Below, in pieces: positions 1 through 64,000 of a stretch of 64,000 bases of DNA (positions within the stretch are counted from its first letter, which is position 1; every line of letters starts with the position of its first letter). This stretch comes from a virus. Its lineage: Duplodnaviria > Caudoviricetes. The DNA lies in IMG/VR virus record IMGVR_UViG_2636415863_000002, positions 19,803 to 83,802 of that record; one strand, given 5' to 3'. The translations under genes were made by a program, and so were the position numbers. The notes under the pieces are model-generated. The model was given only the letters and a program-made list of their open reading frames with translations, was not told the origin of the DNA and made no database searches.

Positions 1-237
1 GGCCAGCGCGGCAGCCTCGCCCTCTCGGACACCCGCCGCGCCGCCGCGGGCGCCCGTCCCCATGGACATCATTCCGGCGCGGGCTGCCGCAGCGTCGGCG
101 CCGAGCGTCCGAACGCCCCGGCCAGCCAGGGCCGCGGCCTCGCCGAGCGCCGTCGTCGAGGCGACGCCAGCTCGCATAGCCGCGGCGTACCCGGGTAGTT
201 CGGCGAGGACCCGGACACGGACGGTGCGGTCAGTCAC
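1..237 (-). CDS. Tape measure protein, N-terminal fragment (runs off window)
   Basis: GTG at 237 opens MTDRTVRVRVLAELPGYAAAMRAG..., Ala/Gly-rich and open to base 1; follows the tail chaperones. Confidence 0.75.
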   Translation of the reverse strand, partial: MTDRTVRVRVLAELPGYAAAMRAGVASTTALGEAAALAGRGVRTLGADAAAARAGMMSMGTGARGGAAGVREGEAAALA

Positions 238-276
238 GGCATCCCCCCGATCTTCAGTTGTTGCGCGGCGAGTAGG

Positions 277-879
277 TCAGCCGGTGGCCATCCCGAAGGA
301 GCGGAGAATGTCGGCGGCGGCCTGCGAGGGCGGCCCGAGCTCGCCAGTCTGGAACTGGATCTGGATCGCGGCGCCCCACAACTGCCCGAGCTGGCCGTCC
401 GACAGGGCATCCCAAAACTCCACGAACTCTTCCGAGTCCGCGGGCTTGGGCTCGATCAGCTGAGCCTCGACCAGGGCCGGGGCGAAACTGTCCGGATCAA
501 AGGCCGGTTCCTCTTCGCCACCGCGCTTCGCCGCGGCCTCAATCTGCTCCTTCGTCGGCGGATGGTCAGCACGGAGCTGCTGGTAGGCGCGGTGCGTGAT
601 GGCCTCGAGGGTGAACTGCACTCGCGACGCTTCGGCTTGCGCCTCCAGCTCCTGCAGACGCTTAGCGACGTCTCGGGCGGTCTCCGTACCGTTCGCCTCG
701 TCGTGACGCTGCGCCCTATCGAGGAGCTCCTCAAGGGCGCCTATCTCTGCAGCAGCCTCGGCGTCCATGACGAGTTCGACGACCCTCCTGGGGCGCTGGA
801 TCTTGGCGCGGACGTCGGCGAACGTCAGTGCTGGCGGCTTGGCTGCCCGGCGTGCGGGTGGCTTCCTGCTCGTGGTCAT
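277..879 (-). CDS. Tail assembly chaperone-like protein (paralog of 1648-2124)
   Basis: Position before tape measure; shares F.L.A..HRAY..L.A.HP and F.PA...A...EP blocks with 1648-2124. Confidence 0.65.
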   Translation of the reverse strand: MTTSRKPPARRAAKPPALTFADVRAKIQRPRRVVELVMDAEAAAEIGALEELLDRAQRHDEANGTETARDVAKRLQELEAQAEASRVQFTLEAITHRAYQQLRADHPPTKEQIEAAAKRGGEEEPAFDPDSFAPALVEAQLIEPKPADSEEFVEFWDALSDGQLGQLWGAAIQIQFQTGELGPPSQAAADILRSFGMATG

Positions 880-909
880 TGGGGTCCCTGTCCTTGATGA
901 TCTGTGGTG

Positions 910-1293
910 CTAGGTGATGGCCTGGTTGACGGCGATCTCGATGCCGGTGACCAGGTCTTCAGCGTTCGCGTCGAGCGCGGGGCCGAGGTGCGGGATGGGG
1001 GCGGTAACGCTCGTCCCGAACTCGATGATCGCTCCATAGGGTGCCTGTCCCCTCAGGGATTTGTCCGGCCCGATCTCACCCTCGATGCCTTCGGCGGTGA
1101 CCTTGGTGTCATAGGTGATGGTGCGCGGATAGTGAACCCAGCGAGGGTGGCCAGACACGCGCGATTGTGCGTCTCGCTTGATCTTCAAACTGGTGATCTG
1201 CACGGCCTTGCGGACGTTGACCAGCAAACGCCCCGGGAACATCTCCAGGTCGTCGACCACGCCCTGCAGGCCGGTCACGGTGATGCCGTCCAT
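910..1293 (-). CDS. HK97 gp10-like tail component
   Basis: YGAIIEFGTS...APIPHLGPALD motif; tail module position. Confidence 0.75.
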   Translation of the reverse strand: MDGITVTGLQGVVDDLEMFPGRLLVNVRKAVQITSLKIKRDAQSRVSGHPRWVHYPRTITYDTKVTAEGIEGEIGPDKSLRGQAPYGAIIEFGTSVTAPIPHLGPALDANAEDLVTGIEIAVNQAIT

Positions 1294-1294
1294 C

Positions 1295-1660
1295 TCAGCC
1301 CTCTCTCCGGAAGACCGAGATCTTCAATCCCTCGGTCTTCCCTCCGTCCTCCTGGTACGTCGCCACCCGGCGGGCAGCGGCGAGACAGGCATGGCATTTC
1401 GTGATCGACGCGTCGTAGACGAACTCGTTCTCGGCCTGCGTCGTCTCGGCGAGCAGGTGCCCGCAGTCCCCGCACAGCCCAGACTCGGCCTCCATCAGCG
1501 CCATCGCCCACCAGCGGTCCTCCGGCAGCCACAACGGCTCCCCCGGGCCCGGCTGGGGACGGCCGAGAAGGATGCTGCGGGGAATGCCCCACGCGCGCGC
1601 CGCCTCCACCTCCCGCCGGTAGGGCAGACGATTGTCGCGGAGGCGGGCTACGAGAAAGGG
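1295..1660 (-). CDS. Tail assembly chaperone second (GT) segment reached by -1 frameshift
   Basis: Open -1 frame continues from slippery C CCT TTC at 1654-1660; contains a CGDCGH...CHAC motif. Confidence 0.6.
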   Translation of the reverse strand, partial: PFLVARLRDNRLPYRREVEAARAWGIPRSILLGRPQPGPGEPLWLPEDRWWAMALMEAESGLCGDCGHLLAETTQAENEFVYDASITKCHACLAAARRVATYQEDGGKTEGLKISVFRREG

Positions 1661-2124
1661 AGGGGCGACGGCTCCTCGTTCACCGCGAGCGCCGCCGCGA
1701 ACAGGGTCCGCGCCGTGCCGTCGTTGACGACGTCCAGCAGCCGGTCCACCTGCGCGGGCGTCAGCGACGGCTCGACGCAGCAGGCCGCCAATACCGCCGG
1801 GAGGAACGTGCCAGCGTCGTAGGGTTCCTTGGAGCCTTCCGGCGCTGGGTGGGCTGCCAGCAGGTTGCTGTAGGCGCGGTGCCCGAGCGCCCGGAACCGG
1901 AACTCGACCGCAGACTCCCGCACCCGCTGCCGAGCCACTTCGATGCGTTCCTGGAGTTCGAACACCGGATTGGCCTCGCCAAGCGATGTGGGCTGCCACT
2001 CCCCCAGCTGCCCCACCTCGGATTCCAGCGCCTCCAACTCAGCGCCGGCGTCGCCCGAGAGACACACCCGGATGGTGGCCTCCCGGGGCGACGCCTGCTC
2101 CAGCAGCTCGGAGATATCAGGCAT
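1648..2124 (-). CDS. Tail assembly chaperone (G)
   Basis: Directly after the major tail gene; ends CCT TTC TCG TAG with a slippery heptamer. Confidence 0.7.
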   Translation of the reverse strand: MPDISELLEQASPREATIRVCLSGDAGAELEALESEVGQLGEWQPTSLGEANPVFELQERIEVARQRVRESAVEFRFRALGHRAYSNLLAAHPAPEGSKEPYDAGTFLPAVLAACCVEPSLTPAQVDRLLDVVNDGTARTLFAAALAVNEEPSPLPFS

Positions 2125-2603
2125 CAGGCGACGGTCGCCCGCGTCGCCGGGTCGGAGGTCACCTTCAGCGGGCTCATGGCCTTGCTGACCTCGTTCGCCG
2201 CGGGCGCGATGTTCTGGACCTCGCCCGCCGTCACCGGATACACCTCCACCTTGTCGCCCGTGGCGAAACTGGTGGAAAACAGCTGACCACGGCGCACCAC
2301 CAGATAGCCGCTGGTGTTGTACACCAGCGTCGTGTACGGGGAGTCTTCCGTGGGCGTGCTGCCACGCTTGTAGGTGATCTCGCAGGAGTAGGAGCGCCTG
2401 CCAGGCTGGTTGGTGTCGAACGTGCTGGCCAGCGAACTTGTGTTGACGTCAGCGGTCGTCGGGTCGCACTTCAGGCCGTCCGGCGTGAGCCGAGTCGTCC
2501 AGTCCAGGCCCGCGTTCAACTCGACAGCGGTCGGCGCGGCGATGCTGGCGATGGACGACACCCACACCACCTTGGTGTTGCCGTCGGAGATCAGGTCACT
2601 CAT
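2124..2603 (-). CDS. Major tail (tube) protein
   Basis: Actinophage tail-tube motifs IAAPTAVELNAG and GYLVVRRG...GDKVEVYPV. Confidence 0.8.
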   Translation of the reverse strand: MSDLISDGNTKVVWVSSIASIAAPTAVELNAGLDWTTRLTPDGLKCDPTTADVNTSSLASTFDTNQPGRRSYSCEITYKRGSTPTEDSPYTTLVYNTSGYLVVRRGQLFSTSFATGDKVEVYPVTAGEVQNIAPAANEVSKAMSPLKVTSDPATRATVA

Positions 2604-2664
2604 TGCACCCTCCTTGGGGCATCAAAAGCCCCGTCAGCGGGGCGGTTGTGGCTGGAGGCTGGGG

Positions 2665-2994
2665 TCAGATACGGAAGGCGCCGACGGTCACGCTGGTGAC
2701 GCCGGAGTAGCCGATCGATGCCTGGTTGTTCGTGTCGCCGTGGAGACTGGCGTCCAGCGGGATCTTTGCCGAGCCGGACGCCGCGACGGTCACGGTCCTG
2801 TTCGGCAGCGTCAGACCCTTGTACGAATTGTTCTGCACGGTCACGGTGACAGTGACGGAGGATCCGCCGCCGTTGGCGACCTCGATCCACGTGTTCGCAG
2901 ACCCCAACGGAACCTTGTCGCCGCCGGCCGCCGCCGAAGCCATCGTCGGGGTCAGGCCAGCCGCAACGACCGCCTGAACGGGGAGAAGTGCCAT
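2665..2994 (-). CDS. Small beta-rich virion structural protein
   Basis: ATG at 2994; S/T/G/V-rich; lies between tail terminator and tail tube genes. Confidence 0.6.
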   Translation of the reverse strand: MALLPVQAVVAAGLTPTMASAAAGGDKVPLGSANTWIEVANGGGSSVTVTVTVQNNSYKGLTLPNRTVTVAASGSAKIPLDASLHGDTNNQASIGYSGVTSVTVGAFRI

Positions 2995-3007
2995 GAGAGT
3001 GAGCTCC

Positions 3008-3418
3008 TCACTGAGGGATTGAACGCAGCCGGTAGCGGCTGGCGGCATAGAAACAGGGCGGGACGACATCGTCATCGCGCTGCACCGGCTGCCCGTCGAG
3101 GGGCTCTGGCCTCCAGGACGTGCGTCCGGCGACCGCCAGGACCACGGAGAGGGCGGCAACAGCCCGGTCAGAGACGGACATGGCCGCCTCTGCCGTCAGG
3201 CCCACACAGGTCAGCTGAATGACGGCCGAATAGTTGGTCCGGTTGTCGGCGAGCGACGCCACCTCGGCGCGACCCGGCTCCGGATACAGCACGACATAGG
3301 GCGTACTAGCGGTCGGTGAGACCCCAGAAGGCGCCCCGCCCAGATAGACGACCAGTCCGGCACCAGTGAGGGCCGACACGACGGCATCGACGTGAGGCAG
3401 GACAGCAGGCGTCGTCAC
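3008..3418 (-). CDS. Tail terminator-like protein
   Basis: PYVVLYP...IQLTCVG motif; gene order. Confidence 0.7.
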   Translation of the reverse strand: MTTPAVLPHVDAVVSALTGAGLVVYLGGAPSGVSPTASTPYVVLYPEPGRAEVASLADNRTNYSAVIQLTCVGLTAEAAMSVSDRAVAALSVVLAVAGRTSWRPEPLDGQPVQRDDDVVPPCFYAASRYRLRSIPQ

Positions 3419-3431
3419 GGGCGGCCTCCCG

Positions 3432-3839
3432 TCAGGTAGTTCCCTCGACGGAGATCCGCCAGGCCGTGGCCGTGGAACCGAAGTCGACGGCCATCACCGA
3501 AAAGGGCTGGCCGACGAGCCTAGTGTCGCCCGACGCCGTGATGGTGACGGTGTCGCCGACGTGCAGGTCATCTGCAGCAAGGGAAGCAAACGGCAGCGCC
3601 AGTTCGTACCGGGCGACCACCGTCAGCCGCTCCCCCGCCTCCTCGTTGCGAGGAACCCGCTGCGGCTTCAGACGGCACGGCCCCGAATACAACACCGTCG
3701 GGGTCCCCGGGGTGAGGACGCTCGTCGACCGATTCAACGTCGGCGTACCGGGCCGGCTGATCGTGCACGCATCCACCATGAGCTGCTGGTGCGCGATCCG
3801 ACCTGCGGCAAGCAGCGGTTGGATGTCGATGGCTGCCAT
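3432..3839 (-). CDS. Head-to-tail stopper (DUF6093-like)
   Basis: MVDACTISRP...LYSGPCRL...GDTVTIT motif; gene order. Confidence 0.7.
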   Translation of the reverse strand: MAAIDIQPLLAAGRIAHQQLMVDACTISRPGTPTLNRSTSVLTPGTPTVLYSGPCRLKPQRVPRNEEAGERLTVVARYELALPFASLAADDLHVGDTVTITASGDTRLVGQPFSVMAVDFGSTATAWRISVEGTT

Positions 3840-3840
3840 G

Positions 3841-4470
3841 TCACGTCACCGGATCCACAGAGAACCCGCCCACCCGGTACGGGCGCAGCGCCAGCTTGTG
3901 CTCCGGCGTCAACTGGGCGCCGCCGATCGTCTCTGCCGCGAACGTCCGGGAGTAGTCGTCAATCGACTCCGAGCGCAAGCCCTGCGGGTTCGTCATCGAC
4001 ATTTGCGCCAGGTCCAGGACCACGTCCACGACGTCGTCCGGGACCTCGGCATAGCCGTGGCTGTAGGTGACCCGGACCCGCTGCGACCAAATGCCTTGCG
4101 GGCGCAGCCATGGAAAGCCCATCAGCCGTGTGGGCGTCCACCATGCCTCGCCGCGGGTCAGCTCGGTGCCGATCCGCGTGTAGTCGCGGCCCTCGAGGGC
4201 CGTGTATTCGACGTTGGTGATCCCGAACAGCTCGACGACGGTGAGCAGATGGGTGTCATCAAGAACGAGGGGACGCTGCGGAAGCCGAAGCACCCGCCCG
4301 TTACCCGGCAGGGTGATCGTCTCGTTCTCCACCAGGGTGAACTGCTGCCGGCAGTGCTTGCGAACCCGAGCCGAGGCACGGCGGATCGCCATCGCGGCCT
4401 GCGCCGGATCCAGCGACCGCTGCAACGCCGCCTCGAGGTCCGCCTGCGTTGCCAGAGGGGTCGGGGACAC
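3841..4470 (-). CDS. Head-to-tail adaptor
   Basis: LAT.ADL...ASARVR, VTYSHGY..VP, NPQGLRSESIDDYS motifs. Confidence 0.75.
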   Translation of the reverse strand: MSPTPLATQADLEAALQRSLDPAQAAMAIRRASARVRKHCRQQFTLVENETITLPGNGRVLRLPQRPLVLDDTHLLTVVELFGITNVEYTALEGRDYTRIGTELTRGEAWWTPTRLMGFPWLRPQGIWSQRVRVTYSHGYAEVPDDVVDVVLDLAQMSMTNPQGLRSESIDDYSRTFAAETIGGAQLTPEHKLALRPYRVGGFSVDPVT

Positions 4471-4482
4471 AGGGCGCCCCCT

Positions 4483-4848
4483 TTACTCCTCGCCGTCGGC
4501 CAGGCCAGCCAGCCGCTTCACAACGGTCGAGCGCGGCTTGTCCTTCGCCTGCTCCGCCTCGAGAGCCTGTGCGGCACGCCCCGGATCGCCGTCCACCCAC
4601 GTCATGAGGGTGTCGATGGTGCCGTCCACCGGCGGCCCGTCACCCTCCGACTGGACAGGATCCGCCGCCTTCGCGGGGGCGGGCTCGGGCTTCGGCTCGG
4701 GGTCCCTCTCCAGAACCTCGATGCAGCCGACGGGGGCGTTGTCCGCGAAGTGACGGGCCATCTCGCCCTCCAGCTCCGCATCCACGTTGAACGTGGTGAC
4801 GGCGTAGTTCCAGTACGCCTCAAACGGTTTGACCACACGCACACGCAT
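4483..4848 (-). CDS. Head-associated hypothetical protein
   Basis: Directly after capsid gene; C-terminal WV..DP.RA..AL.AE...KPRST motif common in actinophage head modules. Confidence 0.6.
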   Translation of the reverse strand: MRVRVVKPFEAYWNYAVTTFNVDAELEGEMARHFADNAPVGCIEVLERDPEPKPEPAPAKAADPVQSEGDGPPVDGTIDTLMTWVDGDPGRAAQALEAEQAKDKPRSTVVKRLAGLADGEE

Positions 4849-4868
4849 GCGTCTTCCCCTTCATAAGA

Positions 4869-4910
4869 GCCCCGCCGGCACAGGCAGACAGGGGTGCCTG
4901 TGCCGGCGGG
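4869..4910 (-). terminator. Intrinsic terminator after capsid gene
   Basis: Long inverted repeat CCCGCCGGCACAGGCA/TGCCTGTGCCGGCGGG. Confidence 0.6.
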
Positions 4911-4916
4911 AGACGG

Positions 4917-6239
4917 TCAGGCGTGCTCGATGACCACGCCGCGCTTGTACAGCGCCGCGTCGCCGCTGCCCGCGTCGGTCGGAACGCCGTAGTCGCCCAC
5001 CCACGACCAGGTCGACGACAGGACCTGCTGCAGGCGGTCCTGCGGCGGACGCACCAGCAGCGTCATGTCGACACCCGGTGCCACGTTGACCTGTCGCACC
5101 TCCGGCACGTCCTCCACCCCGGTGCCGGACAGCAGCGTGCCGGTGTTGTCGAACGGGGCCGCCATCAGCGCGGACGCGCCCAGGACGATCGGCCGGTGCA
5201 CCGTCAGCGTGCCCGCCGAGCCACCCAGGATGGTCGGGGTCTCGATGTTCCTGACCCAGTCGATGCCGCCGAAACGGCCAATACTCAGGTCGCGGTAGAT
5301 GGGGCTGTCAACGCGGCCCTGCAGCGCCTGCTTGAAGTCGCTGTCGGAGAACAGTTCGGCCTCAGTGTCCGGGTCGATGTGCGCGACGTAGTAGCCGCCG
5401 AGGGTCGGCACGTTCATCTTCCTGAGCCTCGCGACTGCGCTGCGGAAGTTCTGGAAGGTGACCGTGTTGCTGCTGGCCAGGTCGTAGGCGGTGTTCGTGC
5501 CGGTAGCGCGGATCGTGGTCGGCGCGTTGCTCGAGATCACCGCATCACCGACGACGTCCACCCGCGCGGAACCCAGCGTGAGCGTGTTCGTGGACGTGTT
5601 GACGCCGACGACCGTGTTCGCGACACCAGCGATCGTCACGTTCAGCGGGTTCGCTCCGGACACCGGGGTCGGCACACCGTTGACGTTGACCGTCGAGAAC
5701 CCGTTCACGGACTGCACGATGATCGCCGTGTCCGAGGTGCCCGCAGTGGTGCACCACGTGCGGCCGCCCGCGTAGGACGCGTACAGCTTGTTCCGGGCGA
5801 CCTGGTTGATGGTCTGCCCCGCGTTGATGCCGAGGGTCTCCACGTCGGCAAGGAACTTGGAGGCCAGCGCCATCGCGTTGGACAGCATGTTCGTGTCCAT
5901 GCTGTTGGCGTACTGGTCCATCACGACCGACCACTGCTCGATGCTGTAGGTCGACGCGGACGGGTCCGAGCCGGTCACCGGCGTCGTCGCCGGCGCCAGC
6001 AGACCCTTACGGGTGAAAGTCTTCGTGTCCCCGAGCCCGCCCTGCCACGGCTCGGAGTCCGCAATCGCAGGGAACAGAAAGTTCGGCACGAGCGCGTCAC
6101 GGAAGACACGGTCCAGGATGCCGTTCTGCAGCATCGCCTGAATCGCGGCCGGAACGGTCGCACGGACACCGGCGTGCCGGTCAAGACGGAACCACGAACG
6201 GGTGGTGCCCGCCTTCGGGATGGTGGGGGTCATGCTCAC
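4917..6239 (-). CDS. Major capsid protein
   Basis: 440 aa after the scaffold; YYVAHIDPD...L and IGRFGGIDWV motifs of HK97-fold capsids. Confidence 0.85.
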   Translation of the reverse strand: MSMTPTIPKAGTTRSWFRLDRHAGVRATVPAAIQAMLQNGILDRVFRDALVPNFLFPAIADSEPWQGGLGDTKTFTRKGLLAPATTPVTGSDPSASTYSIEQWSVVMDQYANSMDTNMLSNAMALASKFLADVETLGINAGQTINQVARNKLYASYAGGRTWCTTAGTSDTAIIVQSVNGFSTVNVNGVPTPVSGANPLNVTIAGVANTVVGVNTSTNTLTLGSARVDVVGDAVISSNAPTTIRATGTNTAYDLASSNTVTFQNFRSAVARLRKMNVPTLGGYYVAHIDPDTEAELFSDSDFKQALQGRVDSPIYRDLSIGRFGGIDWVRNIETPTILGGSAGTLTVHRPIVLGASALMAAPFDNTGTLLSGTGVEDVPEVRQVNVAPGVDMTLLVRPPQDRLQQVLSSTWSWVGDYGVPTDAGSGDAALYKRGVVIEHA

Positions 6240-6424
6240 TCCTCAGTGATTTCTACGGACACCAGGTCCGGGTGCTGCTCGGCAATCGCCTGGACCCCGA
6301 GCAATGCGGTTTGAATGACGGCCGACACGGCGGCGCAGACGCGACCCCCAGCGACGTGCTCTTCGTGACCGGCCACCTCAATCGAGATGCGCCCCTCGCC
6401 CAGGTGGGCGCGGACTTCGATCAC
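6236..6424 (-). CDS. prp: Ribosomal-processing cysteine protease Prp-like (minimal)
   Basis: GH...VCAAVSA catalytic His/Cys signature; start and stop overlap scaffold and capsid genes. Confidence 0.75.
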   Translation of the reverse strand: MIEVRAHLGEGRISIEVAGHEEHVAGGRVCAAVSAVIQTALLGVQAIAEQHPDLVSVEITEE

Positions 6425-7230
6425 GCCGAGCGCTGCCGGTAACCGAACTGGGAGAGGTAATCGGCGACCTCGTCCTTGGATGCCTTCGAGTAGTCGGTGG
6501 GCGCCGGCGCGCCTCGCGAGCCCTGCCCGGGGTCAGGCCGGGGCTTCGGCTTGCGGGCGGGCTCCGGCTCCGCCGCCGCAGCGCTCACCACCGGTTCGGG
6601 CTTCGCCCAATGCGGCTTGCGCTCCAGCAGGTCCGCAAGGTCCGCTTCGATCGCATCGGTATCGATCTCGCCGTCGGAGTCGACGTACTTGCTGGGGTCG
6701 CGCATCAGCACGTCCACGGCATCCGACGGATCCGCGAACTGGCCGACCGCAAAGACCTTCACTTCGGACGACACGGCACGCGCAACGGCCTTCGCCGCCT
6801 GGGTCTTCGCACGCTCGCCCTGAGCCTGCGCCTTCTCCAGCTCGGACTTGTCGCGGTCCTCGAACTCTTGCACCTTGCGTGCGAGAGCAGCCATCTCCCT
6901 CTTCGCGGCCGCGGCTTCCTTCTTCGCCGCAACCCGCTCAGCTTTCATCCGCTCGAGAGCCTTCTTGCCCGCATCGCCCAAGCCGTCCTTCGCCGGCTCA
7001 TCACCGGGCTCCGGATCGCCCTCGTCGCCCTCGGGGTCGTCGTCACCATCGCCGTTCAGGGCGTCGGCGAGCATCCGCTCAGCTTCGGGGTCTCCCCCGT
7101 CGCCGGTCCCGGCGCCGGCGCCAGCCGCCGGTGCCTCCGGGTCGCCGCCCTCAGGCTCAGGGTCGTCGTGTCGTGCCAGGTTGAACCAGGTGGCGCCGGT
7201 TGCCGGTGCCGGGTGCTTCTCGGTGGACAT
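6421..7230 (-). CDS. Capsid scaffolding protein
   Basis: Acidic N-terminus, LGDAGKKALERMKAER coiled coil, EDRDKSELEK, KPHWAK...DPGQG. Confidence 0.85.
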   Translation of the reverse strand: MSTEKHPAPATGATWFNLARHDDPEPEGGDPEAPAAGAGAGTGDGGDPEAERMLADALNGDGDDDPEGDEGDPEPGDEPAKDGLGDAGKKALERMKAERVAAKKEAAAAKREMAALARKVQEFEDRDKSELEKAQAQGERAKTQAAKAVARAVSSEVKVFAVGQFADPSDAVDVLMRDPSKYVDSDGEIDTDAIEADLADLLERKPHWAKPEPVVSAAAAEPEPARKPKPRPDPGQGSRGAPAPTDYSKASKDEVADYLSQFGYRQRSA

Positions 7231-7301
7231 TGCGTCCGCCCTCTCGTGTGATGCGAAAGGGGCGCCGTTGCAGCACCCCTCGGGGGTTGGGTGGTGCGTG
7301 G

Positions 7302-7550
7302 TCAGCTCTTGAGACTGCCGTCGGCTGACCAGGTATCGGGGACAGCGTCCGAGGCGCCGAGCGCCTTGGCCCGCTGGATGATGAAGCGCCGCACCTTGCT
7401 GCGGGCCTCTTCCGTCGGCGGCTGCACACGGCCGACAGCACGGATGGCGTTCTCGAGATCCGCACGATTGCGGATGGGGAATCTCCCTCCAGGCATCGCC
7501 TGGCCCTTCGCGGCCGCCTTCTTCCGGGCGGCCGTGTTCATGTCGGCCAC
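7302..7550 (-). CDS. Small head-module protein (DUF6582-like)
   Basis: AMPGGRFPIRNRADLENAIRAVGR...IIQRAKALG motif. Confidence 0.6.
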   Translation of the reverse strand: MADMNTAARKKAAAKGQAMPGGRFPIRNRADLENAIRAVGRVQPPTEEARSKVRRFIIQRAKALGASDAVPDTWSADGSLKS

Positions 7551-7559
7551 GATGTCCTC

Positions 7560-8585
7560 CTACAAGAGGTAGCCAAAGCGCCGCAGGAGCCGGATCAGTT
7601 CGTCCCGGTCCTCGGCGAGCTTGAGAATCTCGGACGGCATCAGCCGCGGAGTACGAAGGCGGAAGCGCGGCAGGCCCTGCTCAACGTCCGCTCGGGTGCG
7701 GGCGAACCGCTGCCCCGTCCTCTGCTCGGTCTCACGCCGCATCTCCTGGAAGAACTCGCCGCGGCGTGTAGTGCTCTCCAGCGTGGCGACGACTTTCCGC
7801 CCATAGACGTCCAGCGTCTGCACGCTCCGGCTGGCATTCACGACGCGGAAGATGTCAGCGCCTTCCCGAATCGCGGTCGCGCCACCCACGCCAAACCGTC
7901 GGTCCTGCTCCGCGCGGGACAGGCTGTTGAAGAACGCCTTCGGGTCCGTAAACCGACCCGGCCGCGCCTTCGTCGACGGACTGCCATAACACTGACAGCG
8001 GCGATGCCTAGCGAAGTCCGCATTCCAGCGGTACCACTTCCCGGCGAGGATCACGCAGCGGGCGCACGCGCCGGGCCGGACCATCCGGATGTAGCCGGTC
8101 ACCGTGCGGTTGGCGACCATCGCCACTCCCATCGCTCCCGACCCTGCGTCCGCGACCTCGCTCGCAACGATCCGCTGCAGGCTGGCCATGCCGCCGAGCA
8201 TCGCCTCCTGCAACGTCAACCCGCCCTGGATCAGGGTCTTGGCGCGGATGACTGGCAGGTACAGCAGCGAGTCCAGCGCCCGACCGTCCGCCGCGGTCCC
8301 GGCCAACTGCCGGTACTGCACGGTCGACGCGCCGTCCGCGTAGTCCGAGGAGAGCCCGTCCGCGGCCACCATCGCGTCCACGTACCGCTGCCCGGTCGAC
8401 GCCGCGAGCAACTGGCCCGCGGCCAGCGCGCTCACCATCGCATCACCGATGCCCCGCAGCCACGATCCGGACAGGTCCGTGGTGTCCAACTGCCGCCACA
8501 GTTGCGCCATACGCATCGTCGCCTGAAGCTGCGCGCGGCGTTGCGTCTCACCGTAGGAGGCGACGATCGTGCTGGTGTCGGCCAT
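7560..8585 (-). CDS. MuF-like minor capsid/head morphogenesis protein
   Basis: After portal; GAC.RC.ILAGK...F.RH..C.C motif; ATG at 8585 next to the portal stop. Confidence 0.7.
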   Translation of the reverse strand: MADTSTIVASYGETQRRAQLQATMRMAQLWRQLDTTDLSGSWLRGIGDAMVSALAAGQLLAASTGQRYVDAMVAADGLSSDYADGASTVQYRQLAGTAADGRALDSLLYLPVIRAKTLIQGGLTLQEAMLGGMASLQRIVASEVADAGSGAMGVAMVANRTVTGYIRMVRPGACARCVILAGKWYRWNADFARHRRCQCYGSPSTKARPGRFTDPKAFFNSLSRAEQDRRFGVGGATAIREGADIFRVVNASRSVQTLDVYGRKVVATLESTTRRGEFFQEMRRETEQRTGQRFARTRADVEQGLPRFRLRTPRLMPSEILKLAEDRDELIRLLRRFGYLL

Positions 8586-8586
8586 C

Positions 8587-10026
8587 TCAGCCGTCCGCGG
8601 AAGCCGCCGAGAACTGCGGCACCGGTTCGCCACCACCTGGGCCGCCGTCCGATGGCGCGGGGGCGCCCGGGGCGGTCGGCGGCGCCGTCGACAGCGCGTG
8701 CAGGTCCGCGGCCGTCATCCGGGTCAGAGCCTCATCCTGCATCGCCCGCATCCGGATCCGCTGCTCAGCCGAGTAGCCCAGGTCCTCCCAAGCCTGCTCG
8801 GTCGGCAGGATGCCGGACGCGTGCAGCTTGGTGACCGCGTCCGCCTTCTGCGCATAGGTCGGGGTCGCAGCGTCCCGCCACGCCGTCTCCAGACTGCGGG
8901 CCTTCGGATCCAGGCTGCCGTCCCGGACCAGCAAGGCGAGACGCATCACCCGCTCCCACGCCTCCCCGAACGCCCGCTGGCGCCGCTCGGACCGCTTCAC
9001 CAGGCGAGCCTCCGACGCACGGATCGCGTCCGCGGACGGCGGCTGATCCGTGGCCAGGCCGAGGAAGGCCGGCGGAAGGCCCGTCAACGCGGCCACGAGC
9101 CGGGCAAGCTGGTTGATCGTCTCGTGGAAGTTGGTCAGCTGAGCCTCGGGGAACTGGCCGAACTTGACGCCGTCGCCCTCGTTCACCCACAAGCGGCCCG
9201 CCAACGACGACATCGCGCCGAGCGGCTGCCCCATCTCATCGGCGAAGTCGTCCCTGCTCATGCCGGTCGCCCACCGGCGCGGCATCGCGTGATACTCCGC
9301 ACTCACCATCATGTCCGTGGCGATCTTGCAGGCGGCATCCGACAGAGGGATCACCGCACGCAGCTCCGACGTGCCGTCCATGTGCCGCAACCGGGGCCGG
9401 TTCGCCAGCGTCACCACCAGCAACTGACCGAGACCATGCTCATCCCGGTCGACCTCGACCCACGCGCCCTTCTGCTTCTCGAACTGGTGGCGTGAGTCCG
9501 GCAGGTACAGCATCGCGTTCTGCACCGGCATCGACCCGGACGCGGCCGGCTCATCCCACCGCTTGATCGCGGCGATCTCCTGCCGCGTCCGCGGATCCCG
9601 CTCCGCATACGCCTCGAGCGCCGACTCCGCAGTGACGATCGGGATCTCCTCATCGGCGTCGTTCGCGCCGACGATCGCATACGACCGCCGCAGCGCCAGC
9701 GCATCCACGTGCGCCTGCTGCGACCCCTCGTCGAGGTTGTTCGCCTGCCAGATCTCCCACAGGTCATCCGCGGTCGTCTCGCTCTTGGCGTACCGAAAGC
9801 CCTCGATGTCCAGCCGCTCATCCAGCGCATCCACCACCAGCTGCGGCCAGTTGATGACGACCTGCCGCATCCGGTCGGACAGCTCGACCTGAATCTCCGG
9901 CGCCATGTACGACAGCGGCTGAATGCCCTCGTAGTAGGCGTCCATCAACTTCAGCTCGGGCAGCTCCTTGTCGTGCGCCTGCACGAGCCGCTTCAGCCAC
10001 TCCTCCGGGGACAGGTCCAAAGCCAC
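8587..10026 (-). CDS. Portal protein (SPP1 gp6-like)
   Basis: YYEG.QPL, NWPQLVVDALDERL, SADAIRASEARL motifs. Confidence 0.9.
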   Translation of the reverse strand: MALDLSPEEWLKRLVQAHDKELPELKLMDAYYEGIQPLSYMAPEIQVELSDRMRQVVINWPQLVVDALDERLDIEGFRYAKSETTADDLWEIWQANNLDEGSQQAHVDALALRRSYAIVGANDADEEIPIVTAESALEAYAERDPRTRQEIAAIKRWDEPAASGSMPVQNAMLYLPDSRHQFEKQKGAWVEVDRDEHGLGQLLVVTLANRPRLRHMDGTSELRAVIPLSDAACKIATDMMVSAEYHAMPRRWATGMSRDDFADEMGQPLGAMSSLAGRLWVNEGDGVKFGQFPEAQLTNFHETINQLARLVAALTGLPPAFLGLATDQPPSADAIRASEARLVKRSERRQRAFGEAWERVMRLALLVRDGSLDPKARSLETAWRDAATPTYAQKADAVTKLHASGILPTEQAWEDLGYSAEQRIRMRAMQDEALTRMTAADLHALSTAPPTAPGAPAPSDGGPGGGEPVPQFSAASADG

Positions 10027-10044
10027 AGCCCCACCCCCTTCAGG

Positions 10045-11679
10045 TCAACGCATGACGGTTGTCCGGCTCGACTTCTTCGGGCGGGCCATGCCTGCGGCAA
10101 TCGCGTCACCAGCGGCTTCATGGGCAAGTACGGACACCACCGTCAGGTCGATCTTCTGGTGGGGTGCTGCCTTGCGCAGCACGTACCGGCCAGCGGTTCG
10201 GGCCGCCTTCCGGGCATGCCCCACGTGAGCCGACGTGTCCTCACAGCCGTCATGCTCGAAGGCACTGCCAGCCTTCGTCACATCAGTCAGCAGCCGTTCA
10301 CAGGCGGCATACATCTGCACGACGCGCTGCGTGTACCAGCGGACCACCCGCTTCTCCCCGTACCGCTCCGCCCACGTGTCGACCTCGGTCTCCCAGTACG
10401 GCGGATCGCAGTACGCGCGCACCACGTGGTAGCGGTGCATCACCTCGTCCATAGCGGCGTCGACCTCGAGGCGCGGTGTTTGGCCGCCCCACTCGGCCGG
10501 GTCCCAGATCGTCGGCAGCTTCAGTGAGCTGTACACCGGCGTGAACTGGTAACCATCCAGCGTCTCGAGCCGGATGCCCGTCCAGTCGTCGATGTCGCTG
10601 CCGTCGAACCCGAGCGTCACGGGCGTCCCGTCCGGGACCTCCCGCGGAGCTGCTCGAAGATCCCAGCGGTCCCGGGCAAGCCATGTACCCGTACCCGCCG
10701 TGATCCGGTTGCCGAAGAACCGCTCGGCCTGCGCCTGGTCCCGTTCGATCAGCTCAGCAGCTTCGGCCTCGATGGCGTCGAGGTCGACCCACCAGGAGTC
10801 GCCATATACCGCCTTGTGAATCTTCCGGCGGTCCGCCTTCTTGGCGTAGTCCAGGTCAGCCGGAGCCCGCCGGAAGTCCCGGAAGATGTCCTGCACCTTC
10901 GCCTCGAACGTCCGCTGCGCCACGCTGTTCTCGCTGGGGTCCCAGCCGTTCGTCGTCTCCGTCGACCGGCCGCCCATGCCCGCCAGGCCACGCCGCTGCG
11001 TGTCCGCGACCCTCTGCATCTTGTTCTCGGTCGTCCAGATGCCGGATTCGTCCTGCGGCACGAAAGTGACGCGCTGACCGAGGCGGGACTGAGCCGACGA
11101 GGTCACCGTGTCGATGCGGCCCCCGCCCGGCAGGCGAATGAACTCCTCGCCCGTCTTCGGGATCAACTCGGCAAGCGGACCCTTGTCGATCATCGGACGG
11201 AGGGCACCATAGATGTTGTCGGTCTGCTCCTCCGAGAACGCCGTGATCTGGATCAGCGGCGTCGGCCACGGCATGCCCATCGGCTCGCCCGGCTCGTACT
11301 CGTACAGCCAGCCGCAGCCACAGCCGTGATCCCGGCAGTCGTACAGCTCGCCACCGGACGCCCACCCGGCGAACACCGCCGGGCCGACACCCTCGACACA
11401 GACCTGCGACGCGGTCAGCGGACCCTTGCCCCACTTCTGCGGACGCACCAACTGGCTGCGCCGGTAGTGGAACGCCGAAGCAGGCGACAGCATCGACCGC
11501 TCCCGCGTCGCACCGGGCTTCACCCGGTAGTGGTTCAGGTAGAACCACAGCATCTCGTCGGTGAGGACATACGGCTCGCCAACGGAGAAGCCGTCCGGGA
11601 TCACGCAGTGCGCCTCAACCCAGTCCGCGATCAGGAAGCCGAGCGTGGGCCACTGGACTACCCGATCATCCCCCGTCAC
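10045..11679 (-). CDS. terL: Terminase large subunit
   Basis: RPQKWGKGP Walker A variant, QDESG Walker B, LGFDGS nuclease motif, KID. Confidence 0.9.
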   Translation of the reverse strand: MTGDDRVVQWPTLGFLIADWVEAHCVIPDGFSVGEPYVLTDEMLWFYLNHYRVKPGATRERSMLSPASAFHYRRSQLVRPQKWGKGPLTASQVCVEGVGPAVFAGWASGGELYDCRDHGCGCGWLYEYEPGEPMGMPWPTPLIQITAFSEEQTDNIYGALRPMIDKGPLAELIPKTGEEFIRLPGGGRIDTVTSSAQSRLGQRVTFVPQDESGIWTTENKMQRVADTQRRGLAGMGGRSTETTNGWDPSENSVAQRTFEAKVQDIFRDFRRAPADLDYAKKADRRKIHKAVYGDSWWVDLDAIEAEAAELIERDQAQAERFFGNRITAGTGTWLARDRWDLRAAPREVPDGTPVTLGFDGSDIDDWTGIRLETLDGYQFTPVYSSLKLPTIWDPAEWGGQTPRLEVDAAMDEVMHRYHVVRAYCDPPYWETEVDTWAERYGEKRVVRWYTQRVVQMYAACERLLTDVTKAGSAFEHDGCEDTSAHVGHARKAARTAGRYVLRKAAPHQKIDLTVVSVLAHEAAGDAIAAGMARPKKSSRTTVMR

Positions 11680-12133
11680 CGGGAACGACCTTGAACCGAT
11701 CCCGGGCCGTGCGCCGCTTCACCGGCTGCTTCCCGGAACCCTCGCGCCGCTCCGCGACCTCGTCGGCCGCAATCCGCCACCGGTTCGCCCGCATCCCCGG
11801 CGTCGTCAACCCCAGCGAGTCGGCCATCTGCCGAACCAGGGTCGACAGATTCACCCGCGACTCCATCGCCTCAGCCTCAGCGAAGCGGCGCACGTACAGC
11901 GCCACCTCGTACTCCTGGCCGTACCGCTCCCACATGATCGCTTGCGGCTTTCGCCACAGCGACGCCCACAACTCGTGCTCGCGGATCGTCTGCTCCGTCA
12001 ACGGCCACTCGGGCATTGCGCCCTGGCGGCCCTCCGCGGGCAGGATCGTCCACTCGCCAGCGTCCCGGTCACGCCGCAGCGCGCTCGGGTCGGGGGCCGG
12101 GCCGGAGCGCGCTCGTGCTCCACCACTCGCCAT
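11666..12133 (-). CDS. terS: Terminase small subunit
   Basis: GGARARSGPAPDP start, W..LW..PQA..W, LGLTTPGMRANRW; overlaps terL. Confidence 0.8.
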   Translation of the reverse strand: MASGGARARSGPAPDPSALRRDRDAGEWTILPAEGRQGAMPEWPLTEQTIREHELWASLWRKPQAIMWERYGQEYEVALYVRRFAEAEAMESRVNLSTLVRQMADSLGLTTPGMRANRWRIAADEVAERREGSGKQPVKRRTARDRFKVVPGDGG

Positions 12134-12460
12134 CTCGGTACTCCTCGAGTCGCGCCGTTGCGGCGCTCATCCCGACCGGCATTGCGCACGATCGGCCGTA
12201 CATGACGAAACCCCCGACGGGCGGGGGCTCCGAGGTACTACAGACGACGGCGTGGGCATGCCACCCTTCCCGATGCACGCCCACGCCGCCGCCGGTTCTT
12301 GGGGATCGGGACGGCGGTACGGGCAGGTTGCCGTCTCCTGCCGCCTACTTGGGTATTCCCGATCGCGCCAGGGCGATCCCACAGGACGTCACCGTCTGTG
12401 GTTATGGATCGAGGACTTTTTGGATCATGAAAAATTAGAACTTGACGGACCAGGGCTAGC

Positions 12461-12471
12461 TCTCCCCGGCG
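12461..12471 (-). other. Candidate cos site (CGCCGGGGAGA)
   Basis: In the HNH-terS intergenic region beside an AT-rich patch; resembles actinophage 3' overhang cos sequences (inference only). Confidence 0.3.
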
Positions 12472-12515
12472 GTCCGACCTTGATCGCCCCGACGGGTCCC
12501 TCCCCTGGGGTACGG

Positions 12516-12908
12516 TCACCCTCCGTCGCGATGCCAGCCGCCAGGCTGTTCGCCGGCCGTCGACCGGCTGTGGCACGACGTGCAGAGTCCCCGGCCGTGC
12601 CGCGGGTCGTCAGGGTCCTCGCCTCGCTCGACCAGCTCCCGCCGACTGAGGGGGTGGTGGTCAGCGTGTACCGACGGCCGACCGCAGGGCCTGCCGTGGG
12701 CATGGCCCTCGTCGACGCAGACGCAGACCGGGTCACGAGCCAGCACAGCGGGACGGAAGCGCTGCTCGTGCTGTCGTCCATAGCCTCGCTGCCGTGCTGT
12801 GCCACGCCTCTGCTCTGCCTGTCGCCTGTGCTGCTCACACCGTCCGCCTTGCGTGTACTCGGGACAGCCAGGCACCGAGCAGATCCGGTAACCACCGCGC
12901 CCACTCAT
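12516..12908 (-). CDS. Packaging-associated HNH endonuclease
   Basis: CSVPGCP, RQRGYG, VLARDPVC, ADH, LCTSCHSR; upstream of terS. Confidence 0.85.
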   Translation of the reverse strand: MSGRGGYRICSVPGCPEYTQGGRCEQHRRQAEQRRGTARQRGYGRQHEQRFRPAVLARDPVCVCVDEGHAHGRPCGRPSVHADHHPLSRRELVERGEDPDDPRHGRGLCTSCHSRSTAGEQPGGWHRDGG

Positions 12909-13204
12909 GTGATGCCGAGGTAGCCGGACAGGCGGACGATGTTCTCGCTGCCGGCCGGATCGACGGACACCCAGACGTGGTAGTCGCCTGGTGTGAGGGT
13001 GAGTGCTCCGCCGTCCGGTCCGATGAGGAGGCGGGCTTCGGTGGGACTGGCCCAGTCGCCGATGTGCCAGTCGACCGTGCTGGGGTTGTTGCGGTTGGAC
13101 ATCGACAGGATGGCGATCCTCGGTGTGGTGGCGGTGAGGTCGACGCCTGCCGGGGCGGTCACCGTGATGTGCAGGTATTCGGTGCTGCTGGCTGGGATCA
13201 CCAC
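12905..13204 (-). CDS. Hypothetical beta-rich virion protein
   Basis: GTG overlaps the upstream stop; ARLLIGP...L.PGDY.VWV motif. Confidence 0.55.
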   Translation of the reverse strand: MVIPASSTEYLHITVTAPAGVDLTATTPRIAILSMSNRNNPSTVDWHIGDWASPTEARLLIGPDGGALTLTPGDYHVWVSVDPAGSENIVRLSGYLGIT

Positions 13205-14400
13205 GGGGCGGCCACCTCCCAGCTTGTCTGCTGTGGTGCGCCAGCCGTCCACGTTTCGGCCTGGGGTTCGCCTGCGACCCATGGGCTGTAGGGCGCGCCG
13301 ACGGTGATGTCGATGTCGTCGCGGGTGCTGTGCGTTGTCCCGCTGGCCGTGAGCGTCGCCGTGGCGGTGAGCGCGGCGTTGCCGGTGCTTGTTGTGGTTC
13401 CTGCTGCTGCGAGTGCTGCGGCAGCGTTGAGGCCGGTGCCTGAGGCTGTCGCGCGGACGCCGGCCGCTGTGAGGGTGCCCGTCGTGTTCAGGGTGGCGTC
13501 TCCGAGTATGGGCGGTACGCCGGTCACTCCGTCGGCCGTGAGGGTGGCCATGGACGTCAAGGATGCGTCGCTGCTGTGGGCGATCTGTCCTTGTGAGGTC
13601 AGGTCTGCTGTGGTGGCGAGGCCCGCGACGGCTTGGGTTGCGCGTGTTCCGTCCGCGGCGAGGGTTGCGGTGGGGGCGAGGTTCGCCGTCCCGGTTGTGG
13701 CTCGGGTGCCGTCTGCGGTGAGGCTGGACGTGATCGTGAGTGCCGTGCCGCCTGTGGTGGCGTGCAGTCCTGTTGCGGTCAGGGATGCGGTCGCGGTGAC
13801 CGCAGCGTCGCTGGCGGCGGCTCGTAGGCCCGACGCGGACAGTGTTGCCGTGCTGGACAGTGCCGCGTCGCCGGTGGCGCCGGTGGTGACATCCGCCCCG
13901 GTGAAGTCATCGAATCTGAGCGAGCTGGTGGATTCGGCGCGGATTCCGACGCTGGTGCCGGTGGTGACGGCGGTGTCAGTGACGCTGACGCGCTGGATGC
14001 CGTTGACGTATCCCTTGATGGTGCTACCGACCGCCTGGATTTTCGCGACGTCACCAGCGACGGCGGCTGCGGCGAAGGAACCGATGGAGGTAAAGCTGCC
14101 ACCGACGACGGAGAAGAGGTTCCACGACGTGCCGTCGTTGCGCCACAGGTAGCCCGAGGTGAAGGTGGAGTTGCCGCGGCACCATATGCCGTGGCTGACG
14201 GCTGCGGTGGCGGCGATGGTGACCTGCGCTGAGTTGTCGTTGGTGGCCATGGCGCCGGCGGCGCGAAGGATGACCGTGCCACCCGCTGATCCGGATGAGA
14301 GCTGGTTGGAGATGATCGACCAGTCGCCGGACACCTCAACCCAGTTGGCGCCGAGGTTGGTGGAATCGGAGCGGTTGAAGTTGTCGGTGAAGGTCGTCAC
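13198..14400 (-). CDS. Putative virion fibre/appendage protein (lectin-like N-domain plus Ala/Thr repeats)
   Basis: FTDNFNRSDS...LG.NW start, beta-sandwich-like region, then repeated A.L..TATL.A.G units. Confidence 0.6.
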   Translation of the reverse strand: MTTFTDNFNRSDSTNLGANWVEVSGDWSIISNQLSSGSAGGTVILRAAGAMATNDNSAQVTIAATAAVSHGIWCRGNSTFTSGYLWRNDGTSWNLFSVVGGSFTSIGSFAAAAVAGDVAKIQAVGSTIKGYVNGIQRVSVTDTAVTTGTSVGIRAESTSSLRFDDFTGADVTTGATGDAALSSTATLSASGLRAAASDAAVTATASLTATGLHATTGGTALTITSSLTADGTRATTGTANLAPTATLAADGTRATQAVAGLATTADLTSQGQIAHSSDASLTSMATLTADGVTGVPPILGDATLNTTGTLTAAGVRATASGTGLNAAAALAAAGTTTSTGNAALTATATLTASGTTHSTRDDIDITVGAPYSPWVAGEPQAETWTAGAPQQTSWEVAAPW

Positions 14401-14445
14401 GGCGGCCTCCCCGTCAGCGCGTCACGCCACCTGCGAGCTACGCGA

Positions 14446-14853
14446 TCATGCAGATTGGGGGGCCACGCTTGCACCCAAGGACGCCAATGTGAACGTGTCG
14501 GCTGAGGCCCACGCCTTACTGGCTGTCAGTGCCACCGAGAACAGGAACGTCCCGGCGGAGGAGGCCGTCCACACCGAGATGTGGGTGAGCGTCTCCGACG
14601 TGCCGCCGTTCGTCCACGCCGACGGCGCTGTACTCAGCGACAGAGACGAGCCCGACGAAGAGCTGGAGAAGACGAAGCTGTTGCGGGTGGTCGAGCCGAC
14701 GCTGATGTTGGCGGTGCCGGCGGCGCCGGGGTCCCCGGTGTGCAGCTGCACGAAGGCGCCCGCGACTGCGCTGTATGCAGCGCCGCCGTTGCCGGTGGTG
14801 CGGAGCGTGTTGAGCCAGCCGGAGACGAGGCCGGGGGCGAGTCCTGCGGTCAT
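14446..14853 (-). CDS. Putative virion structural protein (fibre-associated)
   Basis: FVQLHTGDPG.AGT.N...THISVWTASSAGTFL motif. Confidence 0.6.
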   Translation of the reverse strand: MTAGLAPGLVSGWLNTLRTTGNGGAAYSAVAGAFVQLHTGDPGAAGTANISVGSTTRNSFVFSSSSSGSSLSLSTAPSAWTNGGTSETLTHISVWTASSAGTFLFSVALTASKAWASADTFTLASLGASVAPQSA

Positions 14854-14966
14854 TGCTCGGGCTCCTCGGTCTCGGTCTCGGGCTGGGTTTCGGCGGCGTC
14901 GTTGTCGGGTTGGGCGGGGGTGACTTCGCCGGAGGCTTCCAGTCGCAGCACGTATTCGTCGGCCAT
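14850..14966 (-). CDS. Small acidic hypothetical protein
   Basis: MADEYVLRLEASGEVTPA...; stop overlaps next start. Confidence 0.45.
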   Translation of the reverse strand: MADEYVLRLEASGEVTPAQPDNDAAETQPETETEEPEQ

Positions 14967-15062
14967 GGCGGTCCGTTCGGTCGGGTGTCGTGGAGTGCGC
15001 GGCGTGTCACGATCCGGCGGTGGCCGTGTACGCGGCGTTGGGGCGCTGGGATGATGCCGCGC

Positions 15063-15545
15063 ATGTCTGAGATGACCGATGCCGCCGCCGTGTCCCTCAC
15101 TCCCGCTCCTACGAAGCGTTGGCTGCACCCGCTGATAACCGGTGTTGTCGGCCTGGTCGTTGGTGCGGGTGCTGTGGGCCTGGCGTGGGGCCTGTCCGGC
15201 AGCGGGTCGAGTGCGCCTGCGACGTTCACACTGCGCGGCACGATGATGCTGACCGGCGACCATGTGCCGTCCGGGGCGACGAGCGAGGACTGCACGGGCT
15301 ACAGCGGCTACGACGACATCGCCAAGGGGGCCGGGGTGACGGTGTACGACTCGGCGGGCAAGGTTGTGGCGACGGGTGCGCTCGGCACGGGGAAGCCGGA
15401 TTCGGGGGCGTGTGTGTTCGTCGCCGAGGTGCCGGGCGTGCCGGAGGGCTCACGCTTCTATCAGGTCGAGGTCAGCCATCGCGGGAAGGTCACCGTGTCG
15501 GCGGCGGAGGCGAAGGGCGGGAAGTTCGCTGCCTCGTTGGGCTGA
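15063..15545 (+). CDS. Membrane-anchored extracellular protein (moron-like)
   Basis: N-terminal TM helix, two Cys, GYDDI..G..VTVYD..G motif; opposite strand to late genes. Confidence 0.65.
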   Translation: MSEMTDAAAVSLTPAPTKRWLHPLITGVVGLVVGAGAVGLAWGLSGSGSSAPATFTLRGTMMLTGDHVPSGATSEDCTGYSGYDDIAKGAGVTVYDSAGKVVATGALGTGKPDSGACVFVAEVPGVPEGSRFYQVEVSHRGKVTVSAAEAKGGKFAASLG

Positions 15546-15645
15546 TGGTCAGCGGCTGTTGCGCTGCCTTCGGCCGCGAGCTGCTGGGCAGCCTCCCGCG
15601 CGCTGGCGGGTGCGGTGGCGTGCTGAGTCACGGGTCTCCGTCCGC

Positions 15646-15798
15646 TCAATGCGCTTGGAGGGTGTGGACGGTGGTGGGGAGGAGCCAGAGGGCGAGCCCG
15701 GCGTAGGCGAGTCTGTCGCGGTGCGGCACGTTTGCCGGGAGTACGGCGGCGAGCGCTAGGAGAGCGAAGCCGATCGTGTAGCAGAAGACGTTCAGCAT
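15646..15798 (-). CDS. Small two-TM membrane protein
   Basis: MLNVFCYTIGFALLALAAVL...; RBS-like GGAG upstream. Confidence 0.5.
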   Translation of the reverse strand: MLNVFCYTIGFALLALAAVLPANVPHRDRLAYAGLALWLLPTTVHTLQAH

Positions 15799-16038
15799 GG
15801 CTGTCAGCTCCGTTCGGGCAGGGTGCGGGCGACGGCACATCGACGAGGCCCGCTGCCCGGCCGCGGTCCCTCGGGCAGCGGGGGTTTTGGGTCCGCCCGA
15901 CCGCGGCCAGGCGGTCGGGCGGACCGGGGTGCCGAGCGCGGGGGTGCGCTTCAAGGCCCCTGCCTGCCCCACACGGCAGGCGTTGTTCCTCGCGGGCGCG
16001 GGAGCTGCCGCCACAGGGCTCGACCGTCCCGCGAGGGG

Positions 16039-16281
16039 TCAGGCGGCGCGTAGTCCGCGCTGCGGTGTGGCCCGGTAGGTGCGGGCCAGCGCTTCGATCT
16101 CGGGGAGCGCGTACATGGTCTTGTATTCGTGGCCGTTGCCGGTGAGCCGGTTCTCGCCGGAGAAGCGGCGGATCTTCCCGCGGGACGCCCACTGGCGGAT
16201 CACCTGCTGCGGAACGCCGGTTGCCGCTGTGGCTTCGTGACCGAAGACCAAGTCTTCGGGCTGGATCTCTACGAGACGCAC
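16039..16281 (-). CDS. MerR-like HTH DNA-binding protein
   Basis: EATAATGVPQQVIRQWASRGKI...Y.L.EI; GGAGG RBS. Confidence 0.65.
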   Translation of the reverse strand: MRLVEIQPEDLVFGHEATAATGVPQQVIRQWASRGKIRRFSGENRLTGNGHEYKTMYALPEIEALARTYRATPQRGLRAA

Positions 16282-16420
16282 GCGGCACCTCCGGATCTGG
16301 AATGCAGAAAGCCCCCGACGAATCGGAGGCTTCCTCAAGGTTGCGGGCACACGGGTGCTTCGTTTGAAGCAGTGTGACATTCAACTACCCGTCCCGCAAG
16401 CGCCGCCGGGAATTCGGCAA

Positions 16421-17077
16421 TCAGGCCGCCATGTCCCGCTCAGCAAGGGGCAGTTCCAGCGCATCGGTCCGGGTGTATTGAGTGTTGCAGTTGATGCATC
16501 GCGTGCCGGGTGTAGAGATCGTGATGCGCATTGTCCCGCCGCATGGGCAGGCGACAGTGACGCGCCGCTCGGGCTTCTCTCCGGTGACCTGGCGTCGGCA
16601 GGATCGGGTGAGTGTTGCGACCTCGGTGGCGAATTCTGCGAAGGCTGGGTGTTCGGTGGCTGCCCATTCCAAATTATTGCGGAGCGCCTTCACGACCTGG
16701 TCAAGCTGCTGCTGCAGGCCGCCTTGCCACCGCGGATGGTTCCAGCCGAGGCGCTCGTGCCAGTCCGTCAGCCAGGTCTGTAGGACGGTGACGACGCCTC
16801 CGCGGGCGGAGAGGCTGAGCGGTTCGAGGCGGAGCGGGAGCGGTGCGGTGCGGGCGCCTCCGGAAACGCGGGCTTCCCCACTGCTGGCACCGGGCCTGAG
16901 GGCGAGGGCGAGGGAGGCGTACAGTCCGCGGGGCCCGGCGAGCGCTTCGAGGTACTCGCCGGCGCGGCTCTGGCACAGGCGGCATGCCTGCCGGCCGAGT
17001 TCGGTGTCCCACAGGTTCCGGCCGCACGCGGTGCAGGTCGGCCATTGGTAGCTGTCGTTGCTGGCGGCGTTGTTCAC
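16421..17077 (-). CDS. Zn-finger phage protein (possible late regulator)
   Basis: CxxC pairs at both ends; position at the start of the late region. Confidence 0.55.
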   Translation of the reverse strand: MNNAASNDSYQWPTCTACGRNLWDTELGRQACRLCQSRAGEYLEALAGPRGLYASLALALRPGASSGEARVSGGARTAPLPLRLEPLSLSARGGVVTVLQTWLTDWHERLGWNHPRWQGGLQQQLDQVVKALRNNLEWAATEHPAFAEFATEVATLTRSCRRQVTGEKPERRVTVACPCGGTMRITISTPGTRCINCNTQYTRTDALELPLAERDMAA

Positions 17078-17224
17078 GGTGAGGCTCCTCGGCGGCGCGT
17101 GGGACTGAGGGGCGGCGTTATACACAGTGTGCACGCCTGCCCCGACAATCCCGGGCGCCTGGGAGGGTGCCGTGAGGTATGACGGCTCCTTGGCCGGTAC
17201 CTATCTCTCTGAGCCCTGTCCGGC

Positions 17225-18880
17225 GTGAAGCCTGTGTCTGATGCCGGGGGGTTGGCCGACTGGCATGTACACGTGACAGGGTGGACGCGTGACCTGGGAG
17301 GGGGCGGTGACGCGGTGTTCTATCGCGTGCATGCGGTGGATCTGATCGAATCGTCGTGGGGGATGCACACGCTGAACGACGAGCTCGTGGAGACGGTTCT
17401 CGCGCTGGTGCGGGAGCTGAGCGAGCAAGCGGGCATGGTGGGCGACGACGATGCGGGCGAGGTTTTCGCCAACGTGTACAAGAGCGCAGCCAAGACGACG
17501 GTAAACCAGCTTGGGGAAGCCGCCCATGCCATGGGGCGTGGCAGTGACGCAGTGCTGCAGACGGCCAACAACTACATGGCGGCCGAGAGCGCTGCGACCA
17601 AGGCGATGCTGGAGGCGATGGGGAAGAGCGGAGCAGCCGGCCCTCCGACGGGTCGATCCGGCAACTGCACTTCGGCACCGCGGGGGCGGGGCGAGGAACT
17701 GGAGGAAGTGGTCGGCGAGTCCAGCACGGCTACCAAGTGGCTGTTTGGCGACCGGTTCCGGGGCGATCCCGAGAAGCTGCGCAGTGTTGCCGCCACTTGG
17801 CGTAAAGCCCGAACCATCACCGAACGGGTGCACACCGAGGCGCAGGATTGCTGGCTCCAAGCCAAGCGCAACCACGAAGGCAAAACCGCCGAGGCGATCG
17901 ACAGGTTCTTCACCAAGTTCGTCGGGTGGGAGACCGCTCCGTCGCAGACTGACAGCTCGTGCACGCTGATGGCCAACCTGCCCGCCGCCTGCCAGCAGAT
18001 CACCAACGCCTGCGATCAGTATGCCGACCACATCGAGACCGCACACAAGGCGGCACTGGATGATGCATCCGACCTTTTTGGGGAGTCGAACTGGCAAATG
18101 CCCTGGGAGAAGCCGGCGCTGGGCGGTAACGGTTATGACGGTGGATTGATGAACGCCGTTGTGAGCGATGGTCGGATAACCCAGCTGGCGAGCCTCGCAC
18201 ACAACCTGGACGCCTCCCAGGCCCGTGTTCCAGTGCCCGGCCCGAAACCGGACATCGACGGACCAATGCCGGGCGTCCCGCCCTTCATCCGCGTCCCTGC
18301 CCCGATCCTCGTGCCCGCGGCGTATTTCCCGCCAGACCCATCCGTACCGCGCGGGCAGCCCATCCCTCCACCCAATCCGCCGGACCCGCGCTTCCCGCCG
18401 CTCAGCGCCCAGGAGCGTGCCGCCTTCACGCACTGGGCCGGTGGGCTGCGCGACGGGGGGTTCTCCAACGGACGGGACATCACTGATCCGGACAACGCCT
18501 ACCAGCACCGCATTTGTGGCTATCCGGAGAAGGAACTGCCGATCGATCCGAAGCTCTCGAAGAATGGCACGCAGATCGCTGATGGCGTGCGTGCTTCTGA
18601 TGGCATGGCGGTGGACGCCAAGCACGTCCGGGATCCCGGATGTTCCAAAACCTTCCGTAGCCTCGACAAATTGGAAAAAGCAGACGCTTTCCAGAAGAGG
18701 GTATTGTTCAGCGACGACACGGGTGAGCTGAAGAAGTACAAGTCAGCTATGGAGTACGGGCCGAACAAGGGACAGATCCGCGGCCTGGAAATCGTCACCA
18801 ACGACCAGTCGACCGTGCCGTACTGGGACGCCATGATGGCCGCCCAAGGCGTTAAAGGCTACGCCCGCTACGCACCCTGA
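17225..18880 (+). CDS. Polymorphic toxin: WXG100-like N-terminus plus Tox-REase-2 nuclease domain (start may be GTG 17315)
   Basis: GDPEKLRSVAATW...HEGKTAEA WXG-like segment, Pro-rich linker, AYQ..ICG.PE, ADG...DAKHV, EL.KY...LEIVTND. Confidence 0.75.
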   Translation: MKPVSDAGGLADWHVHVTGWTRDLGGGGDAVFYRVHAVDLIESSWGMHTLNDELVETVLALVRELSEQAGMVGDDDAGEVFANVYKSAAKTTVNQLGEAAHAMGRGSDAVLQTANNYMAAESAATKAMLEAMGKSGAAGPPTGRSGNCTSAPRGRGEELEEVVGESSTATKWLFGDRFRGDPEKLRSVAATWRKARTITERVHTEAQDCWLQAKRNHEGKTAEAIDRFFTKFVGWETAPSQTDSSCTLMANLPAACQQITNACDQYADHIETAHKAALDDASDLFGESNWQMPWEKPALGGNGYDGGLMNAVVSDGRITQLASLAHNLDASQARVPVPGPKPDIDGPMPGVPPFIRVPAPILVPAAYFPPDPSVPRGQPIPPPNPPDPRFPPLSAQERAAFTHWAGGLRDGGFSNGRDITDPDNAYQHRICGYPEKELPIDPKLSKNGTQIADGVRASDGMAVDAKHVRDPGCSKTFRSLDKLEKADAFQKRVLFSDDTGELKKYKSAMEYGPNKGQIRGLEIVTNDQSTVPYWDAMMAAQGVKGYARYAP

Positions 18881-18892
18881 TAAGGAGCTCTT

Positions 18893-19342
18893 GTGCCAGA
18901 CACAGCCGCGCACGACTACCGGACGCTGTTCATGTTCGGCGCCCCTAACGCCAACCCGCGCAGTTGGGGCCTGTCACTCGACACGTTTGCCGACACCCTG
19001 CGGAGCCAAGATCCCGACGTTTTTCTGAACCGGGACAGCAGTGAGATCACTGGCGATGCGCTGACCTTCGGCTTCGGAGAGGACCTCGAAGGCTTCGCAC
19101 AGGCCGACCCTGACGGGACAGCTCTGCAGGACTGCACGGCCGAAGAGGCAGCCGAGTTCGCCCTCTGGCTGCGCCAGTACATCGTCCCTGAGACGGCAGA
19201 GATCGAGTTCAACATCCGACCGGCCGCTGAAATCGACCTGCCCAACCGCCTCCTGCCCCGGGGGGATGCGGCGACAGTGAAGCAGGCCCTGCTGGCATAC
19301 GTCGAAGACGTCCTTGCAGCGCAGGAGCGCGGGGACATGTGA
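18893..19342 (+). CDS. Putative cognate immunity protein
   Basis: Acidic 149 aa ORF 12 bp downstream of the toxin with AAGGAG RBS. Confidence 0.6.
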   Translation: MPDTAAHDYRTLFMFGAPNANPRSWGLSLDTFADTLRSQDPDVFLNRDSSEITGDALTFGFGEDLEGFAQADPDGTALQDCTAEEAAEFALWLRQYIVPETAEIEFNIRPAAEIDLPNRLLPRGDAATVKQALLAYVEDVLAAQERGDM

Positions 19343-19471
19343 GCCGTCGTGCGACCGAGAAGACGGCGCGTGGGACTGAGGGGCTGTGCTGCTCCCACGG
19401 GGCTACGGCCGTTGGAGGGGTTCTGCCCGAATTCACCCCCAACTGTGCTGTGTCCGGGGCATGATGCTGCT

Positions 19472-19654
19472 ATGGAGACGGTGTACACGGTCCTCGCGGA
19501 TTCGCGAGACACGGCGCACGAGAGAATCACCCGCCTCTGCCAACTCCTTGACCTGGCTCCGTTGGGCGGGCCGTCTGTGGTTCTCGGCCGCGGCCGTTGG
19601 CTGGCCCGCGCTGTCGAATCGAAGCGCCCCGCGGAGGGCGAGACGTCGTCCTGA
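19472..19654 (+). CDS. Hypothetical protein
   Basis: ATG at 19472; plausible codon usage. Confidence 0.45.
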   Translation: METVYTVLADSRDTAHERITRLCQLLDLAPLGGPSVVLGRGRWLARAVESKRPAEGETSS

Positions 19655-19712
19655 ACCTGGGCCGGGGGAATGCACGTCGGACAGGCGACAGTTTTCGTGC
19701 CACGGTCACAGC

Positions 19713-19907
19713 ATGACGAAGCAACTACCCCGGGAATGCACGCAATCCGAGTACCGCCGAATCCCGTTCCGCCGTTGCCCCGAGTGCGGGCATCGCTACC
19801 AGCCATCCTGGACGCCCGCCCCACCGGAATTCGAATCCGAGGCTGATCCGATCGGCGCTCTCGGCTGGGTCTGTCCTCGCGAGCTCTGCGGCCACATCCC
19901 CGAGTAG
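19713..19907 (+). CDS. Small Zn-ribbon protein
   Basis: CPECGH...CPRELCGH; followed by a hairpin. Confidence 0.45.
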   Translation: MTKQLPRECTQSEYRRIPFRRCPECGHRYQPSWTPAPPEFESEADPIGALGWVCPRELCGHIPE

Positions 19908-19983
19908 CCCGGACATAGAAGGGCCCCGCCGCGACGGGGGACGCGGCGGGGTCAAGTTCAGTTTGACAGACGGTCGGCGACTT

Positions 19984-20172
19984 TCAGGACCAAACAGTCG
20001 CGATCAGGAGCCGTTCGTAGTCGGCAGCGGTGACACCAAGGCTGGCGGCGACTTCCATCGCGGTGTTGGCGGCGCGCACTTCCGCGTACTTTGTCCCACC
20101 GTTGTCCAGTTGCTTGAAGACCTTGTCGAGGGCCTTGGCTGCGCTGTCGGCGGCGGATTCCTTGAGGCTCAT
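19984..20172 (-). CDS. Hypothetical protein
   Basis: AAAGGAA RBS, ATG at 20172. Confidence 0.5.
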   Translation of the reverse strand: MSLKESAADSAAKALDKVFKQLDNGGTKYAEVRAANTAMEVAASLGVTAADYERLLIATVWS

Positions 20173-20227
20173 CGGTGTTCCTTTCACAGTTCGCTGGTTG
20201 TTGACGGGGACATCGCCAGCTTGCTTG

Positions 20228-20545
20228 TCAGCGCCATTCCCAGGGCTGTCGGGCGTTGGCAGCGGCTTGTGCGGCGTTGGCGAGTTCGCGGGCGAGGTCG
20301 CCGAAATCGGGTGGCATTCGGCGGTGACTGGCGGCCTTGTGCAGGAGGCTCGCGATACGGCCAGCATCTGCGGCGGGAACGGAGAAGTACGCGTCGCCGT
20401 AGCGGTGGTTGAGCACTGGCGCCAGAGTCCGCCAGTCGCGGGCGGGCAATACGTCCGCGACTGCTTGGGCGAGGTTGGAGATGGTGGTGTACGAGCGGCA
20501 GATTTCGTTGTTCCGGTCGGTTCCGTGGAAGATGTTCCAGCCCAT
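20228..20545 (-). CDS. Hypothetical protein of actinomycete mobile elements
   Basis: AAAGGAA RBS; ends QPWEWR. Confidence 0.6.
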   Translation of the reverse strand: MGWNIFHGTDRNNEICRSYTTISNLAQAVADVLPARDWRTLAPVLNHRYGDAYFSVPAADAGRIASLLHKAASHRRMPPDFGDLARELANAAQAAANARQPWEWR

Positions 20546-20614
20546 TCAGGGTTCCTTTCGATGTGGAGGTGATGCGGGGCCCGGTACTGGTCGCTGGGCC
20601 CCGCCGAGAGACGG

Positions 20615-20848
20615 TCAGACCATGAGCCGGTATTCGTCGACCATGTCGCTGGTGTTTGCGAGGTACTTGACGGCCTGGTTCAGGAGGGTTCGACGCTTGG
20701 CGCCGGTGGAGCCGATGGCGCCGGACAGGTACGTCGCGGCGGTCTCCAGATCCTCCGCCCCGTTAATCCGGGCGTAGGTGCCGAAGTTGAGCGCTGCCGT
20801 CCCGAGCTGATTGATGAATTCCTCGGGAGTCTCGGGAGCGATGGTCAC
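20615..20848 (-). CDS. Hypothetical protein
   Basis: AAGGAG RBS. Confidence 0.55.
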   Translation of the reverse strand: MTIAPETPEEFINQLGTAALNFGTYARINGAEDLETAATYLSGAIGSTGAKRRTLLNQAVKYLANTSDMVDEYRLMV

Positions 20849-20893
20849 GGGCTTCTCCTTGATGGTCGGAGGGGTTTGACGGGTGGGTTGGAG

Positions 20894-21136
20894 TCAGTCG
20901 AGCTGGACGCCGTCGGGGATTTCGCCGGCGTGGAGGGCAGCGGCGATCACCCGGAAGTCGCGGGCATTGCGGCGGTGAAGGGGGACGGCGCGGGAGGCCA
21001 CCTGCCGTTCGGCGTCGCCGAGCTGCGGGTTCTTGGCGGCCTGTTCGCCGTCGCGGGCGGCTTCGTCGTAGCGCTTCGCTTCGGCTTCGAAGCGGTCAGC
21101 CTCCTGGTTCAGGCGGGCCCGGGAGTAGCGGGACAT
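20894..21136 (-). CDS. Hypothetical helical protein
   Basis: AAGGAG RBS. Confidence 0.55.
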   Translation of the reverse strand: MSRYSRARLNQEADRFEAEAKRYDEAARDGEQAAKNPQLGDAERQVASRAVPLHRRNARDFRVIAAALHAGEIPDGVQLD

Positions 21137-21154
21137 TCGGTCTCCTTCTGTGGG

Positions 21155-21379
21155 TTAGGCGGCTGACCGCTTCGGCGTCAGGTACTGGGCGGGGATCTGA
21201 TAGCCGGCGGGCGGCTCATAGTCGTCGGGTACGTCGCCGGGGCGCGGCCGACCGAGGCAGGCGAGGCTGCGCTTGCGCCAGTAGCTGGTCGGGTAGGCGA
21301 GGATCTGGAAAGCGCGGGCGAGACGGGCAGGGTCGGGCAGAGTCGCGGTGGGCTTATGGGCACGGTTTCGGCGGAGCAT
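21155..21379 (-). CDS. Hypothetical protein
   Basis: Operon position, AAGGGA RBS. Confidence 0.45.
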   Translation of the reverse strand: MLRRNRAHKPTATLPDPARLARAFQILAYPTSYWRKRSLACLGRPRPGDVPDDYEPPAGYQIPAQYLTPKRSAA

Positions 21380-21394
21380 GCGTTTCCCTTTCGG

Positions 21395-21976
21395 TTAGCG
21401 CCCTGCGTTGAGGGCGCGGTGGTGAGCGGCGGTGAGGAGTTCGACGGCTTGGTCGGGAGTGCGGCAGACGTTCTGGTTCCAGTCGCCGATGAGGGCGTTC
21501 CAGTGCCGCCCCCGCAGCTCGGTGAGGACGTAGCCGGCGGCCTGGTGGGCGGAGTCGACGGAGCCGACGCCGAGGGCTACGGCGGAGCAGATGGCGCCGC
21601 AGATGCAGCGGCGGCCTCGCCCGTCGCGGAGTTTGTGGGGCCGGTTCTGCCAGCCCCAGCGGCGCAGCACCTCGGCGGCGACGGCCAGTTGCGTGCTGGG
21701 CTTGTGGGAGAGGTCGGCCCGGGTGCGGTGTGCCCAGTCGGGCAGGGCGCGGGAGATGCGGCCGGGCAGCCGGACGTCGACGGCGGGCCGGGTGCCGTGC
21801 TCGGGCAGCGCGCGGAGGGCCTCGTCGACGAGCTCGGCGGTGGTCTTGGCCACGAGGCTGCGGGAGTAGCTGGCGGCGATGCTCGCCCACGCTGCCCGCT
21901 CGGGCTCGCTCAGGGTCGGGGCGATGCGCGCGGCGGCCTGATCGAGGGCGGCGGCGGTCAACGTGGACGTGGGCAT
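21395..21976 (-). CDS. DUF6197-like hypothetical protein
   Basis: L.RWGW.N...G.RCICGAI...IGDWN...RT.DQ..ELL motif. Confidence 0.55.
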   Translation of the reverse strand: MPTSTLTAAALDQAAARIAPTLSEPERAAWASIAASYSRSLVAKTTAELVDEALRALPEHGTRPAVDVRLPGRISRALPDWAHRTRADLSHKPSTQLAVAAEVLRRWGWQNRPHKLRDGRGRRCICGAICSAVALGVGSVDSAHQAAGYVLTELRGRHWNALIGDWNQNVCRTPDQAVELLTAAHHRALNAGR

Positions 21977-22055
21977 GGCGAGGTAGAGCTCCTTACTTGG
22001 TAGGTGAAATGCGGCTTATGCGGGGCGAACGGTGCCCAATATCTCCCGCTATGCA

Positions 22056-22173
22056 CCCCGGACGGGGCCCGGACAGGGGGTGGACGCGACCCGGGTCACG
22101 TCCGGGTGCCGTCCGCCCCCTGTCCGCCCTCTGACCGGGGGATATACCGGGGCAAACAGATCACTGTCCGGGG
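22056..22173. repeat. Candidate clt (cis-acting locus of transfer): 11-bp-phased GGAC/GTCC repeats in a dyad
   Basis: GGAC at 22060/22071/22082, GTCC at 22100/22111/22122/22166, central GACCCGGGTC palindrome; directly 3' of traB. Confidence 0.6.
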
Positions 22174-22176
22174 TGG

Positions 22177-24333
22177 TCAGGCCCCGTTGAAGAAGTCCAG
22201 CGCGTCAGCGATCTCGGCCCGCTGGTAGCCGTTGACGCGTCCGGTCTTGTGCGGCACGGTGATCTTCACGGTGCCGCCGGCCCCGGCTGCCCGCAGCAGC
22301 TCCCCCAGACGGTCAGCGGTCATGCCCCCGCCGATGATCTCGGCCATCTCCTCCAGCTGTGCGACATCACGGCCCAGGTCGTTCATCGCGGCGAGCGCGC
22401 CACGCAGCGCCTCCACCTGCCGCACCTGCGCAGCCGACAGATGCATGACCTCCCGCCCCGGCACACCGTCCCGCTTCGGCCCGCCGGCCGCCGACGACAG
22501 GCCGGTCGTGTTGAAGAGGTGCCTCTCGATCGCGTCATCCCACTGCCCGGCGAGACGCCCCGCCTGCTCGCGGATCTTCGCGGCCCGCTCCAGCAGCATG
22601 GTGATCTCGCCCCGCTCGTCCTCATCCAGGTCGAAGCTACGGGCCTTGTCGGTGACCCCGGCGAACGGGTTCACCAGCCAGCCCAGACCTGGCCGCGGCG
22701 GATCAAACTTGGAGGCGTCACGGCCCGCACCGGATGACCCCTTGCCGAGGATGGCGTTGGACTGGTCCGCGTTGTCCACACGCATCGCCCACTTGGTACC
22801 GCAGTTCATCGCGAGAGCCTGCGGGATCACATCGACCTCGGGGTACTGCGTGATCAGCACCATGAGGATGCCCGCTCCCGCAGCAACAGCAGACAGCCCG
22901 ATCAGAGCTTCCAGGATCTCTTCACGCAACGGCTTGCCCGGCCGCGTGTACGTGGCCAGCTCATCGATGACCAGCAGCTCCAGCCCGCCGATCTGCTCGA
23001 TAGCAGACGCCACAAGCTTGGACTTGCCGAGCCTGCCCAACTCCGCCTCACGCCGGTCCTTGTCCGCCAGCAGCCCCTTCAGCAGGGCGAGGAGCCGCTC
23101 GGGGCTGGGCTTGAAGTACGTAGAGGCGACCCCGGTCTTGGCGTATGCGTCCCACTCGCCGTTGTTCTTCCCAGCCACGATCCGCAGGTTGACCCGAGGG
23201 TCAAAGGCGGCGCCCACGATCAGGTTGGAAGCACCGACGCCCTTGCCCGAGCGGGTCATGCCCGCGATGACGAACGAGCTGTTATTGATGACGAGAGAGA
23301 CGATGGCGCCGCGCTTGTTCCAGGCGACGGGCACACCGTGCGTCCAGGCGTCGATGCCGCCTCGCATGGCCAGAAGGGGGGACGGGCGGGGCGCGGCGAA
23401 AGGGTTGGCGTCGGTCATCCACAGGGAGACGCGGCGTTCGGTGCCAGCCTTGGCGATGTCGACCATCGAGCTGTCGCGGCCGAGCGCCCCGGCGAGCGCG
23501 TCCAGTTGCTTCTGCAGCATGGCGACGGTGACGCGGGCGGGCAGGTCGAACACAGCGGTGGTGTTGCCGTCCGTACCGCGCTCCGGCGCGGCGAGGACCG
23601 TGATCTGCTCGCGTCCCTTGACGATGCCGATCTCGCGCAGCGCCGTGTCCAGCTCCTCCACGGTCAGCGCCGGCGGCGGCGGGGCGTCGAAGGCTCGCTC
23701 GACGGCAGCCGACACGGGGACCGCCCCGTCCTGAGGCACAGCTTCGATCTCCTGCTGGTTCGGCTCCTCGACATCATCCACCGGTTCGGGTCGGCCGTGC
23801 CAGACACCGAGAGCCATCGCGCCGAGCCCCATGAGGAGGTCGACGACGGGGCCGCCCGTGACGGCGCCAACGGTGGCGCCGGTCGCAGCGGCGGCGGTCC
23901 AACCGCTGGTCTTCGCGAGCATGATCCGCTTATGGCGCTTGTAGGCGGCACGCCGCTCAGTCACGAGTTCCCGCATCTCGGTCTCGCGATCCAGGTTCCC
24001 CTTGGAAGCGCGGAGAGCCTGACGCGCGGTCTCGATCATCTGCGGGTAATCGTCGCGCCGAGCTTCCATCCAGCGACGACCGAGTTGCTGGTAGCCGCGG
24101 ACGGACCAGCCGACGTACAGACGGTTTTCGACCGCGTGCCGCATCGCACGGTTGGACTGAATCCAGGTAGGCCGGACGGGCTCACCCTGATGCTCGACGA
24201 CCGCTCCTTCTACAGGCTGCGGCTGGTCCTTGACGAGGCTCAGATTCGGCCGGCGGATAGCCGGTTCGGTGCGCATGAATTCCGGGACGTCGAGGTCGGT
24301 CTGGGAGTCCGCGGAGGGGGTGTGAATAGCCAT
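22177..24333 (-). CDS. traB: TraB-like FtsK/SpoIIIE conjugative DNA translocase
   Basis: N-terminal TM pair, Walker A GMTRSGKG, Walker B LLVIDEL, ITQYP, C-terminal wHTH-like region (L.ELL...G...NGY.R). Confidence 0.8.
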   Translation of the reverse strand: MAIHTPSADSQTDLDVPEFMRTEPAIRRPNLSLVKDQPQPVEGAVVEHQGEPVRPTWIQSNRAMRHAVENRLYVGWSVRGYQQLGRRWMEARRDDYPQMIETARQALRASKGNLDRETEMRELVTERRAAYKRHKRIMLAKTSGWTAAAATGATVGAVTGGPVVDLLMGLGAMALGVWHGRPEPVDDVEEPNQQEIEAVPQDGAVPVSAAVERAFDAPPPPALTVEELDTALREIGIVKGREQITVLAAPERGTDGNTTAVFDLPARVTVAMLQKQLDALAGALGRDSSMVDIAKAGTERRVSLWMTDANPFAAPRPSPLLAMRGGIDAWTHGVPVAWNKRGAIVSLVINNSSFVIAGMTRSGKGVGASNLIVGAAFDPRVNLRIVAGKNNGEWDAYAKTGVASTYFKPSPERLLALLKGLLADKDRREAELGRLGKSKLVASAIEQIGGLELLVIDELATYTRPGKPLREEILEALIGLSAVAAGAGILMVLITQYPEVDVIPQALAMNCGTKWAMRVDNADQSNAILGKGSSGAGRDASKFDPPRPGLGWLVNPFAGVTDKARSFDLDEDERGEITMLLERAAKIREQAGRLAGQWDDAIERHLFNTTGLSSAAGGPKRDGVPGREVMHLSAAQVRQVEALRGALAAMNDLGRDVAQLEEMAEIIGGGMTADRLGELLRAAGAGGTVKITVPHKTGRVNGYQRAEIADALDFFNGA

Positions 24334-24344
24334 TAGTGGGCTCC

Positions 24345-25640
24345 TCAGATGGTCTTGTTAGCTGACTGCGTGTCGGCCTGTTCGCGGGCCGCCTGCTTCT
24401 TTGCGGCATCGCAGTACGGTTGCGTGTCACCGGCCCGCCTGAGGGGCGGCACGCCCCCGTTGTGACGCCGACCGTCGGGGGTCCCCGGGGCCTTCTTCGC
24501 GCCGGGCGCCTTTTGGGATCCCACCTGCGACGAGTCGCCCAGTACCGGCATCTCCGAGATGGTCTTCATACGGGCCTGCGCGGCCCTGCTCTGGGCCTCC
24601 AATTCGGGCCGCACGCCGACCACCTTGGAGCCGGTGACGCGGTACCAGGCGTCCGCCCAAATCTGTTCGGTGACCGTGGCCGAACCCCGCGCGGAGCGCA
24701 GCGCCTCGGCGACCTCCCACACGTCGGGGTGTTGCTCCTGGCGGTCCTTGTCCTTACGCGCTTGCTCTTCGTCAGCGCGCTTCTGCTGCTCGGCCTTCTG
24801 TTCGGCGGCTCGCATTTCAGCGGCGGCCTTTTCTGCCTTGACCTTCTCGCGCTCCTCTGTCTCCTTCTTCGCCTGGCGCTCGGCTGCACGCTTCTCCCGC
24901 CAGGACGGAATGCCGTCGGCTTTCTGTGCGATGCCGTGCTCGTAGGCCATCAGCACGATCGGGCCAACAAGGGACGCGATGGCGCCGACCAGGCCGGCGT
25001 TAAAGCCGATCGCTTCGTTCGTCATGCCGCCGCGCATGTTGATCGTGGCCGCGATTGCGGCGCCAAGCATGATGCCGACCCGGTATGGGGCGACGTCCCG
25101 CCGGTGGGCCACTGCCCACGCAGCCCCGCACGCCAGGACCAGGGCGATGCCCTCCAGCATGGCGGGCGCGGCGACCAGAAAGGGGCGGCGCTCGTCCCAG
25201 AAATCGAGGAACTGCACCGGGGCGGCGATGATGAGGCAGACGGCGTAGATGCCGCGGGCGCCCCACTTCCAGTACCGCTCGGAGCGCTCTTGCTCGGCCA
25301 GCTGCTGCGCCTCGCGCTCGGCCTCCTCCTCTTCGGCCTTCTTCGCCTTCGCCTCTTCGGCGTTGGACTTCGCCGTGTCGGCGGCCTTCTTCGCGAGGTA
25401 CGCCTTGTAGTCGGCCTTCTCCTTGCCCAGCCGCATCGCGGCGCGCTCGTTGGCGATGCGCAGCTTCTCGGCTTCCTCCTTCGCCGTGATCTTCTCGGCG
25501 TCTGCCTTGCCCTCGGCTTCGATCCGGCGGGCTTCCGCCTCGGACTCGGCACGGCTACGGATCGCCTCCGCCTCGGCCAGGGCAATCGGGTCGAACCGCG
25601 TGTCAGCAGCGGTGGCCTTGTCTTCGATGACGGTCGTCAT
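24345..25640 (-). CDS. SpdB/DUF2637-like spread membrane protein with coiled coils
   Basis: Four central TM helices flanked by charged coiled coils; directly upstream of traB. Confidence 0.6.
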   Translation of the reverse strand: MTTVIEDKATAADTRFDPIALAEAEAIRSRAESEAEARRIEAEGKADAEKITAKEEAEKLRIANERAAMRLGKEKADYKAYLAKKAADTAKSNAEEAKAKKAEEEEAEREAQQLAEQERSERYWKWGARGIYAVCLIIAAPVQFLDFWDERRPFLVAAPAMLEGIALVLACGAAWAVAHRRDVAPYRVGIMLGAAIAATINMRGGMTNEAIGFNAGLVGAIASLVGPIVLMAYEHGIAQKADGIPSWREKRAAERQAKKETEEREKVKAEKAAAEMRAAEQKAEQQKRADEEQARKDKDRQEQHPDVWEVAEALRSARGSATVTEQIWADAWYRVTGSKVVGVRPELEAQSRAAQARMKTISEMPVLGDSSQVGSQKAPGAKKAPGTPDGRRHNGGVPPLRRAGDTQPYCDAAKKQAAREQADTQSANKTI

Positions 25641-25675
25641 CGGGCTTCTCCTTCCTTACTGGTGGGGCGGGGCGG

Positions 25676-25894
25676 TTAGGCGGCGGTTCGGTAGTCGTCG
25701 TGGGCGGCGGCGGAGGCGGGCTTGCGGATGCGCTGCTCCTCGACCGCGCCGTCCCCTGCGATGCCGGCCAGGACAAGGACGGCGATCACGATGCGGATTC
25801 CGGGCGGTACGGACAGGCCCATGAACCAGGCCAGCCCCGCGATCAGTAAGGCGACCCGGGCTCGGGTCAGGCCGATCAAAAGTCCGTGACGCAT
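25676..25894 (-). CDS. Small two-TM Spd-like protein (contains a TTA codon)
   Basis: Hydrophobic; AAAGGA RBS; in-frame TTA at 25847-25849. Confidence 0.55.
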   Translation of the reverse strand: MRHGLLIGLTRARVALLIAGLAWFMGLSVPPGIRIVIAVLVLAGIAGDGAVEEQRIRKPASAAAHDDYRTAA

Positions 25895-25987
25895 GACGGT
25901 GTCCTTTGACAGGGGTGAGGGTGGGTGCTGCGTCGGATCTCCTCACCGCCGGTACGAGACCGGCGGATCGGGCTACCGACGAGCGGG

Positions 25988-26191
25988 TTAGCGGGCGGGG
26001 CTGAGCTCTTCGGCGTAGAACCCGCGGTGGCCCCTGACCGCCTCGGCGACTCGACCGTCGATGCCCTTCACAGTCATCAGGCCGCCGGACTTCGAGCCGT
26101 CGTCGACGACAACGCCGGTCTTGCCCTTCGCTGTGCGGTTTTCGCGGCTGGGGTTGGTGACGGTGACGCGGTCTCCCTTGCGGAAGCGCAT
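25988..26191 (-). CDS. Small SH3/KOW-like protein
   Basis: MRFRKGDRVTV...G.TGVVV...F...ELSPA. Confidence 0.55.
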   Translation of the reverse strand: MRFRKGDRVTVTNPSRENRTAKGKTGVVVDDGSKSGGLMTVKGIDGRVAEAVRGHRGFYAEELSPAR

Positions 26192-26286
26192 TTGGTGTCC
26201 TCTCGGTAGGCGGCCGGCTGGTCCGGCTCCCCGCGGTCCCGGCGCCAGCTGCGGTTCTGGCGTTGCTCCGGGGCCACAGGCAGCCG

Positions 26287-26619
26287 TTAGCGGCGGGCGA
26301 GACGCTTCTTCCGGCTGGCTTCTCGTATGGCAAGGACATCCGCCGGTGTGACGAGTACCTCGTCGTCCTGCTCGAACATGGCCCTGACGTGGGTGGGCTT
26401 GGTGTCGTACATCGGGCCGTAGCGCAGGCACACGCCCTGAGCCGAGTTCGCGCCGGACATCCACGAGCCGGTGATCGGCGAACGCTTATCGAAGACGTGC
26501 GAATCCCAGACCGGCTCTTCGCCCCACGGATTCACCGTGGTGTGGATCGTGTAGTAGGTCTTGCCGGGCACTACCTGCCGGCCGAACTTCTTGTAGTCGC
26601 CGGGCTCCCAAACAGTCAT
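26287..26619 (-). CDS. Hypothetical protein
   Basis: GAGGAG RBS; good codon usage. Confidence 0.6.
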   Translation of the reverse strand: MTVWEPGDYKKFGRQVVPGKTYYTIHTTVNPWGEEPVWDSHVFDKRSPITGSWMSGANSAQGVCLRYGPMYDTKPTHVRAMFEQDDEVLVTPADVLAIREASRKKRLARR

Positions 26620-26724
26620 GTCTGTCTCCTCAACTCGATGCGTGGATGGGTGGGGTTCACGTCTGGTCCGGCTGGCCGGCTCCCCGTCCCGCTCGGTGGT
26701 AGCCCGAGCGGGACAGGCATCCGG

Positions 26725-26886
26725 TCAGTCCTTCTTGGACTCCGAGCGGCCGGCGAGCTTGGCCTCGCGGGCTTTGGCCTCGTCCTCGGTTGTGAAGTGG
26801 ACCCAGGGGGTGTCTCCCTCGACCTGGTAGCGCGGCCGCGGAACGCCGTAGATCTCGCTGGGGACGTAGCTCTTGCGGATGGCCAT
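26725..26886 (-). CDS. Small hypothetical protein
   Basis: MAIRKSYVPSEIYG...; AAGGGA RBS; below the ORF-track length cutoff. Confidence 0.45.
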   Translation of the reverse strand: MAIRKSYVPSEIYGVPRPRYQVEGDTPWVHFTTEDEAKAREAKLAGRSESKKD

Positions 26887-26978
26887 GGGGTTCCCTTCGT
26901 CGGTGTGGTGTCGGTGTCGGTGCGTGCCCCTGCCTGCACTTGCGGCATACGTCCGGGAGACCGGGCAGGGGCTGGGGG

Positions 26979-27149
26979 TTAGCTGCTCTTGCGGTCGATG
27001 TCGTCGGCGACGCGGCGGGCTTCACGGGCGAACCCCTCGTGCATCTCCACGTCGGCGGTGTTGCCGGCCTTGCGGGCTTCGGCGGCGTATCGGTCGGCGT
27101 TCGCGGCGGCCTCGCGGTTGCCCTCGGCGGTGTCGAATCGGCTGCGCAT
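26979..27149 (-). CDS. Small helical hypothetical protein
   Basis: MRSRFDTAEGNREAAANA...; AAGGAGG RBS. Confidence 0.5.
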   Translation of the reverse strand: MRSRFDTAEGNREAAANADRYAAEARKAGNTADVEMHEGFAREARRVADDIDRKSS

Positions 27150-27161
27150 GTGATGCCTCCT

Positions 27162-27341
27162 TCAGCGGCTGGTGGTGCGGTGGGCGTTGATCTGGGCGGG
27201 GGTGGCGCCGGCCCGGACCGCGGTGCGGATCGCAGCCTGGGCGGCGAGTCGAGCGCCGGGCTTCGGCGCCTCACCCCGCTCGATCGGACCGAGGTAGGCG
27301 TCCGCCTGGCGGGCAGCGGCGAGGACAGCGGCGGCGGACAT
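27162..27341 (-). CDS. Small hypothetical protein
   Basis: Start overlaps the upstream stop (TGATG). Confidence 0.45.
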   Translation of the reverse strand: MSAAAVLAAARQADAYLGPIERGEAPKPGARLAAQAAIRTAVRAGATPAQINAHRTTSR

Positions 27342-27517
27342 CACGCGGCGGCCGGCTGACGGAAGCCGCGGATCTCGTCCATCAGCCGAGGACCGTCGGG
27401 ATCCGCCTGATCCAGGTCGAGGGCGGCCAGCTGAATGCCCAGCTGACGGTCCAGGTCGCCCTTGGCAACGGCGTCGCGGTACTCGTTCAGGTAGGCGATA
27501 CGGGTGTTCTCGGGCAT
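27341..27517 (-). CDS. Small hypothetical protein
   Basis: MPENTRIAYLNEYRD...; GAGGA RBS. Confidence 0.5.
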   Translation of the reverse strand: MPENTRIAYLNEYRDAVAKGDLDRQLGIQLAALDLDQADPDGPRLMDEIRGFRQPAAA

Positions 27518-27561
27518 GACGGTGGTCCTCTCGGAAGGTGTGGGTGGTGAAGAGGTACGGG

Positions 27562-27819
27562 TCAGGCGGTGGCCGGGGCGGCGGTCTCACCGCGGGAGAC
27601 GCGGGCGGCATCGAGGTACCGCTGCGCCTCGTCGAGATCGAGGTTCAGCTGGTAGCGACCGAAGGCGTAGGCGCTAACGTCCTGTGCGGTGACGTCAGCA
27701 GTGACGGGGTGGTAGCGGAGGGACTCCGGGCGACGCCGGTCGGCCACCTCGCCGAGGAGGTGGTGGGCGACACGCATGAGCTTCTGGTGACGCTGGCGGG
27801 CCTGGTACTTGGCGAGCAT
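27562..27819 (-). CDS. Hypothetical protein
   Basis: AAGGA RBS. Confidence 0.5.
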   Translation of the reverse strand: MLAKYQARQRHQKLMRVAHHLLGEVADRRRPESLRYHPVTADVTAQDVSAYAFGRYQLNLDLDEAQRYLDAARVSRGETAAPATA

Positions 27820-28400
27820 CGGACGAGTCCTTCCGGTTCGGGTCGGGGTGATCTGCGTGGGGAGTGGGTCTTTCAGGCGCGGTAGACGGGCGGACGGACG
27901 CCCGCGCGGAGTTCGCGGATGATCGAGCAGGGGCCCTTGGTCGCGCAGTACGCGTCGTCGGTGTCCGGCAGGGCGTTACCCGTGGTACCCCGCATGTCGC
28001 GGGTGGGATGAGGTGAGGTTGGAGAGCCGCGCCCGGGACGCCGGGGGTAGTCAGCCCGCAGGCGCGGCGGTCAGAGGGTTACAGCGACCCGCCGGGAGTC
28101 CGCTTCGGAAGCGGCGGCAGAGCGGGCGGAGGATCAGCCCGGTCGTGCTGAGGCTCAGGCTCAGACGACACCGTCACCGCCCCCGAACCGGCTGAACCGC
28201 ATACCGAGCAGCCGACTCATACGCCTCACGAGCCGCCCACCTGTACATGTCCAGCTGACCGTGCGACGGATGACGGGGATCGGCAGAGATCGCGACGATC
28301 CGGGCCGTAAGCCCGTCCCCGCGAATCTGCTCCGCATGCGCAAGCTCCGGAGCCACAGACGGATCCGAGTCGCCCGGGAACGGGGCAGGACAGGTAGCCA

Positions 28401-28751
28401 TCACGCCACCGCCAGAGCGGAGGCGTCGATCAGGTGCAGCAGGCCAGCCCGCTCCAGCACAAGCCGGGCTTCGACCATCGTGTCCTGCGCGAGAGCCAGG
28501 GAGTCGAACTGGGCGGCGGACATACCGCGGGCATCCAGGCCGGCCAACTCCACGACCCGCAGCGCAGCGACCTCGAAGCGCGTGACCGCACGCTGAACCT
28601 CCGGCGAGACCCGGACGTGCGAGCCGAACTTGTGGGCGGCGATGTCCGCCGCAGTCATGGCGGGGGTGGTGCTGGGGTAGCAGCCGGCCGGTACGGAAGT
28701 GGCGGTCGGGGCGCTAGCAGTACTACGCGGGACGCAAGTACTATCGGTCAT
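28401..28751 (-). CDS. Hypothetical protein, first gene of the leftward transfer operon
   Basis: AGGAGG RBS before ATG 28751. Confidence 0.55.
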   Translation of the reverse strand: MTDSTCVPRSTASAPTATSVPAGCYPSTTPAMTAADIAAHKFGSHVRVSPEVQRAVTRFEVAALRVVELAGLDARGMSAAQFDSLALAQDTMVEARLVLERAGLLHLIDASALAVA

Positions 28752-28789
28752 GTCTGGTCCTCCTGGTGATGCAGGTGGAACTGGGCGCC

Positions 28790-28899
28790 TCGGCAAGGTG
28801 TGCAACCACCTAGCCGGGATTGAGGCCCTTCCCGGTGTGCAACCACTGGGGAGGGCCGCTTCCAGCCCCGGCCTGGTGTGCAACCACCTGCCGGGGCTT
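28790..28899. repeat. Three tandem hairpins with identical GGTG-TGCAAC-CAC core
   Basis: GGTGTGCAACCAC at 28797, 28834 and 28875, each closed by its own different stem. Confidence 0.8.
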
Positions 28900-28933
28900 C
28901 GTTCGTCTTCGACACTAGAGGAGAACTTGCGTG

Positions 28934-28963
28934 TTGACAAGTACTGCCCACCGAGTGGAAAGT
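28934..28963 (+). promoter_or_regulatory. Housekeeping-sigma-type promoter, probably leaderless
   Basis: TTGACA at 28934, 18-bp spacer, GAAAGT, then ATG at 28971. Confidence 0.45.
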
Positions 28964-28970
28964 TGTAGCC

Positions 28971-29273
28971 ATGACCCCAGATGACGAGAAGGGGGGGATG
29001 CCCGAATTCGTCACCTTCACGCAGATCGCGAAGCGCGTGAACGAACAGGACCTGGTTAGCCGCCCCATCACTCGGCAAGGCGTCCGATACATCGCCGACC
29101 ACGACCCCGACTGGCCTGTCCCGCAGGACCGCTGGATGAAAATTGGCTCGGCCTGGGCAATGCCCTGGGAGCCGATCGAGAGGTTCTTCCGGGAGCGCAC
29201 CACGCCTCGCGGAAGAGGGCCGGTCGCCAAATCGGACGATGCGCCACCGAAGAGCTCCGAGCCGGAGCAGTAA
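28971..29273 (+). CDS. Putative HTH regulator of the transfer operon
   Basis: VTFTQIAKRV...ITRQGVRYIA..DPDWP; divergent from the tra/spd operon. Confidence 0.6.
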   Translation: MTPDDEKGGMPEFVTFTQIAKRVNEQDLVSRPITRQGVRYIADHDPDWPVPQDRWMKIGSAWAMPWEPIERFFRERTTPRGRGPVAKSDDAPPKSSEPEQ

Positions 29274-29403
29274 TTCTTCATGCCCCCAGCGCACCACCAC
29301 GCTGGGTCACGATCCAGATCCAGCCTGTTGTCAATCGGCAACAGGCGGATCTGAAAACACCAACCCCCTCCGCACCATTCGAATACGGCGACAGGATTGC
29401 GGC

Positions 29404-30606
29404 ATGACCTTCGGATCGGAGCTCCGCCACTACCGGCAAGACGCCGGAATGTCTCTCGCTGAACTCGCTTGCCGCGTCCACATGACTAGGGCCCACATCC
29501 ATAACGTCGAGACCGGGCGCCGCGCCCCGAGCAGCGATCTCGCCGCAGCGGCCGACGTAGCCCTCGCAGCATGTGGCCGGCTGGTCGCCGAGTTCGACCG
29601 GGAGGACCGGGAACGGCAACGGCAAGCCGCCACCCGAAAGACTCTCGCTGCTTCCCTCGCCACCTCGCGAGATCTGATGGCGCTGGCCGACCTGGAGCTC
29701 GATGAATTGCAGGCGGGAGTGGAGGAGACCGCGGTCGACTACCTCGGAACCGCGCCGGGCCCGATGCTGCTGCGCGCTGACTCGCTTCGCCGTGATGCCC
29801 TGGCGCGCCTGCGGGACTACAGGCACGGGCCGCACGAGCGAGCCGATCTGTACGTCTCCGCAGGACGACTCTCCGGCATCCTCGCCTACGCCGCCCTCGA
29901 CCTCGGCGACTCGGCAGCGGCGTTAGAGCACGCGCGGGCGGCCGGACGTTGCGCCCAGTACGCCGGCGACACTGAGCTGCTGATGTGGGTGCGCGGCACC
30001 CAGTCGCTGATCTCCCGCTTCGCCGGCGACTACGGCATCGCCCTCGACTACGTGCGAGACGGGCTCCAGTACGCCGGTGACGTGCCCGGCACCGGCGAGG
30101 CGCGCCTGCTGTGCGGCGAGGTCCAGTGCCTGGCGAACCTCGGCGACTCCCGGGCGGCGAACCGGACGCTGCGCCTTGCCGAGCAGGCGCGGGAACGCGT
30201 GCAGCGACCCGACAGCCTGACCGGTCTCTTCGAGTTTTCCGAGACGAAGCAGCGCTACTACGCCGCCAGCTCCCTGATCTGGCTGAACGGCGGCGACGAC
30301 GCGCGAACCGCGGCAACCGAAGCCGAGGCGGCAATCGCATCGTGGCAGCAGATGCCGCCCGAGCAGCGGTCCCTGGACGACGAGCGACTGTGCCATATCT
30401 ACCTGGCCACCGCCCAGGTGCAGCTCGGCGAGGTGGAAGCGGCCGCGGAGTCCATGGCCCCGGTGCTGGCGCTGCCGGTCGAGGATCAGATCAGTTGGAT
30501 CAACAAGCGGGCGCACCGGGTCGGCTCGATCCTCGCCGCGCCCCGCTACCACCAGTCTTCTGCTGCCGTCGATCTCCGGGAAGCCATCGCGGCCCTCGGT
30601 GCCTGA
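29404..30606 (+). CDS. XRE-family HTH regulator with TPR-like C-terminus (contains a TTA codon)
   Basis: FGSELRHYRQDAGMSLAELA...HNVETGRRAP; TTA at 29923-29925. Confidence 0.8.
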   Translation: MTFGSELRHYRQDAGMSLAELACRVHMTRAHIHNVETGRRAPSSDLAAAADVALAACGRLVAEFDREDRERQRQAATRKTLAASLATSRDLMALADLELDELQAGVEETAVDYLGTAPGPMLLRADSLRRDALARLRDYRHGPHERADLYVSAGRLSGILAYAALDLGDSAAALEHARAAGRCAQYAGDTELLMWVRGTQSLISRFAGDYGIALDYVRDGLQYAGDVPGTGEARLLCGEVQCLANLGDSRAANRTLRLAEQARERVQRPDSLTGLFEFSETKQRYYAASSLIWLNGGDDARTAATEAEAAIASWQQMPPEQRSLDDERLCHIYLATAQVQLGEVEAAAESMAPVLALPVEDQISWINKRAHRVGSILAAPRYHQSSAAVDLREAIAALGA

Positions 30607-30710
30607 GCAGCAGAAAGGCCGGGCGGTCATCACCCGCCCGGCCAGTTCGACCAGCGGGCTGCAACCCGCTGACCAGTAGAGATCCACACGCAAATGAGGA
30701 GAACTCTGCC

Positions 30711-31079
30711 ATGACTGTACTCGCTCCCGAGATTCCGTCCCAGACCAACCCAGCCGAGTGCCTGGTCTCACACCCGACCGCGTGCCCGTCGTGGTGTCGG
30801 GACCGTCACGCCCCCGTAGCGCACGAGTTTGGCCCGTCGGTGACGTCGCACTGGGGCGTGCAGGCCCGGCTGGACAATCCGGCGGCGTTCGGCGCCGGTG
30901 AGTCGTTCATGCGGGCGGAGCTGTACCGCTACGACGCCGGCTCGGAGGTCGGCGCCACCACGATGTACGTGCAGGGGCAGACCGACGTCGAGATGACGGC
31001 TGCGGAGGTGGACGTGCTCCTGGTCCAGGCGCAGGCGTTCGTGGACACGTTGCGGGTGTTGCGCGCGCAGATGGGCTGA
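30711..31079 (+). CDS. DUF6907-like hypothetical protein
   Basis: CPSWC...H...H motif; GAGGAG RBS. Confidence 0.55.
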   Translation: MTVLAPEIPSQTNPAECLVSHPTACPSWCRDRHAPVAHEFGPSVTSHWGVQARLDNPAAFGAGESFMRAELYRYDAGSEVGATTMYVQGQTDVEMTAAEVDVLLVQAQAFVDTLRVLRAQMG

Positions 31080-31218
31080 TCGCCCCGAGTTCCTCACGGC
31101 CGGGCAGCCTCAGCTGTCCGGCCGTTCTCAGTTCTCCCGCGGGTGCAGCACTCGCGAATCCTGGAGCGTCCATGCACGAAACGAGTCCTGCCGTGGGCCC
31201 GCTGATGGGGGCGGGCGG

Positions 31219-31992
31219 ATGCTGAAGATCCGCCGTTCGAAGCCCGTCGACAACTTCACCATCTTGCCGAACGCCCTGCTGCGCGACGATCGGCTGACGT
31301 ACTGCGCCCGCGGCGTGCTCGCTGAGCTACTGAGCCGCCCTTCGGGCTGGGAGACGAACGCGGACGCCTTGTCAGAGCGGGCGCGCCGGCACCGCGGGGA
31401 TGTCGTCGGCGAGGGGCGGCGTGGGTTGCGGGCCGCATTCACCGAACTGGAGGCGGCCGGCTACATCGTCCGTCGAAGGGAGCAGGCATCGAAGGGGCGA
31501 TTCATCACGGTCCTTGAGGTCTACGACATCCCACAGGACCGAGGTACCGCTCGCGGTACGTCGGCAGACGGTACGTCGGCCAGCGTGACGTCGGCGGGCG
31601 GTACCTCTTCAGTAAGTACTGACGGAGGAAGGACTGATGAAGAAGATGCTGGCGAAGAACACTCCTCCGCGCTCGCTGGCGCTCGCGCGGGCCAGCAAGC
31701 CGGCCCGCAAGATCGACGGCGCGAGCAGCTCAACCGGCTGTACGAGGCCGCCAACGACCTCGACGATGACCAGCTGCGCCGACTGCTCCTCCAGTTCGAG
31801 AAGAAGCGGCCACGGATCTACCGGGAACAGCGGCAGTCGGCCCTCGCGCAGCTGGAGCGGGAATCGCCAGAGATCCTGCGCACCGCGAACTCAGTACGCG
31901 CTGTGGACCTGTTGAGCTTCAAATACGCGCTGATGCACTACCAGGAGCCAGGCATCCCGGAGTGGCTACGCCGCTTCCCGCAGCCGCGATGA
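31219..31992 (+). CDS. Replication-initiator-like wHTH protein with internal 15-bp repeats
   Basis: NFTILPNALLRD.RL...ARG.L..LLS.P.GW...EL...GYI. Confidence 0.65.
   Translation: MLKIRRSKPVDNFTILPNALLRDDRLTYCARGVLAELLSRPSGWETNADALSERARRHRGDVVGEGRRGLRAAFTELEAAGYIVRRREQASKGRFITVLEVYDIPQDRGTARGTSADGTSASVTSAGGTSSVSTDGGRTDEEDAGEEHSSALAGARAGQQAGPQDRRREQLNRLYEAANDLDDDQLRRLLLQFEKKRPRIYREQRQSALAQLERESPEILRTANSVRAVDLLSFKYALMHYQEPGIPEWLRRFPQPR
31554..31610. repeat. 15-bp period iteron-like repeats
   Basis: CGGTACGTCGGC-type units at 31554, 31569, 31584 and 31599. Confidence 0.6.
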
Positions 31993-32037
31993 CACCACAC
32001 GGCCCTATCCGCACACTCACGAAAGGAACGATCACCG

Positions 32038-32343
32038 ATGGACGACATGATCCCGTACACCCACTGGGCGTACTTCTCCGACGAGGCCGGCGCCCGCCGC
32101 TGCGCCCAGGCCCTGCCCGACTTCGTGACACGTGTCCGCAAGGCGGCCGAGGGAGGCGAGTGGCTGCTGCTGGCCGGGCGGGACGTCGTCCGTGACCGTC
32201 TGCCGGAGCGGCACAGGGAGGTCGAGGAAATCGTCACCCGGCACGGCGGCAAGTACGACGGCGGCGAAGCCACATACCTCGGAACGGGACAGCCGGTCGC
32301 GGACCCGATGCTGATCCAGGATGGTGAGGGTGACGATGCCTGA
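32038..32343 (+). CDS. RraB-like (RNase E inhibitor fold) protein
   Basis: HW.YF..E..A...A..L...W...GG.YDG.E signature. Confidence 0.55.
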   Translation: MDDMIPYTHWAYFSDEAGARRCAQALPDFVTRVRKAAEGGEWLLLAGRDVVRDRLPERHREVEEIVTRHGGKYDGGEATYLGTGQPVADPMLIQDGEGDDA

Positions 32344-32734
32344 TCAGCCCATCGCCGCCGCCGTAATCGTTCGGGGCTGCCGCGTGCTGCTGGTACGCCG
32401 AGCGGTCGAAGAAGGCGATCTGCGCTGGCAGTTCCCGGCGGGCAAGCTCGAGGCCGGCGAGACCGCGGAGCACGCAGCCGTCCGTGAGACCGAGGAGGAG
32501 GCCGGGCTGACCGTCGAGGCGGTCAAGACGCTGGGCAGTCGTATGCACCCGAAGACCGGCCGACTGATGCACTATGTCGCTTGCTCCCCCGTATCCGGTG
32601 AGGCGCACGTAGCCGACGAGGAGGAGCTCGCCGAGGTCGCGTGGGTCGCACACGGCGAGATCCCCGAGTACGTGCCCTACGGGCTGTTCGAGCCCGTGCA
32701 GGCGTATCTGGACGGGGAGCTGAGTGAGACGTGA
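32336..32734 (+). CDS. Nudix hydrolase (Pif-like)
   Basis: Complete Nudix box GKLEAGETAEHAAVRETEEEAG. Confidence 0.9.
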   Translation: MPDQPIAAAVIVRGCRVLLVRRAVEEGDLRWQFPAGKLEAGETAEHAAVRETEEEAGLTVEAVKTLGSRMHPKTGRLMHYVACSPVSGEAHVADEEELAEVAWVAHGEIPEYVPYGLFEPVQAYLDGELSET

Positions 32735-32868
32735 GCGCTCCCCTACGGCGGCCTCCTTCACCGGCTTGGTCCGTCCTCATCCGGCCTGCGCGTCGGAATG
32801 GTGCGTTCCGCCTCGTGTGCGCCACCCTCGTAGACTCGCTGTGCCCACCCCGAGAGGATTGATCGCTG

Positions 32869-33360
32869 ATGCGCCCGCAGAGGTTGATGGAGTTTGTCGC
32901 CGAGACGCTGACCAATGCCCCCGAGGTGCAGCGCGCTGTGCCGTGGCAGGAGGGTGGCGTCCGGCCGTATGGTGTGCAGGTCACGTTCCTTACGGGCGCG
33001 GAGTTGTGGCTCGGGGTTATGGCGCAAGCCGCGCCCGGCGAGAGCTATGACGAGCCGGAGGTGCCGGTGACGGCGGAGCCGCCGGCGGAGGTGGCGGTGC
33101 CGGAGCTGCTGGAGGGCGGCAAGGTCACGCCCTTGTCGGCGGAGGCGTACATCGCCGCGGTGTTGACGAACTCGGGTAGCGCGGAGATCAAGCGGGCGTA
33201 TGGGTATTCGGAGGGGGCGACGATGACCAGGCCGACGTCGGCTCCGGGTGTCGGGCTGGAATTTCATTCGGCGGGGCGGGGCTTCTTGCCGTTCATTCAC
33301 ACGGCTCGGGCTGGCCAGGGGAAGGGCCGGCAGGCGTTCGATCTTCAGGAAGCGTTCTGA
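32869..33360 (+). CDS. Hypothetical protein
   Basis: Good codon usage; GAGGA RBS. Confidence 0.55.
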   Translation: MRPQRLMEFVAETLTNAPEVQRAVPWQEGGVRPYGVQVTFLTGAELWLGVMAQAAPGESYDEPEVPVTAEPPAEVAVPELLEGGKVTPLSAEAYIAAVLTNSGSAEIKRAYGYSEGATMTRPTSAPGVGLEFHSAGRGFLPFIHTARAGQGKGRQAFDLQEAF

Positions 33361-33427
33361 CCACTTCCGCTGGGTAGCTGAAGGTGTCGCCTCACGCGGG
33401 GCGGCACCTTTCTGCTTGGAGGTGGCC

Positions 33428-33568
33428 ATGGAGCGCAAGATCGAGTTAGGTACGGCGTCATGCCCGTCGTGTCAGCAGACGGTGGGGAGTGAGCCGGGGC
33501 AGCCTGTGACGCCGCACCAGAAGGCTGACGACAGCCGCGAGCAGTGCCCTGGCGGCATCGGGCAGTAG
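33428..33568 (+). CDS. Small Zn-binding peptide (contains a TTA codon)
   Basis: GGAGG RBS; CPSC...H...C; TTA at 33446. Confidence 0.45.
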   Translation: MERKIELGTASCPSCQQTVGSEPGQPVTPHQKADDSREQCPGGIGQ

Positions 33569-33696
33569 GTGGCTTGAGGCCCCGCCTCTTTGGGGGTGGG
33601 GCTTTGCTGTGCGCGCCCCTCGGTGCGCTTCTTGCGCCCCCTGCTGAACGTCTCGTTCCGCTGGGAGCCTGTCCGTCTTCTGACTGAGGGGGATCG

Positions 33697-34044
33697 ATGG
33701 CGCTTGCCTGTCCGCGCTGCAAGGACCACACGCAGGTTTTGCATCGGCCGGAGTATTGGCGCTCGTTGTCGCAGGACGCAGAGGCGAAGAAGTTGCACGC
33801 GCCGCCCCCGGAGTACGCGGTGCAGTGGCTGCTGCCGGCTGGCATAGGTGCTCTAGGCGTGGTCGCCTTCGTCACCGGAGCGATAGCCGCTGGCATCGTC
33901 CTCCTGATCGGCGCGGCCGGGATCGGCTACTGGCTATCGCGGCGGGCCCAGGCGGCGGAGGATGCGCGGGCCCGGTGGGAGCGGTCGTTGATCTGTAAGC
34001 AGTGCACGGCCGTGTTCCCGCGGGAGGATGCTGTCGCGGTGTGA
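33697..34044 (+). CDS. Two-TM membrane protein with CxxC motifs
   Basis: CPRC, two TM helices, CKQC. Confidence 0.6.
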   Translation: MALACPRCKDHTQVLHRPEYWRSLSQDAEAKKLHAPPPEYAVQWLLPAGIGALGVVAFVTGAIAAGIVLLIGAAGIGYWLSRRAQAAEDARARWERSLICKQCTAVFPREDAVAV

Positions 34045-34223
34045 GGGTCGCGCTGTAGTTGCACCAGGTCGTCGGGAATTCGGTGCCACTCCGCGGGATC
34101 TGCTCCGCTGGTCGAACAGGGATGCGGGGCGGCGCGGGCACGGGCGGGTGAACGGGCGAGGAACCGGGCGCGCCGCTACAAGCCGGCCGCTAGCCTCGCC
34201 GTCCCCTGACCTGAGGAGAGCTC

Positions 34224-34478
34224 GTGACGTCCATCCGCACTTTCAGCGGCCCGATCTTCCTGTGCAAGACGTGCGGCCAGCCGTGCTTCGAAGGCAAGGA
34301 GGCGGGGCTGGAGCACTTTATGGAGCAGTGGGACGGGATCTTCTGCCCGATGTTCCCGCTGGCCGGCGAGCGTCTCGAGGTGGGGTGGGACGCGATGTCG
34401 CTGGATGACTTGAAGGAGAGCTACCCGGACACGTACCCGTATGAGCTGGCTGCGGGACCGGATGCGGTGGCCGGGTAG
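34224..34478 (+). CDS. Small Zn-ribbon hypothetical protein
   Basis: GAGGAG RBS; CKTC. Confidence 0.5.
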   Translation: MTSIRTFSGPIFLCKTCGQPCFEGKEAGLEHFMEQWDGIFCPMFPLAGERLEVGWDAMSLDDLKESYPDTYPYELAAGPDAVAG

Positions 34479-34687
34479 TCGTTGCGCTGTTGGGGTGGTC
34501 TTGCCGGGCCTGGAGGCCGCCCGCCTGGGGCGTCTGGACGGCTCGTGCGGGCAACCTTCCGAGGCCCGGCGGCGGTCGATAGGGTGGGTTGCCTGGGGGG
34601 TTCTTCTCTGCCGCGGTGGATCTGTCGAGGGGCCGCTGGTGTCGTCTCGTCTACGGTGGCGGAGGGGGACGAAAGGGGATCGCGATC

Positions 34688-35143
34688 ATGCCGAGCGTGG
34701 AGGACGTCGCCGCGTACATCCTGGCGAAGGACGGCCCGATGTCGGCGATGAAGCTGCAGAAGCTCTGCTACTTCGCCTACGGCTACCACCTCGCGTGGGA
34801 GGACCGGCAGCTGTTCCCTGAGCGGTTCGAAGCCTGGGCGAACGGGCCTGTCTCCTACGAGCTGTACGACCAGCACCGCGGCCGATACCAGCTCAATGCA
34901 GGCGACGTGAACGGCGACCCTTCGCTGCTGGATGACGGCGAGCGGGAGTCCGTGACCATCGTCCTCGACTCGATGGGCGTCTACTCCGCGCACGAGCTGT
35001 CGGCGATGACGCATCGCGCCGGCCCGTGGGTGCAGGCCCGGGAGCGTGCCGGCGCAGCCGATCTGCAGCGAAGCAACGAGGAGCTGAGGGATGCGGACAT
35101 CGCCGACTTCTTCGGCGCGCTGGTGAGCCAGGACGACGAGTAG
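34688..35143 (+). CDS. Panacea (DUF4065/SocA-like) antitoxin
   Basis: MKLQKLCYFAYG...FEAWANGPV..LY...LSAMTH..PW. Confidence 0.85.
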   Translation: MPSVEDVAAYILAKDGPMSAMKLQKLCYFAYGYHLAWEDRQLFPERFEAWANGPVSYELYDQHRGRYQLNAGDVNGDPSLLDDGERESVTIVLDSMGVYSAHELSAMTHRAGPWVQARERAGAADLQRSNEELRDADIADFFGALVSQDDE

Positions 35144-35161
35144 CCGCGGGCGGGGGCAGAG

Positions 35162-35617
35162 GTGGGGAAGAAGAAGCTGTCTGTCCCGCAGTCGAAGACT
35201 GCCGAGGGGAAGCGGACAGGTAACCCGGGTGTTCTCCTGCCGGGCGCCGACACGTCGCATGAGCGGGTCTCGTGGCGCTTCTCGCAGGTGGATCACGATG
35301 GGCCATGGGGCTTCGGTGAGATGGTGCCGGGCATGCTCTGCGAGGTCTTGCGGAAGCTGTCGCATTGCGAGTCGATGACCGTCAACGAGCTTCGGGGTAG
35401 TTGGCGACTGTTCAAGGAGTACGACCTTCCTGGCGGCCTGTGCCGGGACGCTTTAGACCGGCTCGAGGCTTTGCGCCGGGATGACATGACGAAGATCCAG
35501 CGTCTTGAGTTCACGGGCACGCAGCGCCTGTACGGCTTCCTCGAGGGCAATATCTTTCACGTCGTGTGGTGGGACCCGAACCACCAGGTGTATCCGTCGA
35601 AGCTGAAGCACACGTGA
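35162..35617 (+). CDS. Putative PanT toxin (RelE-like RNase fold; contains a TTA codon)
   Basis: Follows Panacea; RLYGF....FHVVWWDPNHQVYPS; TTA at 35453. Confidence 0.65.
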   Translation: MGKKKLSVPQSKTAEGKRTGNPGVLLPGADTSHERVSWRFSQVDHDGPWGFGEMVPGMLCEVLRKLSHCESMTVNELRGSWRLFKEYDLPGGLCRDALDRLEALRRDDMTKIQRLEFTGTQRLYGFLEGNIFHVVWWDPNHQVYPSKLKHT

Positions 35618-35704
35618 CGCTGCCCCGCCCGATCACGCTGGGCGGGGGCAGGTCAGGCGTCGTGACGGATCACGGGCACGCCGACCGCGGGGTAGCGTTC
35701 GGGT

Positions 35705-36694
35705 GTGGAGTGGGAGATGTGGGAGATACGGCACCAGACGAGGTACGGCTGCGGATCGTGGCACCGCGCGGTCCAGCAGGCTGGCACGCTCCTCGACTGG
35801 GAGATGGAGCACCGCGGCATCGACGCGGAGGAGCGCCTCCGTTTGGTCTACGCCCGGCCGGCGCTGGAGCGGGAGTGGGCCGACCAGAAACGTCTCGCCG
35901 CTCTGGTCTTGTGGCGGGCGGCCTACGACGCCGACGTTCTGGTGGACGACGTGGTGCTCGGTACCATCCGGCGCTACTACGGCCGCATCCTCGGCGCCCA
36001 AGCCCTGCGCGACGGCCCGGTCCCAGACGCCGCGCGCGAGATCATCGACGGAGACGGCCCGTCGCCCGAGCTGCTCCACCAGGTGGCAATCATCCTGGAC
36101 AAGCACGCCCTCGTCGATGAGGCGACGCCACATCGGATCGGGCCACTCACCACCGTCGGGTACCGGGCCCGGGACCTGCGGTCCACGCCCGGTTGGGCTG
36201 AGGGCGACTGGACAGCAGACCTGAGGATCGCGCGAAAGTATCTGGATCACGCCTGGCAGAAGCGCGAGGACGGAAGCTGGAGAGTAACCGCGGCGGATCT
36301 TCAAGCCGCGGCCCGAGCGGTGCCCGTCGAGCCGACCTACGACTATCCCGCCGCGCCCGTCGGTCCGGACGGGTACCGGCTGTGGCTGCAAGAGGCGCAC
36401 TACCTGCTCTCCGTCGGGACCGCCCTGGCCGCAGTGGCCGGCACGCTGCCGCGCACAAGCGACGGCTACATAGGCCCCCTGGCCATGGTTCTCTCCGGCC
36501 ACGCCGGCGCCTGTCTCCAGTTGCACGACAGCGTCGTCGACGTTGAGCACCTTTGGTCGGCCGAGCCGGTTCAGCCAGTCGACCTGAGCTATTGGGACCT
36601 GTCGCATGTCCCCGCCTCGCTCCTTAGGCGGACAGATGAGATCAAGGTGCTCATCCAGGACCTTCGCGTCTGGCTCACCGTCCTCGCCTCGTAG
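35705..36694 (+). CDS. Hypothetical protein
   Basis: 329-aa ORF with coding-like codon usage. Confidence 0.55.
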   Translation: MEWEMWEIRHQTRYGCGSWHRAVQQAGTLLDWEMEHRGIDAEERLRLVYARPALEREWADQKRLAALVLWRAAYDADVLVDDVVLGTIRRYYGRILGAQALRDGPVPDAAREIIDGDGPSPELLHQVAIILDKHALVDEATPHRIGPLTTVGYRARDLRSTPGWAEGDWTADLRIARKYLDHAWQKREDGSWRVTAADLQAAARAVPVEPTYDYPAAPVGPDGYRLWLQEAHYLLSVGTALAAVAGTLPRTSDGYIGPLAMVLSGHAGACLQLHDSVVDVEHLWSAEPVQPVDLSYWDLSHVPASLLRRTDEIKVLIQDLRVWLTVLAS

Positions 36695-36789
36695 GCCACG
36701 GCCCGCGACTACTGGCAGGGCGTGGGGCGCGCGTGCAACCGCTCTTCCCGCACGGCCGTCACGGGAAGGATCGTGACGGCGATTGCCTG

Positions 36790-37092
36790 TCAGGGAGATC
36801 CGGTCACCACCAGCGACCCGTCCGTCACTCTCCGGGTCTCCCTGACCCTCAGTTGCGGAGACGAGTAGAGCAGCGCGCCACCTCGGTACAGCTCGTACTG
36901 GTACCACTCGGCCCGCTCCAGGGAGCGGCGCTGCTGCGGGTCGGCGTCCGGCAGCGTGAGCTCAACAACCCCGGCACCGGCGCGCATGATGCCCTGGGAC
37001 GTGATGCTCCCGGTGATGGTCATCGAGGCGGAGCCGGTGGTGAGCAGGACGGCGTCACCGTGTATCGGGCGAGGGCCGGGGTACCCGGTCAC
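36790..37092 (-). CDS. Hypothetical protein
   Basis: Beta-rich 100-aa ORF. Confidence 0.4.
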   Translation of the reverse strand: MTGYPGPRPIHGDAVLLTTGSASMTITGSITSQGIMRAGAGVVELTLPDADPQQRRSLERAEWYQYELYRGGALLYSSPQLRVRETRRVTDGSLVVTGSP

Positions 37093-37320
37093 GCTGTCAC
37101 CCCCGCAATGTCGCCCGTGGGCCTGGCGATTCGCATCTCATATTGCGCCGTGTCCATCTGCGCTCCTCCTGCCGACTGCATGCCGTGCTCATCCTCGCGG
37201 TGCCGCACAGGTCTGCGCCAGCATCCGGCCAGACAGTGGGCGAAGTGCGGCGGCGCTGGACGCCCAGATAACGTGGCTGTCGCCCGGCGGGTGCTGGTGC
37301 TGACGATGGAGGAGACGGGC

Positions 37321-37782
37321 ATGAGATGGGAGCAGGCATACGCGCGGGCGGGAGAGCTGGCCGCACTGGACCAGCCGGTCGTCGACGACAGCTGGGACTG
37401 CACCGGTGTGCGCGGCATCCTGGCCATCGCGCTGACCAGCCTCAGCGAAAGCGCCAAGGACCCGGTGCAGACCGGAGATCTGCTGTCGCACCTCGAAGCG
37501 GGCCCGGCCGCCGTGCGGAGGCTGGCCGCCGTCCTGCTCGGCGATGACCTGGCGCACGCGACGGACATCGACCCGGCGACCGTGGACATGAATGATCCCG
37601 TGGTGGGGGCGTGGGTGTGGCTGACGCGCTCCTGGCCGGCCGACGGCCCGTGGGATGGTATGAGCCGCGGCGTCGCCCGTGGCCTGACAGCCCCTGCCCT
37701 CGACATCTTGACCGGCTGGGCGGCAAGGGCCGCGTTGACGGGGCTGCACGCCGAACGCGGCGTGGAGTCGAACAGCTTCTGA
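37321..37782 (+). CDS. Hypothetical protein
   Basis: GGAGGAG RBS before ATG 37321. Confidence 0.5.
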   Translation: MRWEQAYARAGELAALDQPVVDDSWDCTGVRGILAIALTSLSESAKDPVQTGDLLSHLEAGPAAVRRLAAVLLGDDLAHATDIDPATVDMNDPVVGAWVWLTRSWPADGPWDGMSRGVARGLTAPALDILTGWAARAALTGLHAERGVESNSF

Positions 37783-37839
37783 GGCCCGGCGGGGATACCG
37801 TCATCTGCCCAGCGCTGCGCCTGTTGTTAGTGTCGTCGC

Positions 37840-38277
37840 GTGACCACGCCAGCGGAGCGCCTCGCACAAACCCTCGAGACCGTGCTCGAGGACCTGTCCG
37901 CCGAGCCGACGCCCCCAGCCCCGGTGTCGACACCAGCAGGACTCAATCCCGCAACCGTTTACCAGATGCGGATCCGCACACTCACGGTCCGGCGTCCCGT
38001 CCAGATGCGGGCCGAGGGCGATGACTTCCCGGGCCTGGACAGCGAACCGCTCTACGTCACCGAGTGGATCGAAAGGCGGATGACCTGCCGTAACTGCCGG
38101 AGCGGCACCGATCTTTCTCTCCGGGGCAAGTGGGGCGACCTCGCCACCGTCGTCTGCATGGCGTGCGACCACACGTGGCCCGCCCCGCTGCCTCCGGCGG
38201 CAAGCGTCCATGCCCTTCAGGCCGCCATCGCCCAGAGCGCCGAGAAGAGCGGCGGGCTGCCGACCGAGCCGGCGTAA
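37840..38277 (+). CDS. Zn-ribbon hypothetical protein
   Basis: CRNC...CMAC.HTW. Confidence 0.5.
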   Translation: MTTPAERLAQTLETVLEDLSAEPTPPAPVSTPAGLNPATVYQMRIRTLTVRRPVQMRAEGDDFPGLDSEPLYVTEWIERRMTCRNCRSGTDLSLRGKWGDLATVVCMACDHTWPAPLPPAASVHALQAAIAQSAEKSGGLPTEPA

Positions 38278-38347
38278 GCAACGACCGGGTCGTCATCGTC
38301 TGGGACCAGATGTCGCTCGAGAACGTGAAGACCAAGTACCCGGACCA

Positions 38348-38464
38348 CTACCCGCGGTGCGCGGCGGCGTCGACGGCCTTCGGTTCGTAGGACGACCAGC
38401 GAGTCGCGGGGCTGGTCGTCTCCAGATCGAAGCCGACCAGCCGGCCCAGATGCCATTCGCTCAC
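38348..38464 (-). pseudogene. Truncated DnaQ/DEDD 3'-5' exonuclease fragment
   Basis: GTG start SEWHLGRLVGFDLETT (ExoI motif), then divergent sequence and an early stop. Confidence 0.5.
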
Positions 38465-38605
38465 AACTTGCCCTGTCCGTCGAGTGCGTTCACCGTGGCG
38501 CAGGGCCACCCTGTGTCGCCGTGGTTTGCTACAGAGATCGCAGTAGGCAGTTCCGTCAGCGCCGAGGCGTCGAGCGTGCAGTACACGCACACGTCGAACC
38601 GCAGC

Positions 38606-38782
38606 CTAGGCCTCATCCCGAGCTTTGCCGATCGGGCCCGCCAGGTGCATCACGGCTTGCACGAGGTGCCGGGGAACTCGGCGAAAGTTGATCGACCGGT
38701 TGCCGTTGTCGCGCTCTGCCTCGGCGATCAGCTCTGCGATGACGGTCGGGAATTCGCTCGTGTCAATGCGGCGCGCCATCAT
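38606..38782 (-). CDS. Hypothetical phage protein
   Basis: Translationally coupled operon; AGGAGG RBS. Confidence 0.45.
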   Translation of the reverse strand: MMARRIDTSEFPTVIAELIAEAERDNGNRSINFRRVPRHLVQAVMHLAGPIGKARDEA

Positions 38783-39060
38783 GCCTCCTGGGCGGGATCT
38801 ACGTGGTGGCAGGTGCAGGTGCACTCTTCCCCGGTGAACTTGTTGTTGAGCCGGCACCGCTGGTGTAGTTGCCGCGCCCAGCCCGTGGCGTCCGGGACGT
38901 CGGCCGCGTCGACGCGGAGTGCAGTGTCGCAGCCGGTGGACAGGTACGGCGGGGTGTCGATGGCGGCCAGGATCTCCGGAGGCAAGAGTTCACTGGTCGA
39001 GCCGGGTGGGTTGACGTAGCCGGGCGTCAGGTTCGGGCCGACTGTGCGGTCTTCGGTCAC
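38779..39060 (-). CDS. Hypothetical Cys/His-rich phage protein
   Basis: YLSTGC...H.RC...K.TG..C.C.CH. Confidence 0.5.
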   Translation of the reverse strand: MTEDRTVGPNLTPGYVNPPGSTSELLPPEILAAIDTPPYLSTGCDTALRVDAADVPDATGWARQLHQRCRLNNKFTGEECTCTCHHVDPAQEA

Positions 39061-39557
39061 GGCTGCTCCTGCTCGCTGCTGGGTGTGTTGTATGCCTCGA
39101 CAACAACTGTCGTGGTCCGGCGGGCGATGCGGAACTGGTAGCCGGGTCGCCATTTGCGACGTGCCGCGAGTCGCGCTGTGGCGAAGTCCGGATCCGTGGT
39201 CGTACTGCTTGCCTGCTCCCATGTGCCGTCGGGCTGCTGGCCTTGGACGAAGTATTCGACGGTCTCCCGCCGCTCTGCGGTGGTCATCTCGGCAGCGGTG
39301 CTGATCGCCGGGTAGAGGTCGGGGAACGCGAGGCAGGCGTCGATGACGTGGGCGATGGTCTGCCGGTCCTTGGCGATGGGCTCGCCCTGCGGGTGCCGCA
39401 TGCCCTGGACGTAGCCCATGACAGCGGCGTCATGGACCAACGCCTTCTCCCAGTCGGTGAAGGAGGCGAGGACGACATTCACGGCGTCGGTGCGGTGGAC
39501 AGCCCGCTGCTCCAGGTAGTCGGCCAGGAAGCTGGGCAAGGCGGCATTGTCGGTCAC
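39057..39557 (-). CDS. Hypothetical phage protein
   Basis: GAGGAG RBS; coupled stop/start. Confidence 0.5.
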   Translation of the reverse strand: MTDNAALPSFLADYLEQRAVHRTDAVNVVLASFTDWEKALVHDAAVMGYVQGMRHPQGEPIAKDRQTIAHVIDACLAFPDLYPAISTAAEMTTAERRETVEYFVQGQQPDGTWEQASSTTTDPDFATARLAARRKWRPGYQFRIARRTTTVVVEAYNTPSSEQEQP

Positions 39558-39638
39558 GGCTGCTCCTCGGAGATGGCGAGGTCGGTAGGGCGATACGCAT
39601 TGGGTGTTGGGCACGCCGCGAGGTGCGGCGGGCTGGGG

Positions 39639-39932
39639 TTAGTTGAAGGTGACGGTCATGGCGTCAGGCGAGTGCACCGTCGGGTCGGTGCCGTTGTCGC
39701 GGTCGAGGATGCACCGCTCACCGCGCTGCCCTTCGGGCGCCATGTACAAGTGCCGGCCGCAGAAGTAGCCACCGCAGCCGTAGTCGTCGCCGCCAGGGGT
39801 CTCCCCGCACAGGTGCGCGAGGCCGCGGTCGATGCGCTCGGTGCAGCCGGGCTGCTCGCAGGTGGTCGGGACGTCGTAACCGGCCTCGATCGTTTGGCCA
39901 CGGCGGAAGATCTCGTATCGGGCGTATCCCAT
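39639..39932 (-). CDS. Cys-rich phage protein
   Basis: GY.V...CEQPGC...IDRGLAHLCG...GCG.YFC..H. Confidence 0.6.
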   Translation of the reverse strand: MGYARYEIFRRGQTIEAGYDVPTTCEQPGCTERIDRGLAHLCGETPGGDDYGCGGYFCGRHLYMAPEGQRGERCILDRDNGTDPTVHSPDAMTVTFN

Positions 39933-39978
39933 GAGGTTCTCCTACGGTTGGTCGTTGTGTCGGACGACGCGGTCCGGG

Positions 39979-40413
39979 TTAGGTGGTGGACTGCTGGTGG
40001 GCGTGGGGGCGGGGAGACGGGCTGTCGGGGTCGACGTCGAGGTGGGTGAATCGGACGGGCTTGCCGAGGCTGCGGGCGTACCGGACCTCTGCGCGAGTGG
40101 AGTCGCCGATGTAATCCCCGACGACGAGCACCTCGTCCGCGAGCCGGATCTTCGCCCGGTGCAAGTCGTCGAGGCGGACCTTGAGCGCCTCGGCCTCGGC
40201 GGGGTCGTCCCAACGCGGGTGCGCTTCCTTCATGTTGCAGCCGGGCGCGACAACGATGTTGCCGTCGGCGGTCTCGAGAAGGTTGGCCTCCTGCATCTCG
40301 GCCATGAAGCGGGTAGATCCGCAGATGACCACGATGCGCGGCAGGTTGAGGCGCTGCTTGGCGTCGGCGAGCTTCTCTTCGGCGGTGAGCAGTTGCGGGT
40401 AGGACATGGTCAC
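39979..40413 (-). CDS. Nucleoside 2-deoxyribosyltransferase-like protein
   Basis: IVVICGSTRF...H..KI.LADEVLVV..YIG.ST..E..YA..LGKPV. Confidence 0.6.
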   Translation of the reverse strand: MTMSYPQLLTAEEKLADAKQRLNLPRIVVICGSTRFMAEMQEANLLETADGNIVVAPGCNMKEAHPRWDDPAEAEALKVRLDDLHRAKIRLADEVLVVGDYIGDSTRAEVRYARSLGKPVRFTHLDVDPDSPSPRPHAHQQSTT

Positions 40414-40677
40414 TTCTCCTTCTCGGGTGTCCAGTACGGGGCGTCGGGACCGTGGGCGGCGATACGGGCGTGGACGTTGCGGAGGGTGGAGACGACCAGA
40501 TCAGGGCGTTCCCCGTCCGGGAAGGTAGGGCGGTCGGCGCGGTGGATTTCGTCGGCAACACGCTTGCGTTCATCAGCACGGGCCTCGGCTTCGACGGCGT
40601 CGAGTAGTTCATCGAGGGGGCCGTCGTCGAGGTGTGCGCTGGCGGCGTAGTTGTAGAGGTCGTCGCGGGCGGTCATG
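40410..40677 (-). CDS. Hypothetical phage protein
   Basis: GAGGAG RBS; MTARDDLY start. Confidence 0.45.
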
Positions 40678-40731
40678 GGCTCCTCAAGGGTTCGGGCCCG
40701 CCGCGAGGTGCGGCGGGCAGGGGCGGGGTTT

Positions 40732-41061
40732 TCAGGCGCCAGGTTCGGGCTGGCAGTTGGCGTTGTCGCCGCGGGCGTAGCTTCGGGCGGCCATGCTGCA
40801 GAGGGCTTCGCGACCGGTGCGCATGAGGTCATCCCAGGCAAGGAGCGGGGGCGTCGGCACATCGGCCATCCCCTGCGCGATCGCAGCCTTGAACGCGGAG
40901 GCGATAGGTGAGGAGAGACGGAACACGCCCTGCTCGTAACCGCGTTCAAGGGTCCAGGTGGTCAGGGTCAGGTCGAATCCAGCGTCGCCAACCGGGGTCA
41001 GGCTGAACGCGGTCACCGGCTCTGGCTGCTGCGCGGCAAGGGCGGTCTCTGGGGTGGTCAT
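40732..41061 (-). CDS. Hypothetical phage protein
   Basis: Coupled operon. Confidence 0.45.
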   Translation of the reverse strand: MTTPETALAAQQPEPVTAFSLTPVGDAGFDLTLTTWTLERGYEQGVFRLSSPIASAFKAAIAQGMADVPTPPLLAWDDLMRTGREALCSMAARSYARGDNANCQPEPGA

Positions 41062-41420
41062 GCTGCTGCTCCTCGGATGTGTGCGGTGAAGGTGGCGCCG
41101 GCGGCTTCCTGGAGTTCGCTGGCGAGGATGATGGCGGTGTCCGGCCGCAGGGTGACTTCGGCTGCGTCGAGGCCGACGACCGTCTCCAGGTCGTCGCGGG
41201 CCGCGTCGATCGCGGCGGGATGCCAGCCCGTGTCGTCGTCGGGGTCCGTGGTGCGCTGCACTACCGCGGCGAGCCGGTCCAGGGCATCGATGACGGCGGT
41301 CTGGTCATCGGCCCACGCGCGGGCCAGCTGGTCGAGCGTCTCGGCACGTATCACGTCGACGCGGAGGATCACGCCGAGGCCGAAGCCGTCCAGGCGGGCG
41401 GACAGGTCGGCGGCGGTCAC
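41058..41420 (-). CDS. Hypothetical phage protein
   Basis: Coupled operon. Confidence 0.5.
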   Translation of the reverse strand: MTAADLSARLDGFGLGVILRVDVIRAETLDQLARAWADDQTAVIDALDRLAAVVQRTTDPDDDTGWHPAAIDAARDDLETVVGLDAAEVTLRPDTAIILASELQEAAGATFTAHIRGAAA

Positions 41421-41620
41421 AGGGAACCACCCTCACGAAGCCGTTCCGCCACGGTCCGACGCGACGGCTGCGCCCACTCCAGCAGGCTGTGCAACTGGTC
41501 CCCGGACCCACTGACCTGGGTGTGCGGAATGGCGCCGAGGTCGTCGCGGACGCCCCTGGCCTCCTCGGCGGACAGTTCGACGACGACCGTGCCGTCGTGC
41601 TTCATGCTGACGATCTCCAT
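41417..41620 (-). CDS. Hypothetical phage protein
   Basis: AAGGAG RBS. Confidence 0.5.
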   Translation of the reverse strand: MEIVSMKHDGTVVVELSAEEARGVRDDLGAIPHTQVSGSGDQLHSLLEWAQPSRRTVAERLREGGSL

Positions 41621-41692
41621 GCGGTGCTCCTTCGATTCGGTGCGGGCGGGAAGGGCCGCCCCACGCTGGGGCTTGGGGCGGCCGCAGGGGCA

Positions 41693-42292
41693 TCAGCGGA
41701 TGGGCTCGGTGCGAGCGACGTACAGGGCTTCGCGGTGGGCTTCCATGGCCTCTTCGCGGGTGTCGCTGCGCACCTCATCGGCGTCGATGACGTGCTTGCC
41801 GACGCGCTTCCCGGTGTGCCGCCGGTCGGGATGGTCGTCGAAGATGACGGTGCTGTAGCGGCGGAAGCCGATCTGGACGGTGGAGACCGTCAGGTCCTTC
41901 TCTGCGCCCTTGACCTTGGCCTGACGAACGATCTTCGGGAACACGGTGAACTCCCTACTGGGAATGCGGGCGGACTGCTCGGTGGGGGTGCCCTTCCCGG
42001 CGGCGTCGGCCATGCGGCGCAGTTCCTTACCGACACCAGCGGCGACCGACGCGGCGTACTGCCCGGCCTCGGTGTCGCCGCAGGAACGGGCGGCGCGTAC
42101 CGCCACCTCGGCGGCCTCGCGCAACACCTCGGCGCGCGCTTCAGCGCGAACCTCGTCCAGCAACGCCTGCGCCTCCGCATGCGTGTGCGTGGCGTTCAGT
42201 ACGTTCGCGATCCGCTCGGACGCCGGCAGTGCCTTCTCCGCCGCAATCTTCGCTCGGACTCGGGCCTTCGCGGCTTCCCTGCGCTCGTTCAT
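41693..42292 (-). CDS. Hypothetical phage protein
   Basis: Good codon usage. Confidence 0.5.
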   Translation of the reverse strand: MNERREAAKARVRAKIAAEKALPASERIANVLNATHTHAEAQALLDEVRAEARAEVLREAAEVAVRAARSCGDTEAGQYAASVAAGVGKELRRMADAAGKGTPTEQSARIPSREFTVFPKIVRQAKVKGAEKDLTVSTVQIGFRRYSTVIFDDHPDRRHTGKRVGKHVIDADEVRSDTREEAMEAHREALYVARTEPIR

Positions 42293-42340
42293 GGAGAATC
42301 CCTTCGATGCGGGCTGGCTGGACTGGGCGGCGAAGTCGGT

Positions 42341-42658
42341 CTAGCCGACCTCCGCGGGGCGGCAGTTGACGATCCGGTCGATGCGGAAGGTGCGGTCCTC
42401 GCCGCGCATCCGGTCGTGGCCGCGGACGGTGATCGCACCGGTGCTGGTGGCAGCGAGTTCGGCCGGCTCGATGACCCGGGTGGACTCGGTGCCGTCCGCC
42501 TTCCGGTAGCTGATCTCAACCACCTGGTCGAGGTCGATCGCCCGGAACAGGTCGGCCAGCAGACGGAAGATTCGGGAGAGGGCGCCGCGGGCGATGGCCT
42601 CGGTAGCGGCGAGTGCGGCACGGATCGTGCGGCGAATCGTGGTGACAGTGCGGTACAT
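42341..42658 (-). CDS. Stand-alone WYL domain protein
   Basis: AI.....V.ISYRKADG..S.R.IEP...G.DR.RGE.RTFR.DRI. Confidence 0.75.
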   Translation of the reverse strand: MYRTVTTIRRTIRAALAATEAIARGALSRIFRLLADLFRAIDLDQVVEISYRKADGTESTRVIEPAELAATSTGAITVRGHDRMRGEDRTFRIDRIVNCRPAEVG

Positions 42659-42680
42659 CTTGGACTCCCCCTTGTACCTG

Positions 42681-42807
42681 GTGTAGCTACACCGTACAGT
42701 TGGGTGTAGCTACACCGCAAGCCATTCGCTGAAGAATCTGTAGCTACACCCGACAGGGGATGTGTAGCTCCATAGAGGGGAGACTGCTTTGCAGCCCGTA
42801 GCTACAC
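42681..42807. promoter_or_regulatory. Five palindromic GTGTAGCTACAC-type operators
   Basis: Copies at 42681, 42704, 42738, 42762 (degenerate) and 42796 between divergent WYL and RHH genes. Confidence 0.75.
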
Positions 42808-42824
42808 CTGGATACGGTGCGACC

Positions 42825-43046
42825 ATGTCGCCCAACGTGCCCAAGACCCCGCCCCGCCAGATCCGCATCGGGGACGCCTGGTACGACTTCGACGCCGCTG
42901 CCAAGGCCATGAGCACAGAGCGCGCGGCACTCATTCGCGACTTCATCGACTGGTACCTGCGGGAACCCGGCGCCAAGCTGCCCAAACGGCCGGAACGCGC
43001 TGACTGGAAGGCCAACCCCGAAGATGCAGGCGGCGAGGAGGCGTGA
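42825..43046 (+). CDS. Ribbon-helix-helix regulator
   Basis: TPPRQIRI.D.W..F..AA.....RAALIR.FI.WY. Confidence 0.7.
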   Translation: MSPNVPKTPPRQIRIGDAWYDFDAAAKAMSTERAALIRDFIDWYLREPGAKLPKRPERADWKANPEDAGGEEA

Positions 43047-43723
43047 CGTCGAACGGACGCACCGCCCTCTACCGGCTCCGCGCGGCGGACCATCGGTTGC
43101 TGTACGTCGGCATTAGCACCAACCCCGACATGCGCTGGGGGCAGCACTCCATCACCAAGCCTTGGTGGAGCGCTGTCGAATATCGCGAACTGGAGTGGCA
43201 CGAGAGTCGCGCCCTCGCTGAATCGGCAGAGCGGGCGGCGATCCGAAACGAACACCCAATCTGGAACGTCGTCCACGCAGTTTCCGATGCCGCATCCAGG
43301 ACCGACATCCCCGCAAAGATCCTGAGGGCGATGCGTATGCGGGACAGAGCCGACTTGGCAGTGGTCGACGCTCACAATCAACTCGTTGAGAGCGTGGTCT
43401 CCGCGCTGCTGGTCGGGATGATTGGCCCGACTCGGGCAGCTCAGCTCGCAGGGTGGGAGCCGTGCACTGTGCGCAAGTATGCGCGACTCCACGCCGTCCC
43501 GCCGACGCCACCAGGTTTGAAGACCCCCACAAAATGGAGCAAGTCGAGGGGAATACCTGTCGACGAAGTCGTAGAGCGTCAGATGGAGGCGGAGGATGCG
43601 ATCAAGGCCGCGGTTCGCCGACTGAAGACTTGCAGAGCCCGCTTGGCGAAGCGTAAGACCGAGGTGACGGACGCGATCAGGGAAGGACGTTCGCCTCGAA
43701 GCTCCGCACCCCCCGACGCCTGA
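43043..43723 (+). CDS. GIY-YIG nuclease family protein with helical C-terminus
   Basis: TALYRL...LLYVGIS.NP..RW..H...K.WW...AE..AI..E.P..N. Confidence 0.75.
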   Translation: MTSNGRTALYRLRAADHRLLYVGISTNPDMRWGQHSITKPWWSAVEYRELEWHESRALAESAERAAIRNEHPIWNVVHAVSDAASRTDIPAKILRAMRMRDRADLAVVDAHNQLVESVVSALLVGMIGPTRAAQLAGWEPCTVRKYARLHAVPPTPPGLKTPTKWSKSRGIPVDEVVERQMEAEDAIKAAVRRLKTCRARLAKRKTEVTDAIREGRSPRSSAPPDA

Positions 43724-43916
43724 CCTGCCCCACCGGAGCCGCACCCTCCATGGGTGCGGCTTTCGTGTGCCAGCGGCCAGCGGGTTGCCTGTCAGCGCGT
43801 CCACCGGGCCGCGGTGGCGACCGGCGGCGCCTACCGGTACTCGATCCGTACCGGGGCGAGCATCGGGCCGAGCGCCATGTACGCGAACCAGACGGCCAGC
43901 AAGGCGCACAGGAGCC

Positions 43917-44303
43917 TCATCGCGCACCGCCGGCCGACGGGTCGGGCGGGGCCGACTCGCCGGGCGACGGGTGGCACTCGTCCAGTGCGCGTCGGAGGAT
44001 TTCCGCGGCGATGTGGAGGCCGGCTGCGATGCCGCTGTGGGCGATGGTTGCCTCGTCGCTGCGGGAGGCGGCGGTGTCGCGTTCGGCTTTGGCGTGTTCG
44101 GCTTCGATGCGTGCGAGGGCGACGTGGGCGGGGGCGACGTGATCCGGATCGCCTGTACGGCCGCCTGCCGCCCTCTCGGGTGCTTCGACGCCCTGGGCGC
44201 CGTTCTCGCTGCACGGGGCGCCCAGCGGGCCGCTGAGGGCATTCTCGGCGCCCTCTCGGTCCTTGTACTCGGTTCCGGTCGCTGGTTCCTGTCGGTGGGT
44301 CAC
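43917..44303 (-). CDS. Hypothetical phage protein
   Basis: GGAGG RBS. Confidence 0.4.
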   Translation of the reverse strand: MTHRQEPATGTEYKDREGAENALSGPLGAPCSENGAQGVEAPERAAGGRTGDPDHVAPAHVALARIEAEHAKAERDTAASRSDEATIAHSGIAAGLHIAAEILRRALDECHPSPGESAPPDPSAGGAR

Positions 44304-44596
44304 TTCGGTGCCTCCCGTGGGGTTGTGAGGCCGCGTGACGGCCTTTGGTGGTGGATGCGGGGCCCGGGAGCCCCGCGGTCGATTGCGAGGCTCAGGCGGG
44401 CGTTCAGCGGTTCTGCGGGGCGGGCGAGGTCATCGGCGCCGACTGGCTTGGGCGGCGGCTCGGCGTGCGGCCCGGTTCGGGCGGGGCTCGGGCTGGTCAT
44501 CCGGCACGATCTGCTCGCCGCTCCAGCGGAGTTCGGTCTCCCAGGGGGCGCCGGGCTTACCGGCACGCTCGCCGCGGGGAGCCGAAAAGGGGGCAG

Positions 44597-45796
44597 TCAT
44601 GCGGCCACATCCAGCCCACCAAGATCCGCAGCCGGCATCGGAATACCAGTGGCAGCCGACACCAGGTGCGCAGCCAACAGCGGCGGCACAGCGTTGCCGA
44701 CCTGTTCGAACTGCTTGGTCTTTGTGCCCTGCCACGGATAGTCGGCGGGGAACGACTGCAGGATCGACGCCTCCTGGACGGTGATGCGCACCGTGTCGGG
44801 CCCGGCGAACTGGCTCTCTCCACCAGAACTGCGGTCGCGGTGACCAGGCGGGGACAACCGATTGGTGGCGCACACAGTGGTGGCCGGCCGCTTCAGCACC
44901 CACTGGCCACCGGACTTGGCCGTGAGGGAGGGCGCCGGGACGGCCGCGGGATCCGCCGTCTGCCTGCTGCCGTCCGGGCGCTGGTCCCGGTCCGTTGCTC
45001 CCCAGCCCAGCGCGTCGGCCATGGTGACCCATACGGGCAGCGAGTCCCCGAACAGATCGACTTCCTGCCTGGTCTGACTGTGGGTGACGGTCGGGCCCGT
45101 GATCTTCCGCAAGCTTGAGGCGATGAGCACGGCCCGTGTGCGGGTCTGCGGGACACCGTGGTTGGCCGCGTTGACCTTGCCCGTCCACACCGACCAGCCC
45201 AGCCGCTCCAGTTCCCCGGCGTAGACCTCCCACAGTGGGAGAACGGACGGCACCTGCTCGAATGCCACCCACTCCAGCGGCTCACCCAGGTCGTGGGGCC
45301 GTTGGCAGATCAGCGCGTACAGGAACCGGGCCGGTTCGACGACGAGGACTGTCGCGATGGTGTCCTCCATGGCGGCGGCTTCGACCTTCGCGTGAGGCCA
45401 CTGCTTGTCGGGCTTGCGGGCTTGGTTGGCTGCCTCCCGGATAGCGAGCGCCTCCGGGTAGATCTGGTCGCGCAGCTCCTGTCGGCAGTCCTCGCCGCGC
45501 ATCATGCGGCGGATGCCGTCGGCCAGGACGCTAATGAACTTGCGGCCGACCCCGTTGCCGGCGGTGGAGAACTTCGTGCAGGGCGGGGACATGATCAGGC
45601 CCCAGGTTTTGCCGATGATGCGGGCGACGACGAATGTGGCGATGTCGATGCGGACGGTCATATGCCCGGCATTCTTCCGGGTCTTGCATGCGGCCTCGTC
45701 CCATTCCAGGCCGATGTCGGCGAGGCCCAGCATCCGCAGGCCCTCGGACCAGCCGCCCGGGCCCGCGAATCCGTCCACGATCAGCTTGCCGCTCAT
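44597..45796 (-). CDS. DNA cytosine-5 methyltransferase
   Basis: FAGPGG, SPPCT.FS.AG, EQV, GVPQTR.R, LQSFP..Y, QVGNAVPP. Confidence 0.9.
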   Translation of the reverse strand: MSGKLIVDGFAGPGGWSEGLRMLGLADIGLEWDEAACKTRKNAGHMTVRIDIATFVVARIIGKTWGLIMSPPCTKFSTAGNGVGRKFISVLADGIRRMMRGEDCRQELRDQIYPEALAIREAANQARKPDKQWPHAKVEAAAMEDTIATVLVVEPARFLYALICQRPHDLGEPLEWVAFEQVPSVLPLWEVYAGELERLGWSVWTGKVNAANHGVPQTRTRAVLIASSLRKITGPTVTHSQTRQEVDLFGDSLPVWVTMADALGWGATDRDQRPDGSRQTADPAAVPAPSLTAKSGGQWVLKRPATTVCATNRLSPPGHRDRSSGGESQFAGPDTVRITVQEASILQSFPADYPWQGTKTKQFEQVGNAVPPLLAAHLVSAATGIPMPAADLGGLDVAA

Positions 45797-46098
45797 GCCG
45801 CGCTCCGTTCGTCGCTGGTGATCGGCACGGCGAGGACCGTGTCGTCGCTGGCCGTGACGGTCACCGGCCAGCCGTGAACCGTCGCCACGAACCCGGCCGG
45901 CCGGTCGCACGCTGCGGCCACCGCGGCGTAGGCCGCGGGGGACATCCGCCGGAGATCGGCTGCCGCGTACCGCTGCCAGCAGGCGTCACACGGAACGTGG
46001 CTGACGACTGTGCCGTCGCCAGCCAGGGCGCGGCGGGTGCCGTCCGGACGGGCAGCCTGAGCCACCCACAACGGGGTGCCGATCGGCAGGACGCTCAT
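45793..46098 (-). CDS. Hypothetical phage protein
   Basis: Coupled operon (ATGA overlaps). Confidence 0.45.
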   Translation of the reverse strand: MSVLPIGTPLWVAQAARPDGTRRALAGDGTVVSHVPCDACWQRYAAADLRRMSPAAYAAVAAACDRPAGFVATVHGWPVTVTASDDTVLAVPITSDERSAA

Positions 46099-46445
46099 GC
46101 GGCGGTCCTCCGGGTGCGGCGCTCGGCGCGGCGGGCGTGGATGTCGGAGTAGGCGGTCAGGTCCCGGACCCTGGCCGTCGGAGGAGGGCGGAGTGCCTCC
46201 TCCAGGGCCCGGCGATTGGCCGCGGCTTGGGCCGGGGTGATCGGTTGACGCCACCGGACGTAGTCCCGCACCCGCCCCGTGGGCAGTTCCTCGGCGAACA
46301 GACGCTGCTGGGGATCGACGAGCTTTCGCGCCATCGCTTGGCGGGCCCGGTAGACGGTCATCCGGTGGCAGCCAAGCCGGTGGGCGATGTGTGCGTCGGT
46401 GTGCCCACCGGCGATCAGCGCGGCGATGTCGCTACGGACCTTCAT
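46095..46445 (-). CDS. HTH DNA-binding protein
   Basis: G.TD..IA.RLGCH..TV.R.R. Confidence 0.55.
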   Translation of the reverse strand: MKVRSDIAALIAGGHTDAHIAHRLGCHRMTVYRARQAMARKLVDPQQRLFAEELPTGRVRDYVRWRQPITPAQAAANRRALEEALRPPPTARVRDLTAYSDIHARRAERRTRRTAA

Positions 46446-46753
46446 GCCGCCATCTCCTGGGCTTCGACATGGCGGCGGGGGTGGGTGTCGCCGTTGCGCA
46501 GCGGCCAGCCGTCGGCGTGGCACGGCACCCCGGGGGTGACCTGGCATTCGGGACAGCAGGCCACGGCCTGCGCCCAGCTCGAGATCCGCTGCGGGTGCGG
46601 CTGCGGCATGAGGCGGCGCTTACTGGGCGTCGTGCACGGCCGGTGCGCATGGGCCCCGCAGTGCGGGCAGGGAACGGCGCGGGCAGGGTGCTGCTTGGCG
46701 CGAAGGCTGTGGCGAATGCCGTCGGGCATCGGGGCGGCAGGGATGTGGTTCAT
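46442..46753 (-). CDS. Zn-finger protein
   Basis: Two CPxC...C...H..R units. Confidence 0.6.
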   Translation of the reverse strand: MNHIPAAPMPDGIRHSLRAKQHPARAVPCPHCGAHAHRPCTTPSKRRLMPQPHPQRISSWAQAVACCPECQVTPGVPCHADGWPLRNGDTHPRRHVEAQEMAA

Positions 46754-47082
46754 GTCTGGCTCCTGGGGTCAGTGCGGCGGCAGGCGGGGCATGGACAGGG
46801 CGGGTCGACGGTGCGGAGGTTCGCGCCGGCCTCGAGCCATTCGCGGTACTCGGCGAGAGCACGGGAGCACTCGGCCGCATCGGGCTGGGCTGGCGGGCGA
46901 CTGGGTGGCCGGGTGCCAGGTGGCCACGCCCCGGGGCGCCGGCCGGGCGACGGGGCTGCGGGCGGCTGGGTGGCCCCGACCTCTCGACGGTTCTTGCCGG
47001 TGGCGATCTGCTGGCGCATGAACTCCTTGAAGTCACCCTGCTTGCGCATCGCCCGGATGTCGTCAGGGTCGAAGTCGGTCAT
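46750..47082 (-). CDS. Hypothetical phage protein
   Basis: Coupled operon; C-terminal CPCPAC. Confidence 0.5.
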   Translation of the reverse strand: MTDFDPDDIRAMRKQGDFKEFMRQQIATGKNRREVGATQPPAAPSPGRRPGAWPPGTRPPSRPPAQPDAAECSRALAEYREWLEAGANLRTVDPPCPCPACRRTDPRSQT

Positions 47083-47834
47083 GACGCCTCGCCCTCGGGC
47101 TCGACAATCTCGGCGTCGGGGATGTGCTCCTCGGCCTGCATGCGAGCCAAAGCAAGCCGGGACGCCTCGCGGCGGCGCTCTTCCTCGCGGGCCCGCTGCG
47201 CCGGATCCGTCGCCGGCCGCCCGGATGCCGCGGCGAGACGGGCCGAGTGCGGAGTAGCCCTCGGCTTGCCCATCGGCTGCTTACGGCTACCGCCCGGCGT
47301 CTTGCACGGCCGGCCGATCGCCGCCTGGCACTGCGGACACTCGACGCCCAACGGGCCAGCCCGGCGCACCGCGTCGGCGAGCGCCTCCTCGTCCGAGTCG
47401 GGAACGTCGCGGCCGACCGTGTAGCCGCGGGCCTCCAGCCCCCTCGCGAACTCCGGGTGCGGGCCACCCTCAAGCGCCAGCCGGCCAGCAGCCGGAGCAA
47501 CGCGGCCGGAGGCTATGGCCTGCACCTGGCCGCGGTACCGGGCCAGGTACTCGGCAGTCGACTCATCGCCGATCGGCTCGTACTGGAAGTTCTCTAACCG
47601 CTGCGACCGGATCTTGGAGCGAAGCGTGCGGACGTGGTGCGGCAGGATCCACAGCTTGCCGTCAGGATCCTTCGGGGCGGTCGTGTAGTAGCTGGCGACG
47701 GCCGCCTTGGCGTCGGCATCCAGCGGCACGTCGTGGAGCGCGGCGGCCCAAGCCACCGCTGCTCCCTGGCTCGGCTTGCGGTTGTCGAACGCTGCGCAGT
47801 GGCCCAGCAGTTCGGCAGCTTCTCGTGGATTCAT
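47079..47834 (-). CDS. Replication accessory (helicase loader/inhibitor-like) protein with Zn finger (contains a TTA codon)
   Basis: M...EAA.LL...AAFDNR.....AW..AL; directly after rep; TTA at 47595-47597. Confidence 0.6.
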   Translation of the reverse strand: MNPREAAELLGHCAAFDNRKPSQGAAVAWAAALHDVPLDADAKAAVASYYTTAPKDPDGKLWILPHHVRTLRSKIRSQRLENFQYEPIGDESTAEYLARYRGQVQAIASGRVAPAAGRLALEGGPHPEFARGLEARGYTVGRDVPDSDEEALADAVRRAGPLGVECPQCQAAIGRPCKTPGGSRKQPMGKPRATPHSARLAAASGRPATDPAQRAREEERRREASRLALARMQAEEHIPDAEIVEPEGEAS

Positions 47835-48997
47835 GCAGAGTCCTCGGTCGCGGTGTCGTAGTCGGCTAGGGAGGCAGCGACGGCGCCCCAGCCGGCGAGG
47901 TTGGTGTCGGTGCCTGGCAGCGGCTGGCCGGAGGCGAGGGCGATGACGTTGCTGGGGTTCTGGGTCTGACGAAGTTCGGAGAAGGCGAACTGGAGGGTGC
48001 CGGCGCTCACGGGCTTCGACAGGAAGCCGAGGCGTTCAAGGGCCTGCCACAACTCGCTGGAGGTGGTGCCGTTGGCAAGGGTTTCGGCGATGACCTTGCG
48101 GACCTGGCGCTTGTTGTAGGCGTTGCCGCGGGCGTACCGCTCAAGGAAGGCGTCGGTCATCCGGTCTTCGATGGCCCTCTCGCCCGTCTGCGAGACGGTG
48201 GGGCTGGCGGACGACTGCCGGGGGGTAGGGGGGGTTCCCTTCCCTTCCCTTCCCTGTTCCCTTCCCTTCCCTTCCGTCAGTGAATGGTTCAGTGAAGAAA
48301 TCTCACCGTCCGTATCCATGAAGGGCTCAGGATTCACGTTTGCGTGAGGTTCATTCACTGAATCATTCACTGAACGATTCAGTGAATCGTTCAGTGAATC
48401 CTCAATGCCTGCCAGTCCCGCGGGCGGAATGAACTCCTCCCCGTCGTGGCAGTCCTGCCTGCTCCTTGCACACACCTGGTGCACGGCACGCACGTTGGAC
48501 GGGTGATCAGTGCCCCCAGCGGCCACCGGGCGGATGTGGTCGACCCAGAGGTTGTGGTCGTCGTTGGCGACCAGTCGGCGCGGGATCTCGCCGCCGCACA
48601 ACTGGCACATCCATCCGTCGCGACGGGCGTACATCTCCCGCACCTGCCACGCTCCTGTGGACGGCGGCGGCAGCTTGCTCTTCTGAGGCCGGTTGATCCG
48701 TTGGTGCTTACGGAAGTTGACGACCACTGCCATCTGCTGCCGCGCCGACCCTCCGATGAACGGGAAGACGAGACCCGTATCCGTGAGGCACTGCATCAGC
48801 TTGCCGACGTCGCCGATCGTGAGGTCGTCGTCGTACATGAACGCTTGCGCCTTGATGTAGGCCGGCGTCCACCGGAGGATCCCCTCGTCGTCCGCCATGT
48901 TGAACGTCGCAATGAACAGCAGCCGAGCGTCGCGCGGCACAACGCCGAGGAGCTCGTCTTCCCAGAACTCCGGCTTCACAGTGCGGATGCGGGGCAT
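47831..48997 (-). CDS. Phage replication initiator with an embedded HNH domain
   Basis: MPRIRTVKPEFW.D...ADDEG...NF.KHQ.IN.P..SK.P; RDGW.CQLCG...DHI.P...GG.D...N. Confidence 0.75.
   Translation of the reverse strand: MPRIRTVKPEFWEDELLGVVPRDARLLFIATFNMADDEGILRWTPAYIKAQAFMYDDDLTIGDVGKLMQCLTDTGLVFPFIGGSARQQMAVVVNFRKHQRINRPQKSKLPPPSTGAWQVREMYARRDGWMCQLCGGEIPRRLVANDDHNLWVDHIRPVAAGGTDHPSNVRAVHQVCARSRQDCHDGEEFIPPAGLAGIEDSLNDSLNRSVNDSVNEPHANVNPEPFMDTDGEISSLNHSLTEGKGREQGREGKGTPPTPRQSSASPTVSQTGERAIEDRMTDAFLERYARGNAYNKRQVRKVIAETLANGTTSSELWQALERLGFLSKPVSAGTLQFAFSELRQTQNPSNVIALASGQPLPGTDTNLAGWGAVAASLADYDTATEDSA
48277..48400. repeat. Iterons, candidate phage origin within rep
   Basis: TTCAC/GTGAA palindromes at 12-bp period (48353, 48365, 48377, 48389) plus copies near 48277 and 48289; AT-rich. 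Confidence 0.65.
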
Positions 48998-49001
48998 CAG
49001 T

Positions 49002-50294
49002 TCACGCCCCCGCCATCGGCTGGGCGGCGATCTCGAAGACCGACAGGTTGCGGGTAATGGCAGTAGAAAGATCGGTGTCCTCGTATGCGCCGGCAGCCGC
49101 AGCGGCGGCCCACAAATCGTGGACTCGGAATCCGCCGTCACCTTGGATTCGATCGATCGACCGATTGACCGCTTCGCGCTCCTCCACGCTCGGCCAGCGG
49201 TGGCTAGTCGCAGCAGACGATGCAGCCCAGAAGTCGACGGCGCGCTGCCGTGCCCACTTCACGTTGGCCGACTCAAGGTGATCGACGTCGAGCCCGAGGT
49301 ACAGATGCGGGGTCAGGTGGGATCCGGCAAATGCTGCAGCGAGATGGATCTGCTCGGTGCTCGCACCGGACCTCGCAAGCGCGGAACAGGACTCGGTGAA
49401 GGCCTTGAACTCGTCCGTCGACGGCCTCGCCCCGCTACTGGCTGCCCACGCCGACTCCCAGATGTTGAGGGTTCCCATGTGGCGGGCTTCCGCCGCGATG
49501 TCGGCGAGGCCTTCCGGAATACTCGAGTACCCGATCCAGGCAGCGTGCTTTGCCGCCCTGATGATCTCGTCGGCGCCGATGCTGTCTTTGACTGCCTCGA
49601 CGACGCCCGCTCGCAGTTCTGCTTCCTGCGCATCCGTAAGGGCTTCGCAGGTTTCGTAGCGCCACACCTCGAGGGCAGCCGCCGCCAGGGCCTCAGGAAG
49701 CGGAGACAGCTCAGGCTGGGGTGCGTCGGGAGCGACGATGCGCCGGGCTTCAGCCTGCAACGCGGTGACCTTGTTCCAGGCAATGCCGCAGCAGTAGCGG
49801 AAGGTATTCTCCGGCTTGACCTTCTCGTTGGTCATGCCGATGTCGACGATGTCTCCCCACATCCAGGTGGGGACACCGGCGACGCGGAACCGGTCCATGG
49901 CCGGCTTCCAGTCGTTCGGGAGCGGCACCTCCTTGGCCTCACCCTTGCCGACATGCCAGCGGTTCCATTCGGCGAGGAAGGCGTCGCGGTATTCAAGCTT
50001 GGGGGTTTCCTGCTTGCGCAGGTTGTCGGCTGCCTGCTTCATGGCGTCGGCCCAGCGGAGGGCGTCCTGGCTGACGTTGTCGACGTGGTGTGCGTCGGGG
50101 CTCGCCGAGCTTTTGCCGCTGTTGCAGTCCTGGCATGCGGTGACGAGGTTGTCGGGGGTGTCGGTGCCGCCGAGCGCGACGGGGGTGACGTGGTCGATGC
50201 GCAGCGGCACGTCGGGGGCGGTGGCGCCGCAGTAGCGGCAGGTGTGCTGGTCCCTGCGGAGGATCTCGTAGCGGAGTCGCTTGGAGACGGCCAT
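49002..50294 (-). CDS. HNH endonuclease with long unknown C-terminal region
   Basis: LRYEILRRD..TCRYCG...IDHV.P...GG.D..DNLVTAC.DCN.GK. Confidence 0.8.
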   Translation of the reverse strand: MAVSKRLRYEILRRDQHTCRYCGATAPDVPLRIDHVTPVALGGTDTPDNLVTACQDCNSGKSSASPDAHHVDNVSQDALRWADAMKQAADNLRKQETPKLEYRDAFLAEWNRWHVGKGEAKEVPLPNDWKPAMDRFRVAGVPTWMWGDIVDIGMTNEKVKPENTFRYCCGIAWNKVTALQAEARRIVAPDAPQPELSPLPEALAAAALEVWRYETCEALTDAQEAELRAGVVEAVKDSIGADEIIRAAKHAAWIGYSSIPEGLADIAAEARHMGTLNIWESAWAASSGARPSTDEFKAFTESCSALARSGASTEQIHLAAAFAGSHLTPHLYLGLDVDHLESANVKWARQRAVDFWAASSAATSHRWPSVEEREAVNRSIDRIQGDGGFRVHDLWAAAAAAGAYEDTDLSTAITRNLSVFEIAAQPMAGA

Positions 50295-50449
50295 TGGTGG
50301 GTTCCTTCGGACGGTGCGGTTGATGGCGGGCGCGTGGAACCAGGCCCTCAGGGCGGTCGCTTGTCGCGGCCCTGGCGCATCGGAGGCTCGTGTACATAAT
50401 AGCGCTCACCGCGCTCATGTACATCACGTCTGTGAGGTACACTGCCGAC

Positions 50450-50668
50450 ATGACCGCGCTGAAGAAGGAGCACCAGGAGAAGATCGCGGACGTGCGCAAC
50501 GCGCTCGCCGATGCGATCGAACGAGCCCGCTACTACGACGAGACGACTGTGATGACGTCCCGCGGAAAGCGTGTGGCCGTCCTGGTCGGCATGGACTTCT
50601 ACGAGCGCGCCTTGGAAGCCCTCGGCGAGGAACGCGTCCTCGTCCCCAAGTTGCCTGCCTCCGACTGA
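50450..50668 (+). CDS. Phd/YefM-family antitoxin-like regulator (orphan)
   Basis: I.DVR..L.D.I.RA......MT.RGKRVAVLV. Confidence 0.7.
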   Translation: MTALKKEHQEKIADVRNALADAIERARYYDETTVMTSRGKRVAVLVGMDFYERALEALGEERVLVPKLPASD

Positions 50669-50729
50669 CCTCATCCCTCTCCCCTCCCTTCCTCGCCCCG
50701 TGGTTTCCGTGGGGCGTTGTTGTGTGCGG

Positions 50730-51158
50730 CTACAGGTAGGTGCCGGTGAGTGGCGCGTCGTGGGTGGTGCGGGGCGCTGGGGCAGTGGGCTGGGGCGCAG
50801 GCACGGATGGGGCTGCGGGTGGAGGGCCTGGGGGAGGTCCGTAGTGGTCGCCGAACACATCGATCCCGTCTGGGCCGGCCAGTAGGGCCGCGGCCGCTAT
50901 GCCCTCGACCAGGTCCTGCGTCGTCCGTGTCACGACGTCACGCTGTCTGCCCTTGCGCGGCGTCCTGTCGGAGAACAGCAGGGCGTCACCGCGTGCGCCC
51001 AGGGAGGCGCCACCACGGCGGGACGTGCCGATCAGCCACGCCTCGCTCACTTCACCGCGTGCGGCCCGGTACTCGAGGTCGCGGATCATCAGCGGCACCG
51101 CGAGCTGGAGGAATTCCCGTAGCTGCTCGATCGGATTGTCTGGCTCGGGCTGGCGCAT
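50730..51158 (-). CDS. Hypothetical phage protein
   Basis: L.LAVPL.I...GD.LLF...L..GIA..A...G...FG.H; coupled start. Confidence 0.5.
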   Translation of the reverse strand: MRQPEPDNPIEQLREFLQLAVPLMIRDLEYRAARGEVSEAWLIGTSRRGGASLGARGDALLFSDRTPRKGRQRDVVTRTTQDLVEGIAAAALLAGPDGIDVFGDHYGPPPGPPPAAPSVPAPQPTAPAPRTTHDAPLTGTYL

Positions 51159-52219
51159 CAGGCCACCGCCAGTTCCTGCTTGTGCTGCCGTCGCGCCGCA
51201 CCACGGGCACGCTCGCAGGCCCGGCAGCGGCGGGACTTCCGGCCGTCCTTGCCTCGCCGGGTGTAGCGGGTGTTCTCCGGCGTGTACTCGTGGTCTTGCG
51301 GGCAGTGGGTGGACACGCCGGCCCGGGATGCGACGCGTCGGTCTGTGCCCTTGGTGGGTGGGGCGGTCTCGGGCGAGAACCATAGGTCGCGGAAAGTGCC
51401 ACGGCCGAGTCGGATGCGGGCGGTGAGCGTGCCGTACTTCAGGCCGAGACTCTCGGCGGCCCGCTGGTAGTCTTCTTGGGCCGCAAGGGCCACTACGGCT
51501 TCTCGCTGGTGCTCCGGGAGGGTGGCAAGCACCTGGTGGACGGCGATGCGTTCGGTTAGCTGCTCGTCGGCCGGGGGAAGGGATACCGGTCGCCAGTAGA
51601 TGGCGAACCGGGGGGCGGTGGCCACTGCGTACCTCTGCCTGTTCCCGTAACATTTGTCTTCGTCAATGAGTTGAGGCTGCCAGTAGGCAGCGAAGCGGCG
51701 ATCACAGTCATCCCGCTCAACGTAGTCACGGGGAATTCCGTAGAGATGCCGCTGCTCACGGATCTCCGTGTAGATCGCCTGCCATCCCACGCGGGTCAGC
51801 TCGTTCCAGCCGGGCGGGGTTTCGGCGGTGCAGAGGTGCTCGGCGATCGCTGACCATGCCGTGTCGTAGCGGGTGATCATGTCGGATGACAGGGACCGGT
51901 CGGCGGCGCATGCGGTGCGGGCCAGGGCGTGCAGGTCCCGGAGTGTGTAGCCGTGTGCGACGTGGTCGGGTGCGCTGGTGTCCGGGGTGGGGGTGGGCTC
52001 GTGCTCGATGGGCTTGAGGGCGAACTGCCCGACGTGTGCGTGGTGCTGGACGATGCTTCCCGTGAGCGCCGCGAAGTCGAGCTGGATGTCGACCTGTCCG
52101 CCGAGGAGTCCGCGGGCGTGCCGGTGGATAGTGGCGGCAAGGTCGGTGGGACTGTCACCAGTGACAGTGCGGCGGGTGGATGGGTGGCCGGTTGGGGTGA
52201 TGGTGAGCTGGTAGTCCAT
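51158..52219 (-). CDS. Sigma-70 region-4-like protein with C-terminal Zn motif
   Basis: L..LPEHQREAV.......Y..AAE.LG...GT...RI..GR; THCP..HEY..EN...RRCRAC. Confidence 0.6.
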   Translation of the reverse strand: MDYQLTITPTGHPSTRRTVTGDSPTDLAATIHRHARGLLGGQVDIQLDFAALTGSIVQHHAHVGQFALKPIEHEPTPTPDTSAPDHVAHGYTLRDLHALARTACAADRSLSSDMITRYDTAWSAIAEHLCTAETPPGWNELTRVGWQAIYTEIREQRHLYGIPRDYVERDDCDRRFAAYWQPQLIDEDKCYGNRQRYAVATAPRFAIYWRPVSLPPADEQLTERIAVHQVLATLPEHQREAVVALAAQEDYQRAAESLGLKYGTLTARIRLGRGTFRDLWFSPETAPPTKGTDRRVASRAGVSTHCPQDHEYTPENTRYTRRGKDGRKSRRCRACERARGAARRQHKQELAVA

Positions 52220-52243
52220 AGAGGTCTCCGGTTGTTCTGGGGG

Positions 52244-52318
52244 TGCCCGAGACGGGAGTCGAACCCGCAGCTGAGCGGTGTTTAAGACCGCGGCGTCTTC
52301 CAGTTGCGCCACTCGGGC
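52244..52318 (-). tRNA. tRNA-Leu(UAA), bldA-like, short variable loop
   Basis: GCCCGAG/CTCGGGC acceptor, GCG/CGC D stem with GG, GCGGT-CTTAAAC-ACCGC anticodon arm, GCGGG-TTCGACT-CCCGT T arm, discriminator A; CCA not encoded. Confidence 0.85.
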
Positions 52319-52357
52319 CTGGTGCCCCGCGGCTCTGGCTGCGGGGCGTTGTTGCGT

Positions 52358-52621
52358 CTAGGCGGCGTTCGGCCGGTGGCGGGTCTTGTCGATGGCGGCT
52401 CGTTCGCGGGGTGTTTTGCCTCCGCGGATTGCGCTCCTCATCTGGGGTGGCAGACCCAGCTCTTTGGTGAGGGCGTCCTCTAGGCAGGTCGTCTCGACGG
52501 GGCATCTGGCGCAGGTGGCTTTGGGCTCCCGAACCGTGGCCGAGTTGCAGACGTCGGGGGCGAAGAGGTCCGGGTCGATCTGGGCGCAGAGGGCCTGGTC
52601 GCGCCAGTCGCGGCGGCTCAT
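52358..52621 (-). CDS. WhiB-family transcription factor
   Basis: W...ALC...DPDLF...K..C..CPV...CL..AL...I.GG.T..ER. Confidence 0.85.
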   Translation of the reverse strand: MSRRDWRDQALCAQIDPDLFAPDVCNSATVREPKATCARCPVETTCLEDALTKELGLPPQMRSAIRGGKTPRERAAIDKTRHRPNAA

Positions 52622-53460
52622 GCGGCGACCTCCAGGTTGCTGACGCTGGCCATGGCCGGCTTGGTGAAGCGGTCCTTGCGCATGTCGCGGAGGAGGTCGT
52701 GCACGTAGTCGCGGGACATGCCGAGCCGGTTGGCGATCTCGTGCTCGGGGATGTTGAAGGAGGCGAGGTGCTCGATCTCGGCGCGGCGAAGGGCTGCTAG
52801 TTCCCGCCGGTTGTCGAGGTCTACGACGTTCTGGTCTGTCTCGGGTGTCGCGGCGGGGTCGTCGATGTTGTCGTCCCAGGCGGCCACGGACTTCCAGCCG
52901 AGCCGGGCTGCTCGCGCTTTGGCTTTGCCGTCGGTGCCGGGGATTGCACTGAGGCGCTTGTAGGCGGCAGCCATGCCTTCAGCGACGGCTACGCGAACAG
53001 TTGGCGGTTGCTTGTCGAGGAGTCGCCCGAGGTGGTTGACGGCCATGGGGACGCTGGCTGCGATCTTGTAGTAGGAGTGACCGATTGTGTGCAGGGCTTG
53101 AGCTCGACGGATCGTTCCGGTGCTGTCAGTCACGGCGTGGAAGGGGGTTCCGGTGGGCCCGGCCGAGGCGAGGATGCGGGCGGCCACCTTGGGCGCGACG
53201 GTGGGCTGCCCGGCGAGGATCTTGCTGATGTCGCCGCTGCTTCCGCCGACGACGGTGATGATCTGGGTGTGGCTGTAGCCCTGGTTGCTCCACTGCTCGA
53301 GGCGCTGGCGCACGGGTGTGGCGTCCACACGGATGGGGCGGTGGATGGTGGCTACTCGGTATTGCTTGCAGTAGCGCTTGTTGGCGTCGATGCATTCGGG
53401 GCGGCGGCATCCGCGGAGGTAGCAGGCGCGTTCTCCGTGCTGAGGCGGGGTGCGGGTCAC
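52618..53460 (-). CDS. Multi-HTH phage DNA-binding protein
   Basis: HG...Y..GCR...C, several HTH-like segments, AWDDNIDDP. Confidence 0.6.
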   Translation of the reverse strand: MTRTPPQHGERACYLRGCRRPECIDANKRYCKQYRVATIHRPIRVDATPVRQRLEQWSNQGYSHTQIITVVGGSSGDISKILAGQPTVAPKVAARILASAGPTGTPFHAVTDSTGTIRRAQALHTIGHSYYKIAASVPMAVNHLGRLLDKQPPTVRVAVAEGMAAAYKRLSAIPGTDGKAKARAARLGWKSVAAWDDNIDDPAATPETDQNVVDLDNRRELAALRRAEIEHLASFNIPEHEIANRLGMSRDYVHDLLRDMRKDRFTKPAMASVSNLEVAA

Positions 53461-53657
53461 GGTCGGGGCTCCTTCCGGGTGTTGCGGCGGCGTCGGGCGG
53501 GGTGGCGCCAGATGCGTTCGAGGGCGGCAAGTTCGGGGGCGAGTCGGTTGCGGCGGCGGTTGGCGAGGTGGGTGAAGGCGGCGGCGATGAGGAGCGGGGC
53601 GACGATGAGGAGGGCCGCGGCGGCGAGGGCGGCAATGTGCGCCAGGTCGGCGCTCAC
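53457..53657 (-). CDS. Small membrane protein
   Basis: One TM helix then a basic tail. Confidence 0.5.
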   Translation of the reverse strand: MSADLAHIAALAAAALLIVAPLLIAAAFTHLANRRRNRLAPELAALERIWRHPARRRRNTRKEPRP

Positions 53658-54025
53658 GCGGCGGCCTCCTTGGGCCGGGCGGCGCGGGTCTCAGCTATGA
53701 CCAGGCCCTTCACCGACAACCGCCAGACAGAGATGCGATGGCCGTGGGTGGGGCCGCTGGTGGACGGCACCATCTGCCCGGTGTGCTCGATCACGCCAGC
53801 GGTGCGCAGCGAGTTGATGGCGGCACCGAGGTAGCCGTGCGACAGCTCGGGCAGCACATCGCGGAGCTGATTGCAGTCGAATGTGTCGTTCGCCAGGCCG
53901 AAGTGCCAGACAGCCTGCTCGACGATGAAGCGGTCCCAGTCGCCGGTGCGGGCGACGATGTCGTCGAGCCGGATGTCCTTGTCGGCGGCGGCCAGGCGCT
54001 CGGCCGGGGTGAGAGAGCGAGGCAT
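53654..54025 (-). CDS. wHTH-like hypothetical protein
   Basis: Coupled operon; G.IE.TG..V.ST...H...I.VW. Confidence 0.5.
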   Translation of the reverse strand: MPRSLTPAERLAAADKDIRLDDIVARTGDWDRFIVEQAVWHFGLANDTFDCNQLRDVLPELSHGYLGAAINSLRTAGVIEHTGQMVPSTSGPTHGHRISVWRLSVKGLVIAETRAARPKEAAA

Positions 54026-54099
54026 TGAGGTTCTCCGATCGAGGGGGATCCTGGAGGGGTGGGCTGGCCCGCATTGCCCGCGGGCCGGCCCGGGGTGCC

Positions 54100-54375
54100 C
54101 TACTGGGCGGTGCCGTGCTGCTCGAGTTCGGCGTCCGTCATCAGGTCGTGCGGGATCTGACCGATGCGGAGAACCTCGCGGAGGTCGGCGGCGGTCTTGC
54201 GGTAGGTGGTGGCACGTTCGAACTGCTGCAGCTGCGTCGGGGTGGGCTCATCGATGAACAGGTCGTCGCCCCCGAAGTCGGGCGCCGACTTGGCCATCTG
54301 CTCCCACCGGTCAGCGAGGCTGGTGAGGGTGGTGCGCAGGTCGGCTTCGGCCTTGTGCATGGTCTTGGCGGTCAT
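54100..54375 (-). CDS. Hypothetical phage protein
   Basis: Flanked by two related hairpins. Confidence 0.5.
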   Translation of the reverse strand: MTAKTMHKAEADLRTTLTSLADRWEQMAKSAPDFGGDDLFIDEPTPTQLQQFERATTYRKTAADLREVLRIGQIPHDLMTDAELEQHGTAQ

Positions 54376-54454
54376 GGTGGTTGCCTTCCAAGGTGTGGTG
54401 TGCTGGGGTTCTGAGCCGGCCGCATTGCCCGCGGCCGGCTCAGGCGCGTGCGGG

Positions 54455-55387
54455 CTAGGCTGTGGTCTCGACCACTTCGGCGGGGTAGGCGCCGTCCTCG
54501 TCGGGCCCGGCTTCCTCGGCCTTCTTGCGGTCGGAGATGGCCTTGAGTCCGGCGATCAGGTCGTTGTTGAGGTGGCCTGCGGCGTGGGCTTGGCGGTACA
54601 CGTCGCCGACGTCGTCCGATGTGAGGGCGCCCTCGGCGAGCGCCAGGTAGTCGGGGCGCCCCGCCTCCAGTGCGGGGGCTGCTGCCTGAGTGCCCGGGTT
54701 GAGGGCCATGGCGCTCGTCATCGGACCGGCGAGGGCCTGCCGCGGGGTGACGCCACGGAGTTCGACTACGACGACGGGGAACTTCTTCGTCTCACCGTTC
54801 GACACACGCTGCCGTGGCTCGATGCGAAGGTTGACGGGGACGAACCCTTGGCCGTTGGTTCCGGCGAGGACCATGTCGACCATGCCGCCCCACTCCTGCG
54901 CGGCGTAGAAGCTGTGGGTCTCGGCCCGCCACATGCCCATACCGGAAAGGTCGGGGAGCATCACGTTCATGCGGGACGTGGTGGAGCAGACGGTGCCCTT
55001 CTTCTGCTGGTGCCAGTCCTCACCGAACTGCCGGGCGCACAGGCAGGGCTGGCGGGACAGGAGCTCGGTCTGACCGTCGCACCGGCGCTGGCAGCCGCCC
55101 TTGGACCACATCTCGTTGTACTGGTTCAGCGGGTCGCCGGGCGTGATCAGCGCCTCGATCGACGAAGCCTTTGTGATGACACGCCACTGCGTGATGGTCG
55201 AGTTGAGCGGCTGCCACTGCTCAGGGGCGCCGCCCCACAGTTCGGCTGCCTTGCTCACGTGTTCTTCGCTGTGTGAGGTGACGACCCAGGTAGCTGACCG
55301 CATGGGCCGGTTGCCTTGGGTGTAGCCGGTGCGGAGGCGTCCGTGCTCGGCAGCGCGGCGCTGGATGTTGAGGAGTCGGGAGCCCAT
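54455..55387 (-). CDS. phiC31 gp3-like (RDF-like/recombination) protein
   Basis: GRLR.G...W..TS...A.L.GG...E.WS.GGC.RRCDG...C.C...C....R..V.LP. Confidence 0.65.
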   Translation of the reverse strand: MGSRLLNIQRRAAEHGRLRTGYTQGNRPMRSATWVVTSHSEEHVSKAAELWGGAPEQWQPLNSTITQWRVITKASSIEALITPGDPLNQYNEMWSKGGCQRRCDGQTELLSRQPCLCARQFGEDWHQQKKGTVCSTTSRMNVMLPDLSGMGMWRAETHSFYAAQEWGGMVDMVLAGTNGQGFVPVNLRIEPRQRVSNGETKKFPVVVVELRGVTPRQALAGPMTSAMALNPGTQAAAPALEAGRPDYLALAEGALTSDDVGDVYRQAHAAGHLNNDLIAGLKAISDRKKAEEAGPDEDGAYPAEVVETTA

Positions 55388-55390
55388 CGG

Positions 55391-56233
55391 TCAGGCCACC
55401 TTTCGGAAGTTGCGCCACCGTGCCGGGACGGGCTGGTCGGGGGCGAGGAGTGCCGGGTAGGAGGAGGGGGCGGCGTGGTGCCAGAGCGCGTTGACGAGGG
55501 CGCCGCGGAACGCCTTGTGGGCGTCGCGGTCGGCGGGCATCTCGACGAGGGCGTGGGACTTGGCCCGAAGGTTGAGCACGCCGGTTCGCTGTATGGCCGG
55601 CATTGGCTGCTCGGTGTCGTCCGGCAGGAGGACCGTCTCGCAGTAGCGGAGCGCGGCCAGTTGCTGTGTGTTCTCCGGGTAGACGGACTTGGCGGAGCGG
55701 GTAGCCGACGTCTTGTAGTCGATCAGCCACAGTTCGAGGGCCCGGTTCTTGCCGGTCGGCAGCCATGTGAGGAGGTCTGCGGTTCCGGCGTATCCGAGGC
55801 GCCGGTGCAGGCACGTGATTTCGGTGGCTTCGACGTGCTTGGCCGTGTCGACTCCCCAGTAGGAAAGCCACAGGTCGAACTGGGCGAGGTAGGGGGCGAC
55901 TTCTGGATCGTTGGCGACGGGGGCGCTGAGGAGTCGCAGCTCGCATGCTTTGTGGATGCGGTCGCCGAGGTCGGCCGCAGTTTCGCGGGCGTCGCGGTGG
56001 ACCTTCTTGATCTGCCTGGTGAGGTCGTCCCGGCCGGTGATGGCGCGGCGGGCGACCTCCATGCGGTGGTCGAGGATCCACTCGACGGTGAGCTTCACCG
56101 CCCAGGGCATGAGAGCCGGCTTGTTGACGGAAGTGGCGAGGACGTTGGTGACGGAGACGAGGTCGGGGCCGCCGGCCGGATCGGTGTAGTAACGGCCGTG
56201 GTCGGTGTCGTTTGCGTGGCGTGGGTTGGTCAC
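55391..56233 (-). CDS. PD-(D/E)XK (Cas4/RecB-like) exonuclease
   Basis: SVT.VL...KPAL..W, G..IH, E......GYAGTADL...LIDYKT, QLAA. Confidence 0.8.
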   Translation of the reverse strand: MTNPRHANDTDHGRYYTDPAGGPDLVSVTNVLATSVNKPALMPWAVKLTVEWILDHRMEVARRAITGRDDLTRQIKKVHRDARETAADLGDRIHKACELRLLSAPVANDPEVAPYLAQFDLWLSYWGVDTAKHVEATEITCLHRRLGYAGTADLLTWLPTGKNRALELWLIDYKTSATRSAKSVYPENTQQLAALRYCETVLLPDDTEQPMPAIQRTGVLNLRAKSHALVEMPADRDAHKAFRGALVNALWHHAAPSSYPALLAPDQPVPARWRNFRKVA

Positions 56234-56568
56234 AAGGCACCGCCCAGGGGCACGGGCCGTGCGCAGGGCTCGCACAGGTCGTCGTCGGTAAACGGGCCGT
56301 CTTCGTCACCGCACCGGGTGCAGCGGATTGGCTGCTGTTCGGTGAGGTCTTCGTCGCACTTGGCGCAGCGGGAGTGGGCGCCGGTGATCGCGCCCATTTC
56401 GTCGTGCAGGTGGACGAGAAGGACGTCGCCGCCGCAGCCGGCGTGTCCGATGTCCTCGGCGCGGTAGGTGCGCTCCAGGCCACCGCCCCAGTCCTCGGTG
56501 TTGATGAGGGTCCAGTTGATGTCGTCGGGGATGTTCGGCATGGGCGTGGTCTCCTTGGTGGTGTTCAC
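56230..56568 (-). CDS. Zn-ribbon hypothetical protein
   Basis: Several CxxC pairs; coupled operon. Confidence 0.5.
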   Translation of the reverse strand: MNTTKETTPMPNIPDDINWTLINTEDWGGGLERTYRAEDIGHAGCGGDVLLVHLHDEMGAITGAHSRCAKCDEDLTEQQPIRCTRCGDEDGPFTDDDLCEPCARPVPLGGAL

Positions 56569-57659
56569 ACCGCCGCCTCAGTGGCTCGGCCCACGGGGAA
56601 CTGATCCCAGGTGCGGCCGTCGAGCTGGCGGCCGGCGTTCTTCTTGCCGACTCGCCGCATTTCCCAGCGGTGGCCGAGGTCGTCGATCGGGTCGCCGACG
56701 AACACGCATCCCTTGTCGCGAGCGCCGATGGCCATGTAGCCGGTGGGCTGGTAGGCGCCCCACTGCTTGAAGAGGAACGGCACCTCGGCGGCGGCGCACT
56801 GGTCGCGGAGGGAGCGGGCCCAGTCTGGGCTCATAGGGCGGGCTCCGGGTCCGGACTCGCCTCCGGCGATGACCCAGCCGATCGGCTGCTCGTTCGGGCG
56901 GCCGTTGCCGGTGTGGCTGCCGCTCCACATGCCTTCGGCGCCGCAGTTCGGGCAGTGCCGCTGGAGTGGGCCGGAGAAGTAGCGTCGGCATGACGGTTCT
57001 TGGCAGCGCCAGCTGGCCGTGCCCTCGGGCATCCAGGCGGACAGGTCGACCGGCCCGAGCAGTGGCTCGCAGGACAGGAACCGCACCGCGGCCGGGGTGT
57101 CGACCAGGGCGGGGATGCGGAGGTTGGCACGCTTCTGGTCCTCGACGCTCACCCCGAGCCACACGTTGCGGAGCGGCTTGGCGAAGTCGCTCCACCACTG
57201 AGAGGTCTTCTGCTCTCGCTCGTAGCGCGCCAACGGCGTCGCATCGTCGGCGACGAGGGCTGCCTGCTCCTTCTCGCACAGCAGGCGGAAGGAGCTGCTG
57301 CCGACCAGCGACCGCATCCGAGCATGGCGCTTGGTCAGGATCTGATAGGTGTGCTGCGGCGTGAGCGCCATGACCGCCCACACGCGGGCGATGTAGTCGT
57401 CGGGGATGTCCTTGTGGAACAGGTCGGACATCGAGTTGACGAAGACCTTGCGTGCCTTGCGCCACCTCAGGGGGATCGTCATCCGCTCCGGTCGGAGCGT
57501 GATGTCGAAGCCGTTCTCGAAGTAGTGCCCGAGGGTGCCGCGCCAGCGCTCGGCGAAGGTCTCCGCATAGCAGTTGTCGCAGCCGGGCGAGACCTTCTCG
57601 CAGCCGGTGACGACGTTCCAGGTGGCATCGGTCCATTCGATGCCGGTGGTATTAGCCAC
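56565..57659 (-). CDS. Phage Gp37/Gp68 (DUF5131) family protein
   Basis: IEWTDATWN.VTGC.KVSPGCDNCYA, FVNSMSDLFH, FLSCEPLLG, WVIAGGESG, FKQWG. Confidence 0.9.
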   Translation of the reverse strand: MANTTGIEWTDATWNVVTGCEKVSPGCDNCYAETFAERWRGTLGHYFENGFDITLRPERMTIPLRWRKARKVFVNSMSDLFHKDIPDDYIARVWAVMALTPQHTYQILTKRHARMRSLVGSSSFRLLCEKEQAALVADDATPLARYEREQKTSQWWSDFAKPLRNVWLGVSVEDQKRANLRIPALVDTPAAVRFLSCEPLLGPVDLSAWMPEGTASWRCQEPSCRRYFSGPLQRHCPNCGAEGMWSGSHTGNGRPNEQPIGWVIAGGESGPGARPMSPDWARSLRDQCAAAEVPFLFKQWGAYQPTGYMAIGARDKGCVFVGDPIDDLGHRWEMRRVGKKNAGRQLDGRTWDQFPVGRATEAAV

Positions 57660-57725
57660 TGTGTGTTCTCCTTGGTTGGTGGCAACCCCGCCCGATTTGG
57701 GCGGGCGGGGTTGCCATGCAAGGGC

Positions 57726-58106
57726 TTAAGCGGCGGCCTTGCGCTGCGCGGCCATGTACTGCTCGTCGGTGTAGCCGTCGTGCTCGTGAGCGAGATCCAG
57801 GACCGCCTGCTTCTGCACCCGGGGCCGGTCGGTGATCCAGTCGACGAGCGGACCGGCGGCGTTAGCAAAGGCCGTTGCCGCTTCGGGGCTGCGGAAGCTA
57901 ATGGGGATGCGCTTACCGCTGGGGGCGTGGGTGACGCTCCACCAGTCCTTCTCGACGGCGAGGGGGCCGAGAAGCAGTGGGAAGACGACCAGGCCGGCCG
58001 TCTCGGTGAGCTGGGCGTGGATGGTCTGCCGAACGCGCATGGTGCCGCCGTCGTCCAGCGGGAGATTGATCACGGCTGCGACGGGGATGCCTTCTGTTTC
58101 GGGCAT
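57726..58106 (-). CDS. Hypothetical phage protein
   Basis: AAGGGA RBS; W.VTH.PSG. Confidence 0.45.
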   Translation of the reverse strand: MPETEGIPVAAVINLPLDDGGTMRVRQTIHAQLTETAGLVVFPLLLGPLAVEKDWWSVTHAPSGKRIPISFRSPEAATAFANAAGPLVDWITDRPRVQKQAVLDLAHEHDGYTDEQYMAAQRKAAA

Positions 58107-58140
58107 GGCTGTCCCTTCGAATGGCGTGCGGTGGGGTGTT

Positions 58141-58539
58141 TCAGGCGGCGGAGGGGCCGCGCTGCTGCAGCGGGATGACGCGGGCGATCGGCTGTGTGCG
58201 GGCGGCGAGTTCGCGGCGGAGGCGCTCGTTGTCGGCGGCCCGCTCCTGGTTCTGGCGGTCGACGCAGGCGTTGACGCGTCCGACCTCGGTGGCCCAGTTG
58301 ATTGCCTGCTCAAGCTTGGCCAGCAGGCGCTCGCGTTCAGCGGCGAGATGGTCGATCGTCTCCATCGCGGCCACCTGTCGTTCGAGGGCGACTGCGGCTT
58401 CCTGGCGGAGTTGGGTGTTGGCGTCCCGCACGTCGGTGATCTCGCTGTCGAGGCTGCGGAGTTCCCGCTCGATCCGGGCGGTCTCCCCACGGGATTCAGC
58501 AAGCTGTCGACGGAGGCGGAGAATGATCCGGATGGTCAC
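58141..58539 (-). CDS. Coiled-coil phage protein
   Basis: AAGGAGG RBS; heptad pattern. Confidence 0.5.
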   Translation of the reverse strand: MTIRIILRLRRQLAESRGETARIERELRSLDSEITDVRDANTQLRQEAAVALERQVAAMETIDHLAAERERLLAKLEQAINWATEVGRVNACVDRQNQERAADNERLRRELAARTQPIARVIPLQQRGPSAA

Positions 58540-58776
58540 TGGTCCTCCTTCCTGTTGCCTCGCTGGGAGGCGACGATCATTGCGGCGGCGATGGCGCCGA
58601 GGACGGCGGCGATCCACTCGGGGGCGGTCACGACGTGACCTCCCCGTCATTGGGCTCGCCGACCGGCTCCGTGGCGCTCTTGGCGTCGAGCCGCTGGCAG
58701 TACGCCTCGTAGGACTCGGTGAGTCCGTCGGCGAGCGAGCGCGCGAAGTCGGGGTCGATGGCCCGCGGGGTGGCGG

Positions 58777-59121
58777 TCATGCCGCCGCCGCCAGAGCCAT
58801 CGCCGGGGCGTCCTGCCGGTGGTGCAGGGTGAGGACGATGGCGATCCCGTCGATCGTGGTGTGGGTGCTGGACACCCACCCGCCGAACTCGACCCGGCGG
58901 GTGTGCACCCCCGCGGGCGCGATGTCCAGCGCCCGCAGCCACGCGTCGAACGCGTCCGGCTCGCCGTGGAACGACAGGTCGATGGTCACCAGCGCCGACA
59001 GGTTGATGTGGCCCCGTACATGAACCTCGGCCGCCGGCAGGTCCGTTGCGGCCTCGGCAACCTGCGACAGGAGGCTGTACGCGCGGCTTTGGTCGCGGGC
59101 CGTCAGGAGGGTGCTGGTCAC
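58777..59121 (-). CDS. Hypothetical phage protein
   Basis: GGAGG RBS; coupled operon. Confidence 0.45.
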   Translation of the reverse strand: MTSTLLTARDQSRAYSLLSQVAEAATDLPAAEVHVRGHINLSALVTIDLSFHGEPDAFDAWLRALDIAPAGVHTRRVEFGGWVSSTHTTIDGIAIVLTLHHRQDAPAMALAAAA

Positions 59122-59453
59122 GAGATGCCTCCGAAAACGTCGGCCGGAGTTGGCCGGATCGGGCGGGTGAACGTCGGCCGGGCCGGCATTTGGTGCAGGG
59201 GCCCGTGCCAGTCGTGCAAGTCCTGGAGCGGCACCGCGGTGAGAGTCGAGATGGTGGGCAGGAAGTGGCCGCGCAGGTCCCGGCGCCACGACCGCATCAG
59301 CGGCTGCCCGGTGGTGTCGCGTTGGCCGGTCCACTCCCACGGGATGCCTGTCGCATCCATCTGCTGGTGCCGCAGGTCGATGACGGTGCCGTCGGCGAGG
59401 GCTGCGTACCCGCCGGCCGCCGGGGCGGCGGTCAGGTCGTCGATGATGGTCAC
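59118..59453 (-). CDS. Hypothetical phage protein
   Basis: W.WTG......PLM motif; coupled operon. Confidence 0.5.
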   Translation of the reverse strand: MTIIDDLTAAPAAGGYAALADGTVIDLRHQQMDATGIPWEWTGQRDTTGQPLMRSWRRDLRGHFLPTISTLTAVPLQDLHDWHGPLHQMPARPTFTRPIRPTPADVFGGIS

Positions 59454-59776
59454 GACGCCTCACCGCCCTCGATCACGTCGATGTGAGTGAGGCAGATGCC
59501 GCCGGCGTAGCCGTCGACGGAGACGACAGGCTCACCGTGGCCGAGGATCCACGCCGAGGTCCGGGTCGTGGTCTCCAGCCGCGTGCACGGGTCGGTTTCC
59601 CCGTAGGTGCGGCCTTCGTCGACCCTCTTCTGGTGGGCGACTGCGACCGGATGTTCCGGGCGGATGCCGGGGTACGCCATCACACGCGTGCCGACCGGGT
59701 GGCGGGTGTTCCAGGCGTCAGCCTCGCGCTGGCCCTTCTTCTTCTCCGCTTCGAGCCTTGCTCGGTAGCCGCTCAC
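59450..59776 (-). CDS. Hypothetical phage protein
   Basis: WN..HPVGT.V...T.TR..AW.LG....V.V.GY.G.I.L.H. Confidence 0.55.
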   Translation of the reverse strand: MSGYRARLEAEKKKGQREADAWNTRHPVGTRVMAYPGIRPEHPVAVAHQKRVDEGRTYGETDPCTRLETTTRTSAWILGHGEPVVSVDGYAGGICLTHIDVIEGGEAS

Positions 59777-60384
59777 GCTGCCACCGCCTTCCGGGCGGCG
59801 TCGTACAGGTCGATGCCGCGACGGATCGCGTGGCAGCAGTGCAGGAAGCCCGGCGTGTAGTCGCTGAAGTCCCACTCCCAGGTCTCGCCGAACGTCCAGC
59901 CCTCGTAGCGGAAGTCGTCCAGCTCCTTGCGGGCGCCAGCCTCGTGGCTGATGTCGCCCCACTCGAAGATGTCGCGAGTTACCTCGGCGCCGATGCCGCG
60001 CGGGGCATCGCCCTCACGGATTGCCCGGACGACATGCTCCTTGACCTGGCGCTCGAACAGCTCGTCGCTGAACGCCTCGACCTCGTCGCGTCCGGCGCGG
60101 ACCTTCTCCTGCCAGTAGCTAGGGTTGATCTCGCCGCTGAACGACGTGTTGCGGAACAGGTCGAACATGTCGGGGGTGGCGTCGATGTCGAAGTGGAACG
60201 TCCAGCCCGCCTTGACGACGAGGTTGTACGGCCACGTGATCAGCTCGAAGGCGTGGAAGCCGCCGCGCTCCGCGCTGGCGAATCGCAGGTGCCGGTACAG
60301 GCCGTCGCCGTGCAGGACGATCATCTGGTGCTGGGCGGTGTCGCGGGCGAAGCGGGCCGCGATCTCCGGGTAGTCGTCAGCCAC
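59773..60384 (-). CDS. Conserved phage protein
   Basis: H.M.VL..DG.YRHLRF...ITWP...INP.YW.EK. Confidence 0.65.
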   Translation of the reverse strand: MADDYPEIAARFARDTAQHQMIVLHGDGLYRHLRFASAERGGFHAFELITWPYNLVVKAGWTFHFDIDATPDMFDLFRNTSFSGEINPSYWQEKVRAGRDEVEAFSDELFERQVKEHVVRAIREGDAPRGIGAEVTRDIFEWGDISHEAGARKELDDFRYEGWTFGETWEWDFSDYTPGFLHCCHAIRRGIDLYDAARKAVAA

Positions 60385-60871
60385 GGCCAGCCTCCTCGTC
60401 GACGTCCAGGGCGTCCTGGCAGTTGGGGCACAGGCCGGTGATGCGGTACTCCGCCTCGTACTGCGCGGCCTCGGCCTGGGAGCGGAACAGCCGGGTGTCG
60501 GCGATCTCCGCGAGGGGCCGACCGCAGCCGATCGGCGGCATCAGGCAGCGACCCTCACGCGCCGCCGTGGCGGGCAGGTCACCACCCGACAGGGCGGTCA
60601 AAACGTCTTGGGTGGAAGTGCTGTTCACCTTCGGGTGCGCAATGCCGGGGAGCGGGAAGCTCGTGTCGAGGTCGGCGTCCAGCCAGTGCCGCTGCTCAGC
60701 CAGCCGGCCATCCGTCAGCGGCATCCGCTGCTGGAGACGGTCCAGTTCGTAGGCCGTGCGGAGCTTGATCTCCCGCTCCACCTGGGCGGCATGCATGTCC
60801 AGGTCGGAGATGCGGCGGAGAGCCGGGGTGGAAGAGTTGGGTACCGATGCGGATGCGAAGATGGCGTTCAT
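60377..60871 (-). CDS. Hypothetical phage protein
   Basis: C...GCG...FR...EY.I.GLC..CQD. Confidence 0.5.
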   Translation of the reverse strand: MNAIFASASVPNSSTPALRRISDLDMHAAQVEREIKLRTAYELDRLQQRMPLTDGRLAEQRHWLDADLDTSFPLPGIAHPKVNSTSTQDVLTALSGGDLPATAAREGRCLMPPIGCGRPLAEIADTRLFRSQAEAAQYEAEYRITGLCPNCQDALDVDEEAGRG

Positions 60872-60975
60872 GACGCCTGCCCTTCTTTGATGTGTGTGGG
60901 TGGTGCGTCTAGGCCCCGCTGCCGGTGTGTGAGAGCCCGGCGGTTGGGGCCGTTTGCCGCTAAGCGGCGGGTAGC

Positions 60976-61302
60976 TCAGCCCGCGAGGGCGAGCTCGCAG
61001 GGGGTGTCGGTGGAGCTCTTCCGCGGCCGGCGAGCCGCGGACCGCTTGGGCCGTCGGGCCTCGGGGGGTCGGGAATCCTGCGACGGCTGCTGGGCCTGCA
61101 GTTCCAGGTCCCTGATGTAGGCGTCTACGGATTCGATCCGGGCGCAGACGTGCTTGCCGAGGAAGAAGGTCTCAGGACCCTTTCCAGCCATGCGCCACTT
61201 GCGGTAGGTGCCGGGCGTGATGCCCAGGCGTGAAGCGATACCCGGCCCGTTGGGGCTGTCGTCGATGAAGACGAAGCCGTCCGGGGGTGTCTTGCTGGCC
61301 AC
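60976..61302 (-). CDS. Excisionase/AlpA-like HTH protein
   Basis: IA.RLGI.PGT.RKWR..GKGP..F.LG......I..VD.Y. Confidence 0.65.
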   Translation of the reverse strand: MASKTPPDGFVFIDDSPNGPGIASRLGITPGTYRKWRMAGKGPETFFLGKHVCARIESVDAYIRDLELQAQQPSQDSRPPEARRPKRSAARRPRKSSTDTPCELALAG

Positions 61303-61311
61303 ATGCTCTCC

Positions 61312-61587
61312 TTAGTCCGGTGGGGCGGTGTTGGGATCCGTGTTGTTCGGATCTGGAGACGCCGGGGGCGCGAAAAGCACCAGTACGGCAACGCCGAGGG
61401 ACTCCGCGATGTTGTGGGCCGTGCCCGCGTCACAGTCAGCGCGACGTCCGCTGACCAGGTGCCCTATGAGTGAGTGGTGGCTCAGGCCGATGGCATCTGC
61501 CAGCGATCTGACGGTGTATGGAGTGCCGCGCCCGGGGTGCTGCATGAGGTACTGCAGGACACCTCTGTCGCGGAGCCGGTAGCGCAC
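61312..61587 (-). CDS. Cro-like XRE regulator
   Basis: TVRSLADAIG.....IGHL.SG.R......A..IA..LGV....LF; divergent from repressor. Confidence 0.7.
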   Translation of the reverse strand: MRYRLRDRGVLQYLMQHPGRGTPYTVRSLADAIGLSHHSLIGHLVSGRRADCDAGTAHNIAESLGVAVLVLFAPPASPDPNNTDPNTAPPD

Positions 61588-61649
61588 TCTCAACGGATCT
61601 CCAGTGGAACGGATCGGTTCTCGATGAGAACAGATAAGCACAGCAGGAG

Positions 61650-61805
61650 CCGCTTCGTCTACCGATCCGAACGGCCAAATTAGAAGTTTCCGCGCAGTAG
61701 CTTGAGCGCTAACCTCGATTCGTAGACGATTCGTCTGCGGCGGGGAATGGTTGTACCGGCTGACCTGCGTTTTGTAGAGTCAGCGCGGCCTAGAGACGAG
61801 ACGAC
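61650..61805. promoter_or_regulatory. Genetic switch region with putative operators
   Basis: Repeated AGACG/CGTCT half-sites including the near-palindrome GTAGACGATTCGTCTGC at about 61723-61739. Confidence 0.45.
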
Positions 61806-61833
61806 CGTGGATGAAACGCGAAGGGACGATGAC

Positions 61834-62286
61834 ATGGAGGCGGCTGCTGCCGACCGTCAGCACCACCCCGAGGGGTCAGCAGTGCCCGACTCCCTTGCCG
61901 AGCAGCTGGACCGCGATGAGCTGAGCCGCCTGGTGCGCGAGGCCAACGACGCCGGCGCCTCCTATCAGCAGCTCGCGGATCGAGCGGTCGACCCCGAGAC
62001 GGGCGAGCAGCTCTCGAAGCCGTACATGCAGAAGCTGGCCACCAATGCCGTCACGACGGCCCCGAACGCCGCCCGGCTGCGAGCTATCGCCGCCGCGCTA
62101 CGGCAGCCGCTGACCGTGGTGCAGCGGGCCGCGGCGCGACAGTTCCTCGACTACAAGGCGACCGAGCTATCCGGCTACGACGATGACGTGCGTGTGATCG
62201 TCGCCCACCTGGCAGGCATGACACCCACCGCCAAGCGCCGGTGGCGAGCCATGATCGAGGCCGTGGAGAACGTCGACGAAGAGTGA
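61834..62286 (+). CDS. Immunity repressor (XRE-like)
   Basis: LSRLV...G.SY..LA.RA.DP.TG...P....L.AIA.AL..P...V..AAA.QF. Confidence 0.7.
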   Translation: MEAAAADRQHHPEGSAVPDSLAEQLDRDELSRLVREANDAGASYQQLADRAVDPETGEQLSKPYMQKLATNAVTTAPNAARLRAIAAALRQPLTVVQRAAARQFLDYKATELSGYDDDVRVIVAHLAGMTPTAKRRWRAMIEAVENVDEE

Positions 62287-62433
62287 CGGTGACGGCCGAA
62301 CGAAGCTACGCAAATCGGAACGACTTGTGGATTCTGGTTGTGCGTTCAAATTTCGGAGGGTAGCTTTCCGGATTCAACCCGTCACATCAGGGGACTCCCC
62401 CACACCCCTGTTCCCACGGCCTGGGGGTGCAGG

Positions 62434-62721
62434 ATGCTCGACGTCCAGTACGTGTACGACAAGGCGCGAACCTTCGACGAGCCCGTAGCCGTCCGCGAAA
62501 CACGAGGTACCGTCCGCTTCGAGCTCTACCGCGGCTTCTTCCTCCCCGAGGGAGTCGCCGCGCTGAACATCGCCACGGCCCAAGTCCTCGCCGGAGGACA
62601 GTGGTTCCAGCTGTGGAGAGGTGAGATCGTGTCCATGCGCTCACCTCTGCTCAAGGAGCCCTATGGCCGGATACATCGAGGATCGCTGGTGGACCAAGAA
62701 GCCCGATCCCAAGACTGGTAA
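62434..62721 (+). CDS. Hypothetical protein between repressor and integrase
   Basis: ATG at 62434; W.QLW.G motif; 3' end overlaps integrase start. Confidence 0.5.
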   Translation: MLDVQYVYDKARTFDEPVAVRETRGTVRFELYRGFFLPEGVAALNIATAQVLAGGQWFQLWRGEIVSMRSPLLKEPYGRIHRGSLVDQEARSQDW

Positions 62722-64000
62722 GAAGCGCAAGACCGCCCGGTATGGCCAGGGCAAGCGATGGCGGGTCGCCGGCATCCCCGGCGTCCGCGACCGCTCCTTC
62801 GAAAACAAGACCGGCCCCGACGGCGCAGACGCCTGGCTCGCAGACGCCCAGAGCAAGAGCCGCGCAGGGGAGTTCATCGACCCCCGCAGCGGCAACCTGA
62901 CGCTCACCGAGTACATCGAAGACGAGTGGTGGCCGTCAGTTACGGGCGATGTGTCTACGCTTCAAACCGTCAAGGGCCGCGTGTGGAACCACATCATCCC
63001 ACTCATGGGACACCAGACGCTCAACGCGATCAAGGTCGCACAGCTGCGCGCCTTCGTGAAAGAGCTCAACAAGCAGACTGGCCCAGGGACTGCACTCGCG
63101 GCCTGGGGCTATCTGTCGTCCATTCTGCAGATGGCTGTTGAGGACGAGCGGATCCCACGAAATTACGCAACCTATCGATCTGTCAGGGCCGGGTTGCCAA
63201 AGCGCCCGGAGCGCAAGGCGCGGGCCTGGCAACGTGATCGAGTTCGGGCCGTTCAAAAGGCCATGGACTCGCGGTTCCAGGTGATGGTCGATCTGGGCGT
63301 GGGTGTCGGGCTACGGCAAGGGGAAGTCTTCGGGCTGTCCGTTGAGGACATCGATGAGGGGGCCGGCGTTATCCATGTCCGCCGGCAGATCCGCAAGATC
63401 GGCGGCAGGCTCGTATTTGCACCTCCCAAAGGGGGCAAGACGCGCGATGTGCCACTGCCGGGTCAAGTGGCGAGCAGGCTGCGCAGCCACCTCGAGGCAT
63501 TCCCGGCTTCTGGCGTGACCCTGCCCTGGATGAACCCGGAGACGCCGACCTCGGAGAAGGAGCGCAAGGACTGGGCGCCCCAGACGCATGTCTTGGTCGT
63601 TACCGCAGTACGGGGTGGTCCGCTCCGCAGGGACAGCTGGAATCTGCGCCAGTGGAAGCCTGCCCTTGCCGCGGCCGGCGTCATCACGGAACCTGAGATG
63701 CTCCAGCAGGTCTCCAGCGACGGTAAGAGAGAGTGCACCGTGCTGAAGTACGAGGAGAGCAGGGAGCACGGGTTCCACGCCCTGAGGCATACCTTCGCGT
63801 CGGTGCACCTGGACGCTCGGGAGAACCCGGTGGCAGTCTCGAAGTGGCTGGGCCACGCGGACCCGAGTATCACGCTCCGGATTTACGCGCACATGATGCC
63901 CGAGGCGGATGGCCGCGGGCGGGCAGCGATGGACGCCTGGTTCGAGGCCACCCCAGACTTATTCTCCCCAGATTCTCCCCAGGGTGTCGAAGCGGAATGA
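62663..64000 (+). CDS. int: Tyrosine integrase
   Basis: MAGYIEDRW start; GLRQGE, K.GK.R.VP, FHALRH.FAS, LGH.D...TLR.YAH catalytic residues. Confidence 0.95.
   Translation: MAGYIEDRWWTKKPDPKTGKKRKTARYGQGKRWRVAGIPGVRDRSFENKTGPDGADAWLADAQSKSRAGEFIDPRSGNLTLTEYIEDEWWPSVTGDVSTLQTVKGRVWNHIIPLMGHQTLNAIKVAQLRAFVKELNKQTGPGTALAAWGYLSSILQMAVEDERIPRNYATYRSVRAGLPKRPERKARAWQRDRVRAVQKAMDSRFQVMVDLGVGVGLRQGEVFGLSVEDIDEGAGVIHVRRQIRKIGGRLVFAPPKGGKTRDVPLPGQVASRLRSHLEAFPASGVTLPWMNPETPTSEKERKDWAPQTHVLVVTAVRGGPLRRDSWNLRQWKPALAAAGVITEPEMLQQVSSDGKRECTVLKYEESREHGFHALRHTFASVHLDARENPVAVSKWLGHADPSITLRIYAHMMPEADGRGRAAMDAWFEATPDLFSPDSPQGVEAE
63961..63982. repeat. Direct repeat ATTCTCCCCAG x2, candidate integrase arm-type site
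   Basis: Tandem 11-bp repeat at the 3' end of int, where att usually follows. Confidence 0.5.

Follow-up and report, generated by a model that had tools for sequence, protein, structure and literature searches.

Among the described systems closest to the locus studied here, pSVH1 of S. venezuelae (NC_007431.1) is a rolling-circle plasmid of 12.6 kb that encodes its own Rep and a repressor of the GntR type, and pZL12, or phage ZL12 (GQ919031; Zhong et al. 2010, J Bacteriol 192:3747), combines a full tailed-phage module with a tra locus of the Streptomyces type on a single replicon. [quoted passage not shown] Directly upstream of the pZL12 late operon, on the same strand, lie an FtsK-like gene, a membrane protein gene, Nudix-containing small ORFs and a divergent regulator. 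The title of Chen et al. (2012, Plasmid 68:170) names pFP4 as a second Streptomyces plasmid-phage. The integrated, att-flanked AICEs, of which pSAM2 (Int, Xis, Rep, Tra, Spd, KorSA and Pif) is an example, encode an FtsK-type Tra, Spd proteins, a Nudix protein and an XRE or GntR regulator. Those in an AICE review measure ~11–23 kb and lack virion genes; the review presents Pif, a Nudix protein, as preventing redundant transfer, and reports an XRE–Nudix cluster common to several AICEs.

We compared with these systems a block of genes at 20228–32734 of a 64-kb stretch of DNA (the window, whose coordinates are used throughout) from an 8.65-Mb genome. As the original prediction had placed it, the block sits between the late and early genes of a tailed prophage: on one side the start of the late operon, with the large (10045–11679, minus strand; phrog_19179, E = 7e-154) and small (11666–12133, minus) terminase subunits, the former 68–69% identical to that of Streptomyces phage Kromp, and on the other the early genes (39057–61641, minus). 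Its G+C content is similar to that of its surroundings. A perfect 67-bp repeat pair at -21369..-21303 and 64180..64246, the only two copies in the genome, bounds an element of ~85.6 kb integrated at the 5′ end of a chromosomal amino-acid permease gene. The right-hand repeat, attR, lies 180 bp past the end of the window, where a 459-aa tyrosine integrase ends (62621–64000, plus; phrog_1, E = 2e-50), and the early genes include a protein like the Gp3-like recombination directionality factors (54455–55387, minus; Pfam Gp3-like, E = 2e-38). For the whole element, the expectation that there would be no second integrase failed, as the att repeats also enclose another tyrosine integrase gene beyond the window, at -17339 to -16302; it lies ~36 kb from the block, with the entire late operon in between.

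The block itself has no significant direct or att-like repeats at its flanks, and Pfam, PHROG and NCBIfam searches found no recombinase among its proteins. Because it has neither, we think it rather likely that the block is part of the temperate siphophage genome, as opposed to an element of its own nested within that genome; the integrase and terminal att sites by which AICEs are recognized are absent from the block and present for the whole 85.6-kb element. As predicted, relaxase, T4SS and RepSA-type Rep families had no match in Pfam and PHROG scans of 94 window proteins, and neither did RepAM or Prim-pol; for RepSA, RepAM (DUF3631) and Prim-pol this also held among 28 flank proteins, and ParA and ParB had no match in the window or flank proteins. 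Post-transfer replication would therefore need phage functions or a 257-aa protein described below, which counts against the transfer reading preferred here.

At the centre of the block is a 718-aa protein (22177–24333, minus) that resembles a TraB-type, FtsK-like translocase of double-stranded DNA (the pump). It is 30.5% identical to pSVH1 TraB over 380 aa (E = 3e-33) and matches phrog_1358 (E = 2.4e-29). The best solved matches of its structure model are FtsK motor domains (E ~1e-10 to 1e-11, target TM-score 0.51–0.58), among them 2iut_A (E = 4e-11), with the conjugation coupling protein TcpA ranking after them. An alignment of 30 homologues shows no variation at the Walker A lysine K364, at D457/E458 of Walker B, or at G358 and R361–G365. 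Against a TraB-type assignment count scores below the Pfam FtsK_SpoIIIE cut-off (19.5 versus 24 bits) and far below that of the NCBIfam equivalog model plasmid_TraB (NF041214; 19.7 versus 800 bits); by sequence, the pump belongs to a different subfamily from the latter model. Also counting against the preferred reading, both the membrane anchor and the winged helix at the C-terminus are predictions only: the single hydrophobic segment (residues 157–175) falls in a low-confidence region of the model, and residues 634–715, modelled as a helix–helix–hairpin topology at pLDDT 77–94, gave no fold match for the region alone. A further point against is that in a collection of 50,697 isolated-phage records the pump had no close relative, only three weak matches in Bacillus phages. 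Its nearest plasmid relatives comprise 63 records, 54 of them from Streptomyces.

Immediately 3′ of the traB stop lies a clt-like locus (21977–22176) with four copies of CCCGGAC (at 22057, 22068, 22100 and 22166) and a palindrome, GACCCGGGTC, at 22088. The four copies fall within ~110–150 bp and form the densest cluster in the window, which holds 35 such sites in total. pSVH1 carries five copies of GACCCGGA at 8158–8256, just past its own traB stop; the CCCGGAC core overlaps this motif, and the two clusters are equivalent in position. GACCCGGA is reportedly the sequence recognized by pSVH1 TraB, and a literature passage mentions repeated 8-bp motifs. CCCGGAC recurs at the same place beside the pump in four related genomes, with six copies in G261, four in G273, three in G321 and two in G110, and more distant pump relatives have different repeated 7-mers there. 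The cluster, as repeated short motifs beside a tra gene, is thus a candidate clt.

The gene adjoining the pump, just upstream of traB, encodes a 431-aa integral membrane protein with coiled-coil flanks and three to four hydrophobic segments within residues 127–235 (24345–25640, minus), which appears SpdB2-like. A profile of its family (21 members) aligns with pSVH1 SpdB2 over 170 columns in hhalign (probability 96.2%, E = 2e-9), although BLASTP alone is not significant (E = 0.075). None of the 21 members matches Pfam DUF2637, nor does Pfam give any match for SpdB2 of pSVH1; source annotations label relatives of the protein SpdB2 or DUF2637. Past traB, the first gene encodes a 193-aa DUF6197 protein (21395–21976, minus; Pfam E = 1.5e-14) that is 34.8% identical over 155 aa (E = 1e-13) to the product of the gene right downstream of pSVH1 traB, likewise DUF6197. 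Divergent regulator, small ORFs, SpdB2, pump and DUF6197 gene thus stand in shared order in the two loci.

The leftward operon as a whole spans 28751 to 20228. Its distal end holds three small ORFs (20615–20848, 20894–21136 and 21155–21379, minus) and a DUF7739 protein gene (20228–20545, minus; Pfam E = 1.9e-31), homologues of which adjoin the pump in G023, G273 C17 and the circular sequence CP042280.1. Just upstream of the SpdB2-like gene is a 72-aa ORF (25676–25894, minus) with two membrane segments predicted by Kyte–Doolittle hydropathy; its homologues in G321, G370 and CP042280.1 likewise lie next to the pump genes. Codon-position GC supports eight further proximal ORFs (26287–26619, 26725–26886, 26979–27149, 27341–27517, 27562–27819, 27873–27995, 28174–28404 and 28401–28751, all minus), none with a family match; two of them, at 26287 and 27341, have homologues close to the pump in G261, G023 and CP042280.1. 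Of the small membrane ORFs originally proposed, the 72-aa one therefore stands, whereas the others have no predicted membrane segments.

The intergenic region upstream of this operon contains an operator-like array (28797–28887), in which the 13-mer GGTGTGCAACCAC occurs three times at spacings of 37 and 41 nt; these are its only copies in the genome. The first rightward gene, called at 28971–29273 (plus), encodes a 100-aa protein. A divergent HTH regulator had been predicted here, and the divergent gene is in place, but its product has no family match that would give it HTH character; its position suggests that it may be a regulator. Next comes an XRE-family HTH regulator with NsdA-like TPRs (29143–30606, plus; HTH_31, E = 3e-12; NsdA_fam_reg, 83.5 bits against a cut-off of 75), whose start is probably near 29404 and which has a 63% identical homologue next to the pump in CP042280.1. 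The 257-aa winged-helix protein (31219–31992, plus; phrog_1456, E = 1e-21) has no Pfam match; it resembles the N-termini of phage replication initiators (phrog_4707, 270 and 428, replication initiation protein) and has a 41% identical homologue at the equivalent position in G261. An RraB-like protein (32038–32343, plus; Pfam RraB, E = 6e-5) and a Nudix hydrolase (32321–32734, plus; Pfam NUDIX, E = 1e-22) complete the block. Nudix homologues lie 4–9 kb from the pump in three of eight relative loci (G321, G384 and G045), and pZL12.76c, in the tra region of pZL12, is also a NUDIX protein (E = 9e-27). The TraB-like pump, SpdB-like protein, XRE regulator and Nudix hydrolase of the original prediction are thus all present where it had put them.

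A search of 400 genomes of the genus found seven carrying a pump at least 52% identical. In four of these (G273 C2, G321, G261 and G370), terminase, portal, capsid, tail and lysin genes follow 3–9 kb downstream, and their head families differ from that of the window (TerL of phrog_2 or phrog_9 versus phrog_19179). The circular CP042280.1 (92.6 kb) combines a 58% identical pump with packaging genes of the pZL12 type. In the comparison that had been proposed as a check, the pump thus lies next to virion genes in four of its seven closest relatives. Of 20 genus genomes sharing the terminase type of the window, only G273 C17, G341 and G360 have a pump within up to 20 kb upstream (less where the contig ends earlier), and the cassette is therefore optional, which counts against the preferred reading of a phage transfer cassette. 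Two other observations do so as well. In the close relative G023 the pump is followed by replication genes, with no virion genes among the ORFs of at least 200 aa within ~28 kb downstream; and in the window a toxin–immunity cassette with a 21-bp flanking repeat lies on the opposite strand between the tra operon and the late genes.

These comparisons also bear on two other origins: the prophage might have captured the decayed remains of an AICE or plasmid, or the block might be an integrated element in its own right, with an excision of its own. The block does hold AICE transfer and regulation genes (Tra, Spd, XRE and Nudix) without Int or Rep, fragments lacking Int are classed as remnants in a passage of Ghinet et al. 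(PMC3218068), and the plasmids nearest to the pump are those of Streptomyces noted above. Its frames are intact, however, the catalytic motifs are invariant, the clt-like repeats are conserved along with the pump, flanking repeats are lacking, and the arrangement recurs in at least four prophages whose head modules differ, as well as in a circle of the pZL12 kind, all of which argues against these origins; we regard either as very improbable. We consider it probable instead that the block is a Streptomyces-plasmid-type cassette for transfer of double-stranded DNA belonging to a temperate siphophage, comparable to the tra locus of pZL12. The TraB-type parts, namely pump, clt-like repeats and SpdB2-like protein, look intact and conserved, and the element may also spread without virus particles. 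The original suggestion that it would thereby escape defences acting at the receptor is speculative.

We propose that in the lysogen the regulators would hold the tra operon off. Upon excision by the integrase at the 67-bp att sites, the ~85.6-kb circle would bear clt; TraB would bind the CCCGGAC repeats and drive the circle, still double-stranded and unprocessed, into an adjacent hypha, Spd-type proteins would carry it across cross-walls, and it would integrate again in the recipient. The Nudix protein may act as Pif does in pSAM2, preventing transfer among cells in which the element is already present. The same parts could instead serve the phage within one mycelium, with pump and Spd proteins moving phage DNA across cross-walls and not in mating, so that one entry event could lysogenise or lyse many compartments. 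Spread-type components (the SpdB2-like protein and small ORFs) do accompany the pump, passages in PMC2440964 and PMC4170104 describe Spd proteins as acting in intramycelial spread, and in the window, G273, G321, G370 and pZL12 the cassette lies just upstream of the late operon in the same orientation. The present data do not separate intramycelial from intermycelial movement, as the same plasmid proteins do both, but the divergent regulators, operator array and Nudix gene resemble the kil–kor and Pif logic of conjugative elements, and we give purely intramycelial use a minor share of the probability.

Size raises a different alternative, that the prophage is overgrown and packaging-defective, its tra genes being accreted cargo, either unused or the sole remaining route of a phage becoming AICE-like. 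Against its ~85.6 kb, Kromp (capsid 57% identical) measures 58.3 kb and G273 C17 (75%) ~63.8 kb, the latter size being tentative as its repeat is 86% identical over 44 bp, and repeat-bounded relatives with the same terminase type reach 38.0 kb (G341) and 41.3 kb (G308). The extra cargo consists of the toxin–immunity cassette, a 9-kb rightward block at 29–38 kb and the second integrase. Being 34–47% larger than its capsid relatives, the element may not be packaged, and this part of the original conjugative-prophage idea, spread as virions, is accordingly in doubt, whereas the module does appear to belong to the prophage. Yet all virion genes examined (tape measure of 1794 aa, Dit, portal, capsid, terminase and endolysin) are full-length open frames, the larger pZL12 forms particles to judge by its record name and paper title, and sequence cannot give capsid capacity; a packaging defect thus seems unlikely to us. 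Size also counts against the transfer reading, the circle being far bigger than the plasmids for which movement by TraB alone has been demonstrated, though pZL12 has 90 kb.

Measured against the systems introduced above, the element shares its head module with Kromp (MH744420.1, 58,268 bp), in the same order from small terminase subunit to head–tail adaptor and with identities of 69% (TerL), 57% (portal) and 57% (capsid). Kromp is 27 kb smaller and lacks homologues of the pump, Spd and Nudix proteins, and apart from WhiB its tail and early genes show no similarity to those of the element at E 1e-3. AICEs are alike in being integrated and att-flanked, in their FtsK-type Tra, Spd, regulator and Nudix genes and, for pSAM2, in linking a Nudix domain protein to a TraB-type module, a likeness to Pif at the level of the domain; the element differs in its complete virion module, and none of the AICE Rep types was found in it. 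With pSVH1 it has in common gene order, pump, SpdB2 and DUF6197 homologues and repeats 3′ of traB, but it is an 85.6-kb prophage without such a Rep. With pZL12 it shares a virion module, a tra locus upstream of the late operon and a similar size, while the element is integrated between att repeats, its regulator is XRE/TPR and not GntR, the head genes are unrelated, and the weak link between the two pumps (hhalign probability 20.5%) counts against the parallel. The idea of a phage with plasmid-type transfer is thus not new in kind, pZL12 being a precedent with the same layout; what is new here is the clt-like CCCGGAC cluster, the collinearity with pSVH1 that extends to DUF6197, and the unique 13-mer present three times in the divergent region.

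The candidate conjugation block (20228-32734) lies between the late and early phage genes, and what the original prediction had placed there, a TraB-like pump with an Spd-like protein, regulators and a Nudix hydrolase, is indeed encoded at that position. On the minus strand from 28751, eight small ORFs are followed by a 72-amino-acid (aa) protein with two hydrophobic segments, a 431-aa membrane protein (24345-25640) and a 718-aa FtsK-like protein (22177-24333, hereafter the pump), downstream of which come a 200-bp gap, a DUF6197 protein, three small ORFs and a DUF7739 protein. The rightward genes encode a 100-aa protein, an XRE/NsdA-like TPR regulator, a 257-aa winged-helix protein similar to the N-termini of phage replication initiators, an RraB-like protein and the Nudix hydrolase. 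A scan of 12000-31500 for sigma-70 promoters and terminators returned no promoter-like sites and 11 terminator-like ones (8.2 expected), and 14 window proteins of unknown family gave no usable match to Pfam at lenient thresholds.

The pump aligned with TraB of the Streptomyces venezuelae plasmid pSVH1 at 30.5% identity over 380 aa (E = 3e-33). Curated models matched it weakly (Pfam, 19.5 bits; NCBIfam plasmid_TraB, 19.7 bits against a cut-off of 800), and the Walker A lysine and the Walker B aspartate-glutamate pair were invariant across 30 pump homologues. Its AlphaFold2 model (mean pLDDT 68.9, with a confident core) first matched FtsK motor domains, at E about 1e-10 to 1e-11, and next the conjugation coupling protein TcpA. 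No close relatives of the pump were found among isolated phages, which yielded only three weak Bacillus phage matches. The likeness to pSVH1 extends to gene order, which in that plasmid runs divergent regulator, small ORFs, SpdB2, small ORF, TraB and a 198-aa protein, and with which the block is collinear. A profile of the 431-aa protein family matched pSVH1 SpdB2 with a probability of 96.2% (E = 2e-9); the two proteins gave no significant BLASTP match, and none of 21 family members matched Pfam DUF2637. The protein after the pump resembles the one after pSVH1 TraB (E = 1e-13), with DUF6197 in both.

Directly past its traB stop at 8142, pSVH1 carries five copies of GACCCGGA within 8158-8256, the 8-mer that serves as TraB recognition sequence. 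An excerpt of a published study describes repeated 8-bp motifs as read by the C-terminal winged helix (PMC3583192). The window has four copies of CCCGGAC at the corresponding place, spread over about 110 bp of the gap that follows traB, together with the palindrome GACCCGGGTC; the heptamer has 35 sites in the 64 kb and at most three in any other 150-bp stretch. Within 500 nt around the traB stop of related pumps from the same genus, CCCGGAC occurs six times in genome G261, four times in G273, three times in G321 and twice in G110, and more distant pumps have different repeated 7-mers at that position. This pattern fits pumps and putative clt-like sites (clt being the cis-acting site read by TraB) changing together. 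Elsewhere in the block, the 218-bp divergent region contains GGTGTGCAACCAC three times, spaced by 37 and 41 nt; these are the only copies in the 8.65-Mb genome, and the triplet looks like a putative operator array.

We then delimited the mobile unit. Genes of the window (G000:C26:278481-342480; G+C 0.64-0.73) were called via codon-position G+C, and 94 proteins were scanned against Pfam and PHROGs, with NCBIfam added for the central part. A siphophage late operon (277-12133, minus strand) encodes tail tube, head-tail adaptor, major capsid, protease, portal and the large and small terminase subunits. Early genes occupy 39057-61641 (minus strand; WYL, GIY-YIG, C5 methylase, HNH nucleases, WhiB, a Gp3-like factor, exonuclease and DUF5131), and a tyrosine integrase was found by the Pfam/PHROGs scan at 62621-64000 (plus strand). 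The early region also includes the sole tRNA of the window, a tRNA-Leu (anticodon TAA; 52242-52318, minus strand) beside the WhiB gene, and a 37-nt direct repeat, 89% identical, in two intergenic gaps (39602-39638 and 40688-40723), possibly a regulatory element or a terminator present in two copies. A perfect 67-bp direct repeat, with two copies only in the genome, lies at -21369..-21303, overlapping the 5' end of an amino-acid permease gene, and at 64180..64246, 180 bp beyond the integrase stop (negative coordinates being left of the window). Between the left copy and the window are virion and lysis genes (a 1794-aa tape measure, Dit, minor tail proteins, a peptidase and a GH25 endolysin) and, further left, genes for a HAD hydrolase, a 431-aa XRE regulator, DUF6415, a tyrosine integrase, DUF6233 and a GntR/UTRA regulator.

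The integrase in this left segment (345 aa; -17339..-16302, plus strand; locus L083:6661-7698; Pfam E = 4e-15) is likewise enclosed by the 67-bp att pair and falls in the stretch from attL to the lysis genes, adjoining the DUF6415, XRE and GntR/UTRA genes. The claim that there is no second integrase thus stands for the block, which has no recombinase, but not for the element. The segment could have been a tandem second element, yet related prophages bounded by repeats (G273 contig C17 and G308) carry homologues of its GntR and XRE genes at their lysis ends, which rules this out and assigns the segment to the phage backbone. Given the positions of the 67-bp repeats and the genes that they enclose, the mobile unit is about 85.6 kb long with two integrases, and from its sequence it looks complete as a prophage. 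A search of 40 relatives for the two flanking host genes found permease orthologues in six genomes and no orthologue of the right-flank gene at E 1e-100, so an empty site was not demonstrable.

The block could nonetheless be an independent element nested within the prophage. Pfam, PHROGs and NCBIfam scans detected no recombinase in it, and no att-like repeats beyond chance flanked it within 11000-41000 or across the whole element; it is not a separate att-bounded unit, in keeping with the original prediction. We also searched 400 other genomes of the genus for the pump, which had matches in 62 at E 1e-20 and in seven at 52-69% identity, and surveyed the loci of these seven. On G273 contig C2, the order is integrase, early genes, pump, DUF6197, terminase, portal and scaffold, and in G321 and G370 the pump is followed in turn by terminase, protease, capsid, tail, tape measure, lysin and integrase. 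In G261, portal, terminase, capsid, tape measure and tail genes lie 7-9 kb downstream, partly inverted. The G023 locus encodes a primase, a helicase and an exonuclease, and over about 28 kb none of its ORFs of at least 200 aa is a virion gene; the pump contigs of G110 and G090 are too short to judge context. The expected placement of the pump beside virion genes in related prophages was thus borne out in four genomes (G273 C2, G321, G370 and G261). Terminase and capsid families varied among these loci (phrog_2, phrog_9 and phrog_10) and were distinct from those of the window (phrog_19179 and phrog_1357). The best plasmid match, the unannotated circular CP042280.1 (92.6 kb), encodes a 58% identical pump, a 63% identical XRE/TPR regulator, DUF7739, DUF6197, early-gene homologues and pZL12-type packaging genes (57-73% identity). 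Taken together, the block is best described, by sequence comparison, as a putative pSVH1-like TraB-clt-Spd cassette that is part of a temperate phage genome.

Conversely, the terminase large subunit was searched against the same 400 genomes, giving 20 matches; identity was 58-70% in 19 of them and 37% in the last, which has an internal stop. By BLAST and a profile from the 30-sequence alignment, a pump was present in only three of the 20 (G273 C17, G341 and G360), over a span of up to 20 kb upstream of the terminase that was shorter where a contig ended sooner. Upstream of the G060 terminase there was only a membrane protein like pZL12 73c, and at most matching loci the junction was short and included a homologue of window 16421-17134. 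This count, together with the varied head families, indicates that within this head lineage the cassette is an optional part, although it recurs across head lineages. Its parts have themselves been exchanged, since locus L055 of G045, laid out as in the window with homologues of 12905, 16421, the pump, the SpdB2-like protein and the Nudix hydrolase, has an SpdB2-like protein 64% identical and a pump 36% identical. G273 harbours two distinct pump-bearing prophages. In that on C2 (L044-L046) the pump is 58% identical and the terminase distant (28%); that on C17 (L063, L086-L090) has the more divergent pump, with a capsid protein at 75% identity and a terminase like that of Streptomyces phage Kromp (68%).

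Kromp, the closest isolated phage, has a genome of 58,268 bp and shares only the head module (TerL 69%, portal 57% and capsid 57% identity, 440 versus 446 aa). The G273 C17 prophage, which combines the 75% identical capsid protein with a tra cassette, is bounded by 44-bp repeats (86% identity) 63.8 kb apart; perfect 46-bp repeats in G341 are 38.0 kb apart and 53-bp repeats in G308 41.3 kb apart. At 85.6 kb, the element is 34-47% above the size of the two relatives with the most similar capsids, which puts whole-genome packaging in question.

Two further gene pairs were noted in the window. Between the tra operon and the late genes, on the opposite strand, lies one such pair (17225-19342, plus), flanked on both sides by copies of a perfect 21-bp direct repeat (17093-17113 and 19364-19384). 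Its first gene encodes 551 aa, with a WXG100-like region and, at the C-terminus, a Tox-REase-2 nuclease domain (E = 1e-30); the second, of 149 aa, is a probable immunity gene. The other pair belongs to the rightward cargo block (34589-35617, plus) and encodes an antitoxin-like protein with a SocA/Panacea domain (E = 3e-14) and, after it, a 151-aa protein whose C-terminus weakly matches the MAG6450 family; it is possibly a toxin-antitoxin or defence pair. Contigs from RNA libraries, which inform on presence and not on level, strand or ends, placed the early region in eight RNA-seq runs of one organism. Two runs of one study (X1 and X3) each held one identical 58,350-nt contig covering 14001-34000 without difference; it looks like DNA carry-over or the source strain, and is therefore no proof of transcription. 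If collinear with the genome, this contig ends near 37017 and inside attL (about -21332), where the assembly may have broken at the 67-bp repeat. Short separate contigs of run X7 cover, among others, 17302-19895, which overlaps the Tox-REase-2/immunity pair, 19967-20872, 22523-23092 and 31628-33220. Bins without coverage and a lone joint in run X5, one side of which had 21 letters, were left out of account.

A wider reading, which we consider rather improbable, is that many Streptomyces temperate phages of any head type keep a TraB-clt-Spd cassette through which they can also spread without particles, and that this element, a third or more beyond its capsid relatives' size, may move mainly or only by conjugation. 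Were this true, the element would be a living intermediate between phages and AICEs (actinomycete integrative and conjugative elements), relevant to the old proposal of phage-derived AICE modules. If the excised prophage moves via the TraB pump, hyphal contact could spread lysogeny in Streptomyces, by a route that depends on neither receptors nor adsorption nor particle stability. Models of gene flow in soil actinomycetes and of phage host range would then have to take this route into account. The element is directly testable, because pump, probable docking site and terminase can be removed one by one.

The nearest known system is the Streptomyces plasmid-phage pZL12 (phage ZL12; GQ919031), a circular replicon of 90,435 bp with ParA and ParB. 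Its late operon is immediately preceded, in the same orientation, by the FtsK/SpoIIIE-like gene 71c, a 766-aa gene, a membrane protein and small ORFs including the NUDIX protein 76c (E = 9e-27), and by a divergent GntR regulator. Later work from the group that described pZL12 cites it as being transferred by means of one major tra gene and two genes next to it. The window pump had no BLAST match to 71c at E 1e-3 and a weak one by profile comparison (probability 20.5%). Among the few proteins common to both is the C5 cytosine methylase (44597-45910, minus strand), 38-40% identical to the adjacent pZL12 methylases 27c and 28c. Excerpts of two reports describe pSLE1 (86.4 kb) as syntenic with pZL12 and having two integrase genes (PMC4487206), and pZL12 as a singleton extrachromosomal temperate phage (PMC7157519). 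Full-text searches of a limited literature collection found no description of a TraB-type module in an integrated prophage, and in passages from two AICE surveys prophages appear only as exclusions or module sources. By gene content and order the block is the apparent counterpart, in an integrated setting, of the pZL12 tra locus, a precedent from 2010 that limits the value of the element. The present analysis adds an integrated case with a putative pSVH1-like clt, evidence for a cassette that is optional within one head lineage and recurrent across several, and an element size that puts packaging in question.

Follow-up and report, generated by a model that had tools for sequence, protein, structure and literature searches.

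A short-armed tRNA-Leu(UAA) gene in the early operon of a Streptomyces prophage, a probable phage-owned decoder of UUA

The stretch of DNA analysed here, 64,000 nucleotides long and called the window below, belongs to a prophage and carries one tRNA gene, which, in our reading of the sequence, has a better than even chance of being a leucine-accepting UUA decoder that is made with the early phage genes, processed, completed with CCA and leucylated by the host leucyl-tRNA synthetase (LeuRS). What the sequence supports directly is the existence of the gene, the cloverleaf fold, the marks of a leucine tRNA, membership in a recurrent family under selection, the location within an operon and the rarity of TTA codons in the host. 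The phage would thereby probably own a supply of a tRNA that the host keeps scarce. In Streptomyces, bldA is known as the sole decoder of UUA and as the basis of a translational switch in development and antibiotic production; the mechanism of the phage tRNA would be an ordinary one, in which a phage supplies the decoder of a rarely used codon, but it bears on this classic regulatory switch.

The window corresponds to positions 278481-342480 of contig C26 in a host assembly of 8.65 Mb (70.6% G+C, 63 contigs). ARAGORN, the check proposed in the original prediction, placed the sole tRNA of the window, and also of the whole 530-kb contig, on the minus strand at 52242-52318 and typed it as tRNA-Leu(taa). 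The full Rfam tRNA model (RF00005, model positions 1-71) aligns to 52318-52244 on the minus strand with 47.7 bits against a gathering score of 29 (E 4.3e-07), and this is the single Rfam family match in the window that reaches its gathering score. The minimum-energy fold is a cloverleaf of -33.7 kcal/mol (z = -1.87; 9 of 200 shuffled sequences were as stable). The complete cloverleaf originally described, with its anticodon but with no strand, is correctly placed when read on the minus strand (Table 1), and the discriminator A, the 3-bp D stem and the variable loop of about 6 nt described with it are all seen both in the alignment and in an arm-by-arm parse. The D stem comprises three standard pairs and a C13.A22 mismatch; a variable loop of 6 nt, ending in U, takes the place of the long paired arm of type II tRNAs; and the discriminator A73 lies at position 52244. 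It is followed in the DNA by CCCC, hence C74 is encoded while the CCA end is not. An un-encoded CCA is normal in this host, where 8 of the 72 parsable tRNA genes (82 ARAGORN calls) encode it.

Table 1. Positions of the tRNA gene and of other features in the window.
Feature	Positions	Strand	Evidence
Head and packaging genes (major head protein, protease, portal, large terminase)	4917..12133	-	PHROG, E 6.7e-24 to 6.7e-154
67-aa gene upstream of the FtsK-like gene; TTA at 25847-25849	25676..25879	-	TTA mapping
NsdA-family regulator; TTA at 29923-29925	29677..30606	+	NF053720, 89.2 bits (cutoff 75)
Zinc-finger DNA-binding protein; TTA at 47595-47597	47079..47834	-	PF24623, 38.7 bits
353-aa gene, weak ECF-sigma region-4-like segment, HNH-like C-terminus	51158..52219	-	PF08281, 24.0 bits
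tRNA, anticodon UAA, 75 nt, leucine-type D arm	52244..52318	-	ARAGORN, Rfam, fold, arm-by-arm parse
Anticodon U34-A35-A36; loop sequence the same as in the host bldA-like tRNA	52282..52284	-	Sequence comparison
G+C hairpin (7-bp stem, 10-nt loop) after the whiB stop and ahead of the tRNA	52324..52347	-	Read from sequence
WhiB-family gene	52358..52621	-	PF02467, 51.1 bits (cutoff 23.6); phrog_472 WhiB, E 9.7e-18
280-aa phage protein, phrog_1590, weak C-terminal helix-turn-helix match	52618..53460	-	PHROG/profile match
Tyrosine integrase; TTA at 63959-63961, codon 465 of 477	62567..64002	+	PF00589, 51.8 bits

The marks of a leucine tRNA are found throughout the body of the molecule: U8-A14, A15 with U48 (the Levitt pair), and G18G19 followed by A20a, while the elbow has U54-A58, U55 and C56 (the T loop begins with TTCGA), so that the partners of G18:U55 and G19:C56 are present. 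According to the accessible part of PMC9976931, the leucine elements of Escherichia coli are A73, the A15-U48 pair, G18G19, A20a and the pairs that join the D loop to the T loop, and the long arm is dispensable for recognition by E. coli LeuRS. For S. coelicolor, the accessible part of Fan et al. 2019 (PMC6614811) lists A14-U8, C74 and the elbow pairs as key elements, gives A73 as dispensable, states that the long arm is no identity element and that a variable loop is sufficient if it has 5 nt or more and contains nt 48, and describes a natural short-armed tRNALeu(CAA) charged by the single LeuRS. The phage tRNA covers the sets of both species as given in these texts, including a loop of at least 5 nt with nt 48 and an encoded C74. 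The same part of PMC6614811 reports that the bldA tRNA without any arm pairs retained its acceptance intact, that insertion of G19 brought its activity to 151%, and that a 5-nt short loop kept 14% of kcat/Km in vitro, 7-fold below the wild type; this lower efficiency of the short-loop chimera counts against the decoder reading. The original prediction had set the short loop against the long variable arm of bldA. The short loop is not an anomaly that makes charging doubtful, being the hallmark of a recurrent family borne by phages or mobile elements, and Streptomyces LeuRS natively charges a short-armed tRNALeu, as described in the same text.

The host's own leucine tRNAs point in the same direction. 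The only CAA leucine tRNA of the host (74 nt, contig C10) is short-armed, and a long-armed CAA leucine gene, present in other Streptomyces, was not found in the host assembly; from this we infer that an armless tRNALeu must already be a substrate of the host LeuRS. In line with the long-armed bldA expected of Streptomyces, the host carries its own bldA-like tRNA-Leu(UAA) of the long-armed type (83 nt, contig C5), whose 7-nt anticodon loop has exactly the sequence found in the phage tRNA. Against this background it seems very improbable that the armless tRNA would be charged by a synthetase other than LeuRS, with UUA read as another amino acid: the 3:70 pair is C3-G70 and not the alanine mark G3:U70, which occurs in none of 22 family members (see below), the full leucine set is carried, and, according to the accessible part of PMC9976931, the anticodon is read by most of the other synthetases, none of which UAA would suit.

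We defined the group of short-armed tRNA-Leu(UAA) by a leucine-type D arm, the UAA anticodon, a variable loop of 5-7 nt ending in U and location on a phage or mobile element; the tRNA of the window belongs to it. When the phage tRNA was used as a BLAST query on 401 genomes of the genus, 23 of them gave a match, the host included. At the 23 loci fetched, ARAGORN identified short-armed UAA tRNAs of 76-77 nt at five loci in four genomes (G202 twice, G100, G262, G245), 78-85% identical to the phage tRNA; the others contained long-armed UAA (n = 5) or long-armed CAA tRNAs (n = 11) or no tRNA (n = 3). The UAA tRNA of G115 has the same body as the short-armed type, but a long arm. An exact pattern (leucine D arm, six free bases, UAA loop), which leaves the arm length unconstrained, occurred in six of the 401 genomes (G000, G089, G100, G202, G245, G262), the match in G089 being short-armed, and the reversed control gave none. 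In IMG/VR the pattern matched 20 contigs, 19 with a UAA tRNA of 75-79 nt and one read as Phe(aaa) in the ARAGORN frame. On eight of these contigs, with 68.5-72.7% G+C, the UAA tRNA was the lone tRNA of the fetched stretch (8/8); the other 12 had 36-56% G+C, and 7 of the 12 carried arrays of 6-21 tRNAs.

The 22 short-armed UAA tRNAs were compared by our own arm-by-arm parse. The set includes 16 viral rows, in which the D arm and the anticodon loop are fixed by the search pattern and hence uninformative, and five other copies from the genus found by BLAST. All seven acceptor pairs, anticodon pairs 2-5 and all five T pairs are held in 21-22 of the 22 members, and double changes are numerous in these paired stems, whereas the pair 27:43 is formed in 11 of 22. 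Such compensatory changes across the stems indicate selection on the fold of the family. A73 is present in 20 of 22, U48 and the TTCGA start of the T loop in all 22.

The viral arrays also show how the arm is distributed among isotypes: other leucine isoacceptors (AAG, CAA, and UAG twice) are short-armed in 4 of 4 cases, and serine and tyrosine tRNAs are long-armed in 13 of 13, in keeping with an arm dispensable to LeuRS. It is known in general that phage tRNAs can escape defences directed at tRNAs, and one may ask if this one is a spare of altered shape, replacing a host leucine tRNA depleted by a nuclease or another defence, or escaping such an attack. The family does span phages of 36-73% G+C, and a canonical long-armed UAA tRNA sometimes sits in the same array, the near-identical contigs L050 and L051 each having one long-armed and one short-armed UAA tRNA. 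However, no defence directed at tRNA-Leu was identified, the anticodon loop, the usual target of such nucleases, is the same as the host's, and a LeuRS that does not need the arm is the simpler explanation of its loss; we thus regard a role in counter-defence as quite unlikely. As a separate observation, the co-occurrence of the two types in L050 and L051 would be odd if they were fully redundant, and it counts against the decoder reading as well.

The family is apparently an undescribed, recurrent short-armed variant of the UAA leucine tRNA in phages and other mobile elements. A search of main texts in the open literature found no published account of a tRNA-Leu(UAA) carried by a Streptomyces phage or prophage, and phages are not mentioned in the accessible parts of PMC13500790 or PMC13072593. 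Among 50,697 records of deposited phages the phage tRNA had no close homologue, the one match at E<=0.01 being to a faecal phage. A query with a family member retrieved 602 deposited phage records at E<=1; the rows inspected, which include one of the 44 Streptomyces phage records (Wakanda, a short Leu(CAA)), were other isotypes, CAA tRNAs and partial matches to the T arm.

That the tRNA is encoded by a prophage, as originally proposed, is borne out by the capsid, portal, terminase, tape measure, endolysin and integrase genes and by att-like repeats. The integrated unit of approximately 85.5 kb lies between perfect 67-bp direct repeats (starts at window coordinates -21370 and +64179), the right copy starting 179 bases past the window end; the stop codon of the integrase gene also falls just beyond that end (64000). 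To the left of the window there are genes for the tape measure, minor tail proteins, an endolysin and a second integrase-like protein. The element also holds an FtsK-like gene, a Tox-REase-2/WXG100 protein and the NsdA-family regulator, and, with such genes among the phage genes, it may be composite. We considered the phage tRNA as the attachment site of the element and rejected this, as the repeats are far from it, the left one by about 73 kb and the right one by 12 kb.

The tRNA gene is instead situated in the middle of an operon, a run of minus-strand genes for a DUF5131 protein, an exonuclease, a Gp3-like protein, the 280-aa protein, WhiB, the tRNA, the 353-aa protein and two HNH endonucleases. 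The original prediction placed the tRNA in a cluster of whiB, tRNA and sigma factor genes. The WhiB part of it holds firmly (PF02467), but the sigma-like part is weakly supported: the 353-aa protein scores 24.0 bits against Sigma70_r4_2 (PF08281), below the cutoff of 25.7, its matches to 11 NCBIfam sigma models are all far below their cutoffs (the best is 33.9 bits against 185), profile searches found no sigma region 2 in it, and its residues 299-349 match HNH families of PHROG. Since all sigma matches are below the cutoffs, the protein is at most a candidate sigma factor.

The gaps around the tRNA gene are short, 39 nt from the whiB stop codon and 24 nt to the next ATG, which is preceded by GGAG, and thus leave no room for a separate tRNA promoter unless it is inside whiB. 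A consensus scan found no promoter-like sites in 51000-54500, Streptomyces promoters often deviating from that consensus; two terminator-like sites were found in the same interval, both on the opposite strand, against 1.7 in shuffled sequences. The terminator scan requires a T run, and the G+C hairpin ahead of the tRNA, possibly a signal for processing or attenuation, is outside its reach. Given these short gaps, the tRNA is most likely transcribed within a long early minus-strand transcript. From there it would be excised by the host RNase P and 3' processing, would receive its CCA from the host CCA-adding enzyme, and could be charged with leucine by the host LeuRS, which does not seem to need the long arm. 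The charged tRNA would read UUA and, by wobble, probably UUG, and would constitute a second source of UUA decoding, whose transcription would follow the early programme of the phage and not the host bldA.

The region is also present, as assembled contigs, in eight RNA-library runs from two studies. Of the four runs that were placed, two (X1 and X6) have a single contig spanning the tRNA; in the others the contigs break off at 52264 (X7) and 52128 (X8) and start again at 52753 (X7) and 52828 (X8), and the depth is uneven along the stretch. Such contigs carry neither level nor ends nor strand, and DNA may be present in the libraries, hence neither their cover nor their gaps should be equated with transcription.

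Because it has the anticodon loop of the host bldA-like tRNA, the phage tRNA probably needs the modification of A37 by the host. This modification has been proposed as the late-acting step (accessible parts of PMC10732093 and PMC4932002), and, should it gate the phage tRNA too, the phage may be uncoupled from host development only in part, a point against the decoder reading.

TTA, the rarest leucine codon of the host, is very infrequent there, so the decoder would address a codon of the kind that the original prediction assumed: among 7018 called genes, 192 contain TTA, with 203 such codons in all (0.09 per 1000 codons), and the frequency is 0.05 per 1000 in 718 long frames with high GC3. The element, in its called genes from window coordinate -13700 rightwards, has five in-frame TTA among 18958 codons (100 genes; 0.26 per 1000), and TTA is absent from all called genes farther left. 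TTA is thus about 2.9-fold more common in the element than in the host, an enrichment that rests on the crude home-made codon-score caller from which all the gene counts come. Four of the five codons are in genes listed in Table 1, among them the zinc-finger gene, which has the orientation of the tRNA and lies 4.4 kb downstream of it; the fifth is in a low-scoring call of a 98-aa gene. The homologue of the zinc-finger gene in L056 has no TTA, and in the surroundings of related tRNAs, where only stop-to-stop frames were considered, TTA codons are few.

With only five in-frame codons, one of them in a low-scoring call, the TTA demand of the phage is small, and heavy use of TTA was rejected as the main driver. 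The codons are few, yet they are in genes important to the element, and no tRNA of the host is scarcer than that for UUA. The beneficiaries would be the TTA genes of the element (two small genes and those for the zinc-finger protein, the integrase and the NsdA-like regulator), and whatever demand for UUA or UUG arises during infection or induction could be served as well. For comparison, the accessible part of PMC10732093 describes Streptomyces phage genomes as usually lacking any UUA, that of PMC13350457 gives nine genes with TTA for phage CW39, and that of PMC4932002 gives one UAA tRNA gene apiece for six model genomes.

The beneficiary could also be sought on the host side, a possibility raised in the original prediction: raised UUA decoding might mistime TTA-gated host regulators (adpA, pathway activators), together with the NsdA-like gene of the element, and thereby alter development and antibiotic production. 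Several observations would suit such rewiring, namely the WhiB-family regulator of a developmental type that adjoins the tRNA, an adjacency seen at three loci (see below), the TTA codon in the NsdA-family gene, and the RNA-library contigs that bridge the tRNA in two of four runs, the latter counting for little, as DNA may be present. Nevertheless, the tRNA is located in an early operon of the lytic type with no promoter match nearby, the host has an intact bldA-like gene, and the common anticodon loop suggests that both tRNAs depend on the same modification. We thus consider the rewiring of the host unlikely.

As for related loci, the original prediction had suggested a survey for such tRNAs beside whiB, and the adjacency was indeed found in the window and in L055 and L067. 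In the IMG/VR locus L067 the order of the 280-aa gene, whiB, the tRNA and the 353-aa gene is the same as in the window, the WhiB and 353-aa proteins being 57% and 56% identical, respectively; L055 has whiB, the tRNA and an HNH region. The trio of whiB, tRNA and the sigma-like gene thus recurs, in the same order in L067 and rearranged in two further loci: in L065 whiB and the homologue of the 353-aa gene are about 1.4 kb from the tRNA, and in L014 (G115) the homologue of the 353-aa gene is followed by a long-armed tRNA and then whiB. When related prophages were sought with the 280-aa gene upstream of whiB as the query, the gene order at the 11 loci obtained (4 in IMG/VR, 7 in Streptomyces genomes) was mosaic, and none of them had a tRNA within 4 kb. 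This synteny was therefore discarded as a comparative set. That these 11 relatives thrive without the tRNA counts against its importance to the phage lineage.

In the genus genomes the surroundings are different. The 20-kb neighbourhoods of the tRNA copies share no proteins with the window. The short-armed gene is located 1.1 kb (G089) and 0.3 kb (G100) downstream of the bldA-like gene, ahead of a gene for an FAD monooxygenase; in G262 a tyrosine integrase separates the long-armed bldA-like tRNA from the short-armed one; and in G245 the short-armed tRNA follows an amidase. With the short-armed tRNA 0.3-4 kb from the bldA-like gene in G089, G100 and G262, the family appears to be linked to elements that insert at bldA. 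The location in these three of the six genomes, the integrase between the two tRNAs in G262 and the lack of a tRNA at the 11 related loci would all be expected if the phage tRNA were a passenger, i.e. a neutral hitch-hiker of a mosaic module of whiB and the sigma-like gene, or a relic of integration at tRNA genes. On the other hand, the copy in the window is intact with every stem paired, it is in mid-operon at a distance of 10 kb from the integrase, and the compensatory changes imply selection on the fold of the family, hence we find a passenger or a relic improbable.

If the decoder reading is correct, a mobile second UUA decoder means that some strains may break the rule that only bldA reads UUA, the short-armed type being present in 6 of 401 genomes, and the phage tRNA offers a natural test case of whether transcription or modification of this tRNA is limiting. 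Armless leucine tRNAs across 36-73% G+C also fit the long-standing finding that LeuRS needs no arm. A bolder possibility, to which we assign a low probability, is that the prophage tRNA is a device of lysogenic conversion or takeover, in which a phage-timed UUA decoder, placed beside WhiB and a sigma-like protein, lifts the bldA bottleneck. Were this true, the TTA-gated regulators of the host and the NsdA-like and integrase genes of the element would be translated on the timing of the phage and not of the colony, and mobile elements with short-armed UAA tRNAs, among them those inserting at bldA, would be an overlooked factor in Streptomyces development and, likewise, in the bldA-based activation of silent gene clusters.

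Among the closest known systems is bldA itself. The anticodon and the 7-nt loop are the same, the acceptor differs from that of the host copy at one position of the 5' strand, A14, A15, U48 and A73 are common to both, and 58 positions match the host bldA-like gene when the arm is gapped out. However, the phage tRNA has a 6-nt loop in place of the long paired arm, G18G19 in the D loop against the single G of bldA (accessible part of PMC6614811), and a location on the prophage (contig C26), outside the chromosomal bldA slot. From its sequence, we would classify it as a functional analogue of bldA, not an orthologue.

The type I tRNA-Leu(CAA) of S. coelicolor, as described in the accessible part of PMC6614811, is also short-armed and is charged by the single Streptomyces LeuRS. 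It is common in the genus, being matched in 267 of 400 other genomes (266 of 399 without G130), and ARAGORN reads CAA at 12 of the 12 loci checked, including that of G000. The identification of the phage tRNA with this type was rejected, as it has the UAA anticodon, A15 and a 6-nt loop, whereas type I has CAA, G15, a 5-nt loop and a D arm shorter by one base, with 52 of 74 positions matching. Over the whole length, this short Leu(CAA) and the bldA-like tRNA are the best matches among the tRNAs of the host; the D arm of the phage tRNA is nearest to that of the host Leu(CAG). In the same text, ScotRNALeu(UAA)-SVL and the arm-deletion mutants, with a bldA-type body and a short loop, are still leucylated. 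Those constructs were made in the laboratory (14% efficiency for the chimera), whereas the phage tRNA is natural and also has G19, and with a bldA-like acceptor and anticodon loop and a leucine D arm with G18G19 it would be, in effect, a natural version of the engineered short-loop bldA.

Phage tRNAs in general are likewise carried by the phage for a codon poorly served by the host. Streptomyces phage Wakanda (NC_070785) has a tRNA array that includes a 74-nt short-armed Leu(CAA); here, in contrast, there is a single tRNA, specific for UUA, on a temperate element. Another link between Streptomyces phages and bldA or UUA is the terminase TTA of phiHau3 and StrepC.1 (Smith et al. 2013, as cited in the accessible part of PMC10732093). 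The large terminase of the present element (10045-11679) contains no TTA, and the relation appears to be reversed: phiHau3 and StrepC.1 depend on, or sense, the tRNA of the host, whereas here the phage brings the tRNA with it.

In the phage tRNA arrays of five IMG/VR contigs (L059, L062, L066, L050 and L051), the leucine tRNAs with the AAG, CAA and UAG anticodons are likewise short-armed (74-78 nt), and all 13 of the 13 Ser and Tyr tRNAs of the same arrays have long arms. A long-armed UAA tRNA accompanies the short-armed one in both L050 and L051. Within the genus, the host genome has a single tRNA-Leu(CAA), of a 74-nt short-armed type that was matched in 267 of the 400 other genomes (one of them, G130, unpublished), and an 85-86-nt long-armed CAA tRNA was observed in 11 loci from other Streptomyces genomes (within loci L018-L032). 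Thus, both forms of this tRNA exist in Streptomyces.

In three of the six genus genomes having the short-armed UAA tRNA, it is situated 0.3-4 kb from a long-armed gene resembling bldA, the chromosomal tRNA-Leu(UAA). In G262 a tyrosine integrase gene lies between the two. In G089 and G100 both UAA tRNAs precede an FAD monooxygenase gene, of a kind common to the two genomes, and no phage genes are in view around the pair.

One of the 20 IMG/VR contigs matching the pattern of a leucine D arm and a UAA anticodon loop yielded, with ARAGORN, a 77-nt tRNA-Phe(aaa), which, despite this call, shares the D arm of the other matches and the CTTAAA loop motif; either the anticodon loop was read out of register or the tRNA may be a genuine variant. 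In the host genome, four over-long ARAGORN calls (95-98 nt), one of them with the four-base anticodon tggg, and a 70-nt "Leu(gag)" with a poor acceptor stem on contig C63 are probably false.

Coordinates of the tRNA calls and of the protein-coding genes of the integrated element
Feature	Sequence	Position	Strand	Score
Sole tRNA-Leu(CAA) of the host	host contig C10 (locus L036/L038)	282816-282889	-	
UAA tRNA pair, long- and short-armed	G089, locus L082	268-351 and 1492-1567		
UAA tRNA pair, long- and short-armed	G100, locus L073	9519-9603 and 9923-9999		
UAA tRNA pair, short- and long-armed	G262, locus L074	9998-10074 and 14041-14127		
tRNA called Phe(aaa)	IMG/VR contig L054	4621-4697	-	
Over-long call, probably false	host contig C61	871015-871109		
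Over-long call, probably false	host contig C7	9008-9105		
Over-long call, probably false	host contig C29	848566-848661		
Over-long call, probably false	host contig C45	115142-115237		
Integrase-like gene	window	-17339..-16302		
521-aa protein, C-terminal Tox-REase-2 nuclease-toxin domain	window	17315-18880	+	107 bits
FtsK-like gene	window	22177-24333		
NsdA-family regulator gene	window	29677-30606	+	NF053720, 89.2 bits (cutoff 75)
Gp3-like "recombination directionality factor-like" protein	window	54455-55387	-	PF18897, 132.6 bits
Tyrosine integrase gene	window	62567-64002	+	

Perfect 67-bp direct repeats delimit a unit of approximately 85.5 kb, one copy starting to the left of the window at -21370 and the other 179 bases beyond its end, at +64179. 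Two genes of integrase type lie in this unit, together with an FtsK-like gene and, between the terminase and the early genes, 30 kb of non-structural sequence; the unit may be a prophage with a second element nested in it or placed in tandem. Among the RNA-library contig sets, three from one study gave summed contig depths of 178-1505 over the integrase end (61400-64000) and about 1-41 over 44500-61400; such depths cannot rank genes, hence the higher values at the integrase end serve as a pointer only.

The Tox-REase-2 protein, encoded between the packaging genes and the early region, also shows a weak WXG100-like segment, an architecture of the kind employed as bacterial polymorphic toxins. 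The NsdA-family gene, located within the integrated element, has an in-frame TTA at codon 83; in S. coelicolor, NsdA negatively regulates sporulation as well as antibiotic production. The Gp3-like protein co-occurs in the element with the tyrosine-type flanking integrase, and proteins of the Gp3-like type are known from serine-integrase phages.
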